A stretch of DNA of 48,677 bases, taken from the NCBI RefSeq assembly GCF_001194135.2, contig NC_069002.1, forward strand, positions 37,186,674-37,235,350, written 5' to 3'. The notes under the pieces are model-generated. The model was given only the letters and a program-made list of their open reading frames with translations, was not told the DNA's origin and ran no database searches. Position 1 is the first letter of the stretch; every line of letters begins with the position of its first letter. The translations under genes and the position numbers were made by a program. Positions 1 to 48,677 of this stretch are shown piece by piece. This DNA comes from Octopus bimaculoides (taxonomy: Eukaryota).

Positions 1-79
<79 letters not shown>

Positions 80-130
80 TGTATATATATGTATGTATAT
101 ATGTCTATGACTGTCATATATATATATATA
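1..130. repeat. (AT)n microsatellite (one of many)
   Basis: Read directly. Similar (AT)n, (GT)n and (GAT)n tracts at about 7620-7810, 8955-9050, 9430-9490, 18100-18160, 19860-19990, 20445-20520, 30160-30265 and 41830-41885. Confidence 0.95.
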
Positions 131-1889
131 TATGACAGAAAAAGGATTAGTATCGAAAGATCACCATATATATATGTATGTAATTTTTCGTCAGTGCTAT
201 AGTGCCTTTAGCATTTCAAATGCCTTGGAAACTTTCGAAAGTACACGAAATTGAATGAGTAAACAGAATATCCTGCGCTGTTGTGAAATGAAAGTGGGAA
301 GTTGGCCAAGCCATTGTATTCTTAATGCCAGGATATTTGTTATAAAGATTGTGATTTTATCTGCATGTTCGTTCGTGTTCACTACATTTGCCTCTCTAGT
401 GTTATGGAAAAATTGGAAGCAACAATCGTAGCTGTAGTCGCAGTTATGAAAGCACGAGCGCAGACGGCGCCAAAAAAGCGTCACTTCAAAATTGAGAATT
501 TACCCTCCACTCGAAATGCGAGCGAAAATCTAATGAAATGACTTCAATGGGAAAATAATACGAATCTAATAAAAACTTCCTACCTGCCACTGTTAACCAA
601 TATAAAAATTGAAAATTAAACAGTTGACATTAAAAAAAAAAACTGTCTACGTAAGGGAAAGTCGAAGCTAGGGCAATCATTAATTGAAAAAGAGAAAAAC
701 ATTTCCATAATCACATTTTGAAAGGTTCACTCTCACTTCAAATTATACATTCACATTCCAGAAAATGGCATTTGACAAGGCAGAAAACGGTTTTAAAGAT
801 TATATTTTCGCAATCCTTTAGTTGTTAGATGTTACACAACTACAACAGGTGAGTGTGCTGGCAGTCGTACGTTTGAAAGATATATACGTGGATGTAGTAT
901 GGAGATAGATAACATCAGTTTTTATAAATATAACGCTTCACCGAGTCCTGCAAAACCTTTTGATGAAGGCATGAACATCACTAATTCCTATAGATTTTCT
1001 CTCGTTAAGCCCACGCTACTATCACCCGTTCAAACAACACATTCCTAAATGCTCTTCGGATGCCATTTCAGCCTTTAAAAGCGGAAGAAAAAGCAACGTT
1101 GCACGTTGAAAAATGTACCCTTGTATCTGTCAGGCGCACACGTATGTGGAGAATGTCGTATTGGTTGGCCAATCTGTTCCTCTCAGTAAATAGTGCCAGA
1201 GACGACTGTAGCAGTGGTGGCGCTCACACATACATAACCATCTCTTCCCCCCAAATCAGGTAGTAGTCGTAAGATTGGTTTGTTGTGTTTCGGCCGAGCT
1301 GCTGCTACTACTACTACTTCGAGCTGGCAAGAATAATAAACAGCAAACGAGCACCAGTGAGGCCGTTTATGTATGTGTGGAGAGAGAGGGCTTTTCTCTA
1401 CCATTGCACACACTGGTGGATGATGGATGCTCGCCCGAAGCGGTTGACCAGTCTCATCCGACACAAGCACACGACTTGTATTTACGAAAAGGAAACATAC
1501 AGACTGTTTGTGCTTTTATTTTGAACAGAAATAAGGGGCAAAGAGTCACAGACTAACTTCGATCGATCACAACAGTTTGGTAAAAGTTATTTTTCATAGA
1601 AGAAAAAGCTAACACAACAAGAAACCTTTAAAATTAAAAACAGATTTAGAATTGTAGTAAAAATTTGACTTTCGCAGAAATATTAGCATTTTAAAAAATC
1701 AACGTAAATAAGTAAAAAGTTTATAATCATGAAATCAGTTGATAATTGCCAGAAAATGCTCTTTGCGAAAGCATGAAGCTTACAGAAATTGTTTTTATCA
1801 TTTCAAAACAATTCATCTAAAATCGATATACTTTGTATACAACATGCAGATTTAACTGACTGATGTCTTTCTATATATATATATATATA

Positions 1890-2080
1890 TATATAAACTA
1901 TATTTATGCAATCTATATATAAACAATATTTGTGTAATCTATATATAAACAATATTTATGTAATCTATATATAAACAATATTTATGTAATCTATATATAT
2001 ATATATAAACTATATTTATGCGAACTATATATATGTAATCTATATATATAAACTATAATCTATATAAACTATATACATTA
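1890..2080. repeat. AT-rich ~26-bp tandem repeat
   Basis: Repeated TATATATAAACAATATTTATGTAATC units mixed with (AT)n. Confidence 0.8.
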
Positions 2081-5030
2081 TATATATAATCCTGACCAGT
2101 AAATATTGGATTCAAATTTATAAATAAAGTGAAAGACGTAAGTAAAACGCAAAAAAAAAACAGAAAAACAAATGTGTTGTTGGGTAAAAATAAGAGAGCA
2201 TGAGGTTGATTGGAAGATTTCAAAGGTAAATAAATATAGAAAAAAAAAACAAAACGAAAGCTAAATGGTCTGAAAATGATATTTAGAGAGAAATACATTA
2301 ATGGAAGATGGCCCAGATCATGGAGATTTTAAGATGTGAAATCATCCAGAAATCTAACGGAAACACTGGTGGTTGGAATGGCAGGTAATTTGAAAAAGAA
2401 ACGAGGTAAAACAGAAACCCTGTTGTCCTTGCGTTTAGTGCCACAATCACCATCTCTTTCTCTCTCGTTCTACTTGCAAAGCTTTCTCTATCCATAAGAC
2501 TTCATTTGATTCTCTTATTCAGTGTGTGTGTGTGTGTGGCTGTATGTGTGCGTGCGTGTGTGTGATGCTACGAAGACATTGGCGAGAGGAAAAATAAGAG
2601 AGAAACCACAACAATTAAAACAAATAAGCACAGTTGAGAAGTCACTGTCACAGACATATTGCAACTCCTTGCAAACAGGGCGACATAAACATTGAATATT
2701 GACGATTCCAACAACAAGGTGGTTCAAACTGACCTGAATTTATGTGACAATTGTAACAGCTTAACCTCAAACAAACGAGCTCGCCGCCATCATATATTGC
2801 TTCTACGAAATTTTCCTCTCATGCTTCATTGGTTGATATTTATGGAAAATAAAGTCAGCGTTCTCAAAAATTGACCTTTTCAATTTTCTTTATCGAAAGC
2901 ATGTTTAAGATATTCAAAAATATTTTTTGCGATAAATTTTGTAACTATATCCGTTAAACATAAATATTATAGAATTTGTATTTTAATCTTTCAGAGATGT
3001 TGCTTTCATTCACTGCAGTCCGCTGCTTTTAAATCGGCGGGAAACTTGGGGGTTGAAACCAAACAAAGAAATCTCATGTGGCTCAACTAAAACAAACAAC
3101 ACAACAGATTCCTTGATAATAAAATAACGCGTCAGAATTTTCTTCTCTCAAGTTTAGTCTATTGTAAGATAGCAGTGAACCCGTTGTAAATATGTGGTGA
3201 AAGACGGATATTATTACCTGTGAATTGCAATGCTTTAATATTTAAATAAATGTAACAAACGGAAAAAAATCAGTATATTAGTCTACTCATGACTAACTAA
3301 CTTTATTTACAAACTAACTTATTGACACATTCTACCACTTAGCTTTCAGTTCTAGTGATTGTAATTACCTGTTCATAATTAGCCAGCATGGTGCTGTTAA
3401 AATGCAACAATATAATTTCACTACAAATTGATTTTTAATTCCTTGTCAAACAAAAGAAAATATCGAAACTCTTATTAACCACACACGCATAAACATTTAT
3501 ATATATATATATATATATATACCCGTGTGCAGTAAAGGTGACGGCGTCCGCCAAATTTATTGCAGTCCAGCGTTTCACAGGGAAGTTTGCAAAATAAAAA
3601 TGAAATTCAAACGGGGACACGTCGGCTGTCGGTCGTCCGTTATTTTTGTTGGTCAAAAAAAATGACGTTTAATTAAGCGTTACATGGCGGGGTTTTCAAC
3701 GCAGTAAACAGATTTTCTTCTCGGTGAAACTATTTTCTCTCGTTAGACCGTGGATAATTACTGTATTAAATATATGTAAAGAAAACAGAATCGTAAATTA
3801 TTAATTAAAAACATTCTAGTTTCATTGAACTTATAATGTTTATTCGTAACAGAGGTTTCTCTTAATTTTCTAAATTTCATATTAAGAAAAGTGAAATATA
3901 GTCTTCGGTTGGCTTATAACATCGACAATAAATTTCAGAAAAATAAATGATGAATTTGAGAAAAAAAGGAAAATAATGTCAAAACCGCAATGAACGCTGG
4001 ACGAAATGCTTCTGAGTTCAAATTCTGTCAGAAGCACTTTGGGTTGTTTTTTTTTTAATCGTTCGCCCGTTTACTGTCGAAACAGGTTCTAATAGAACAT
4101 TAATATTGAATTACTCGATTTAAGTGCGTTATCTTCTTTCATCACAGAAACAAGAGGGAAGAGAGAGATGGAGGGTGAGAGACGGAACAAAAGATGTTCA
4201 TTTGCCAAGTTAAAATAAAATTCATAAATTCTCTTTAGCAAAATGACTGATTTAAGGCGCCTTTCATCAGAATCGTTATTAATATACCAGTGGCATATCA
4301 CGGATCAGTTAATTCACCTTTGTATATATTACAAAAACTGCAAAAATTGGTCTCGTGCTGCGTCAACGAAATTCAATATTTTGAAACCATGGTATAATTT
4401 AAGGTAAGTCACAGGTAGCCATTGGATTGCGGTACGTAGAGAAATAGAGACTAATTTTATTTTGCTAAAGACTTACCTGAAATACTGCCCTGAGTTCAAA
4501 TTCCACCAATGTCAACTTTACCTTTCATCCCTTTGGGGTTGATTAAATAAATAGCAGTTGAACACTGGGGTTAATTTCCCTACTCCTAGAATTGTTGGCC
4601 TTGTGCCAAAATTCGAATTCAGTATCTATATTACTTATTAAATGGCAAGCTGGCGGAGTCGTTAGCACATCAAACTAAATGGAATCATCATCATCTGGGA
4701 TTAACTAATGCAGCATTGAAGAGGCATTCTGTCATGTTGCATACTTGTCTGATGTGGACATTAAAACCATGCTGATGGTGGTGATGATAATGATGATGAT
4801 GATGATGAGGGTGATGGTGATGATGAATTAGAAATATTTCCACTGAGATAAACTTGGGAGATGCTGAAACTAAAGAATAAAAGAGATTTTTTGACTTGAA
4901 ACTTCTTTTGCTGTCTACTTAAGAGATATTGATTTTTTTTAAAGAATTTTGTAATGATATTTTAATTTAAAGGTCAGTCTTTTGAAAATGTCATTTAACT
5001 AATTATAAACTATGATTGTTATGCAATGAT

Positions 5031-5460
5031 GGTGCCGTATAAAAAGCACCTGTGCTGGTGCCATGTAAAATGAACCCATGCTGGTGCCACTTATAAAATA
5101 CCCATGATGGTGCCACATAGAAAGCACCCTTACTGATTTCACATATAAAGCACCTATGCTGGTTCCGGGTAGAAAGTACCCACAATGGTACCACATATAA
5201 AGTACCTGTGCTGGTGTCACATAAAAAGCACCCATGGTGACACCATGTAAAAAGCTCCCATGCCGGTGTCACATAAAGAGCACCCAGTACACTCTGTAAA
5301 GTGGTTGGTGTTAGGGAAGGGCATCCAGCCATAGAAACCAACCCAAAGCAGACAACTGGAGTCTGGTGCTGCTCTCCGGCTTGCCAGCTCCTGTCAAACC
5401 ATCCAACCCATGCCAGCATGGAAAACAGCTGTCAAATGATGATGGTGATGATGATGATGA
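5031..5460 (+). mobile_element. SINE/RTE-tail family C with an internal ~26-bp tandem array and (GAT)n tail
   Basis: About 10 units of GGTGCCACATAAAAAGCACCCATGCT, then GTGGTTGGTGTTAGGGAAGGGCATCCAGCCATAGAAAC..GCATGGAAAA..(GAT)n. Related copies at about 27831-28053, 36803-36950, 37130-37265 (minus) and 39050-39250. Confidence 0.7.
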
Positions 5461-6234
5461 GGATCCCACCCCCTCTACCATTTCACTAACCTTCATTGTT
5501 TACTAAACCTGTGCTTATCTCCAGTTTCTGAGGCACTAAACTGGTTAGAGACGCCAACCACCACCACCACCTCCACAACAGAACATCTGCATGTTGAATC
5601 ACAGTTGTTAAGAGTATTATTACTCTCAGTTTAAAAATAAAAGAGCTTCTTGGTCTGAATTCAGTCTGATTCTTCGTGCCCATCCAAGAATAAAATACCT
5701 GTTAACGATCTGAGATGAAACTGACCAAAATATAGTTAAAATCTTAATTGTTTCAGCCATTATGCTACTATGCTGGAGGACTGCCTTGAAGAGTTTTTAC
5801 TTGACTGAATCGACCCCCCCCCTCCCCAGTACTTTCAGTTTCTGTCTACCACATCCACTCACAAAGCTTTGGACAGCCTGAGGAGACACTTGCTCAAGGT
5901 GCCATGTGATGGGACTAAACCTGGAGCCAGGTTACTTGAAAGCAAACTTCTTATCACATCACCATACCTGTTGGCTTAATGGACATAGATGTCAAATATA
6001 GGTGGTGCAACAGTAGCCCTATCAGAGCCAATGGAGGAGTTCCTTCTTGGTGGCTCAGCCTGCTAGAAATAGAAACCAAGTTTTCCTCAAATCAAGCATC
6101 TTCATCTCAAACATAGAAGAACATACTGGTGAAGGTGGTACTATGTTCCCTTAAATAATGAGATGGTCATGGCTAGAATTCTTTTGATCCTAGGTCTGCA
6201 CAGTTAGGGCTGACCTGGGGTCAAACAACATCAT

Positions 6235-6520
6235 TGGATTTAGGGTACCCTGCTGCTCTTTTCCACTCGGGTTGCCACTTTAGTGACACCATACAATCAC
6301 TTTCTCGGACTTGTCTGAAGATGTGTCTGATCCAGTTCCAGCATCTGCATCCTATTTTGTCAATGGTCCTGTTGATGCCCATTGTTGTTTCAAGTGTCCT
6401 TTGAGATTCTTTGCAGCCACTTGATCTTGAGTACTCTCCTTAAGCATGTGAATTGGAAGCAGTCTATTGTTTTGACTTCCATTTTTGTTGCTTTCCAGTT
6501 TTCACATCCATAGATTAATA
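6235..6520 (-). mobile_element. RTE LINE C-terminal remnant
   Basis: RVLKIKWLQRIS..IGCRCWNWIRHIFRQ..SLKWQPEWKRAAGYPK, matching the RTE RRWxWxGHxLR..WxPxGKRxxGRPK tail. Confidence 0.6.
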
Positions 6521-7259
6521 CTTATCAGACCAATATCTTGATTGACAAGAAAAGGAGATGAGAAACATGGAGAGAAGCTGGAATGAGAGACCAGAACAGT
6601 GGTAGAAAACAGAGCTGGTTGGAGAGATCGTGTTGTGACCTTATGGAGAGACCAAACTTAACAACACAATGAGCACTATAGTGTTTACCCATGCCCTGTT
6701 GTTAGGTTTCAGGGATGAACACTGGTCCTGTTATACTGGGCCTTAATAGAAATTGTCAAACCTTTGCCCCATTTTCAACCAACTCTTTTTTTACCATAAC
6801 ATAAAAGCATATTTGGTTTGAATGATTAAGGAATATTTCCCATGTTGTTAACAGAATAGAATTCTTGTTTGTATCAGAAACAGTGTAATGCTGTAGGAAA
6901 CCAGTCTAAACTAGTCTTTATAGAAGTGTGAAGTCTCTGTGAAAAAGGATGTTTTGGTGGAGTATAATGGTAATATTGTTGTTTTTGTATAGCCCTTGGC
7001 CAATTTTGATTGAGCTGACTTATGAGCAAAGACATTCTAAATGTGACCATCCCATCTTTCTTTTTTTTTTCTTTTACATTTTTGGAAATTATTTATTTCT
7101 CAACCTACATTATCCTTTTTGAAAATGGTTGGAAATAATTTGAGGGAAATTAGGCTGGCTACTATCTTTAGCTGTCGGAAAAACCCCTGTAGAGGCTTGA
7201 GTGAAATAGTGTGTTGTGGTAGACAGTGTAGGGCAGGTGTTGTCTAGCCACAGGACAGG

Positions 7260-7623
7260 GAAACCATGGAAAGGAAGTGTTTGACAAGACCCTGTGATTC
7301 AGAGGTTGTCATTAAGAAACCGTTTCTATACTGCTGCTGGAATTTCTCGCCAAGTGAATTGTGATTATGGAATGAACGTATCTCAGAAGAATGTGACTTG
7401 TCATTTGAAGGAAGTTGAACTTCATGCCCATTCCCCCACTACCAAACCTCTCGCAAGTAGCTTTTGCCAATGAGTATGTACTTTGAACAACTAGTCACGT
7501 GTGTTCTTCAGTGACAAATGTAAGTTCAATTTTGTTGGCTCTGATAAGACATTATGAAGGCGAACGTTGGGAAGTAGAAATGTAAATATCTTTATTTTTG
7601 GTCTCTAATTTTGGCCACTTCTG
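7260..7623 (+). mobile_element. Tc1 internal-deletion remnant
   Basis: RNRFYTAAGISRQ..NVSQKNVTCHLKEVELHAHSPTTKPL and VFFSDKCKFNFVGSD, joined to a right TIR ..AATTTTGGCCACTTCTG. Confidence 0.7.
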
Positions 7624-7719
7624 TGTGTGTGTGTGTGTGTGTGTGCATATAGGATTGCTTGTAGAAATACATAAATCCAGAGGTGAAGCACACTCTAAGA
7701 TGTAGAGCAGTTAATACCC

Positions 7720-7778
<59 letters not shown>

Positions 7779-9008
7779 ATATGTATGTATGTATATATGT
7801 ATATGTATGTATGTATGTAATTATGTATGCATGCATACACACACATACATACATATATACTCGTGCAAAACATACATTTAAATATTGTCATATGCATACA
7901 TACACACATACAGAGTCATTGAACTTTTTCACACACAGTTTACCTATTTATGATTTGAAAACTGCTTAACCTTGTATTGTATTTTCTTTTGGTGTGGGTT
8001 TGTGGGTAGTAGCTGTTTTCTCAAGTGTCATCCATCTCAGGAATTGTTTCATGTGATGCAATTGTCAAGATATTTGCAGTACCGGTCTTTTTATTGTACA
8101 ATGAAAAAGAGTAAGTAAAACTTGCTTAGAAATTATACGTAAATACATATATGTACATCTATCTATCTATCTATCTATCTATCTATATGCACACACACAC
8201 ACACACATACCTACCTTTATTAATATTTAGCAGAAGCAACAGAGTGATTCAAGTGCTGAGAGTTTCGTGCATTGGCACTTAACAAACTAGTTACAGGTCA
8301 AAGTGCTGTGGGTTTATATTCCTGGCTAAAAGTTGTATTTCTCTGAAATGTTCTTGAACAAATTTTAAAAACACACACATATATATTATATATGAGAGAA
8401 TATATATAAATTAGAAATATAAGCATATAGATGTACATGCCTATATATGTGCATACATACATACACATGCACGCATTTATATATCATACATATATATTGT
8501 TGCGAAATGTGGCCTCCTGACACCAACACAGCTCCAACAATCAAGTCAGCAGCTGGAAACTGCAGGCCAGCCCAGCAAGCCTTCTTCCTTAGAGAGGAAG
8601 AAGTAGTTGTTCCCAGCTGGATGTCTTGCATAATGTGTTGCTTAGTTCACTTCGACTGGTCATGCGGCATCTTTTCTCCAACTGTCTCCATTGCCGACTT
8701 CACACTGACTGTTCATATCTCCCAAAAACTCATACACAATGTGTTCATTCACTAATTTATATTATCCACCTCACAGTAAAAGCATGAAAAAAAAACAAAA
8801 AAAAACGTGCAGCATGTTTTAAATCAATCACATGATTAATGAACATTATTTCTCATTATTGGCTTTCTTTTCTAGAACTAAGAACAATATTTAATTTTCA
8901 AGGCAAGGAGCACCATTTAAAATTATATTTATCAGAATATTTCTCCTTTGTAACAATATATATATATATAGATAGATAGATAGATATAGATATATATGTA
9001 TGTATATG

Positions 9009-9056
<48 letters not shown>

Positions 9057-9112
9057 TAAACCTTGGGAGAGGCATTATGCCGGTAATAAACACACGCACT
9101 GGTTCAGTCCTT

Positions 9113-9277
9113 TATTAATTTATATAGTTTTTTGTTAAATTATTTCATTGCACTCTTGCAATCTCTTCAGTAACTTGTCTCTCCACATTCAAAATAAATG
9201 GAAGTGGAGAGACAAGTTACTGAAGAGATTGCAAGAGTGCAATGAAATAATTTTAAAAAAAACTATATAAATTAATA
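9113..9277. repeat. Near-perfect inverted repeat: 74-bp arms, 17-nt spacer
   Basis: 9113-9186 is the reverse complement of 9204-9277 with 2 mismatches; it abuts an N-gap. Confidence 0.93.
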
Positions 9278-9387
9278 NNNNNNNNNNNNNNNNNNNNNNN
9301 NNNNNNNNNNNNNNNNNNNNNNNNNNNNNNNNNNNNNNNNNNNNNNNNNNNNNNNNNNNNNNNNNNNNNNNNNNNNNNNNNNNNNNN
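9278..9387. other. Assembly gap (110 N)
   Basis: N run. Confidence 1.
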
Positions 9388-9430
9388 ATTTCTTTCAACA
9401 CACGTATCCACATCAAGAATCTTGCACACG

Positions 9431-9477
<47 letters not shown>

Positions 9478-10124
9478 AACACACACACACATACCTTTCC
9501 GTGCATGTCCACTCCACACACACACGTTGGCAACATTCATTAATTTCTTGAAAATGGAGTCATAACCCCAAAATATTGAATGCAAGGTAAGTCTACATTA
9601 ATTCATATATTTATTTCTTGTGATTTACTTTGCATTTATTTTGCACTGGCAGAGATACCCGGCATTGCCCGTGTTACAGGCAATTGAAGAATTAGACTTT
9701 TCTGTTATATTTTCTCTAATGAACTGGAATACCTATGATTTGAATGTCATCAAACTTGCAAATGAGGGTTCTTTCCCTCTTTACACACCCTAAAAAATTC
9801 TAATCATGACACATGTATCCCATACTACTGATCTTTATGTGCAGATTCCAAAATTCCAGTCTTATGGAACCTGATAAAAGGATTTTGCTCATGAAAAATG
9901 GAGGTCATGGAGGTCTAAAATGTGGGAGTTAAGGCCCCTATTGGGGGTGGATGCCTTAATGTCAACCAGAGAAGTTGAATTGTTGAGGATCTTTTTAAGT
10001 TGGGTCTTGTTCGAATTTGTTTGAAATAGGAAATATATGTAAAAGAAAGCAAATATTTGTAAAGACAGCAAATCACTGTGCTGAGGTCTTGTGATTTGGT
10101 GGTAATTACATCACACAGTCCCTT

Positions 10125-10700
10125 CATGAACTTATTAGTGCAGTCTGGAGGGATGGTGCAATCCCTAAGGACTGGAAGGATGCAATTATTCTTCCTCTAT
10201 ATAAAGGAAAAGAGCCAGAACAATGTGCGGTAACTACAGAGGCATTGCTCTACTATCAGCTGCTGGCAGGGTTCTGGCAAATATTCTTCTTACCCGCCTG
10301 AATGGGTGTCTCGTAAATGATGTCCTATCTGAATATCAATGTGGCTTCCGATCTGGTAGAGGGACAATGGATATGATTTTCACAGCAAGACAGATGCAGA
10401 AGTGCTATGAGCAGAATATGGATCTTGTCCAGGTATTCATTGATTTAACAAAGGCTTTTGATACTGTAAATAGGGCCTCCCTATGGAAAATACTTGGCAA
10501 ACTTGGATGTCCAGATCACTTTGTATCTATAATTAAATCATTCCATGATGGGATGGAGGCTTGGGTCAATGTTGGTGGTGGCATGGCGGGACTTTCCTGT
10601 AGAGAATGGTGTCAAGCAGGGTGACATCCTTGCCCCAACTCTCTTTTCTTTGTACTTTGCTGCTGCTTTTACTCATGCTTTTGCTAAGGTTAGCTTTCTT
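10125..10700 (+). mobile_element. RTE-clade LINE reverse transcriptase fragment
   Basis: IPKDWKDAIILPLYKGK..CGNYRGIALLS..EYQCGFRSGRGTMDMIF..FIDLTKAFDTVNR..GVKQGDILAPTLFSLYF; frameshifted and truncated. Confidence 0.92.
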
Positions 10701-11654
10701 GGAATATATGTCAGAAAAAGTCCTAGGATCAATTCATTTGACTAAAAATTCTGCAAGGTGGTGCCCCAGCATGGCCACAATCTAATAACCGAAACAAGTA
10801 AAAGATTCAAAAGAGAAACTGTAATAAACAACATTTATTATTATATAATAGTTTAATGTCATTTTGATTTTTTTCTCATGGATTTTCATACATATTACTT
10901 AAATGCCATAGAAATTAAGGGAGGTAAAACGTAATGAACAGAAAGTTGTTGGTTGTTCATAATATTTATAAAATGGATTGTTGTTTTTCTTCTTCTTTCC
11001 AGGCACCAACAAACCAAAAGGCTGGTGTGAGAGAAAACATGTTTAAATAAAATTACACAGAAAAAAAACCAAACAAAACAAAAAATTATCAGACCATATT
11101 TTTACCTTGTGACAATAGTTTATACATCAGAAAGTCTACCTGCAGGAACAGATGTGGTTAGGTCCTTCTTATAGACATAGGAGAGGATCTGGCTTCAGTT
11201 GCTTGTTTGAGGTCCTTACAAATAACTGGTTTAAATAAGGACAAAACCCTTTCTTGTTTAGATAATTACAAAAGCCGTCATTACTGCATTTATCCACACA
11301 CTGGCTGAAGACAACACTTTATTGAGAATTATATCAAGAAGAGAACCAGATAATTTCTTCTGTATAAATGCTGGTAACAAATCCATACTCAAAAGCGACC
11401 CTGAACTCAGTCAAGTGCACACACACCTTGTATAAGCAACTTATTCTTTAGTCATAATTCCATCCACATCAAGGATGCCTTACAGGAAAATTGAGTCAAA
11501 CCAGTATTTAACTAGTACTTGATTTTTATTGACCTTGGAAGGGAATGCAAAGTTGACATAACCAAGAATTGAAATAAGAATGTAGAAGACCATAACAAAA
11601 TACTGCAGGCATTTTCTCCAACACTGTCAAATATTCTGTTAACCAATGCCAACT

Positions 11655-12150
11655 AGCTCAGACCACCTATATCACTCACCAAGGTCAAATGGGTCAGACC
11701 ACTTATACCACCCACCAAGGTCAAATGGTTTACTACACACCAAGGTTAAATGGTTGAGACCACCTCTACCATTCAACAAGGGGAAATGGTTTAGTCCACT
11801 TCTACAACTGACCAAGGACAAATGCTTCAGACCACCTCTACCACCCACCAAGGTCAAATGGTTTAGTCCCCATCTACCACCAACTAAAATCAAATGGTTC
11901 AGACAACTTCTACGACCCACAAAGGTCAAATGGCTCAGAGTGCCTCTACTACTCACCAAGGTCAAATTGTTTAGCCCACCTCTACAACCCACAAAGGTCA
12001 AATGGTTCAGACCACCCCTACTACTAACCAAAGTCAAAATGTTTAGCCCTCCACTATGACACACCAAAGTCAAATGGTTTCATCCATTTCTACCACTGAC
12101 CAAGGTCAAATCATTTAGCCCTCCTCTACCATCAACCAAGGCCAAAAGAG
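11655..12150. repeat. 36-bp minisatellite, about 14 diverged units
   Basis: Consensus ACCACCTCTACCACCCACCAAGGTCAAATGGTT(C/T)AG; the third unit is shortened. Confidence 0.92.
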
Positions 12151-15100
12151 TTATACCCGCTCCACATTCTGAAGTGTATATGTTCACTCTGTATGTGTTG
12201 GTGTATATTAGAAGTGTATAAGTTGGAGGCAACACCTGAAGTATAGTCAATTGGTCACTGTTGTGCCACAAGTTTTGGAAAGCGGGGTTAAATTTGTAAG
12301 ATTGTGGTTGAAAAACTTAAACCTTGGTAGACAAGGAAAACCAAAGTTTTTATTGCAGTTTTAACCTAGGTATGCCCTCATCAAGCAAATTGGTGATAAA
12401 ATGTTTTTAAGTTTTCACCCAGCCCCTTGGGCATCTTCTACTATAGTCCCAAGCCAATAAAAGCCTTGTGAACAGATTTAGTAAACAAAAAACGAAAAAC
12501 CCATTCTACATAATGTATGTATGCACTCATTTATATATCACAACATTCGAGCAGGGTTGTTGGTACTTTTGCCATCAATAATTTGTCTCCTCACTTCACG
12601 TCTATGAAGCCATGCAATATAAGAAATCCCTTACTTGAGAAACAGGTAAGGTTTACCATCAAGAAGGATACCCTACTGTAAAACAATGCTTCAATAACAC
12701 ATTCACCTCACCCATACTAGCATGAAAAAGCAGATGTAAAACGAATAGATGTTTGACAAATTTTGTCATCCTCTGCCCTAGTGACACTTTTACATAGACA
12801 TAAAACTTCGGGTTTTACACATAGAAGGAAGTGGCAACCTTCATGCCGATTCCATGGGATTTTAGGAAGACAAGCAATGCATTTTGAAGCAAGAATGAAA
12901 ACCGGATCAAAGAATGTTTGCCAAGAACTTTTCTCTCCTTATTGATAATGATTTCAAATGTTGATACAAGGCCAGCACTTTCGGGGAGGGGTTAAGTCAA
13001 TCCCCTCAACTCCAGTGTTCAGTTGGTCCTTGTTTTATCAAAAGAATGAGCGGATAAGCCAACCTTGGTGAAATTTGAACTCAGAATGTGGAGATAAAAT
13101 GCCACTAAGCATTTCGTGCCTGGCGTGCTGATGGTTCTGTCAGCTCACCACTTTTCTCCTCATTTGTTAATACTTGCATGTTTCTATTCTTTTCACAGAT
13201 CTCCAGAGTTCATTAGCTTGGTGCAGTGGTACTAAAACATTAAGTAGATGACAAATTTCAAACCAGACAGGATACCTGTTTATTGCAGATTCATTTCCTG
13301 GAGTGATATTGAACATGGTATTACTAATCAATAATCAATAAATAGGCACAGGTGTGGCATCTTGGGCAAGTGTCTTCTACTATAGCCTTAGGCCAACTAA
13401 AGTCATTGATAGACAAAAACTGAAACCATCAGATATATATGTTTATGTGTGTGTCTTTGTGTCTGCCCTCACCACCACTTGGCAACTGGTGTTAGTGTCT
13501 TTACATCCCCATGAATTAGCAGTTTAGCAAAAAAGACCAATATAATGAGTACTAGGCTTAAAAAATAAGTCTTGGGGTCGATTTGTTCAATTAGAACCCT
13601 TCAAAGCAGTGATTCAGCATGGTCGCAGTCAAATGATTGAAACAAGTAAAAGATAAATCATTGCACTTCCCAACCACATGGTTCCGGCCTCAGTCTCACG
13701 TCTCCTACTATAGCCACGCCTTGTAAGTGGATTCAGGAGACAGAAACTTCAAAGAAACTCATTGTATACATGTGTGTGTCCGTGTGTCCCACCTTGTTTT
13801 GACATTGCATGACAGTGGTAAATGATTGTCATTCATTTCTAATATTCTGCAAGAACATGCCTGGCCATGGGCAAACGTTGTTTGAAAATAGGTGAGAGTT
13901 GGCGACAGGAAAGACATCCAGCCATAGAAAATCTACCTTGATAAACTCCATCCAATCTTGGAAAAGTTAAATAATGTTGATGTTAATAATGATGATGATG
14001 ATGGATTGTCAAGCCTTTTGGCCAAGGATGTATTCCATTGCTGGTGATGGGCTGCTAATCACCAGGCAGTACACCTAATTGTCAACTTAGTGAGGATTCC
14101 TTTTAGTGGGTAAAATTTAACCTGTTAAGCTGTCTGAGACTGCCTGTCATTCTATGATGCAAAATTATCCATTTCACACTAGCATTTATGTTCAAACTGG
14201 CCAGGTCTGGTCTCTCACACCTACCTTACAATGTCATTCTAAAAGTAAACTGGGAAGATGACAGACCAAGATGACTTCAGCTCAGAACATAAAGAGCAGG
14301 AACTAATACATCACAGCATTTTGTCCAGTACTCTAATGCCAAGAGTAAACAGAGAGTATGTAACAGCTATTGTAAATAAAGGGTCTTCGTGTAAATATTT
14401 AAGATTTTAATCCATTAAAACCACTTTGCCTGGCCTAAATGTTGTTTTATGTTTAGATTCAATAGATCTGGCCTCACACCTATTCTACAATGTCATTCTA
14501 AAAGTAAACAATCACATCATTGAAATCTCAAAGCTACAACAAAATTCATGATTGATTTGATTAATTCAAAACAACAATGTGAATAAATAGGCATTACATT
14601 CAATAGTGTAACTTAAATGTTAAAGACAAAGTAAACAACTGCAAGAAAAGTTAGCTACCAACACAAACGATACTGGCTAAATGACCAACCAATCACTTAT
14701 TTGCAGTTTTCATTCCTCAACTGCCATCTCACCTTCTGTCAAATGAGTCGTTGGTTTACATCCAGTCACCTGTAATGCACTGCATTATAATCCAGGTAAA
14801 CACATTAAAAACTTACAACACTTCATCTATACCTAGCTGCAAACAAGTAACTATGAGGTACACTCCATTATTGTTTAACCCTAGGTCAATCCAGACTCAG
14901 GAGACCTGTAGCTAAAGGAATTCAAACCATGACCATTTCATCTATTTTTGATACTCTGCCCCAGTCAAGATGTTTGCAATATCACTTTTGGTCCTAGGAT
15001 ACAAAACTCCTGTTTTACAGTAATCTAAATTAAAACATTCCATCAGAATTTCCTGTTATGTTTCAAACACCAGATTAATAATGACAAAAGTTATTTTAAT

Positions 15101-15821
15101 AAACTCTTCATTATTTCAAAATCTAATTCAGAGGCTGCATGGTTCAACAGAAAGATGGTACTAAAGGGGTTCAGGTAAGTCCTTGTAGGTAGGTCTGCAG
15201 AATCTAATATGTTCTTTTATTGTTCAAGATGGTGTGATTTAATGGAGATTTGGCTGCTATTTAGAGTAAATTGAGCAATTAATACAGAGGCTCCCCATTG
15301 ACTTGTGTTGTAAGCAGTTCAAGAAGGGGATTTTGATGTTTCATTAACTTGCTGTGAATAGTGCAAATCCTCCAAAAGGGGTTTTGCCTGTAACAGAATA
15401 GCCCTGATTGTACCCTAACCCCTAATTCAATCACTCTTCCCACCACCACAACAGGTTAGACTCAGTATGAATGACCCCATACCTTCAATCCAATATACCA
15501 TTTTGTAACTATGTTGCATTTGTTTATTGGTGTATTTAGTAAACAAGTTGCAACAGATATGACACCAATTGCAATATAGATTAACAGAATGAGATAACTG
15601 TAAAGAGACTAGATTAAAAATTGGAAGAGAGATTAAGAATGAAATGTACTAATATGGCATCATAAAGTCTGCCCCTCTTTTAGGAAAACTGTCAGTCGCT
15701 ACCTTGTGTCACAAATAAGAATTACCATCATCAAAGGCTTTACTGAAAGAGATAGATACTTTCTACAAGAACATTTAGCAAGTAATGCTTTTATATATAT
15801 ATATATATATATACATATACA

Positions 15822-16100
15822 CATGGTGAAGTGGTTAGGGTATTCACCTCACAATCATAAATTCGGGAGTTCAATATCTGGTGGCACATTGAGCAAGACA
15901 CTTTATTTCAAGTTGCCCCAGTCTACTCAGCTGGTAAAAACGAGTAGTTCCTGTATTTGAAAAAACCAGATTTGCCACATTCTGTGTCATGCTAAATATC
16001 TTTGAGAACTATGTTAAGGATGGAGTGCTCAGCCTCTTGCACGTTAACTTCATAAGCAGGCTGTTCCATCAATCCAATCAACTGGAACCTTCATTGTCGT
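15822..16100 (+). mobile_element. tRNA-derived SINE family D
   Basis: Head with A-box/B-box-like motifs (GGTGAAGTGGTTAGG..GGAGTTCAATATC). The tail ..GATGGCGTGCCAGTT recurs reversed at about 27768-27830. Confidence 0.55.
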
Positions 16101-18100
16101 ACTGATGGCGTGCCAGTTATATATACATATATATTATTGTAATGACCAGACTACTGGATGTTGTTACATACACCACTAGTCACAATGCATTTCCTCTCAT
16201 TGTTGTAACTTTCAAATACTGTTACATCGTTGGCTAGGCATGCAAACCAACATTCCTCCTAAACTGACCACCATTCTGTTGTAGAGTTATTCATTACAAG
16301 TGAGTGGATTGGAACAATATGAAGTGAAGTATTCTGCTCAAGAGCACAATGTACTGCTGGTCTGAAAAAAAAAACAATCTTGCAATCATAAGTACAACGC
16401 CCTAACTGCTAGGCTGTGTGCTGACGCATGTATATAAGCGATAGCGGCAGTATTAATTAAATAAATATACATTGGCAACAAGTTCACTGGCTAATTGTGA
16501 CCCCAGTGCCTGCTCTGGCACTATTTTTCTTATATATCACTGGAAGGGAGATAAGTTGTTGCTATCTCTAGTGGCCGAGCGTCCATCACTGACAAGACCA
16601 AGGAAGGTTGAAATCACGTGATCTGGAGGTGACAAGGACTTATCTTTCCACTAGCAATATAAGCAAGAGTACACTTTGCACCAAATGCCAATATGTGAAT
16701 TTCCCTCATGGTATCTACTGCAGTATAGTCTGTCCTAACATAACATCCACATTTAAGTGGGGATAAATATATATTCATATGCATACACAATACAATAGAC
16801 TTCTTTCAGTTACTGATTACCAAATCCATTCACAAGGTTTTCGTTGGCTCAGGGCTATATTAGAAGACACTTGTCCAAGTTGCCATGAAGGGGAACAAAC
16901 CTGAAACCATGTGATTTGGAAACCTACTTCTCAATCACACCCATAACAATTACAACCCATGTTAACCAATTCCACATTCAGTTCGCTTCTACTTTCTTGT
17001 GATTCATTAGGTTTATTCAGGTTAAGTGTAAGCAGAGGTACTTGCAACAGAGGTACTCTGCACCTGTCCAGATGCTTGCAATACAGGTACCCTCTACCTT
17101 TCAAGGTGCTTGCCACTACATCACCAAAATCTTTTGACAGTTAGTCAATTTGAAGAGATAATATGTGGTAACTAATAACTGCTAATACAAATATTGCTTT
17201 CTACAACTATGAATAAAAAGAAAACAAACAACAAAAAAAGAAAGCAACAAACAAACAGAACAGCTAATTTCAATGTTTAAACTGTTGTTAATTAATAGTA
17301 ATCATACATGGATTTTTTTTTTTCTCGGGGGGAAAAACTCAACATATTTATTCAAGGGAAACTACGGATTTAAATAAACATTACAAGACTTTTTTGCATT
17401 GTTTATATATACATAATATAAACTGGTTTCCATATGAATAGTGTGTGTACATACTTTAATATCTATATACTCTATACACACACACACTCGCTCATGAGTG
17501 TGTGTGTATAAACATATTTTTTTAAGATTGGAGACAAATCATAAACACACATATATACATACTTAAAAAAAAAAGTTATACACCCACAGGGAATCATGCA
17601 ACATACATTTTCATACAAATATGAGAGGGATAGAAAACAGCCAACACGCACACACATGCACGCGTCAACACACAATCTGAAGACTGAAGTCAATATGTGT
17701 TTCAGTCACAGATATACTATATAAACATCACAGATATCATGTTTGGTGACATGATGGGTAAAATTCAGCTTTGGGTAATGTCTTCTTCCCTTGTGACTAA
17801 CTTGAAACAAAGAAGAGAGATAACCAAAGTTTTCTTTACCTCGATAGAATCACACACATGTACATATACATATGCATGTGTGAGATTCACATACAAATAT
17901 GCATGAGTATTTGAAGGGCTAGCTAGTCGGATAACTAGCTAGCTAGTCACTCTCTAAGGAAACGACTCAAGACATTAAAAATGCGGAGAATTAATATATA
18001 TTGACTAGTTTCATTACGAAGTGAAACATGTTTGACAAGATCACATGATCGAAAAATACAGCAGTTTGTAATGAAACTATTCAATAACTAAATGCATGAC

Positions 18101-18164
<64 letters not shown>

Positions 18165-18985
18165 CTCATCAGTTAGGTTTTTTAATTGGTCTTTTTCATT
18201 ATCAGCTTTATCATAAGTCACAAAACTTGCTCGCAAGATGGTCTGTCCTTTGCAATGGTGACTAGTGTGTGTGTGTGTGTGTGTGTGTGCAGGAGGGTGG
18301 GATGAGCAGATGGGTTGTAGTGGTGTGAGTGGGTGCATGGTGGAGACACGGGTCAAAGACAGGCAGAGTCCAGAGGTTGATGCTGCAATGAATCTAGAAA
18401 ACTGGGCCCAGCAGAGGGTGCTGTGTGCAGCTTATGATGTTTATGATGGCAATAGTGGTGATAATGATGCTGTGATGGGGGATAGGAAAATAAAATGAAA
18501 AAAAAAAACAAGAGAACACAGCCAAAAGAAAAAGAAAACAAAAAGATCAAAGTTGGATGTGGTACAACAGAAGAAACAATATCTCAAAGATGAATTCCAT
18601 AAGTATATATATATGGTACACATTAGAAAAAAAAAATAGCCAGTAAGTACACACTGAATCAGTCCCAGCCAACAAATTCCAGAATCCTGCAAAAAAAAAA
18701 AAAAAAATCCACTGCTTGGGAGCATCTGGTGAGAGTAGTGGTGAGGAGAGATAGTTGCAGGGATTGGATAGGCTGTTGGACATGATGAAAGGGGTGTGTG
18801 CATATGAAGGGGGGGAGCATTGCAGGCCATAGATTGGATGGATGGAGAGGCAGTGGATGAGTGTGTGAGCGAGAGTGAGTGTGTGTGTGTGTGTGTGTGT
18901 GTGATAGCTTTGCAAGGCAAGCTGAAAAGGAGGAAACTGGCCAAGACAAGGTGAGCTGTTGGGGATAAATACTTGGTTAAGTTAG

Positions 18986-19861
18986 NNNNNNNNNNNNNNN
19001 NNNNNNNNNNNNNNNNNNNNNNNNNNNNNNNNNNNNNNNNNNNNNNNNNNNNNNNNNNNNNNNNNNNNNNNNNNNNNNNNNNNNNNNNNNNNNNNNNNNN
19101 NNNNNNNNNNNNNNNNNNNNNNNNNNNNNNNNNNNNNNNNNNNNNNNNNNNNNNNNNNNNNNNNNNNNNNNNNNNNNNNNNNNNNNNNNNNNNNNNNNNN
19201 NNNNNNNNNNNNNNNNNNNNNNNNNNNNNNNNNNNNNNNNNNNNNNNNNNNNNNNNNNNNNNNNNNNNNNNNNNNNNNNNNNNNNNNNNNNNNNNNNNNN
19301 NNNNNNNNNNNNNNNNNNNNNNNNNNNNNNNNNNNNNNNNNNNNNNNNNNNNNNNNNNNNNNNNNNNNNNNNNNNNNNNNNNNNNNNNNNNNNNNNNNNN
19401 NNNNNNNNNNNNNNNNNNNNNNNNNNNNNNNNNNNNNNNNNNNNNNNNNNNNNNNNNNNNNNNNNNNNNNNNNNNNNNNNNNNNNNNNNNNNNNNNNNNN
19501 NNNNNNNNNNNNNNNNNNNNNNNNNNNNNNNNNNNNNNNNNNNNNNNNNNNNNNNNNNNNNNNNNNNNNNNNNNNNNNNNNNNNNNNNNNNNNNNNNNNN
19601 NNNNNNNNNNNNNNNNNNNNNNNNNNNNNNNNNNNNNNNNNNNNNNNNNNNNNNNNNNNNNNNNNNNNNNNNNNNNNNNNNNNNNNNNNNNNNNNNNNNN
19701 NNNNNNNNNNNNNNNNNNNNNNNNNNNNNNNNNNNNNNNNNNNNNNNNNNNNNNNNNNNNNNNNNNNNNNNNNNNNNNNNNNNNNNNNNNNNNNNNNNNN
19801 NNNNNNNNNNNNNNNNNNNNNNNNNNNNNNNNNNNNNNNNNNNNNNNNNNNNNNNNNNNNN
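18986..19861. other. Assembly gap (876 N)
   Basis: N run; the long X-containing ORFs across it are artefacts. Confidence 1.
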
Positions 19862-19863
19862 AT

Positions 19864-19915
<52 letters not shown>

Positions 19916-20483
19916 TCATACATATATACACACATATACATACACACACACATACGTATACATACACATGTGTGCATGTGTATGTAAATATATGTATATA
20001 TTGACACATGCACACTTATGCATCCCGGTAATTCCTGAAAATCTAAGCATATCAGGGAATTCTGTTATGAGAGATTGATTTCCATTTAAGTTGAAAGTTG
20101 AAGGAGAATCCATTTCCTATCATGGAACAGAATCCGATATTTTGTCAAGACTTTCAGGAATGCAACACTTTTGTGAAACAAGTGTGCTGCCTCTTAATAT
20201 ATGTAATTACACAAGCATACATATATGTGAGTGTATATATATGTATATATACACACACGCATATACATTCTATGCTAGTTAATATAAGTAATTATACATA
20301 TATGTGTGTTTGTGTTTGAGTATATATATGTGTGTATGTATGTATGTATGTACATACATATATTTTATATGCTTATGTACCACACACACATATACATAGG
20401 TTTATGCATATACATGTGTATTACATATGTACATACATACACCCATATCTATATATATATATATATATATCTATATATATATA

Positions 20484-20517
<34 letters not shown>

Positions 20518-20796
20518 TAGATAGTCACATTTATATAGAAACAGAAAGAAACAGTTATAAAGTAATTGTAATATTACAGGAAGAAAAAACTGCAATGAAT
20601 CCATATTCTGGGGGGCAGCGATAATAGACAGTGAAACGTTTTATAGCCAGTGAACAGGTGAGATGAAGGTAAACACAGGCAGGTAAAGGCTGGCATTGCA
20701 AACAGGTTGGTAGGAAGAAAGGAAGTTAGGTTGATAAATTGTTGGGTGAGCACCCAAAGAGAGGTGTGAACATGGCATATAATAGGCCATTTTTAT

Positions 20797-20991
20797 TCAA
20801 GCCATGTAGATGAACAAGTTGATGTTATCCTCATCACGGCGCATATATTTATGTTCAATCAACCACTCTATCTGTTCTTTGATGAGCTTTTTGGAGGGAA
20901 GAAACATATTCTTCAGGATCTCTACCAGTTCTGTCTGGAGGGCAGCATTGGTAATTTTCTTGCGCATCTTCATGATCTTTACGATAGCTTC
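20797..20991 (-). CDS. CUL5: Cullin-5 coding exon 18 (terminal; neddylation winged-helix domain)
   Basis: ccag|EAIVKIMKMRKKITNAALQTELVEILKNMFLPSKKLIKEQIEWLIEHKYMRRDEDNINLFIYMA*; 195 nt. The IMKMRK neddylation-lysine motif is intact. The 18 exons sum to 2337 nt (778 aa plus stop). Confidence 0.98.
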   Translation of the reverse strand, partial: EAIVKIMKMRKKITNAALQTELVEILKNMFLPSKKLIKEQIEWLIEHKYMRRDEDNINLFIYMA

Positions 20992-22033
20992 CTGGAAATT
21001 CAATAAAATACAATGAAATTTTAAGAATCTTTATAATTATATTATCTAAATGCATGTGAGTACATATATGTATGCATATATATCATCATTATATCATAAT
21101 ATCCACTTTTCCATGGTTGCTCGGGTTGGATGGAATTTGTTGAGGCAGATTTTTCTAGTTAGATGCTCTTCCTGTCACCAATCTTCACCTGTTTCCAAGT
21201 AAGGTAATATTTCCCCCTGACTAGGTTTTTTGTTTGGAAGATTGGAGATGAAGGAGCCTGCCTGTCGATGGTGACACTTGTCAACAACAATCACATGATG
21301 TCAAGACAAAGAAACACCAACTCTCTCTCACACACACACACACACAGATATATATGATAATACAAGATTCTTTCAGTTTCTAATCTACCAAATCCACTTA
21401 CAAGGCTTGGTCAGCCCAGATCTATAATAGAAGGCACTTGTCCAAGGTGTCATGATGTGTGTGTGTGTGGATATTTACATATGGTCATTTGGTCAACATG
21501 GAAGATAATTGAATCCCTGAGAAATTTCTGTATGGGGAATTAGCTCAGGGTAAAAAAATCAGCACATGTACAGAAATTAAGACATAAGGACTCCACCAAG
21601 AATAGCTTGGAGAAAATCAAAATCTTAGAAAATGTCTCAGTTAAAGACATTCAGCCTTCAAACTAGTAAATGCATAACATGGGTGTAACTTAGTTCTTAA
21701 GTAGTTGGAGCAGTTCAAAAGTTACTGTCATGCTGACATGGCAAAGATTTGGAATGTCTGAACGTTTTTGTTAGAATATTTCTGCTGAAATGCACTGCCT
21801 TTGTTTCAATTAATTTTGATAATAATAAAAAAAATTTATTAAAATAACTTTGACAGCATTAAGCTGGGGTTTGGGACATAAATTAACATGGAATTTGGAT
21901 AAAAGGTTTTAATTTCGACAACTTTAAAATGGGAAGTTTGTATCATAGGACCAAGGGCAGTTTCACGTGGATTGGTATCTAAGGGGGGGGGGGTGCTGCA
22001 GTTAATAACAATGTGATAAGGATTCAGACAAAC

Positions 22034-22157
22034 CTGGACACGCAGAATCCTCAGCTGCATGATGCTTTCATTGTCTTCCTCTTTACTCTTCTCTGTGGAT
22101 AATTGCAACCGGCCTACCAGGTTGATACGACCTCTTTTCTGTGGCCTTCCATTTTTA
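22034..22157 (-). CDS. CUL5: Cullin-5 coding exon 17
   Basis: ccgtag|(I)KNGRPQKRGRINLVGRLQLSTEKSKEEDNESIMQLRILRVQ|gtttgt; 124 nt. Confidence 0.96.
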
Positions 22158-22579
22158 CTACGGAAAATACAAAGGCAAGGAATATCAGTGAGAGGAACCG
22201 AGATGTCTTGAACAGCAATTGATAGCATATTTATTCATGTTGTTTGAGCTGCTAACAAAGTACTGCAACGGAGTATAGATTTGTATATAAATAGAGACTG
22301 TGACCTTTATTTACAGACTCCTCAGAGTTTTAAACCTAACTGAATTACAAATCAGCAAAGAAGTTTCTATGTTGTCACTCAACTTGCTAGAAATGGTAAC
22401 CAAATTTCTATGTATTTGTGTCACACACACAAAAAAACTGAGGGTCTCATACGATAATGTGATGCCAACTACACCATATTGAGATTTAGCTGAATTCCTT
22501 TAATGATAATCAGTTAGGAAGAACCAGGAGGAATTCCAACCAAATTTCGTGATTTGATACCTCAACAGCTCCTTTATAG

Positions 22580-23235
22580 AATCCAGTGGCTAAAGACATC
22601 ATCAGGAGGAAGCATGTCCAGTTTCGGCCCTTACTCCTCAACTGTTTTCGACATGGCAGAGGTCCCTCTTTTGGAGGTGTTTTCAGCTCTGGTGTTGAGT
22701 GCGTTTCTTCTTTCTCCTCTTTTCTTTTGTTGTTTGGTTTCTTCGATGCAGCATCAACAAATCTCAGCAGGCAAATGACCATCCTGCTAAATTTCTCTTT
22801 AAATACTTGCCAGTAGGCTTCAACAGCCAGCACCAGCTAACTGTCACATGACACTGTCTAAGCTTCAACTGACCAATGGAAGGGAAGGGCACGTAGTTTT
22901 AGTTTGATCCCTCTCTAAACCTGCCTTCCAACAGCGTCAGGTTAGTTTCAGTTCAAGCAGCCAGAGCCGACCAGCTGTTTGGTGGTACAAGCCTTTGAAC
23001 CAGGAGGAGAGCATGCTATGAATGAGATGGCTACTTTGGCCCACCTGTCAATCAGCAATGCTGCTTAAGTGTCAGCCAGCCTCACCTAGCGACGCTATTT
23101 CCCAGTCAGCATGTTATGGCTTTGAAGCCATTTTGGATCTTCTCGTTTCAGCCATAAATAGAAGCTGGCTTTGTCAACTGACTCCTGTATCCTCCTTATT
23201 ACTTTTCTCAGCTCTGAGCTCGAAAATGCGTCACC
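22580..23235 (-). mobile_element. Probable 3' end of a restriction-like-endonuclease (NeSL/Hero-type) non-LTR retrotransposon
   Basis: 23235-23095 reads ELRKVIRRIQESVDKASFYLWLKREDPKW..*, similar to the AExASxWxWxKR C-terminus of such elements; a GC-richer putative 3'UTR follows. Confidence 0.5.
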
Positions 23236-23343
23236 TTTTTCCTTTGTTAAGTGTATTATATTGATGATGTTTTTATTATAGAGTAGCTGCTATTGCTTAA
23301 TTGAAATTGACATTTAAAAAAATATTAAAATACTAAAACTTAC

Positions 23344-23462
23344 ATTAAAGCAAACTTTTGATTAATCCAGAACTGAGTGCTGTCTTCAAAATCCTTTGGA
23401 GATTTGGCTTCAGGTTCACATAAAAGAACTTGTTTTTTCAATTTGGGAAATGCAACAAAAGA
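23344..23462 (-). CDS. CUL5: Cullin-5 coding exon 16
   Basis: tttcag|SFVAFPKLKKQVLLCEPEAKSPKDFEDSTQFWINQKFAL(I)|gtaagt; 119 nt; not in the ORF track. Confidence 0.96.
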
Positions 23463-23625
23463 CTGAAAGGAAAAGATGGTAGACAATTAACTACAAAATT
23501 CATTCACAAGGCTTTTCATCTGTGCAGATCTATATAAATACAAAATACTTGCACCAGATGCCTCCACAACCATATCTGTGCATACATGCATACCTGAAAA
23601 AAAAAAACAACAAAAGATTGCTTAC

Positions 23626-23787
23626 CGAAAGAGTTCTTCGTAGTTCTGAATCGGGTAGTTCAGTTGCTAACCGTAAACTTTCATATGAGATCTTATCCTT
23701 TGGCCTTTGATTCCAAGCAAACAAAACACCCATTTGGAAGGTTGTCACTTCTAAATCAAAGCGACCAAAATCGTTACAAAAGGTTAT
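23626..23787 (-). CDS. CUL5: Cullin-5 coding exon 15
   Basis: gcag|ITFCNDFGRFDLEVTTFQMGVLFAWNQRPKDKISYESLRLATELPDSELRRTLS|gtaagc; 162 nt. Confidence 0.97.
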
Positions 23788-24049
23788 CTGCCAAAATAAT
23801 TGCAAAAACAGAAGATAGAATGAGAGAAGAAAAAGCAGAATGGATGAAAATATCTCTATTATACAAGTAGAAACACTGAAATATTTTAACAAGTTCTAAA
23901 AAGGGTTTAATTCTTTTAATTACTAAAAACATGTCTATGAATCTTAAAAATAAAGTATAACAACAAAAAGGACAGAATTTTATAGAAATATAAAGTTATA
24001 CAGAATTTTTCCTTTAGCAGACCTTTTCAACAGAGTTTCAAATTTTTGG

Positions 24050-24250
24050 CACAAGGCCAGTAATTTTGGGGAGGGATTAAGTCAATTACATCGATCCCAG
24101 TACTCAACTGGTACTTATTTTATCAACCTCAAAAGGATGAAAAGTAAAAGTCAACCTGGGCAGAATTTGAACTCAGAATGTAAAATAGGACGATATGCTG
24201 CTAAGCATTTTTCCCAGCGTGCTAACAATTCTGCCAGCTCACCATCTTAA
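24050..24250 (-). mobile_element. tRNA-derived SINE family B (representative)
   Basis: Minus strand: GGTGAGCTGGCAGAATTGTTAGCAC..GAGTTCAAATTCTGCCCAGGTTGACTTT..CATCCTTT..GATAAAATAAGTACCAG. Copies at about 4480-4680 (+), 12970-13150, 28065-28190 and 28555-28715. Confidence 0.7.
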
Positions 24251-24372
24251 ACACCTGCCCTAACACAAGTTGTCCAAGCTTGTGTTTATTCAATTTTCGT
24301 TCTTTCAATAATTATTTCATTAGCATGGAGCTGTAGCATAAAAAACAAGAAGTCTTTGGTACAATTACTCAC

Positions 24373-24545
24373 CACACCATTGGACATTAGATGGTGCCAC
24401 TGTAGTTTGCGTCCATTGTGTTTTTGTCTGTAAAATTCTTCGACTTGTGGGATGTAGTCTTCTAGTTCCATTGGTAGTGTTACTGATATACGATCACTAG
24501 TTCTAGCCCAGGCACCAGCATTCAAAATTTTTATATTGATAGCAT
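24373..24545 (-). CDS. CUL5: Cullin-5 coding exon 14
   Basis: tttag|(D)AINIKILNAGAWARTSDRISVTLPMELEDYIPQVEEFYRQKHNGRKLQWHHLMSNGV|gtgagt; 173 nt. Confidence 0.97.
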
Positions 24546-24619
24546 CTAAAAATGAAAAGTAAAAAATGCTATAAACCTCATGGTACTGATGATACTGGGA
24601 GCAGCAGCAATGATATAAA

Positions 24620-24755
24620 ATGGGCTTCTTTCAGTTTCCGTCTACCAAATCCACTTACAAGGCTTTGGTTGGCCCAAGGCTATAGTAGAAGACACTTGCC
24701 GAAGGTGCCACATGGTGGGACTGAACCCAGAACCATATGGTTGGGAAGCCATGCC
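24620..24755 (-). mobile_element. SINE family A (representative minus copy)
   Basis: Reverse complement of the 29995 copy. Other minus copies at about 5830-5960, 16800-16930, 21365-21450 and 41893-42046. Confidence 0.75.
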
Positions 24756-24800
24756 TGTGTCTATAATGTTTAAAAAATTTTCAATTTCACTTTTCCTCAC

Positions 24801-24927
24801 CTGCCAATGCATCGTTATTATTGTTTCGAAAGACTTCTTTGAATTCTTGATTAAGATCTTCACTGACTTGGATATCTTGGAACATTCTGGCTAGTTTATT
24901 TACATAATCTGCAGGCATACCAACCTC
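24801..24927 (-). CDS. CUL5: Cullin-5 coding exon 13
   Basis: cttag|EVGMPADYVNKLARMFQDIQVSEDLNQEFKEVFRNNNNDALA(D)|gtgagg; 127 nt. Confidence 0.97.
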
Positions 24928-25414
24928 CTAAGAAATTACAAAAAAAAAAAAAAAAAAAAAATGGTAGAGATGATGATGGCTTCTAATTCAGGTTTTATTT
25001 TTTTCCATTAACGAAATTAAAGGGGAAAAAAATAAACCTTAACTTCAGTTGATTTATCCAACTTGGCATCAGTCTCAACAAACAGATTGAGAAGCGTAAA
25101 AGTTGAAAAAAAATTAAAAAATAAATAAATAAAATAAAACACCTTAAAAACTAATTCTGATTGGAAAATCAAATAAAATACATGTGAAAATATGTACAAA
25201 CCATTTATCAAAACATATATAAGCTAATAAAGTTTTAAAAATGTTTTTCATGTTACAGCATTTTTTGAGTTTAGTTGCATGTTTTGGAACCAATTACCAA
25301 CAGAAGATGGGATATATCTATAACTACTTCATGATGTAATTTAATGGAAGATTTAGATAATTAGATTGTTAAATACACACACAGATAGCGAGTATTTGAA
25401 TCAGTTAAACTTAC

Positions 25415-25546
25415 TCTCAGCCATTCAACCATATTTTCTTCTTTCTCATTGTCAGCTGATGTGTCCAAGATAAGACGACGTGTGAGATGGGCTTTATGAT
25501 ACCTCATGAAGACATCCTTATTTTGAACGTATTTCAAAACAAGTAA
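25415..25546 (-). CDS. CUL5: Cullin-5 coding exon 12
   Basis: ttcag|LLVLKYVQNKDVFMRYHKAHLTRRLILDTSADNEKEENMVEWLR|gtaagt; 132 nt. Confidence 0.97.
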
Positions 25547-25879
25547 CTGAAAGATAGAAAAATAATAATAGATATAGTTTATACACACACACACATAGGA
25601 ATGGCATCTAGTCATAGAAACTATGCCAAAACATTGGAGCTCAAAAACCTTCTGGCTTGTTGGAGCCTGTCAAACTGTCCAACAGATGGAAGCATGGAAG
25701 ATGGGTGTTAAAGAATGATGATGATATACATATAGTATAGTAATATGGTTCCAAGAAGGTAAGATCAACAAAAAAGGTACTCCATCTGGTGAGAGTATTA
25801 TTTAATAAACACAGTTTATATTTTTATAAGCTACTAGTAGTTTCATGCAAAGAAATCAATTCAAATAGCATTTTATAAC

Positions 25880-26445
25880 ATGATTTCTCATAAATCACAA
25901 GTACAAAAAACTATTTAACAGGTGCTCAATCAAATTATCATATAGCTGTTGTCCCAATATGAAGAGCATCATTACACACAAACATCACCAACAGCCCACT
26001 CCCAGTTGTAACTGCTGAGACCCAGGAACCTGTCCACTCAACTAGGGGTGCATGATTAAATCTGTAATACATGAGGCAGAAGTTACAGTAACAGTAGATG
26101 ATAACATAACAGAAAAGAAGAGCTACATTGGGTTATGTGAAGGCAACTTCAAAAATCGCTTCGCTAACCACATATCTTCCTTCCGACATAGACAAAAATA
26201 AAGCCACTAAGTTGGCTAGTCACATATGGGGTTTGAAGTTTAATGCCACACTACATACAATCAACTGGAACATAGTTGAAATATCCACATCATGTGTCAA
26301 AAGATCAAAAAAAATGTAAGCTATGCATAGCTAAAAGATCACAGATCCTTTTTTAAATCTAAGAACACTGCACTGCAGAATTTTAGATCTGAAATTTCCA
26401 GTGAATGCAAACATATGGGTAAGTTCCTGTTGGCAAATTGGAAAA
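25880..26445 (+). mobile_element. Penelope-like element fragment (thumb end, Cys linker and GIY-YIG endonuclease)
   Basis: KLFNRCSIKLSYSCCPNMKSII; CNC*DPGTCPLN*GCMIKSVIHEAEV; SYIGLCEGNFKNRFANHISSFRH; KLASHIWGLK..INWNIV; KCKLC; SEISSECKHMGKFLL. Confidence 0.8.
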
Positions 26446-26898
26446 TATCAACCAAATTGAGCAGCTGTATCGCCTTGCAGGCTCTAGGCCTCTATCTATT
26501 TAACCACATGACTTTATGGCCCAAGGGGACATAACTCTACCCCCCCATTTTTCTTTTCATATTTTTCAAACCTTCCACTTTTTGCATCTACTTTCTTCTC
26601 GTCTTTTCTCATACTTTCTCTTATTCTATCAACTTGTTTTAGCTTGTTATGCTATGTGGGCAGAGCCTGAGGACTGTATGCTGTCAGAGTTGTTTTCATT
26701 GCATAAAAATATGACTAGCTGATAAAAATATATATTGTATAACACACACATTCATATAAAAAGTGAAGGCTGGTGACAGAAAAAGACATCCTGTTTTAGA
26801 AGATTTGCCTCAACAAAGTCTGTCTGACCCATGCAAGCATGGAAAAAGTGAACATTAAAACAATGATGGTGACACAAAATTACATCCATGACATAAAC

Positions 26899-27193
26899 CA
26901 GTGGTTCTCAACCATTTTTCATCTCTGGACCCCTTTGATTACAATTTTATTCTGGTGGACTCCCACACAGTCATTCAATATTTAAAAAATAATTTTATAG
27001 ATACTTCTTTCCAAATTCCTATTTTGTTATTCATTCAGTCACTTGTATGGGTTGAACTGTGTAAAATGTTAGAGAGACAGAAACCTAGCTGTTTCTTGCA
27101 ACACATACATTTGAGTCAAAACTTTTCATGACCCCATAAAATACTATTGTGGACTCCCAAAAATCTCATATGGACTCTAGCTGAGAACCACTG
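26899..27193. mobile_element. hAT-type MITE
   Basis: TIRs CAGTGGTTCTCAAC / GCTGAGAACCACTG; 8-bp flanks ACATAAAC / ACATATCA are only partly alike (possible decayed TSD); 66 bp from the exon 11 donor. Confidence 0.7.
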
Positions 27194-27259
27194 ACATATC
27201 ACATCACAAGGAAATTAAAAAAATTTTTTAAATTATTAACTGAAGCTTGTTTTACTTAC

Positions 27260-27392
27260 AACATCTTTTAATTTCTTTTCCACTTCCTCTGGAGTAAGTT
27301 TCTTACTCAGAGATGTTTTCCTGAGCAACATATCACAGTAATTAGCAAGCAGTTCTGGACAGCGTGACTCGGGCTGTGTCTTCACATTCATT
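27260..27392 (-). CDS. CUL5: Cullin-5 coding exon 11
   Basis: gcag|(G)MNVKTQPESRCPELLANYCDMLLRKTSLSKKLTPEEVEKKLKDV|gtaagt; 133 nt; carries the cullin-homology PELLANYCDMLLRK motif. Confidence 0.97.
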
Positions 27393-27452
27393 CTGCAATG
27401 AGGAAAATATGGATGAGATTAAACCCACTCCTCACTCCTTTGCTCACATTCA

Positions 27453-27689
27453 NNNNNNNNNNNNNNNNNNNNNNNNNNNNNNNNNNNNNNNNNNNNNNNN
27501 NNNNNNNNNNNNNNNNNNNNNNNNNNNNNNNNNNNNNNNNNNNNNNNNNNNNNNNNNNNNNNNNNNNNNNNNNNNNNNNNNNNNNNNNNNNNNNNNNNNN
27601 NNNNNNNNNNNNNNNNNNNNNNNNNNNNNNNNNNNNNNNNNNNNNNNNNNNNNNNNNNNNNNNNNNNNNNNNNNNNNNNNNNNNNNNNN
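27453..27689. other. Assembly gap (237 N) in CUL5 intron 10
   Basis: N run. No CUL5 coding sequence is missing, because exons 10 and 11 join in frame. Confidence 1.
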
Positions 27690-28430
27690 CACACCAGCAG
27701 TAGAGCTGTCATCACATACACCAGTTTTAAAACTATCAAAAAACATATGTACACACACACATAACTAAACTGGCACTCCGTTGGTTATAATGTCAAGGGT
27801 TCCAGTTGATCTGATCAACAGAACAGCCTGCGTTGCCAGTACCGCCAGACTGGCCCTCGTGCCAGTGGCTTGTAAAAGCACCCACTACACTCTCGGAGTG
27901 GTTGGCGTTAGGAAGGGCATCCAACTATAGAAACTCTGCCAGATCAGATTGGAGCCTGGTGCAACCATCCGGTTCGCCAGTCCAGTCAAATCGTCCAGCC
28001 CATGCTAGCATGGAAAGCAGACGTTAAACGATGATGATGATGATGATGATGATGTAAAGAGGAACAAAATGCTTCTAAGCAAGGCAAAGTTGACCTCGGC
28101 AGAATTTGAACCCAGAACATAGCAACAGGCAAAATACCACTAAGCATTTTGTCCAGTGTGCTAATGATTCTGCCAGCTCGCCACCTTTTTAATAATAATA
28201 ATAAATAATATAGACAACTGGAGCCTGGTGCAGCTCTCCAGCTCTTGTCCATACCATCATGGAAAATAGATGTTAAATGATGATGACGATGATGATGACA
28301 TAAAGATTGAATTTCCAATTGAAATCTAGATCTTCACTTTGAGACTAGTTGTTTAGCTTACATACACAAAAAGACAATGAAAATTTTGAATTTATGAAGT
28401 AAAAAGAAGAAGAAAAAAAAGAAAACATAC

Positions 28431-28495
28431 CCCTTTGATTTACTTGGTAATTCTAGTTTAAACACAGATATATCATTAACAACACTTTTGTAGGC
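28431..28495 (-). CDS. CUL5: Cullin-5 coding exon 10
   Basis: tttttag|AYKSVVNDISVFKLELPSKSK(G)|gtatgt; 65 nt. Confidence 0.96.
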
Positions 28496-29172
28496 CTAAA
28501 AGAAAAAAAGAAAAAAAAAGGAACATTACTAAGAGAATATAATGGTTTCAAAGGAAAGCAACTTTAAGGGACCTCAGTATTCAACTGATACTTATTTCAT
28601 TGACCCAGGGAGGATGAAAAGCAAAGTCAACCTCAATAGAATTGGAACCCAGAATGTAAATGCCATTAAGCATTTTGTCTGACTTGCTAACAATCCTACC
28701 AGCTTGTCACATTTTTGCTAAGAATATAATAAAGGTTCTTCAAACAAACATTAGAAATTCAAAATAGGATTATAGTTTTTACCTCATATTTACAAATAAA
28801 ATACATTAAACATTTAGATCTACATTTGATCTCGATTGATACAGGCGCTTTATCCTAGGCCAACCAAAGCCTTGTGAATGGGTATGGTAGATATAAGCTG
28901 AAAGAAGCCTGTCATGTGTGTGTGTGTGTTTATTTTTGTGTTCTCCTCCCCCACTATTGCTACTTGACAACTAGTGTTGGTCTGTTTATCTTCCGATAAC
29001 ATTGCAGTGCTGCAAAAGAGACTGATAGAATTATAAAAACAAGTATTGTGGTAGATTTGTTTGACTAAAACCCTTCAAGAGGTGGTGCCAAGAATGGCAG
29101 CAGTCCAATGACTGAAACAAGTAAAAGATAAAAAGATAAACATAAACTGAAAATGGCAAATAGCAAACTTAC

Positions 29173-29280
29173 TTTGTCTCGAGAAGTAAGAAAACGGGGA
29201 TCATCTAGAAAGGCATCTTTGACTAATTTACTAAATCGGTTGAAAAGTTCCAAAAGTTGTTCAACATATTTCTCAGAATC
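29173..29280 (-). CDS. CUL5: Cullin-5 coding exon 9
   Basis: tag|DSEKYVEQLLELFNRFSKLVKDAFLDDPRFLTSRDK|gtaagt; 108 nt. Confidence 0.97.
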
Positions 29281-29663
29281 CTATAAAAAAAGAAAATGCA
29301 CATTGTTCAGAATACAAAATATAATAAATACATACAAAGACATACAATAAAATCATAAAATTTGTATATAATCCTTTGGCTGTGACCCTATGAGGTTTAT
29401 TTCCTCACAGCCCTTTTCTCCCACTTGCAGTCCACACATTTCTATCAATGTTGCAATATTTGGACCCCACAGGGGAAGAAGCTGTTTTCATCCTGTTGGT
29501 CAAAAGAGTCATCAACAACAGACATGACATCATCATCATCACTGCAATACTGGTTGCCAGCCAAGTGTTTTTTCATAAGGCCAACATTTTAACCAATAGA
29601 CCACACAGCAAAGTTGTTCAATACAGAAGTGAGAAACAGGAAACAAAACAGAAATGTACTCAC

Positions 29664-29794
29664 AGTGGTGATAGTTCTGGCAGCCGACATCATATCTGCT
29701 AAACCTTGGCTGACTATATGAGCTTCAAGATCATGTAACATTGGAGCAATTCCATCCACAACCCTATCCATAAGGCTGAACATCAAACGTAATT
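29664..29794 (-). CDS. CUL5: Cullin-5 coding exon 8
   Basis: tcag|(K)LRLMFSLMDRVVDGIAPMLHDLEAHIVSQGLADMMSAARTITT|gtgagt; 131 nt. Confidence 0.97.
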
Positions 29795-29994
29795 CTGAAA
29801 AACAAAATGGAAAAAAAAAAGAACTTTAAATGTATTTATGTTCAGCATTAAGAGACAGAAAGAAAATTTGGACATTTGTATAAAATGGAAAGATGGATGG
29901 TGATGATTTATTCAACTAAAACCCTTCAAGGCAGTGCTCCAGTATGGCCGCAGTCCAACGACTGAAACAAGTAAAAGAGAAAAGATAAATAGTT

Positions 29995-30160
29995 CAGATG
30001 TGGGCATGCGGTAAGAAGTTTGCTTCCTAATCACATGGTTCTGAGTTCAGTCCCACTGCATGGCACCTTGAGCAAGTGTCTTTTTCTGCTATAGCCTCAG
30101 GTTGACTAAAAGCCTTGTGGGTGGATTTTCTCTAGAGGGAAACTAAAAGAAGCCCATCAT
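29995..30160 (+). mobile_element. tRNA-derived SINE family A (representative plus copy)
   Basis: GGTAAGAAGTTTGCTTCC..GGTTCTGAGTTCAGTCCCAC..GGCACCTTGAGCAAGTGTC..GGAAACTAAAAGAAGCCC, ending in (AT)n. Other plus copies at about 12420-12500, 13350-13770 and 28850-29145. Confidence 0.75.
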
Positions 30161-30171
30161 ATATATCTATA

Positions 30172-30265
<94 letters not shown>

Positions 30266-30716
30266 TATGTGCATGTATGTTTGCTTGTATGTGTATGCCT
30301 GTATGTGTGTATGTATACGTCTCTCCCTGTCTTCACATTCCAGGGTAGTTGTAAACGAGTGTCACTGTCATACAAGCAGTGTCATTCATTTCTGATATTT
30401 TGTGAAAACATGTCTGGCCATGGGGAAGTATTACCTTGCTTGGGAAACAGGCGAGGTTTGGTGACAAGAAAGGCATCTGGTCGTAGAGTATCTGCCTCAA
30501 TAAACTCCATCCAACCAAAGCAATCATGGAAAAATGGAAGTTGTTGTTGATGATGATGATGATGATAATGATGATGATGATGATAGAATGATAGGAAGGT
30601 GAGGTGCATGAAATATAAATACAAATGCAATATACTGTAATGTGGTTAAAGTATAACATGAACAGGTTAGCAATGGTCTTTGGATGATGATGTTAGAAGG
30701 AAAAAGCAAAACTTAC

Positions 30717-30810
30717 TCTCCGTTTCGTTTGCTTTGATCATGCCAGCACACTCATTCAGAATGGTGTCCTTAAATGCTGTTACCAATACCTCAACACAGC
30801 AGTCAATTAA
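30717..30810 (-). CDS. CUL5: Cullin-5 coding exon 7
   Basis: cccag|LIDCCVEVLVTAFKDTILNECAGMIKANETE(K)|gtaagt; 94 nt. Confidence 0.97.
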
Positions 30811-30904
30811 CTGGGAAATGAAAAACAAAAAGAGTCATGAGAATAAACCGGCAGCTGTATTTGTAAAAGTGTGTGTATATATATTTTAATACTTTTGTAT
30901 ATGT

Positions 30905-31092
30905 GTCCAGTGGGTATTCCTATAAGAAACACGAGACAATGAAAGCTCAATTCCTTTGGAAACAATTCAAACTTTGTACAAGTCCATACCTCGTAGAATT
31001 CAAGCTGTAATTACTGCCAAACACGATCCTACCCGATATTAAATTTGTTTGAAATTTTAAGGTGTTTCCATTATTTTGTCCAACTCCTGTAT
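30905..31092 (+). mobile_element. Tc1 3'-end remnant
   Basis: LYKSIPRRIQAVITAKHDPTRY* followed by the terminus TTTTGTCCAACTCCTG-TA. Confidence 0.7.
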
Positions 31093-31164
31093 TACCTTGC
31101 ATGGAAACTGATGGGGGTTGGGAACAGGAAATAAATTACAGAATGTAGGTAGCTATGTACTCAC

Positions 31165-31391
31165 TGCTGACACTGACGGACAACACCAGCCAGTTTCTAG
31201 ATAACGCTTGGCTCGGCATTCTTCTTCTTTTAGCTTGGCATCAGCAAATCTCATGTAATTCTGTACTCCATTGGCCTGCAAGTACTGGGGCGCTTTCACT
31301 CGGTAAAATGATTCAGTGGCTTCCAAATAAGCCTTCTCAAAATTTTCGTGATATATTTTCAATTTGTCTTCAGCATCAGAACAAAGGTTCA
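31165..31391 (-). CDS. CUL5: Cullin-5 coding exon 6
   Basis: cag|(V)NLCSDAEDKLKIYHENFEKAYLEATESFYRVKAPQYLQANGVQNYMRFADAKLKEEECRAKRYLETGWCCPSVSA|gtgagt; 227 nt. Confidence 0.97.
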
Positions 31392-31743
31392 CTGAAGCAA
31401 AGAAGAATAGAAAGGAAAACTTAATTTGTGCTAATCAGGTAAAAACATAGAAGCAAAAGATTGAAGGCAATTATAGGGATGATGGTAATGGTGATGCTGG
31501 TAATAGATGCTATGACAAAAAAAATGTGGGTTTGCAATGGCTATGTCTCTAGAACGAACCGTTTTGATACCAACACATTGCCGTTTCTAGCAGGTTGAGC
31601 CCAGACATGGTTATTTATGTCTGTCTCCTGTATTAAACATTTAAAAAATTTTTGCTGAGTTGTTTTACCAAACATTTATCAAATAAACCAAACATTCGTA
31701 TTTGGGAAGTATTCCACGAAATTTGAAAAGAGAAATTACTCAC

Positions 31744-31885
31744 CATAGGACTCACGGACTCCAATAACGAGCTGAGAATTGAAGGCTTCTCCATTACGTT
31801 CTGAGTGAACCAGCTTCATGGCACTGTCTTGCAAGCGATGCTTGATGTTGTTGAATATACTTTGATTCCAGGTATCCAGCATCAT
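31744..31885 (-). CDS. CUL5: Cullin-5 coding exon 5
   Basis: tag|MMLDTWNQSIFNNIKHRLQDSAMKLVHSERNGEAFNSQLVIGVRESY(V)|gtgagt; 142 nt. Confidence 0.97.
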
Positions 31886-32804
31886 CTAGAACCAAATAAA
31901 AACAATATTGCTTATGAAATCTTAAAATCTTTGTCAGCAGATACAATAAAGCAATATTGAAGTTTTCTCACTTTATGATGCTCACAATGACCGCTACAAC
32001 AAACGAGCTTAAGGAATTTAAACTGCCCACAGAAAGTGAAGTACACACACATTAATGTATTAATGTGCAAGAAATAAAAAGATGAAAGAGTGATAGTTGT
32101 AATAAAGCCGGAGTGTTGGTGTGAGGTACAGAAATGTTAGCTTAAGATACTGAAAGCTCTTTGTCTTTCGCCTTCGGTTTTCTTTAATCTTTCTCTCTCT
32201 TCACTCTTCTGCTTCTCGCTTTCTCTCTGTGTGCCTCACTCCAATTCTTTCACTCACACACACACACACACCCTCTCACTTGTATCTCTTAGATCATGAT
32301 ATACTGAAAGCATATAGCTGAACACTACAGTTATTAAAATTCATCACTGATAAATCAAGCAATTTCTAATGCCTAGTTACTTTCCAACCATGCTGTATGT
32401 ATGTATATATATATATATATATATATATACATACATGTGGGTATCTTTTGTGTCTGTGTTTGTACCCCACCACTGCTTGACAACCAATGTTTTGTTTTAC
32501 GGCTCCATAACTTAGCAGTTCAGCAAAAAGAGACAAATAGAATAAGTAGCAGGCTTCAAAAAAGAAAAATAGGTACTAGGGTAGATTACTTTGACTACAA
32601 GTTCTTCAAGATGGTGCCCACCACGGCCGCAGTCTAATGACTGAAACAGATAAAAGAAAAGATAAAAGACAAACCATATTTCCTGATATTAGTCATGGCA
32701 GCAAAGTTACACTTCCAGAGTTGGCAATCGTATGATGTGATGGATAACACTCCAGTTCTTCTGATATTCCATAAATATTGAGGAAGCAAGAAAGAGCTTC
32801 TTAC

Positions 32805-32987
32805 CTTACGAACAATACTTTCATCTGCTTGGGTTTTCTTTGGCATCGTATTGTGAGCTTTTCCAGCTAAAGAAGCTTCCAGCTGACAGAAAGGCTTTGG
32901 TAAATAACCACACTGAGTGAAGAACTTGCCCCACTCAGCAATGTATGTTTTGAGAAGAGCTGATTCCTCTTGATGTTGAAGAACCCT
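32805..32987 (-). CDS. CUL5: Cullin-5 coding exon 4
   Basis: ttccag|RVLQHQEESALLKTYIAEWGKFFTQCGYLPKPFCQLEASLAGKAHNTMPKKTQADESIVRK|gtaaga; 183 nt. Confidence 0.97.
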
Positions 32988-33699
32988 CTGGAAGAATAAA
33001 GAAACATTAAAACTGAAAAAAAATCAGAATTCTGCAAAAAAATAAAACTAATCCTTTCTTCATCATTAAAAAAAAAGAGTAAAGACCCCTTCAGTCAAAA
33101 GTGACCAGGGGACTGCACCTAGAAAGTTACCCTCCCAGACACAAATCCGGACAAAGTTGTTTATGGAACAACCCTTTGCACATGGTTTTTCCCAAACCTT
33201 CACATCGCTTGCCCTGCTATTTGACACTTTCATATCACACAAAATGACCAGCCGCTAAGTTAAGAAATTTCTACAGTTTTTAATCGCTCTTCATTCTTTC
33301 ATTCATTTAACATGTCGTTGAGTTAAAATAACTTCCGAATTGTATCCCTTTAAATACTTGCCATAATTCTCATGTGTTCTCAACAATAATTCTTTATCGT
33401 AATTCACCCCACCTCCACCTACAATAAAGTCTCTGTCTGCCTCACTATTGTCTTTTTGCTGCTGCTGTTTCGATTTTCTTGTGGCGAAGCTAGCCTTTGT
33501 TTGTTCATGATGCACCCACCCTTTCCTGCTCCCACCACCAATACTGGAAATCCCTTCTCCCATGTCAACAATCTCTTCTTTTATACCGAAAACTCCTACA
33601 GGGCTCTGCCTCACTCCGGCACCAGAAGCCCTGCATACCTCTGTTCCTCCCTCCCCACCAGACCACCTGCCTTCTTCTCTCACTTCCCCCTCTCTCTAT

Positions 33700-33964
33700 A
33701 TATATAATGGACTAACTAAATAGCTGCCCATTTACTTATTTCCATGACTTTCATCACCAGATCCAACAACTTGATACCTCTGTAATTATTCCTATCTAAA
33801 GCGTCACCTTTACCTTTGAAGCAGTTGACTATGGTACAGTTCCACCAGTCATTGGGTATGACTCCAGGTATCACTTGATTGACTAGACTATAGCCTACAC
33901 CATCAGATATTTTAAGCATCCCAGCAGTGATTCCTGATGGACCGGGGGCTTTCCCAGTCTTCAT
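33700..33964 (-). mobile_element. RTE-type LINE fragment, same family as 37.4-38.9 kb
   Basis: MKTGKAPGPSGITAGMLK..IPNDWWNCTIVNCFKGKGDALDRNNYRGIKLLDLVMKVME. Confidence 0.88.
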
Positions 33965-34450
33965 ACCCTTAGTAGACGCCTATTCAACATGGATCGAGGC
34001 ATTCATGTGTCCTAATCATTTGACTGAAGCGGTAAAACGCAAGCTGCTGGAGGTCTTTGCTCGTTTTGGAGTGCCCACAGCTTTAGTATTGGACAACGGG
34101 CCTGAAACTCTTGCCATCAATGGGTTGCAGAAAGATCGAGATGCCTGCTTACGGTCCAGCATTTAACAGCACTGCTGAAAGGGCCATACAAATTGTGAAA
34201 GCTGCACTGAAGCATTTTGATTCAAAGACAGGGAATTTCAGCAACTACTTGAACAAAATTCTGTTCAACCATCGGGAATGCCTCAGGTGGTTGTAAATTA
34301 TCTGCAGCCAAAAAGTTAATGAAAAGACCATTGAGGGTTGCTCTAAGCCCATTCTTTGAAATAAGTGAGAATGTGATACACAACCCCCCCCACCCAACGT
34401 TCGACAAGGTTGCATCCAAGGCAAAATATGTGATACATGCCGAAAAGATG
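33965..34450 (+). mobile_element. Ty3/Gypsy integrase core fragment
   Basis: LVDAYSTWIEA..LLEVFARFGVPTALVLDNGPE..P..AFNSTAERAIQIVKAALK..LFNHR: an integrase DDE pattern with frameshifts. Confidence 0.82.
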
Positions 34451-34832
34451 GACCCTCCTTAATCCATGGATTAAGGAAGGTCATCCACTGCAGTTAGTGG
34501 CAGTTGAGCAACTGGCCCTGCTGAACACACGGGAACCAGAACTAGAATTGAGCACAACACCTGGCACAATGGTTCATGCTGAGTCCAAAAACGTGTCTGG
34601 TACCACAGTCCAAGCACAAGCATAATAATGATACAATTATTTTACTAAATTCTTCATTATTTTCAAAATTAACTGAAATAAAGGCAGTGTATTTTATCAG
34701 AAATATAGTAACAAAAGAATTACATAAAATTTCAAAAGAATAAATAAAACAGATTATAATTATAGGAATTGATAAAAATGAAAGAAAACAAGTTGGACAT
34801 TGAAAGTATAGCAAGAATCTGTTGTGGCTTAC

Positions 34833-34932
34833 AATTTGAGCTTGTCGTATAAATTCCAATATGTCATCTTGGAGTGCCTGGTACACCTTCTGGGGACCTT
34901 TTTCATCCCATAAACACACGGAGTGTACAGCC
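34833..34932 (-). CDS. CUL5: Cullin-5 coding exon 3
   Basis: ag|(W)AVHSVCLWDEKGPQKVYQALQDDILEFIRQAQI|gtaagc; 100 nt. Confidence 0.97.
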
Positions 34933-35019
34933 CTAGATTTGAAAATGAAAATGAAAATAAAACAGTATTATCTTTTACTTGTTTCAATCATGCTGGGATC
35001 CTGCCTTAACAAAGCTTTG

Positions 35020-35770
35020 AACTAACTCAAGCATCCCCTCCAACTGAACATGCTTTGGCTTTTATCAGACAAGAAAAATTTCTGCCAGGACCAGATGGTG
35101 AACACACAGAACAGCTGTTGGCTGGCCATGCTCACAAAACATGCACCGAGAGTGATAAAAAACAAACATCCAGTCAACATCATGGTGTTTGTAGTGATCA
35201 CTAGTGATGGCAACGTTATGCTTATATTCATCTTCCCACACAGCCTCAAACTCAACACGGAGGCCTACATCAAGTGCCTGGAGGAGGTAGTGCTGCCCTG
35301 GGTCAAGAGGGTAGAAGCTGGAACATCCTATGCCAGGCAAAAGGACTCTGCACCATGTCATACAAGCAGAACCCAGTGATGGCTGTCAGACAATCTCTGC
35401 AACCACATCACCCCTATCATCTGACAACCTAACTCCCCACACTGCAGCCCCCTTGATTATTATGTTTGGGACGTAGTTGAGTGAGAGACCAACAAAATTC
35501 CTTGTAACACCAAAGATGAACTGAAGGCAAGGATTATGGCAGCATTCACCAACTTAAACAAGGAGACTGGCTGTCCAGAAGAGTTGTAGGAGTTTCTGAA
35601 GCCGTCTGGAGGCCATGATTGAAACCAATGCCGATTTTATTGAATAAATTTACTCTTTAGTATTTCAAGATAACCTTATGTAATTTTGGTAAATATATCT
35701 GTTAAAATGAGATGTCAGTGTTATTTTCATTTTTGTGTAATTTAAAAGACAATTTATTCACCGCACCCTG
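35020..35770 (+). mobile_element. Tc1/mariner-superfamily (maT/DD37D-like) transposon, 3' portion
   Basis: DKKNFCQDQMVNTQN..KHPVNIMVF..YIKCLEEVVLPWV..QKDSAPCHTS..PNSPHCSPLDYYVW; ends in TIR ..ATTCACCGCACCCTG followed by TA. Confidence 0.85.
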
Positions 35771-36011
35771 TATATATATATATATGCACACACACAGACA
35801 CATAATCACCAAAGGTCTCAGTTACTTGTCATTGCCTCCACATATACACACACAAGTATTTTTTAGTTTCTATCTACCAAATCCACTGGTCCTAGTTTCC
35901 AATCAGTGGGACAGAACCGATACCCACATGGTTGGAATGCAAGTTTCTCAACTTATGCCTGTAATTATGGGTATATTATAATAAATTGATGCAGAAAAAA
36001 ATAAAACTTAC

Positions 36012-36118
36012 CAAAACAATTCTTGCCATTCAAATTTTGTCACCCTTTCTTGGCGTAAAAGTTTCAGAACTGTTGGGCGCATAGTAGGCCATTTTTCTTC
36101 AAATTGCGATTGCCCTTG
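36012..36118 (-). CDS. CUL5: Cullin-5 coding exon 2
   Basis: ttccatttcag|QGQSQFEEKWPTMRPTVLKLLRQERVTKFEWQELF(W)|gtaagt; 107 nt. Confidence 0.96.
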
Positions 36119-36549
36119 CTGAAATGGAAATGTGGTTTATTACAAATACATCTATGTCATTAGATAACTGGAAATTAATCAACTTTTAGTGAAAGTTAAT
36201 TACTTTAAAAATATATGTGTAATTTTGCGTTTTAATATTTCACTTAAGCATTGCAAGACTAACAACCTGGTGTAGAACTGTTGTGGTGATAGAAATTAAC
36301 ACCCTTGTGTGGTTAAAAGGTGGACTCGTTGAACTCTTATAAAGAGTAACGTGTCTCGTTGAGATGGGAAGAAGGCATTGGTGTCTCACATGCTGGTAGT
36401 TGGAAGTTATGCCTGTGAATGCATTGCTTCACTCCTGCTTCGTTAAAATCATTTATCTGCAACTCAGGATATAAAAGCAGTGATGAGATATTCGAAGCTT
36501 GCGTTGGACAGTCAAATATTTTGGTACGAAACCAAAGAAAAAATATGTT

Positions 36550-36790
36550 AACATGGAGGATTTATTGGCCTGCATAGCAACTGCATCAGCAACAGTTGCT
36601 GGAATTAATGTTGAAGAAGTTTGAAAGTACTTCAGGGTTGTTCATGCCAGATGCCATAGCAAACTCAATTGGAGGATTTGTTTATAATCCAAAAGAAGGT
36701 ATTACTTTCCCTGCATATTTTCCAAGATATGAAGAAATCTTCAAAGAAGACTGTAGCAATTGGACTGACGAGAAAAAAGTGCAACATAAA
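36550..36790 (+). mobile_element. Gypsy-like gag N-terminal fragment (K02A2.6-like)
   Basis: IANSIGGFVYNPKEGITFPAYFPRYEEIFKEDCSNWTDEKKV resembles the F-x-Y-D-P-x-x-G-x-T-F-x-x-W-x-x-R-Y-E-D-x-F..D-x-x-K-V motif of these elements. Confidence 0.65.
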
Positions 36791-37379
36791 AGACACCCAC
36801 CACATTCTTGGAGTGGATGCCTTTTAGGAAAGGCATGCAGCTGTAGAAACCAAATCAGACTGGAACCTGGTACAGCTCTCTGGCTTACCAGTTCTGGTCA
36901 AGCCTTCTTGTCCACACTAGCATGGAAAATGGATGGTAAATGATGAGGAGGAGGCGGATTCTTTCCTACTATAGGAACAAGGCCCAAAACTTGGGGGGGG
37001 GGGGCATTCAATTACATAGAACCCAGTCCTCACTCATCATTTAATGTCCACTTGCCATGTTGTCATGGGTTGGAAAGTTTGACAGAAACTGGCCAAATAG
37101 GGAGCTGCCCAGGTTCTAATTGTCTGTTGTGGCATGGTTTCTCTGGCTGGATGCCCTTCCTAATGACAACCACTTCACAGAGTGTACTGAGTGCTTTCTA
37201 TGTGGTACCAGCATGGGTGCTCTTATGTGGCACAGGCACAAGTGCTTTTTATGTGGCACCAACACTTGCAAGCTCCCCCAAAAAAGGGACTCTGTCGTAC
37301 ATGCACACTGATATCACCCATCCAATAGAGCAATGCTGGCTTCATTTCTTTGCATGTCCTCTGTAGCCATAGCCCATGT

Positions 37380-38950
37380 CTCACTGTAATATAGCATAGC
37401 TGTACGTACAGGCATTATTACAATCTACCTTTCAATCATAGGAAAAGGCCCCTTGTTACAAACAAAGGTGATAGGGTTCTGAACTATGGCCCAGCTTGCT
37501 CTTATTCTACCAACTATGCTTTCAGAACTTCCTCCTCTACTGTTAACTTGGTCACCTAGGTAACAGAATCTGTCTACTACTACTACTACTGGACATTTGA
37601 GGACATCTATTCTCTGTACATTCTTAGTGTTTATTGTACCTGCACATCTACCACACACAAAGACTGCTTTTTTTCTGTTAACCTTCTCGTGATACTGCTG
37701 CACCTATGTGTCCATAGCTTGCACTTGGTATACAGTGTGGAGTTTCTACCAACTCCTTTCCTACATATTGAACAGGGCCATCTTCCTGAAGGGATTGGAG
37801 ATATGTCTGTGTTCCTAATTACTAGGACTTTGGTCTTAGCTAAATTAACTTTAAGGCCCTTAGATTCCAGACCTTGCTTCCACACCTGAAATTCCCTCTC
37901 TAGTTCAGGGAGTGATTCAGTTATAAGAATAAGGTCATTAGCATAGGGACACTCCCAAGGGCAGCCAGTCTTAAACTCCTTTGTTAGAGCCTGGAGAACT
38001 ATGATAAACAAGAAGGGGCTGAGAAGTGATCTACTTGTACACTAAATTCATTGCTATGGTCGTTGCCAACCTTTACCTTACTGACAGCATTTCTGTACAC
38101 AGCTGTACAGCCCTCATCAAACACTCATCTATTGATAGCTTTTAGAGTGAACATCAGATGAGGGAGTGAGGGACCCTGTCAAAGGTTTCCTCCATGTCTA
38201 CAAAAGCCAAGTACAGAGATTTATTCTTGGCTTCTCCCAGGCACGAAACCAAACGACATCTCATCCAGTTTAACTCCCTTCCTAATATCTGTAACTTTCA
38301 TGACCTGGTCCAACAATTTAATACTTCTGTAATTATTTCTGTCCAAGGCATCACCTTTTCCTTTGTAGCAGTTGACGGTAATGTTGCTACACCAGTTGTG
38401 TATGACTCCCTCGTGGATTAACAATATAGGTGACTAACCCATACCCCACTTGGCCAGATATTTTCATCATGTCAGTGATGATCCCTGATGGGCCAGGGGC
38501 ATTCCCTGTCTTCATATCCTTAATTGCTCTATCTACCAAGCTACTGTCAATTCAGATAGCTGGTTCCTCTGTTGCATCGACATTAGACAGACTCTCCTTC
38601 TCCCATGCATTCTCTACTTTTACCAACCATCTCATAGTAGCATTTCCAAGTTTTTTTCTTCTTTGCAGAATCACTAACTGCAAGTGTACCATCATCCATG
38701 TGAACACACTTCTCTCCTACATCATAATTGTCTTTCACTCACTATCATGCAATCCGAAACACCTCAAGCTGCTGGCCCTCATCTCACAGAACACTGGCAA
38801 ACTTCTTCCTTTCCACTTCTCTCCTGGCGAAATATACCCATCTCCTAACCTCCCATCTAGTTATTTGATATAGTTCCCTGCTCCTACCACTGTTCCAGTC
38901 CCATTTCTTCACTCTAATAGCCGTCTACTACACTGTTCCACCACCATGTC
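37380..38950 (-). mobile_element. RTE-type LINE, decayed RT region (CUL5 intron 1)
   Basis: KTGNAPGPSG..KGKGDALDRNNYRSIKLLDQVMKV..GFVPGRS; FIIVLQALT..GCPWE..YANDL..GLKVNLAKTKVL..WPCSICRKGVG; RFCYLGD; many stops. Confidence 0.88.
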
Positions 38951-39289
38951 ACATTAGATCTGGTAGGGACTTTGTACCAGTCAAAAATTTGGTCATTAAG
39001 TTGTTCCATAGAAACCTCCAGTTGTTCTCTATATTATGCTTCTATATCATTGCCAGTACCACCAGACTGGCCCTCGTGCTGGTGGCACATAAAAGCACCC
39101 ACTACACTCTCGGAGTGGTTGGCGTTAGGAAGGGCATCCAGCTGTAGAAACTCTGCCAGATCAGATTGGAGCCTGGTCCAGTCATCTGATTCGCTAGTCC
39201 TCAGTCAAACCGTCCAACCCTTGACCCATACAAGCGTGGAAAAAAAGGATGTTGACAGAACACAAAATAAATCTTTTTTTAATATTTAA

Positions 39290-39511
39290 CCCTTTTGATA
39301 CCAACCCATCTGAAACTGCCTCTGGCCCTGTGGTACAAATTTCTTGTTTTCAAAAGTTCTGAATTAAAATCTTCCACCAAACCTTAGTCATAATTTATGT
39401 TCCTAACACTAGCTTAATGATAGCTAAGTTATTTTACTAAATTCTTTGTTATATTTAAAATTAATTGAAAGAAACACAGAGCATCTCAACAGAAATATGG
39501 TATCAAAAGGG
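39290..39511. mobile_element. piggyBac-type MITE (222 bp)
   Basis: Perfect 14-bp TIRs CCCTTTTGATACCA, with TTAA on both sides (39286-39289 and 39512-39515). Confidence 0.85.
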
Positions 39512-39581
39512 TTAAACACCTGTACTGCTGTTGAAGCATTGCATTGGAAAATGATATTGAACATGTTTATCTCGCACTTAA

Positions 39582-39785
39582 CCCTTTAGCATTCAGATTG
39601 CTCTATCAAATGTAATGCTTATTTATTTACATTAACAAAAACTAGTCATTCATTACCTTGTAGCTTTGAGTTTTCAATGTTATGATTATTTATTTTTAGA
39701 ATAATATTGTAAGGTAGGTGTGAGAGGCTGGATCTGGCCAGTTCGATTATTTTGGCCAGATATGGCCGGTTTAAATGATAAAGGG
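39582..39785. mobile_element. piggyBac-type MITE, second family (204 bp)
   Basis: TTAA|CCCTTTAGCATT...AATGATAAAGGG|TTAA. Related internal sequence occurs reversed at about 14175-14630. Confidence 0.75.
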
Positions 39786-41206
39786 TTAAAGTGGATGATA
39801 TCAGTGATACAAACATGATTGCTTTTATGCACCATGAGTCCATAGGAGAGGTCCTCTCATGATAAACAATGCAATAGTCTGTGTTCTAACATCTAGTGGG
39901 AGATAAATACTGCTTCTGTTGCTAGTTATTATTATTTGAACATATTTTGCATATATAAATGTCAAACAAAACAGACTTCAGTAGTCACGAAAATTCTCCT
40001 CACTCGTATTAAGTACAGTAGCAGATGCATGTAAAATGTTAAGAACAAAAATCAATATTTTCCTTTTATATGCTACCATAATTAAGTGTTAGAATATGCA
40101 GGAGCTCGTTCTGTGTTGCCTAATAGTGAATGGTTGAGAGATATCCCTCTCCTCAGATAGGGGCATCAGTCAGCTGCAAAGTTTACTGGTTGAAGAAATT
40201 CAATTCAGTGTTGGAAATTAGCAAAACATTTGCTGGCTGTAGTCTCCTTGCTACTGACAGTAGTAAACTATACTCATTTTAGGGAACAGGACCATGGACA
40301 GTAAAGGCTAAAGTAGATGGGTCCTCCATTCATTTCGATAATGAGCTTTCCAGAAGTTCAATCAACAGAACTACATAATCATTGAATCATAGTGTAGGCA
40401 GTTGAGTATTCCACAATATAACATAAAGAAAAAAAAGTGGTTGTTGTTGAGACAGGGTGTGTGTGGGTGTGAAAGATAGATAGGTAGACTGTTGTCACCA
40501 TAGTAACTAGTGAGACTTTCACTGGATGACAGTCTACTATTAAAAGAAAATACATGCATAATTAACAGATATTATTACAGGCAGCATAGCGATGGACTAA
40601 GTCCTATTATAACATAAATGTCAGGCAGAACCATTAAGACACTGCATGTAACAAAACTAGGCCCATGGATTACATTCCATCCAATGGGCCTCCAGTGTTT
40701 TTTTTTTTCTAACCAGTTTCACTCACAAATTTTGGGACAACCCAAGGCTATGGTAGAAGCAAATTGATGACCGGATATGAGCTGTTGACACTTTAGAACC
40801 AGGCATGAGCAAATTCTGACTGGTATGCCTAACAAAGAAATTACCTTGAATTTTTTTTTTTCTTAGTGGTGTGGCTCACCTGATGAGTCATGTCTCATGC
40901 AGCCTGCTTCTCCAAAAAGGTTGCCCATGCCTGCTTTACATAATAAGTCAATGCCCTGATTACCTAGACGTTACTGTTCTAGAATTGATTACACTTATAG
41001 GAAAGAATCCCAACCATTAGCTAATACACAGACAAATATTATTTCTGACTCAGAAAGTCAAGACGAGATACATTGGTGAAGAGCTGCATAAATAAGGTCT
41101 GTAACAATGTAACATTAGAAGTGTAAAAAAACAAAACATCTGATTGAAAGACAATTGATGGTTTAGTGATGGCAACAACTGTGACAACAACATGCAGTTT
41201 TAAAAA

Positions 41207-41436
41207 CAGTGGTTCTCAACTGGGGTCCAAGATTTTGTTGTTAAAATTTATCTGCAATAAATTGGTTATACTTCTACAATACACAAAATAGTTCAACAAT
41301 TTTTTTTATACAATTCCTAATAAAATTTATAAAAATATAATTTTGTTAAACACCGAATGACTAGGGAAGGGGGGTTCAAGGTAAGTAAAATAGGAATCAA
41401 AAGAGTCCACAGGTAAAAAGTGGTTGAGAAACACTG
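41207..41436. mobile_element. hAT-type MITE
   Basis: TIRs CAGTGGTTCTCAAC / GTTGAGAAACACTG with subterminal GGGGTCC-like motifs. Confidence 0.7.
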
Positions 41437-41824
41437 ATTTGAAAGCTGTTCTGAAAACCATTTGTCAGAATTAGTAGTGGTAGATCAATACCATGAAGGA
41501 TTTAGTCATATTTCTTTAAATTTTGAGCTCAAAATCTGCTGGAGGACAATTGACTTCACATCCTTTGGAAGTCATTGAAATAAGGAATGAAAAACAGGGG
41601 TCAATTCAATCAATTATAGTCTTCCTCAAAATGTTTGGCCTTGTGATAATTTTTTTGTCTTTTACTTGTTCCAGTCATTAGACTGCAGCCATGCTGGGGC
41701 ACCACCCTGAAGAATTTTTTTCAGTCAAATGAATTGACTCCAGTTTTTATTCTATCACTGTCTTTTGCCAAACTGTTAAGTTACAGAAGTAAATACATCA
41801 ACACCAGTTGTCAAGTGATAGTGT

Positions 41825-41889
<65 letters not shown>

Positions 41890-44137
41890 ACAACAAATTT
41901 CTTTCAGTTTACATCTACTAAATCCACTCACAAGGCTTTGGTAAACCCAAGGCTATAGCAGAAGACGCCTAAAGTGCCATGCATTAGGATTGAACCTGGA
42001 ACCATGTGGTTAGGAAGCAAGCTTCTTACCACACAGCCATGCCTGCAAAAATCAATGATTAACCTTAATAATGGTCCTTGCTTATCTGCATTAAATATCA
42101 TAGTTAAAACTTTGTTGAATTTATGAAATATATGCACTAAATCAGTGCTAAAGAGCAAAATCTTAAACCAAACTGCATAAATCAAAATGAATGAGGGATG
42201 GAACTTTCCACGGTGAGTCAGTGAATATTTTAAGAAAAGGAAATATAGGAACATTAATAAATAACTCAGACAGACAAAACACACACGACATGGCTATTTT
42301 CAATATCATTTCGTGTTACACTTGCCACACAATTTCCGAATGCCAAACATTACATACAAAGGCACAGGCATGCCTGTGTGATAACAAGTCTTGCTTCCCA
42401 ACCACACCATGAGCATGCGTTTTCTAATGTAGACCCAGGCTGCCCAAAGCCTTGTGAATTTGGTAGAGAGAAACAGGAAGAAGCCTGTCATATAAATAGA
42501 TGGGTGTGTGTTTGTGTGACTGTCTCCTTGCTTTGACTTCAGGTGATAGTTGTAAACGAATGTCACCACCATGAAACTGGTGTCCGTCGTCGTCTCCACT
42601 CTTCTATGAAAATATGTCTGGTCATGGGAAAATTTTACCTTACACGGAAAGGGCGAAAGTTGACGAGAGGAAGGGAACCTGGCTGTAGTAAGTCAGTCTC
42701 AACAAATTCCGTCTGACCTATTCTGGCATGGAAAACTGACGTTAAACGACAACGATTATTTTATATATATATATATATATATATATGCCTTCTCTAAACG
42801 ACCCCTAATCCTTTACACCATTAGTCATGTGATACAAGTGTAGTTACTGCCTATTAAACGATGTCCAAAGACCAGAGTTCCTTTTATATTTGCACACTAA
42901 TAAATAATAATTCAAGAAGCAATAACTGTTTTATTAATCTAAACGCATACAACAACAAAAATGCGAAGAACAACCTTTAGTTAAAAGAAAAAAATAAACG
43001 TGAAGATATGACCAGGACACGAAGATCGAAATCATAAAGTGAGAATTGGGCATGCTGAAAGGTTTAAGATCTGGATATAAAATATGAATTAAACTTACTT
43101 GTGAAATGAATATTTTCTTAAATATATAATATAAATTATTTTGTTCTTGTAAAAGTACAAATGTAACAAGAGAAGACTAATCAATTATACTCTTTCTTTG
43201 ACAATACTAGAAATTCCTGCATACATCAAGTTTGCACTGAGAAGAATTTGCTTATGTCTAATGGTCCAGATAACAATGTTTAAGGAAATAAAAAGAAAAA
43301 CTATCTTGTTTCATAAGTACGGGAATGAAAAAGCGAGAAATGTTTATTTAATATTAAATCATCAAATATTTTATTTTATGATGGTCAAGATTGTATAGAA
43401 GGATTAAAGAATGTTGTTACTTGTTTATCTAGAGTGAAATCTGAGCGGTTAAATTTGTTTTTTTATTTTTCAACCTTTTCTCAATGCAACTTCAATTAAA
43501 TGTCTCCAGCCAATTAAGACAATAGATCACTCATAAGTACGATCGGTTTTCCTGTCGGGGGAAACACTAATCGGAAATAATCGATATGAAGTAATTAATA
43601 AAATGACATTAAAAGAACACATACTAAAAATTTGCATTTTTTTCTTTCAATATTTTATAAACAAAATATCTACTTTAATCTTACTTCGAACAGTGGAGTG
43701 ATGCGGGAGGTGAGAGAATTTTAACGGAATATAAGCAGTTCCAATTTATTTTTCTCTTTGTGAGAATTGGCAATTGTACAAACTATGGCCTAAACGGTAA
43801 ATAATATAAAAGCGCTGTGAAATAAGACATAAACCGTGCATAGAAACTGCAAATATTTCATTTCATAATTAAGAAGAATTTCTATTTAATGTAATATAGT
43901 GGAATTGGTTTGTGTAACTAAGTCTTTTATTTGAGAAGTGGGGTCAGATTTGGTAACTTTGGACCATATAACATTTTAGTTGGAAAATAGTGTTTTGCTA
44001 AATCTGCTACAAAGTATATAACAAGTTAATGATTGTCATTTCTTGTCAAATATATGATTAAAAATGAAAAATACCAGCTGTACTACCTCGAATGATATAT
44101 ATAACACGAAGATAGAAATGCAAATTTCAGGTTATTA

Positions 44138-44171
<34 letters not shown>

Positions 44172-44894
44172 ACCTCGAAAATTACAAGGTGACTACAAGA
44201 ATCAACCATTATAACAGCCACAAGTGAAGACATGTGAGAGACTTATGTAAATATTTCAAAACTGAGAGGTAATATTTACGTATGCACAAAGGATAAGTCA
44301 AAAGGTATAAAAAGATAAACAAAAGAGAGAGAAAGGGAAAAAACGATTGTCTTATTCTTTCTCATATTGATATTTCATTTTTTTCCCACGAACACTCAAG
44401 TGTGTAATTTTATATAATGAAAATATAAACTCTATAAATTATAGAGAAGAAAGCAAAAAACAAAAAGAAAAACTGCGGTCCATTTTAGTTTTTACGAAGG
44501 AAAATATTTGGGAGCGATATTTGAAAAGATATAACTGTGCTAGGGATAAAACGGTAGATTAGAGATCAAATGTGATTTATATTATAGCAGTAAGTATATA
44601 ATAATCCGGACACAAGTAAATATAATGCACATGCTTCGGGGGTATTTAGTAAGCTGAACGAGTCAAACGTGTATTGTTGTAGTTTGATGAGGAATATTGA
44701 AAGCAAGTCGGGACCCAAAGTTGAAAGCGTTGAGTTTTACGGCAGTTTTAAAATAAAATTGAAATTAAAAATAGCTAGATAAAAACAGAATTAAGCCTTG
44801 TAATGCACAGAGAGAAATAGGGCAAGAATGGAAAGGAATAATCAGGTAAAATGTCCTACAAGAATCTGGAAGAGGCGAAGATCATTGGACTCAC

Positions 44895-44909
44895 CTTTAA
44901 CATCGCCAT
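44895..44909 (-). CDS. CUL5: Cullin-5 coding exon 1 (MAMLK)
   Basis: Minus strand reads aacaatATGGCGATGTTAAAG|gtgagt: good start context and a consensus donor. Phase 0 joins exon 2 in frame, giving MAMLK|QGQSQFEEKW (human, from memory: MATSNLLK|NKGSLQFEDKW). Confidence 0.85.
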
Positions 44910-44950
44910 ATTGTTTCTCGAGAGAATCTCGCGAGAACTGACAAAACAGC
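44910..44950. promoter_or_regulatory. 41-nt spacer between the divergent CUL5 and VBP1 start codons, with TCTCGCGAGA (44927-44936) and TCTCGAGAGA (44916-44925)
   Basis: Read directly. TCTCGCGAGA is the palindromic CGCG element (attributed to BANP, formerly Kaiso/ZBTB33) of vertebrate housekeeping promoters. Both ATGs sit in YY1-like ATGGCG contexts. Confidence 0.75.
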
Positions 44951-45013
44951 ATGGCGGCCGACAAGGCAGACGAAGAGCAGAACCACAGCGGAATCCCCAA
45001 GGCAGACTTTGTG
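44951..45013 (+). CDS. VBP1: Prefoldin subunit 3 / VHL-binding protein 1, coding exon 1 (later exons not found in the window)
   Basis: aacagcATGGCG...: MAADKADEEQNHSGIPKADFV|gtaggt. HSGIPKADFV matches the HLGIPEAVFV motif of human VBP1/PFDN3, and the phase-0 donor falls right after FV, where I recall the human exon 1 ends. Based on 21 aa only. Confidence 0.8.
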
Positions 45014-46245
45014 GTAGGTTACAGTATTTCTAGGCAATGGAAACGATTCTTATCTTCAATTTGGGTTACGCTTGAGTGTTTCCAATGCAGTAATTACTTA
45101 CTGTTTTGTAAATATTTAATATTTTTTTTCGTTTCAAGATAAGGAAGAGGAACTAAAAAGAGAAAATAAGAAGATAACTTGTCACACACAGCTTCTATCG
45201 ATTATTTAACCTAATAATTAAATATTCTCTCTTAATAATATTTTCCTCTTGATAATTTCGATATTTTCTGAGTAAGCGTAAGAAAATAATTATCAAAGAT
45301 GATTAAATACTGCACGGGAACTCAATGGAGTCAATCTTAAACCATAAATGTTTAAAAAATGTTTTACATGAAGAAACATAAAAAAAACCCCAATAAGTTT
45401 ATTATGTAAATTTTTATTGATCTGCCATAAAAGGAATATTTATTTCAGATTGACCCTTTTCTCTTCCATTTAGAGCCCACCAGAAACATTACGTTTCCCA
45501 ATTCACCTTTTAATATTGAAACATTTTCCCATTCTGGTCTTGACGCTTGTTGATGAATCTTACCTGCGACTCGTTTCCTTCAATATAAAAGTTGACAATT
45601 AAAGTTTAAATATAAAATTTTACTATCGATCCCTTAATTATTCCTTCTGTCTCCACGAGAATTTAAGCTGATGCCGTTTTCAGTTGATTAGAAAAATATT
45701 TCTAATTTGAACATTGATGATGATTCATATTTCATGTTCAGAACGTCGAAGCTATTTTCACTCTTCCATCGCTTTTAATTCGAGTTTAATTTTTCCGAGA
45801 TTTTATTTATAGAATTTTGTTACCTCTCCATCTTTCATTATTTTTTTTTCTGTTCACAAGTAGATTGAAATAATATATTTTAAAATACTGTTGACCTTCA
45901 CATAACTTACGATATATTTTAAATTCCTGTGTAGTTTAATTCGTTAGATTCGTATAGGTTTTTATCGGTTCATACTCAAGATTCATTTATACCATATATA
46001 TCTCTGTAAAGGAAATTTCATTCAAAAACAAGTATTTTTAATGAAAGTTCTGAGAAAGCCAAGTCGCGTGGGGTGGATGGAGGCACACTTCTATATTTAT
46101 CTTTTAAAAAAATCGAATTCTATAACGTTAAAACGTTCAAATTTTTGGTTTCTGTTCTCTGGAAGCTGCTATAATGGCTGGAAGAGAGTTTATGTGCTTA
46201 AGATTTCTAAGCTTTTTTGTGTCTCTCTCTAGGGGTGAAAAATGG

Positions 46246-47573
46246 GGTACTATTTAAGAAGAGTGGTCCCTTCGCGCGCACCCGCGCTAGTCAGTAGACT
46301 AGTCAGCACCTGCGATAGAAAAATTTTTAAAAAACCCCACATGTATAAATATGTGCAAACTGTAAATCGGAGGGGGTGGGGTGGATTTATCTATCAAAAC
46401 AAACAACCGACTGAATGAATGAAAATAAAGAAAATTAAAATAAAATCTTACTCAAAAGTAGTCATTAAGAAAAGTGAAGATAATGAAATAAAATGTTATT
46501 TACTTACTCAAAAGTGAACCATTCTGAAAGATGTTTTAGAATGTTCCAAAAACATTCGTCTCCAGTCTTCCCACATTTCCCCCCTCCAAAGAAACTCGTC
46601 AAGATAGGATTCAATCATATTTGTGTGTACTTCCATCATGCTCTTGAATTTATGGTCCAGAAAAGTCTCCATAAATATCTCATGGCAGGTCTTTCAGAAG
46701 CAATGGTGATAGAGTGGTATCAATACATGAGACATAGTAAGTCACCATCTTGTATGTAATCCCTACAAAGTTGGAGGAGTTAGGGTACATCGTCGAAATA
46801 GACGAATCATTTGATGTGCCAAAGGAAGTATAATAGAGGCAGAATACCACAGGAGAGGTGGGGTTTTTGGAGGATGGGACAGAGAAGACAAAATAGGACT
46901 TCTGGTGTTCCTCTGAAACTTTGCTCCCCCTTATCAGAAAGTATATAAAATCAGGAACGATTACCCATTCGGATTGTTGGAGTGGATACAATGGAATAGT
47001 TGAAATTGGTGTTGGACCATGGTATTCCTATTTCAAAGTGAACCATAGAGAAAAAATCTGTGAATCCAGTAACTAACATACATACCAACTCAGTTGAATG
47101 TTACTGGAAAAAATGTGAGAAGCAGATTCAAAAGTATGATGGAAGTATACACAAATATGATTGAATCCCATCTAGACGAGTTTCTTTGGAGGAGGAAAAA
47201 TATGGGAAGACTGGAGATGAATGTTTTCGGAAAAATTCTAAAATATCTTTCAGAATGGTTCACTTTTGAATAACGACTACTTTTGAGTAAGCAAATTTTT
47301 ATTCTCACTTTTTTTAATGACTACTTTTGAGTAACATTTTATTTCAATTTCAAAATTTGTTTTATTTTCATTCATTCAGTCGGTTATTTGTTTTATTAGA
47401 TAGATAAAGGGATAGATAAATTCCCCCTCCCTCCCATTTACAGTTTACACATATTCATACATGTAGAGGTTTTTTTTTTATTGCAGGTGCTGATTAGCGC
47501 ATGTGTGTGCGGTATGTGCATCCGCTGATTGGCATGGGTGTACATGTCAGGTCCACTCTTCTTAAGTAGTACC
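46246..47573 (+). mobile_element. Merlin (IS1595/ISXO2-like DDE) DNA transposon derivative, non-autonomous
   Basis: Termini GGTACTATTTAAGAAGAGTGGTCC and (reverse complement) GGTACTACTTAAGAAGAGTGGACC. Perfect 8-bp TSD AAAAATGG at 46238-46245 and 47574-47581. Decayed transposase at about 46680-47230: VIEWYQYMR, IVEIDES, TLLPLIRKYIKSGT..HSDCWSGY, VNH, LDEFLWRRK. Confidence 0.9.
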
Positions 47574-47754
47574 AAAAATGGATATGAAAGGGACGAGTAG
47601 ACATGTTTTGGTGATCTTTTGTTTTAACTTTAAGGCATCAAGACATAGATCATGTGGCAGCCCACGTTTTTTCATATGATCGTTTTATTATTATTCATGA
47701 ATTGAAATTCTGTTTTTTTTTTCTTTCAGTCTCATGCTTTTTCTATGCATTATC

Positions 47755-48051
47755 CATTGGTTCTTAACTGGGGTCCATGCAACAAAATACTAAATTGGGA
47801 ATCCACAATAGTTCTTTAAAAGGTCCATGAAAAATGTTGCTTTAGACATATGTATTGATACATATTGCAAGAAACAGCAAGGTTTCTTTCTCATTTACAT
47901 AGTTCAACCTACACAAGTTTGTGTATGGAAAAACGGAATTTTGAAAGATGTTTCTATAAAACTAGTTTTTAAACATTGAATGATTATAAGGGTCCACCAG
48001 AATAGAATAATAATTAAAGGGGTCCATAGATTAAAAATGTTTGAGAACCCT
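47755..48051. mobile_element. hAT-type MITE, degenerate copy
   Basis: CATTGGTTCTTAACTGGGGTCCA...GGGGTCCA..TTTGAGAACCC; same ends as 41207-41436. Confidence 0.55.
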
Positions 48052-48559
48052 TTTTATTATAGAAGAATCCCCTATATAACTTACTTTTGTTATTTTTGAA
48101 TTCCTGTCATTTAAAACTTCTCTCATCTGTCACCTGTATTGTAAGAGTTTCTATTTTTATATTTCAATTCCTTCCCTCGCACTGTTATCTCTCTTTTTTC
48201 AAACTTGGGTTTGTGCCAAAACCGTTATGCGGTTTCAGTGTGCAGTTAAAACTGTTTGACTTCTTTTTCACTGCAAATGACTTTGGCAAAGGCATGGCTG
48301 CCACGCCTTTCTTTCAATCATAAAGCCAAAACATCGTGCAGCAATTCAGATATGTACTTTTATATTGAGTTCAAATCCCAACTAGAAAATATTGATCTCG
48401 GAGGAATAAAGCCAATACAAGTGTTTGCTTTATCCTTCTGAGATTGGTACAAATAGCACAAATACTGTACTGCAGTTGATTTAAGTCAGCTTTATACCTT
48501 CCCCACTAATTTGTAACCAAGTGCCTAAATTAGAAGTCTTCAGAGGCGATCCTTGGGAG

Positions 48560-48669
48560 ATAGAGGTGCCAAAACTGTAACTGAACAGTGAAAAACAGTC
48601 GCATACTCCATATTAGTATAAATTTGTTTGAAATTTTAAAGTTTTTCCATTATTTTGTCCAAACCCGTA
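48560..48669 (+). mobile_element. Tc1-family terminal remnant, same family as 30.9-31.1 kb
   Basis: Shares AAATTTGTTTGAAATTTTAA..TTTCCATTATTTTGTCCAA..GTA with 31040-31092; ends in a TA run. Confidence 0.6.
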
Positions 48670-48677
48670 TATATATA

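What the first reader, a model, noticed from the sequence alone, without database searches (positions are those of the whole stretch)
44895..45013. CUL5 and VBP1/PFDN3 start codons are back to back, only 41 nt apart
Seen in the sequence: the CUL5 ATG (minus, 44909) and the VBP1-like ATG (plus, 44951) are separated by 41 nt. Each begins a tiny first coding exon (15 and 63 nt) followed by a long intron. Inference: two normal 5'UTRs and a core promoter cannot fit in this space. Either both mRNAs have near-leaderless 5'UTRs driven from one shared element, or they overlap 5'-to-5', so that each gene's promoter lies in the other's exon 1 or intron 1. That would make this a ~120-bp unit that is promoter, two UTRs, two start codons and two splice donors at once, inside a TE-expanded genome. 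It would be extremely compact even among bidirectional pairs. I do not know whether this pairing has been described.
Basis: partly seen in the sequence, partly recalled or inferred. Interest (0 to 1): 0.85.

Follow-up and report, generated by a model that had tools for sequence, protein, structure and literature searches.

The report
Ultra-compact shared CUL5–prefoldin-3 promoter
In the octopus genome the housekeeping genes CUL5 and prefoldin subunit 3 (VBP1) start back to back only 41 bases apart, around a known palindromic promoter motif; this is an ancient, very tight but otherwise ordinary shared two-way promoter, not a new kind of element.

Summary
The window is Octopus bimaculoides (100% match to CM046622.1). 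The minus-strand ATG at 44909 opens a 15-nt exon (MAMLK) that joins CUL5 exon 2 at 36118. The assembled 778-aa protein is identical to RefSeq octopus CUL5. The plus-strand ATG at 44951 opens a 63-nt exon whose 21 residues match the N-terminus of octopus prefoldin-3 exactly.

It holds the window's only exact TCTCGCGAGA, the vertebrate "CGCG element"/BANP motif known to drive bidirectional transcription.

The head-to-head pair is present in every bilaterian locus checked except a scorpion: amphioxus, an acorn worm, a brachiopod, an annelid, a gastropod, four other cephalopods and a millipede. ATG-to-ATG spacing ranges from 41 to 1123 nt.

RNA-seq contigs from two other cephalopods fuse the spliced CUL5 and spliced VBP1 mRNAs into one contig. 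At k=31 this requires at least 30 nt of 5'-to-5' transcript overlap.

About 2.5% of human genes have 5'-overlapping head-to-head partners, and human CUL5 is itself listed as a CGCG-element gene. I class this as a new member of a known kind, of moderate interest.

The parts
44895..44909 (-). CUL5 coding exon 1 (ATGGCGATGTTAAAG = MAMLK), phase 0
   Evidence: The protein is 100% identical to RefSeq octopus CUL5. N-termini MA(A/V)MLK or MLK are conserved in arthropod, mollusc and other CUL5s. The spliced junction is seen in Sepia RNA contigs.
44889..44894 (-). CUL5 intron 1 splice donor GTGAGT
36119..44888 (-). Rest of CUL5 intron 1 (whole intron 36119-44894, 8,776 nt)
20797..36118 (-). CUL5 exons 2-18 with stop codon. 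Exon 2 is 36118-36012; the last exon is 20991-20797.
   Evidence: tblastn with human and Sepia CUL5, plus splice-site solving.
44910..44950 (.). 41-nt spacer between the two start codons: attgtttctcgagagaatctcgcgagaactgacaaaacagc
   Evidence: In O. sinensis the spacer is 42 nt. A 70-nt block (about 44868-44936) covering the proximal part of CUL5 intron 1, CUL5 exon 1 and the first 27 nt of the spacer, both palindromes included, is identical between the two octopuses.
44927..44936 (.). Perfect palindrome TCTCGCGAGA (CGCG element / BANP-type motif)
   Evidence: It is the only exact match in 48.7 kb. Exact plus 1-mismatch matches total 2 (this site and its neighbour), against 0.07 expected by chance. 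There is exactly one copy, always in this spacer, in O. sinensis, Argonauta, Sepia, Batillaria and Lingula loci and in 16 cephalopod RNA contigs. It is invariant in the 6-species alignment.
44916..44925 (.). Degenerate second copy TCTCGAGAGA, containing the 8-bp palindrome TCTCGAGA at 44916-44923
   Evidence: The aligned position holds CTCGCGGCAGA in Argonauta, CTCGGCAGA in Sepia and TCTCGCGCCGGAGA in the second cephalopod.
44951..45013 (+). VBP1/PFDN3 coding exon 1 (21 aa)
   Evidence: The GIP.A.FV|EDV motif is conserved across animal prefoldin-3 proteins.
45014..45019 (+). VBP1 intron 1 splice donor GTAGGT; the intron continues past the window end
44947..44958 (+). TISU/YY1-like start context CAGCATGGCGGC (11/12 to SAASATGGCGGC)
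   Evidence: It is the only match with 1 mismatch or fewer in the window. The consensus is taken from PMC3177215.
44902..44913 (-). Weaker TISU/YY1-like context at the CUL5 start, CAATATGGCGAT (9/12)
   Evidence: Amphioxus CUL5 has 12/12 and Saccoglossus 11/12.
44936..44941 (-). Initiator-like TCAGTT abutting the palindrome. An A+1 at 44939 would give a 30-nt CUL5 leader. This is a lead only.
   Evidence: Read from the sequence. TCAnn-TCTCGCGAGA is shared by both Octopus species, Argonauta and Batillaria but not Sepia.
44950..44952 (-). Out-of-frame upstream ATG on the CUL5-sense strand, created by the CATG palindrome at the VBP1 start

Best explanation
The 121-bp stretch 44895-45013 is one compact, shared bidirectional promoter-plus-leader unit for two housekeeping genes. 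CUL5 is a cullin-RING ubiquitin-ligase scaffold. VBP1/PFDN3 is a prefoldin chaperone subunit.

At its centre sits a TCTCGCGAGA palindrome plus a degenerate second copy. This is the same element that drives bidirectional, TATA-less transcription in vertebrates. Two inverted ATGGCG (TISU/YY1-like, strong-Kozak) start contexts flank it.

The palindrome lies only 17 nt from the CUL5 ATG and 14 nt from the VBP1 ATG. It therefore cannot sit 20-70 nt upstream of two diverging start sites, as it does in mammals. Instead initiation is dispersed and the two short leaders cross. Each mRNA starts on the far side of, or within, the palindrome. The element is then transcribed into both 5'UTRs, and the two mRNAs are complementary over tens of nucleotides at their 5' ends.

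Shown: the gene models, the motif, its conservation, the bilaterian age of the pair, and at least 30 nt of transcript overlap in two other cephalopods.

Inferred: that Octopus behaves the same way, that the palindrome is the driving element, and that a BANP-like factor reads it.
For: Gene models.

Motif:
- It is the single exact hit in the window; exact plus 1-mismatch matches total 2 against 0.07 expected.
- There is one hit per orthologous locus, always in the spacer, and it is invariant in alignment A1.
- Human CUL5 is in the published list of genes with a TSS under 500 bp from a CGCG element (PMC6192621 S2 File).
- In taxa with wide spacers the motif stays 12-25 nt (or about 25-45 nt for degenerate copies) from the CUL5 ATG.
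- Local CpG observed/expected is 0.7-1.4 at 44400-45100, against 0.375 for the whole window.

Known function: the element alone drives bidirectional reporters. The human POLR1C/YIPF3 pair has divergent TSSs 30 nt apart flanking one element (PMC6192621).

Overlap:
- Sepia pharaonis Logan RNA contigs L006 and L007 carry spliced CUL5 (778 aa) and spliced VBP1 (186 aa) head to head. They are collinear with genome L005 across the 121-nt unit.
- L008-L014 run from spliced VBP1 through antisense CUL5 exon 1 for 270-484 nt.
- In a second cephalopod, L015-L019 are merged in the same way. L015 also stands for five further similar contigs that were not displayed, so 13 contigs carry this CUL5.
- L021 shows a CUL5 leader of at least 51 nt that includes the motif. 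L020 shows an adapter-tagged fragment end at -80, inside VBP1 exon 1.
- Logan assembles with k=31 and discards k-mers seen only once (PMC12424806). A join therefore needs at least 30 nt present in RNAs of both genes.
Against: - No octopus transcript or TSS data could be reached. The overlap is extrapolated from decapodiform relatives.
- De Bruijn contigs need only 2 reads per k-mer, so the overlap could come from minor start sites.
- The strandedness of the libraries is unknown. The intron-ward extensions in L008-L014 could be CUL5 pre-mRNA.
- A CUL5 leader starting beyond 44952 would carry an out-of-frame uATG.
- The near-perfect TISU context at VBP1 points to very short leaders.
- The mammalian distance rule for the element (20-70 nt upstream of the TSS) is not met.
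- The presence of a BANP orthologue in octopus was not tested.
Confidence: 0.6

Rival explanations
1. Near-leaderless, non-overlapping mRNAs. Both dominant start sites lie inside the 41-nt spacer. Leaders are about 5-30 nt and are translated through TISU-type cap-proximal initiation. The palindrome and two inverted YY1/TISU sites act as the whole promoter.
For: - The VBP1 start CAGCATGGCGGC matches SAASATGGCGGC at 11/12 and is the only match with 1 mismatch or fewer in 48.7 kb.
- TISU genes have a 12-nt median 5'UTR and basic cellular functions (PMC3177215).
- TISU-like contexts are conserved at both genes in amphioxus (12/12 and 11/12) and Saccoglossus (11/12 and 10/12).
- Both ATGs have A at -3 and G at +4.
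- The uATG at 44952 penalises longer CUL5 leaders.
- A TCAGTT initiator-like site would give a 30-nt CUL5 leader.
Against: - Merged spliced contigs in two cephalopods require the two leaders to sum to at least 73 nt (Sepia, 43-nt spacer) or at least 84 nt (second species, 54-nt spacer).
- CUL5 leaders of at least 51 nt, and probably 80 nt, are seen directly.
- ATGGCG follows simply from the common Met-Ala N-terminus, so part of the TISU match is expected.
- The CUL5 context is only 9/12.
Confidence: 0.25
2. Two separate promoters, each embedded in the other gene. The main VBP1 start site lies hundreds of nucleotides upstream in CUL5 intron 1, and/or the main CUL5 start site lies in VBP1 intron 1. 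The spacer is then plain 5'UTR rather than promoter.
For: - Seven Sepia VBP1 contigs from at least five run series continue collinearly with the genome for 270-484 nt upstream of the VBP1 ATG into CUL5 intron 1. They do not break at the CUL5 splice branch.
- A 70-nt block reaching 27 nt into CUL5 intron 1 is identical between two Octopus species.
Against: - Such leaders carry several uATGs: at -104, -160 and -174 in Sepia, and at -100, -123 and -148 in the window.
- Contig ends coincide with a T-rich low-complexity stretch, not a defined start.
- The 390-nt ATG-free stretch on the CUL5-sense strand in the window is not conserved in O. sinensis or Sepia.
- This model does not explain why the only conserved non-coding block across six species is the palindrome.
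Confidence: 0.1
3. Artefact: either one of the two mini-exons is not the real first coding exon, or the merged RNA contigs are assembly chimeras.
For: A 5-aa exon cannot be validated by homology search alone. Gene models at this junction are demonstrably wrong in the Batillaria, Owenia and Sepia genome annotations.
Against: - The MAMLK|QGQ junction is present in RNA contigs.
- Both mini-exons are conserved in sequence and position in 10 further species.
- Both O. vulgaris CUL5 isoforms start MAMLK.
- Merged contigs recur in independent runs of two species and match the genome base for base.
Confidence: 0.03

Closest known systems
CGCG-element (TCTCGCGAGA, BANP/'Kaiso-type' motif) bidirectional promoters of vertebrate housekeeping genes, e.g. 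human POLR1C/YIPF3 and DENR (Mahpour et al. 2018, PMC6192621; BANP structures PMC11472053, PMC10206803)
   Same: - An identical 10-bp palindrome with a tandem degenerate copy.
- TATA-less, housekeeping genes and a head-to-head coding pair.
- A locally non-depleted CpG patch.
- Human CUL5 itself is listed among CGCG-element genes.
   Different: - In mammals the element lies 20-70 nt upstream of each divergent TSS, inside a GC-rich CpG island.
- Here it is 14 and 17 nt from the two ATGs, in DNA of about 46% GC. In cephalopod RNA contigs it is transcribed into the leaders.
- The element was described as 'conserved in vertebrates'. I found no report of it in invertebrates.
- Factor binding and methylation sensitivity were not tested.
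5'-overlapping head-to-head protein-coding gene pairs (Trinklein et al. 2004 as summarised in PMC10887517)
   Same: Two coding genes on opposite strands whose 5' ends overlap. This applies to about 23% of human divergent pairs under 1 kb apart, which is 2.5% of all genes.
   Different: - Here the start codons themselves, not just the TSSs, are 41 nt apart.
- Each first coding exon is tiny (15 and 63 nt) and followed by a 7-9 kb intron.
- The pairing is bilaterian-old, whereas vertebrates have separated the two genes.
[quoted passage not shown]
   Same: An ATGGCGGC start context with -3 purine and +4 G in genes of basic protein metabolism. A very short space is available for a leader.
   Different: Leader length is unknown in octopus. 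Relatives show leaders of at least 51-80 nt for CUL5. The CUL5 context is only 9/12. YY1 dependence is untested.
Conserved bilaterian microsyntenic gene pairs (own knowledge: Irimia et al. 2012 Genome Res; Simakov et al. 2013 Nature)
   Same: The same two unrelated genes are kept adjacent and divergent in deuterostomes, lophotrochozoans and a myriapod.
   Different: Many such pairs are thought to be held by regulatory elements of one gene lying inside the other ('bystander' model). This pair is two housekeeping genes held at a shared promoter. I found no paper naming it, though supplementary tables of those studies were not searchable.

Membership tests
Bidirectional (head-to-head) promoter gene pair | Two genes on opposite strands with 5' ends less than 1 kb apart | tested here: met
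   The ATGs are at 44909 (-) and 44951 (+), 41 nt apart. NCBI gene calls start at the same positions.
Bidirectional (head-to-head) promoter gene pair | The intervening DNA drives transcription in both directions | not testable with these tools
   This needs a dual-reporter or deletion assay. The only support is indirect: the motif's known activity in vertebrates.
Bidirectional (head-to-head) promoter gene pair | The arrangement is conserved in other species | tested here: met
   ATG-to-ATG spacing in nt: O. sinensis 42, Argonauta 72, Sepia 43, second cephalopod 54, Batillaria 52, Owenia 55, Lingula 259, Saccoglossus 215, Branchiostoma 227, Chamberlinius 1123. It is absent within 10 kb in the scorpion Centruroides.
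CGCG-element / BANP-motif promoter | Consensus TCTCGCGAGA with an intact CGCG core and TCT/AGA flanks in the promoter | tested here: met
   Located at 44927-44936 and the sole exact hit in the window; exact plus 1-mismatch matches total 2 against 0.07 expected.
CGCG-element / BANP-motif promoter | The element lies 20-70 nt upstream of divergent TSSs, between them | tested here: not met
   Only 17 and 14 nt separate the element from the two ATGs. TSSs that far away would exclude both start codons. In cephalopod RNA contigs the element lies inside the CUL5 leader. The distance rule comes from PMC6192621.
CGCG-element / BANP-motif promoter | It resides in an unmethylated CpG island | tested here: inconclusive
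   CpG observed/expected is 0.84-0.97 with GC 0.46-0.47 at 44800-45099, and 0.7-1.4 over 44400-45100, against 0.375 window-wide. This is a small non-depleted patch, not a vertebrate-grade island. Methylation state is not available.
CGCG-element / BANP-motif promoter | It is bound by BANP (BEN domain) and activity is lost on mutation or methylation | not testable with these tools
No binding data are available.
TISU short-5'UTR genes | SAASATGGCGGC spanning the start codon | tested here: inconclusive
   VBP1 scores 11/12, the only match in the window with 1 mismatch or fewer. CUL5 scores 9/12. Part of the match follows from Met-Ala codons.
TISU short-5'UTR genes | A 5'UTR of about 5-30 nt (median 12) | not testable with these tools
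   No octopus TSS data are available. In a related cephalopod, CUL5 leaders of at least 51 nt exist, which argues against exclusively short leaders.
5'-overlapping head-to-head transcripts | RNAs from the two strands share sequence at their 5' ends | tested here: met
   Met in Sepia pharaonis and a second cephalopod. Spliced CUL5 and spliced VBP1 lie in single k=31 contigs from several independent runs. Not tested in Octopus itself.
Cullin-5 orthologue | Full-length cullin architecture and orthology to CUL5 | tested here: met
   778 aa, 100% identical to RefSeq octopus cullin-5. HSPs to human CUL5 span the protein at about 57-93% identity. The gene call carries Pfam Cullin, Cullin_AB and Cullin_Nedd8.
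Prefoldin subunit 3 (VBP1) orthologue | Exon 1 is spliced to prefoldin-alpha-type exons | tested here: met
   The 21-aa exon matches the N-terminus of XP_014781407.1. Exons 2-6 are located downstream in L029, outside the window. The spliced form is seen in Sepia and second-cephalopod RNA contigs.

The most novel reading that the evidence does not exclude
The CUL5-VBP1 unit is a conserved 'crossed' bidirectional promoter. A single CGCG palindrome flanked by two inverted TISU/YY1-like start contexts is transcribed into both leaders. The two mRNAs therefore always carry mutually complementary, palindrome-containing 5' ends. This obligate antisense or shared-element coupling, rather than mere proximity, would be what has kept a ubiquitin-ligase scaffold and a chaperone subunit welded together since the bilaterian ancestor. 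It would also extend the BANP/CGCG promoter system, so far described only in vertebrates, to protostomes, with a different element-to-TSS geometry.
Probability: 0.15. Interest if true: 0.6.

Novelty: new member of a known kind. Interest (0 to 1): 0.35.

Why it matters
- It gives a clean, very small (about 120 bp) natural test case for how one palindromic element can serve two genes when there is no room for two conventional core promoters.
- The TCTCGCGAGA/CUL5 association holds in cephalopods, a gastropod and a brachiopod, and human CUL5 is listed among CGCG-element genes. The element has so far been described as conserved in vertebrates.
- It adds a bilaterian-wide head-to-head microsyntenic pair that vertebrates have broken up.
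- Practically, this tight junction misleads automatic annotation. The CUL5 or VBP1 models are wrong in at least three public genomes.
- None of this overturns current understanding. Bidirectional and 5'-overlapping promoters are common.

Tried and rejected
Octopus CUL5 and VBP1 proteins occur only in genome records, so no octopus leader sequence was obtained.
2. I considered a 390-nt ATG-free stretch on the CUL5-sense strand (44953-45342; 0.14% of shuffles have none) as a sign of a long CUL5 leader. I rejected it because O. sinensis and Sepia have uATGs there.
3. Four Sepia contig 5' ends cluster at L005 9719-9728. I considered this as a VBP1 TSS but did not rely on it, because a T-rich low-complexity tract lies just upstream.
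4. The alternative VBP1 first exon from the O. vulgaris model P0242 lies in VBP1 intron 1 and has stop codons in O. bimaculoides. It is not relevant to the junction.
5. Literature searches for CUL5+VBP1 synteny and for TCTCGCGAGA in invertebrates found nothing.
6. Rfam, tRNA and Pfam scans of the window found only a reverse-transcriptase fragment.
7. The scorpion locus shows CUL5 exon 1 (MAAMLK) but no VBP1 exon and no motif nearby.

Full report
**1. The observation**

- On the minus strand, ATGGCGATGTTAAAG (44909-44895, MAMLK) is followed by GTGAGT.
- On the plus strand, ATG at 44951 opens a 63-nt exon (MAADKADEEQNHSGIPKADFV) that ends at 45013 before GTAGGT.
- The two start codons are separated by 41 nt (44910-44950).

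**2. Are the gene models real?**

tblastn with human CUL5 found 17 further coding exons on the minus strand, from 36121 down to 20800. I used a transcript-derived Sepia CUL5 as a guide. Every exon junction then resolved to a canonical GT-AG pair — uniquely, except the first and last junctions, where one candidate was clearly the better splice pair. The 18 exons give a 778-aa protein.

That protein is 778/778 identical to P0367, the cullin-5 shared by O. bimaculoides (XP_014781406.1), O. sinensis and O. vulgaris.

The five-residue first exon is also supported independently:
- CUL5 N-termini in arthropods, molluscs and other animals read MA(A/V)MLK or MLK, followed by [DQ]KGQ..FE.KW.
- Sepia RNA-seq contigs contain the spliced MAMLK|QGQSQFEEKW junction.

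The plus-strand exon is identical to the first 21 residues of octopus prefoldin subunit 3 (P0243, P0241), which continue ...FV|EDVENFMK. The GIP.A.FV|EDV boundary is conserved throughout animal prefoldin-3.

The window itself is O. bimaculoides chromosome CM046622.1, with 13,727/13,727 identical bases. NCBI's gene calls there begin at exactly these two ATGs. VBP1 exon 2 lies about 7.1 kb downstream, outside the window. CUL5 intron 1 is 8,776 nt. Both O. vulgaris CUL5 isoforms begin MAMLK.

**3. What the spacer contains**

The spacer reads attgttTCTCGAGAgaaTCTCGCGAGAactgacaaaacagc.

TCTCGCGAGA (44927-44936) is the only exact occurrence in 48.7 kb. The only 1-mismatch copy sits next to it, and 0.07 matches are expected by chance.

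This 10-mer is the vertebrate "CGCG element". In vertebrates it has these properties (PMC6192621; PMC11472053 and PMC10206803):
- It is a palindrome and is methyl-sensitive.
- It is BANP-bound.
- It is enriched at TATA-less housekeeping promoters.
- It is sufficient to drive bidirectional reporters.

The window is strongly CpG-depleted (observed/expected 0.375), but 44400-45100 is not (0.7-1.4). That fits a small unmethylated promoter patch.

The VBP1 start CAGCATGGCGGC matches the TISU consensus SAASATGGCGGC at 11/12. It is the only match in the window with 1 mismatch or fewer. The CUL5 start scores 9/12.

**4. Relatives**

| Species | Group | ATG-to-ATG spacing (nt) |
|---|---|---|
| O. bimaculoides (window) | cephalopod | 41 |
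| O. sinensis | cephalopod | 42 |
| Sepia pharaonis | cephalopod | 43 |
| Batillaria | gastropod | 52 |
| unnamed second cephalopod (RNA only) | cephalopod | 54 |
| Owenia | annelid | 55 |
| Argonauta | cephalopod | 72 |
| Saccoglossus | hemichordate | 215 |
| Branchiostoma | amphioxus | 227 |
| Lingula | brachiopod | 259 |
| Chamberlinius | millipede | 1123 |

A scorpion (Centruroides) has CUL5 exon 1 but no VBP1 within 10 kb.

The hit tables also place CUL5 and VBP1 on the same scaffold in at least 17 lophotrochozoan species and a myriapod. The divergent pair therefore dates to the bilaterian ancestor. From my own knowledge, vertebrates have separated the genes: human CUL5 is at 11q22 and VBP1 at Xq28.

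The exact palindrome is present once per locus, always in this spacer, in all five cephalopods, in Batillaria and in Lingula. Owenia, amphioxus and Saccoglossus carry split or degenerate versions.

Where the spacer is wide, the element stays next to CUL5. In Lingula it is 24 nt from the CUL5 ATG and 225 nt from the VBP1 ATG.

Human CUL5, but not VBP1, is in the published list of genes whose TSS lies within 500 bp of a CGCG element. The element therefore looks like an ancestral CUL5 promoter element that VBP1 shares.

**5. Where do the transcripts start?**

I could not reach octopus transcript data. Logan RNA-seq assemblies of two other cephalopods are informative instead.

In Sepia pharaonis:
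- Contigs L006 and L007 contain the complete spliced CUL5 CDS and the complete spliced VBP1 CDS head to head. They are collinear with the genome across the 121-nt unit.
- Seven further contigs from several run series join spliced VBP1 to 270-484 nt of collinear upstream sequence. That sequence passes through antisense CUL5 exon 1 into CUL5 intron 1.

In a second cephalopod:
- Five displayed contigs are merged in the same way, and one of them stands for five further similar contigs that were not displayed.
- One CUL5 contig starts at -51 and includes the palindrome in its leader.
- One contig carries an Illumina adapter tail fused at -80. That position is inside VBP1 coding exon 1. It marks a recurrent fragment end and possibly a CUL5 5' end.

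Logan uses k=31 and drops k-mers seen only once. Splicing fixes the strand of each flank. A join therefore requires at least 30 nt that are present in RNAs of both genes.

With spacers of 43 and 54 nt, the two leaders must sum to at least 73 and at least 84 nt. So 5'-to-5' overlap is real in these species, at least for part of the transcripts. The data cannot tell which start sites dominate.

**6. Mechanism**

In mammals the CGCG element sits 20-70 nt upstream of each of two diverging TSSs. Here it is 17 nt from one ATG and 14 nt from the other. That geometry is impossible if these ATGs are used.

The best-supported picture is a crossed arrangement. Initiation is dispersed on both sides of, or within, the palindrome. 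The leaders are short and run across it. The element is therefore transcribed, and the two mRNAs are complementary at their 5' ends. I put this at about 0.6.

Rivals:
- **Near-leaderless TISU-type mRNAs without overlap, about 0.25.** This is supported by the TISU matches, which are conserved even in amphioxus (12/12 and 11/12), and by the out-of-frame uATG at 44952 that longer CUL5 leaders would contain. The merged contigs argue against it.
- **Embedded promoters far inside each other's first intron, about 0.1.**
- **Artefact, about 0.03.**

**7. Comparison with known systems, and novelty**

Head-to-head pairs under 1 kb apart account for about 11% of human genes, and 23% of those overlap at their 5' ends. 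The human POLR1C/YIPF3 pair has TSSs 30 nt apart around one CGCG element. The octopus unit belongs to that kind.

What is less usual:
- The start codons themselves are 41 nt apart.
- The element-to-TSS geometry cannot follow the mammalian rule.
- The gene pair and the CUL5-motif association are bilaterian-old.
- The motif has been described in the literature as conserved in vertebrates. I found no invertebrate report and no paper on the pair.

I rate it a new member of a known kind, with interest 0.35.

Noticed in passing
L001 10001-10105 and 8900-9050; L024 6001-6324; L005 / P0249: Public gene models are wrong at this compact junction. The Batillaria CUL5 model has an N-terminal extension that is the antisense of VBP1 exon 1, and its VBP1 model lacks exon 1. 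The Owenia CUL5 (808 aa) and VBP1 (219 aa) models overlap each other. The Sepia genome CUL5 model (761 aa) lacks the MAMLK exon that Sepia RNA contigs show.
   Followed up: partly
PMC6192621 S2 File (no window coordinates): Human CUL5 is listed among genes whose TSS lies within 500 bp of a CGCG element; VBP1 is not. The motif appears to have stayed with CUL5 after vertebrates split the pair.
   Followed up: partly
window 9278-9387, 18986-19861, 27453-27689: There are three assembly gaps (runs of N). TA/CA-rich low-complexity sequence follows the second gap (about 19862-20330). The third gap is inside a CUL5 intron.
   Followed up: no
window 10223-10624 (+): A 133-aa ORF hits Pfam RVT_1 (reverse transcriptase, E=1e-15). 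It is a degraded retroelement fragment downstream of the CUL5 3' end.
   Followed up: no
window 47052-47111; L004 12145-12231: The alternative first exon of the O. vulgaris VBP1 model P0242 lies in VBP1 intron 1. It is intact in O. sinensis but has two stop codons in O. bimaculoides, so it is probably not a conserved coding exon.
   Followed up: partly
window 44953-45342 (minus strand): A 390-nt stretch has no ATG on the CUL5-sense strand. It is the longest such gap in the window apart from an N run (0.14% of shuffles have none). It is not conserved in O. sinensis or Sepia, so it is probably chance.
   Followed up: yes
L020 1-22: This Logan RNA contig begins with the tail of an Illumina adapter (cagacgtgtgctcttccgatct), fused 80 nt upstream of the CUL5 ATG and inside VBP1 exon 1. 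It marks a recurrent fragment end that may be a CUL5 5' end.
   Followed up: partly
P0246 (Logan, 521 aa; Sepia VBP1 cluster): A K/E/S-rich 335-aa sequence is fused in frame to VBP1 from about codon 7 of exon 1. It could be an assembly chimera or an alternative upstream exon.
   Followed up: no
L003, L004, L029 downstream of VBP1; L026, L027 and L028: The gene next to VBP1's 3' end is a DNA polymerase lambda-like gene in Octopus and Argonauta. In Saccoglossus and amphioxus an SNF2 + BRCT helicase gene flanks the pair, on the CUL5 3' side in Saccoglossus and on the VBP1 3' side in amphioxus. Wider synteny around the pair may also be conserved.
   Followed up: no
L025 5480-5900: In the millipede the 1.1-kb CUL5-VBP1 spacer has no CGCG element. 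It holds several TATCGATA/ATCGAT (DRE-like) motifs, which suggests the shared promoter's motif was replaced in arthropods.
   Followed up: no

What the first reader, a model, noticed from the sequence alone, without database searches (positions are those of the whole stretch)
44916..44936. Tandem TCTCGCGAGA (CGCG/BANP-type) palindromes in an invertebrate bidirectional spacer
Seen in the sequence: TCTCGAGAGA (one mismatch) and a perfect TCTCGCGAGA, 1 nt apart, fill half of the 41-nt spacer. Established for vertebrates: this palindrome is a methylation-sensitive activator motif of CpG-island housekeeping promoters, associated with bidirectional transcription and bound by BANP. Inference: a mollusc may use the same orientation-free element to drive two essential genes, implying deep conservation of this promoter logic or a BEN-domain equivalent. 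Both ATGs also lie in YY1-like motifs (AATATGGCG, AGCATGGCGGC), and an ATTGG (inverted CCAAT) lies at 44884-44888.
Basis: partly seen in the sequence, partly recalled or inferred. Interest (0 to 1): 0.75.

Follow-up and report, generated by a model that had tools for sequence, protein, structure and literature searches.

The report
Conserved BANP-type palindrome, octopus CUL5–prefoldin promoter
A 10-base palindrome known from vertebrate housekeeping promoters sits between two back-to-back essential genes in the octopus genome. It is kept at the same spot in animals from amphioxus to molluscs, and octopus has the matching binding protein, so this promoter switch is probably far older than vertebrates.

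Summary
A perfect TCTCGCGAGA (44927-44936) and a one-mismatch copy (44916-44925) fill 21 of the 41 nt between two divergent start codons. These are the only two hits in the window (0.07 expected).

The window is Octopus bimaculoides. The genes are cullin-5 (minus strand, 18 exons) and prefoldin subunit 3/VBP1 (plus strand, exon 1 only).

The same head-to-head pair occurs in eight further species and in RNA contigs of one unnamed cephalopod. These are two other Octopus species, Argonauta, a cuttlefish, a snail, an oyster, a brachiopod, an annelid and amphioxus. Each spacer carries TCTCGCGAGA or a split form, TCTCG-N7-CGAGA, which occurs nowhere else in those loci.

Octopus encodes a BANP orthologue. 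Its BEN domain is about 78% identical to human and keeps the DNA-contact residues.

So the core reading, an ancient BANP-type element in an unmethylated-looking promoter patch, is well supported by computation. Binding and activity are untested.

Caveats:
- The imperfect copy equals a mutant that was inactive in human reporters.
- The motif lies too close to both ATGs for the human TSS spacing rule, and RNA contigs from another cephalopod run through it.
- The YY1-like contexts cannot be separated from coding constraint.
- The CCAAT box is not supported.

The parts
44927..44936 (.). Perfect 10-bp palindrome TCTCGCGAGA (CGCG element / BANP-type motif)
   Evidence: It is the only perfect copy in the window. 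It is invariant in O. sinensis, O. vulgaris, Argonauta, cuttlefish, another cephalopod, Batillaria and Lingula at the orthologous spacer.
44916..44925 (.). Imperfect copy TCTCGAGAGA (reverse complement TCTCTCGAGA). The TCTCG half-site is intact and the CGCG core is lost.
   Evidence: It is identical in the three Octopus species. The matching position reads TCTGCCGAGA in cuttlefish and TGCCGCGAGA, 16 nt away, in Argonauta. The same sequence was inactive in human reporters (PMC6192621).
44910..44950 (.). 41-nt spacer between the two divergent start codons
20797..44909 (-). Cullin-5 (CUL5) gene: 18 coding exons. Exon 1 is 44909-44895 (MAMLK), intron 1 is about 8.8 kb, and the stop codon is at 20797-20799.
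   Evidence: Spliced model with GT-AG at every junction, 778 aa. The product is identical to XP_014781406.1, cullin-5 of O. bimaculoides.
44951..45013 (+). Exon 1 of prefoldin subunit 3 (PFDN3/VBP1): MAADKADEEQNHSGIPKADFV, followed by a GTAGGT donor. The rest of the gene lies beyond the window end.
   Evidence: The orthologous Argonauta protein matches PDB 7wu7_3 'Prefoldin subunit 3' at E = 3.5e-69, and the match includes the exon-1 GIPxAxFV segment. A Prefoldin gene is called head-to-head with CUL5 in the three Octopus assemblies.
44948..44958 (+). PFDN3 start context. The 12-mer CAGCATGGCGGC (44947-44958) matches 11 of 12 positions of the TISU/YY1 consensus.
   Evidence: TISU properties are from PMC2518114. 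The consensus SAASATGGCGGC is recalled from memory, not found in the text searched. It is also Met-Ala-Ala coding sequence, so no function can be assigned from sequence.
44904..44912 (-). CUL5 start context AATATGGCG (YY1-like core)
   Evidence: AGAAACAATATGGCGATG is invariant across four octopods.
42500..46500 (.). CpG-undepleted patch (CpG o/e about 0.6-1.5, GC 27-38%) around the promoter. It abuts the CpG-depleted CUL5 body (o/e about 0.05-0.6).
   Evidence: This fits the O. bimaculoides class with a methylated gene body and unmethylated TSS (PMC9476566). Methylation here is inferred from CpG depletion, not measured.

Best explanation
TCTCGCGAGA at 44927-44936 is a selectively maintained cis-regulatory element of the compact shared promoter and 5' region of two divergent housekeeping genes of Octopus bimaculoides: CUL5 on the minus strand and PFDN3/VBP1 on the plus strand.

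The most likely mechanism is the one established in vertebrates. The two half-sites, TCTCG and CGAGA, are recognised by the BEN domain of the octopus BANP orthologue while the CpGs are unmethylated. BANP then keeps the promoter nucleosome-free and supports constitutive transcription.

Shown here:
- The sequence itself and the gene models.
- Conservation of the motif at orthologous loci.
- A BANP orthologue with the DNA-contact residues conserved.
- A CpG-undepleted patch around the promoter.

Inferred:
- BANP binding.
- The unmethylated state.
- Transcriptional activation.
- That the element serves both genes.

The adjacent imperfect copy is probably a decayed or auxiliary half-site rather than a second full element.
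For: 1. The motif is non-random in the window: two hits against 0.07 expected.

2. Gene models are exact. CUL5 equals XP_014781406.1 and the neighbour is prefoldin subunit 3.

3. The PFDN3-CUL5 head-to-head pair recurs in O. sinensis, O. vulgaris, Argonauta, Acanthosepion, an unnamed cephalopod (RNA contigs), Batillaria, Ostrea, Lingula, Owenia and Branchiostoma.

4. In the eight paired loci scanned, the spacer holds the only occurrence of TCTCG-N(0-15)-CGAGA in the whole 27-49 kb locus. Five have N0 and three have N7. The two loci without the pair (Centruroides, Lytechinus) have no such site near CUL5. Flanking spacer sequence cannot be aligned between phyla, so this is selection on the motif rather than simple inheritance.

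5. Among four octopods the motif is one of the few invariant non-coding blocks.

6. Octopus 'protein BANP' (P0378) matches human BANP at E = 2e-67. Its BEN domain is about 78% identical, S313 and R316 are conserved, and so is the loop N/S/H/K. Its only PDB matches are BANP (contact residues from PMC10206803).

7. Human CUL5 is on the published list of genes potentially regulated by CGCG elements (PMC6192621 S2 File).

8. The CpG o/e profile fits an unmethylated promoter next to a methylated gene body (PMC9476566).
Against: - There are no binding, methylation, TSS or reporter data for octopus.
- Genome-wide enrichment of the motif at octopus promoters could not be tested.
- The geometry does not fit the human rule of a TSS 20-70 nt from the motif, because the ATGs are only 14 and 17 nt away.
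- RNA-derived contigs of another cephalopod run through the motif, so at least some transcripts start beyond it.
- In three species the half-sites are 7 nt apart, yet a 1-nt insertion kills the human element.
- The isolated BANP BEN domain binds weakly and is not methylation-sensitive in vitro (PMC10206803).
- The region is AT-rich (27-38% GC), so it is not a CpG island by vertebrate criteria.
Confidence: 0.6

Rival explanations
1. The palindrome is a functional, conserved promoter element, but a different factor reads it in molluscs. One candidate is a ZBED1/DREF-type protein, whose human site TGTCGCGACA and fly DRE TATCGATA are similar CG-core palindromes (recalled from memory). Another is an unknown dimeric factor that tolerates 0 or 7 nt between half-sites.
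For: The N7 split form in oyster, Owenia and amphioxus is hard to reconcile with the human element, which is killed by a 1-nt insertion. The oyster spacer also carries a DRE-like ATCGATAG. Several proteins, including Kaiso/ZBTB33 and DYRK1A, have been linked to this motif in human ChIP data (titles and abstracts).
Against: The half-site TCTCG is exactly the protein-binding-array optimum of the BANP BEN domain, AAATCTCG (PMC10206803). Batillaria (AAATCTCG), oyster (AAATCTCG on the other strand) and amphioxus (AATCTCG) even carry the A-rich flank. A BANP orthologue with conserved contact residues exists in octopus. No search was made here for ZBED1 or Kaiso orthologues.
Confidence: 0.2
2. The element belongs essentially to CUL5 as a promoter-proximal or 5'UTR element. 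It is not a shared bidirectional driver. PFDN3 relies on its own YY1/TISU-type start element and merely sits next to it because the spacer is compact in cephalopods.
For: The motif-to-CUL5-ATG distance is 12-24 nt in 9 of 11 sources, while the distance to the PFDN3 ATG ranges from 14 to 225 nt. Human CUL5, which is no longer paired with VBP1 (recalled from memory), is still listed as a CGCG-element gene, and VBP1 is not. The PFDN3 start lies in AAAATGGCGG(C/A) in Lingula and amphioxus and CAGCATGGCGGC in octopus.
Against: In oyster the split motif lies 17 nt from PFDN3 and 95 nt from CUL5. In cephalopods it is as close to PFDN3 as to CUL5. The human element drives transcription in both directions in reporters (PMC6192621). 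This rival concerns the target genes and is compatible with BANP binding.
Confidence: 0.3
3. The palindrome acts after transcription. Because it lies in the overlapping 5' ends of both mRNAs, it could form a small hairpin (the N7 or N11 forms) or be read by an RNA-binding protein to tune translation of both genes.
For: RNA contigs of another cephalopod contain the motif upstream of the spliced CUL5 CDS. One contig ends in an adapter 80 nt upstream of the ATG. Hairpins using TCTCG/CGAGA are predicted for the octopus, oyster and amphioxus spacers.
Against: No common structure is predicted: Lingula and Batillaria do not pair the motif. The z-scores are modest, from -2.5 to +0.5. The 'stem' bases never covary, being invariant in all species, while the 'loop' varies freely. 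That is the signature of sequence-specific recognition, not of a structure. A contiguous 10-nt palindrome cannot fold on itself.
Confidence: 0.05
4. The match is a chance occurrence in a CpG-containing stretch and has no function.
For: Only one perfect copy exists in the window, and no functional data exist.
Against: 0.07 hits are expected against 2 observed. The same 10-mer or its split form is found in the same spacer in every source that has the gene pair, and nowhere else in the loci scanned.
Confidence: 0.01

Closest known systems
CGCG element / BANP motif (TCTCGCGAGA) of vertebrate CpG-island promoters (Mahpour et al. 2018, PMC6192621; Grand et al. 2021, cited in PMC8887127; Mikula et al. 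2010, PMC2920758)
   Same: The 10-bp palindrome is identical. It lies at the promoter of housekeeping genes, in a head-to-head gene pair, and in a patch that has kept its CpGs. An orthologous BANP protein is present. Human CUL5 is itself listed as a CGCG-element gene.
   Different: The host is a protostome with mosaic gene-body methylation and an AT-rich promoter (27-38% GC), not a vertebrate CpG island. The motif is 14 and 17 nt from the start codons, whereas the human element sits 20-70 nt upstream of the TSS. RNA contigs of another cephalopod include the motif, so it is probably transcribed. In three other phyla the half-sites are 7 nt apart.
Tandem multi-copy CGCG elements in human promoters (PMC6192621)
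   Same: Two motif-like units lie 1 nt apart. In human reporters copy number scales output.
   Different: The second octopus unit is TCTCTCGAGA, the exact variant that abolished activity in human cells. It is better described as one full element plus an extra TCTCG half-site.
TISU / YY1 start-site element (Elfakess and Dikstein 2008, PMC2518114)
   Same: The PFDN3 start CAGCATGGCGGC matches 11 of 12 positions. The gene is a housekeeping protein-folding factor, and the implied 5'UTR could be very short (the human median for TISU genes is 12 nt).
   Different: The TSS position is unknown. The sequence is also Met-Ala-Ala coding sequence. The CUL5 start matches only 9 of 12. YY1 binding is untested.
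DRE/DREF (fly TATCGATA) and human ZBED1 site TGTCGCGACA (from memory, not tested here)
   Same: A short CG-core palindrome at housekeeping and bidirectional promoters of invertebrates.
   Different: The flanking bases differ (TCTCG rather than TATCG or TGTCG). No ZBED1/DREF orthologue was examined.

Membership tests
CGCG element / BANP motif | 10-bp palindrome TCTCGCGAGA with an intact CGCG core and TCT/AGA flanks | tested here: met
   Perfect match at 44927-44936.
CGCG element / BANP motif | The second (tandem) copy is itself an active element | tested here: not met
   44916-44925 is TCTCGAGAGA, the reverse complement of TCTCTCGAGA. That is the CGCG-to-CTCG mutant, inactive in human reporters (PMC6192621). 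Activity in octopus is untested.
CGCG element / BANP motif | Evolutionary conservation at orthologous promoters | tested here: met
   N0 or N7 form in the PFDN3-CUL5 spacer of all 11 sources examined, from amphioxus to octopus.
CGCG element / BANP motif | Lies in an unmethylated CpG-island promoter | tested here: inconclusive
   CpG o/e is about 1 over 42.5-46.5 kb against about 0.05-0.6 in the gene body. GC is only 27-38%, and methylation was not measured. The published O. bimaculoides methylome has such a gene class (PMC9476566).
CGCG element / BANP motif | Positioned about 20-70 nt upstream of divergent TSSs | tested here: inconclusive
   No TSS data exist for octopus. The ATGs at 14 and 17 nt make the outward 20-70 nt geometry impossible for full-length proteins. 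RNA contigs of another cephalopod include the motif.
CGCG element / BANP motif | Bound by BANP through its BEN domain | not testable with these tools
   The prerequisite is met. Octopus BANP orthologue P0378 scores E = 2e-67, with S313, R316 and the loop contacts conserved.
CGCG element / BANP motif | Activity and binding in vivo abolished by CpG methylation | not testable with these tools
   No data.
CGCG element / BANP motif | Genome-wide enrichment at promoters of the species | not tested
   The octopus genome is not searchable with the collections offered. Only about 150 kb of Octopus sequence was in hand.
Bidirectional (head-to-head) promoter | Two divergently transcribed genes with starts less than 1 kb apart | tested here: met
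   The start codons are 41 nt apart on opposite strands.
TISU / YY1 start element | Consensus SAASATGGCGGC containing the start codon, within about 30 nt of the TSS | tested here: inconclusive
   PFDN3 matches 11 of 12 and CUL5 matches 9 of 12. The TSS is unknown, and the sequence is confounded with Met-Ala coding and G at +4.
CCAAT box (NF-Y) | A conserved CCAAT at a fixed promoter position | tested here: not met
   The ATTGG at 44884-44888 lies in CUL5 intron 1 (GTGAGTCCAATG). It reads TCAAT in Argonauta. A 5-mer is expected by chance about every 500 nt.

The most novel reading that the evidence does not exclude
The PFDN3-CUL5 bidirectional promoter and its BANP-type palindrome date back to the bilaterian ancestor, and so predate vertebrate CpG islands. 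The element would exist in two interchangeable architectures: the known contiguous TCTCGCGAGA and an undescribed split form, TCTCG-N7-CGAGA, seen in oyster, annelid and amphioxus. That would imply that BANP, or whatever dimer reads it, recognises half-sites with flexible spacing.
Probability: 0.35. Interest if true: 0.75.

Novelty: new member of a known kind. Interest (0 to 1): 0.55.

Why it matters
The BANP/CGCG system is currently described as a feature of vertebrate CpG-island promoters. I searched the held PMC and bioRxiv library and found no description of the motif outside vertebrates.

A perfectly conserved instance at one orthologous promoter from amphioxus to octopus, together with BANP orthologues across protostomes and deuterostomes, suggests something older. 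A CpG-containing, potentially methylation-sensitive activator site marking housekeeping promoters may have existed before genome-wide methylation and CpG islands evolved.

This gives a concrete, testable locus for asking how promoters stay unmethylated in mosaic-methylated invertebrate genomes. The split-palindrome variant offers a natural experiment on how the factor reads its site.

Tried and rejected
- tblastn with a remembered human VBP1 found only exon 1 in the window. The rest of PFDN3 lies beyond the window end.
- The first CUL5 search used only the N-terminal 249 aa. It returned only short gene models and missed the source species, so it was repeated with the full protein.
- Centruroides and Lytechinus CUL5 loci have neither the prefoldin neighbour nor the motif, so the arrangement is not universal.
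- The Liolophura protein was not on record.
- The cuttlefish transcript contig L006 has an unrelated 5' part and gave no TSS information.
- The BANP search in the 90%-clustered database listed only mammals. The 50%-clustered search plus cluster names were needed.
- The RNA or DNA hairpin idea was rejected: there is no common fold and no covariation.
- POLR2F is the downstream neighbour in oyster and Lingula but is not in the window.
- The CCAAT box was rejected.
- Chance was rejected.

Full report
**Observation.** The sequence reads ...catATTGTT TCTCGAGAGA A TCTCGCGAGA ACTGACAAAACAGC ATGgcg....
- The one-mismatch copy is at 44916-44925 and the perfect palindrome at 44927-44936.
- The minus-strand start codon is at 44909-44907 and the plus-strand start codon at 44951-44953.
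- The spacer is 41 nt, and 21 of those belong to the two copies.
- With up to one mismatch these are the only hits in the 48,677-base window. Dinucleotide shuffles give 0.07 expected, and none of 100 shuffles had two or more.

**What flanks it.** The window is eukaryotic, AT-rich (35% GC) and interrupted by three N gaps.

On the minus strand I assembled an 18-exon gene. Every intron has GT-AG ends. It runs from exon 1 (44909-44895, MAMLK) across an 8.8-kb first intron to a stop at 20797.
- Its 778-aa product is cullin-5.
- It is letter-for-letter identical to XP_014781406.1 of Octopus bimaculoides, and to the O. vulgaris and O. sinensis proteins.
- Orthologues from a scorpion, a cockroach and a snail start the same way (MAAMLK, MAVMLK, MAMLG), so the start codon is genuine.

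On the plus strand, 44951-45013 encodes MAADKADEEQNHSGIPKADFV followed by a GTAGGT donor.
- The corresponding full protein of Argonauta matches PDB 7wu7 chain 3, 'Prefoldin subunit 3' (VBP1), at E = 3.5e-69. The match includes this exon-1 segment.
- The rest of that gene lies beyond the window end. In the O. bimaculoides assembly the gene runs past 10 kb.

The window is 100% identical to O. bimaculoides GCA_001194135.2, CM046622.1.

**Chromatin context (inferred).** CpG observed/expected is about 0.05-0.6 (mostly 0.1-0.4) from roughly 4.5 to 42.5 kb, which includes the CUL5 body. It is about 0.6-1.5 from 42.5 to 46.5 kb, around the promoter.

The published O. bimaculoides methylome describes a class of broadly expressed genes with methylated bodies and an unmethylated TSS (PMC9476566). 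The CpG profile fits that class. Methylation at this locus was not measured here, and at 27-38% GC the patch is not a CpG island by vertebrate criteria.

**Orthologous loci.** I fetched the CUL5 locus from other species using proteins returned by the homology searches. A Prefoldin (PF02996) gene lies head-to-head with CUL5 in all of the following:
- O. sinensis, O. vulgaris and Argonauta hians;
- the cuttlefish Acanthosepion pharaonis;
- RNA-derived contigs of a further, unnamed cephalopod;
- the snail Batillaria, where exon 1 is unannotated but readable;
- the oyster Ostrea edulis;
- the brachiopod Lingula;
- the annelid Owenia;
- the cephalochordate Branchiostoma belcheri.

The pair was not found in the sea urchin Lytechinus, where a tubulin gene lies upstream. 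Nor was it found in the scorpion Centruroides.

**The motif in those spacers**.

| Source | Form | Distance to CUL5 ATG |
|---|---|---|
| Three Octopus species | perfect TCTCGCGAGA | 17 nt |
| Cuttlefish | perfect | 17 nt |
| Argonauta | perfect | 45 nt |
| Unnamed cephalopod (RNA contigs) | perfect | 23 nt |
| Batillaria | perfect | 12 nt |
| Lingula | perfect | 24 nt |
| Oyster | split, TCTCG-TTTGCAA-CGAGA | 95 nt |
| Owenia | split, TCTCG-CGTTAGA-CGAGA | 20 nt |
| Amphioxus | split, TCTCG-CAATTCA-CGAGA | 23 nt |

- In each of the eight paired loci scanned, the spacer holds the only occurrence of TCTCG-N(0-15)-CGAGA in the whole 27-49 kb locus.
- The two loci without the gene pair have one unrelated hit each, far from CUL5.
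- Spacer length ranges from 41 to 259 nt, and the sequence around the motif cannot be aligned between phyla. The recurrence therefore reflects selection on the half-sites.
- Within octopods, the motif, the CUL5 start context (AGAAACAATATGGCGATG) and the PFDN3 start are the invariant blocks. The 13-17 nt between the PFDN3 ATG and the motif vary.

**The candidate reader protein.**
- My remembered human BANP sequence was validated. Its BEN domain is 100% identical to PDB 7yuk_A, and the full sequence is 100% identical to P0241.
- An exhaustive search of cluster representatives with P0241 found 311 proteins at E <= 1e-10.
- Cluster names show 'protein BANP' in O. bimaculoides, O. sinensis and O. 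vulgaris (P0378, E = 2e-67).
- Orthologues also occur in bivalves, a nemertean, an annelid, a priapulid, chelicerates, a hemipteran, echinoderms, a hemichordate and lamprey.
- The octopus BEN domain is about 78% identical to the human one.
- It keeps S313 and R316, which contact bases in the crystal structure. It also keeps the loop residues N/S/H/K, which contact the backbone (contacts from PMC10206803).
- Its only PDB matches are BANP chains.
- The BEN-domain optimum on protein-binding arrays, AAATCTCG, is literally present in Batillaria and oyster. Amphioxus has AATCTCG.

**What does not fit the simple picture.**

1. The 'tandem' partner. TCTCGAGAGA is the reverse complement of TCTCTCGAGA. 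Mahpour et al. built exactly this CGCG-to-CTCG mutant, and it abolished bidirectional reporter activity (PMC6192621).
   - It is conserved within Octopus. Cuttlefish has TCTGCCGAGA at the same place, and Argonauta has TGCCGCGAGA 16 nt away.
   - What persists is a loose second half-site, not a second full element.

2. Geometry. In human the element lies 20-70 nt upstream of outward-pointing TSSs. Here that would place both TSSs downstream of their start codons.
   - One option is very short 5'UTRs. The PFDN3 start CAGCATGGCGGC matches 11 of 12 positions of the TISU element, which supports translation from 5'UTRs with a median of 12 nt (PMC2518114).
   - The other option is that the two mRNAs overlap at their 5' ends.
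   - Four independent RNA-seq assemblies of another cephalopod join the spliced PFDN3 mRNA and the spliced CUL5 mRNA into one contig across the spacer.
   - A fifth contig ends in an Illumina adapter 80 nt upstream of the CUL5 ATG, inside PFDN3 exon 1.
   - So at least some CUL5 transcripts contain the motif. This is suggestive only, because it comes from unstranded assemblies of a different species.

3. Anchoring. The motif stays 12-24 nt from the CUL5 ATG in 9 of 11 sources, whatever the spacer length.
   - Human CUL5 is on the published list of CGCG-element genes, and VBP1 is not.
   - The element may therefore primarily serve CUL5.

4. The N7 split form. It has the same spacing in three phyla, yet a 1-nt insertion kills the human element. 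I have no explanation. A dimer with flexibly tethered BEN domains is speculation.

**Rivals.**
- Another factor reading the palindrome cannot be excluded (about 0.2).
- A post-transcriptional role is unlikely. Folding gives no common structure, and the putative stem never covaries.
- Chance is excluded.

**Minor claims.**
- ATGGCG at both start codons fits the YY1/TISU core, but it also encodes Met-Ala with G at +4. Nothing can be concluded from sequence alone.
- The ATTGG lies in CUL5 intron 1 and is not conserved in Argonauta, so it is not supported.

**Comparison and novelty.**
- The element works like, and by sequence is, the vertebrate CGCG/BANP motif.
- The defining functional features could not be tested: BANP binding, methylation sensitivity, TSS relationship and genome-wide promoter enrichment. 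One of them, TSS distance, probably differs.
- In the held literature the motif is described only for vertebrates, as 'evolutionarily conserved in vertebrates' (PMC6192621). Five searches found no invertebrate report. That library is incomplete.
- I therefore file it as a new member of a known kind. The N7 split form and the ancient PFDN3-CUL5 pairing are the more novel by-products.

**Verdict.**
- Confidence that the motif is a functional conserved cis-element: about 0.9.
- Confidence that it works through BANP as in vertebrates: about 0.6.
- Interest: 0.55.

Noticed in passing
L007 9889-9905; L009 10033-10049; L010 9961-9977: A split palindrome, TCTCG-N7-CGAGA, replaces the contiguous motif in the PFDN3-CUL5 spacer of oyster, the annelid Owenia and amphioxus. 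The gap is 7 nt in all three, and the gap sequence is not conserved.
   Followed up: partly
window 20797-45013 and loci L001, L004, L005, L007-L010, L019-L021: The head-to-head PFDN3(VBP1)-CUL5 gene pair is conserved across molluscs, a brachiopod, an annelid and amphioxus. It is absent in the sea urchin and scorpion loci examined. In oyster and Lingula the gene downstream of CUL5 is also shared (RNA polymerase subunit Rpb6).
   Followed up: partly
L011-L016 (RNA-seq contigs, e.g. SRR27666064): Single contigs join the spliced prefoldin mRNA and the spliced CUL5 mRNA in opposite orientation across the spacer, which implies overlapping 5' ends. L016 begins with an Illumina adapter fused 80 nt upstream of the CUL5 ATG.
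   Followed up: partly
window 1-4500 and 4500-20800: CpG depletion (o/e about 0.05-0.5) continues past the CUL5 3' end down to about 4.5 kb, then o/e rises to about 1 in 1-4.5 kb. This suggests another CpG-depleted unit and a second undepleted patch. No gene was identified there, and no Rpb6 homologue is present.
   Followed up: partly
window 37634-38041 (-) and 10205-10621 (+): Reverse-transcriptase (PF00078) fragments of retroelements. One lies inside CUL5 intron 1 and one lies downstream of CUL5.
   Followed up: yes
window 46500-47320: An inverted pair of related ORF fragments (…SKVNHSERCFRMF… and …MMEVHTNMIESYLDEFLWR…) lies in PFDN3 intron 1. They look like remnants of a transposable element. 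There is no Pfam match.
   Followed up: partly
L001 10001-10091; L001 2622-9043; L005 10001: Public gene models are wrong at this compact promoter. The Batillaria CUL5 model starts upstream and translates through the motif, and its prefoldin model lacks exon 1. The cuttlefish CUL5 model lacks exon 1.
   Followed up: yes
window 9278-9387, 18986-19861, 27453-27689: Assembly gaps (runs of N). The third lies in a CUL5 intron.
   Followed up: no
L007 about 9958-9966: The oyster spacer carries a DRE-like ATCGATAG about 40 nt upstream of the CUL5 ATG, in addition to the split palindrome.
   Followed up: no
PMC6192621, S2 File: The human list of genes potentially regulated by CGCG elements includes CUL5, CUL3, YY1, BEND3 and BANP itself.
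   Followed up: no
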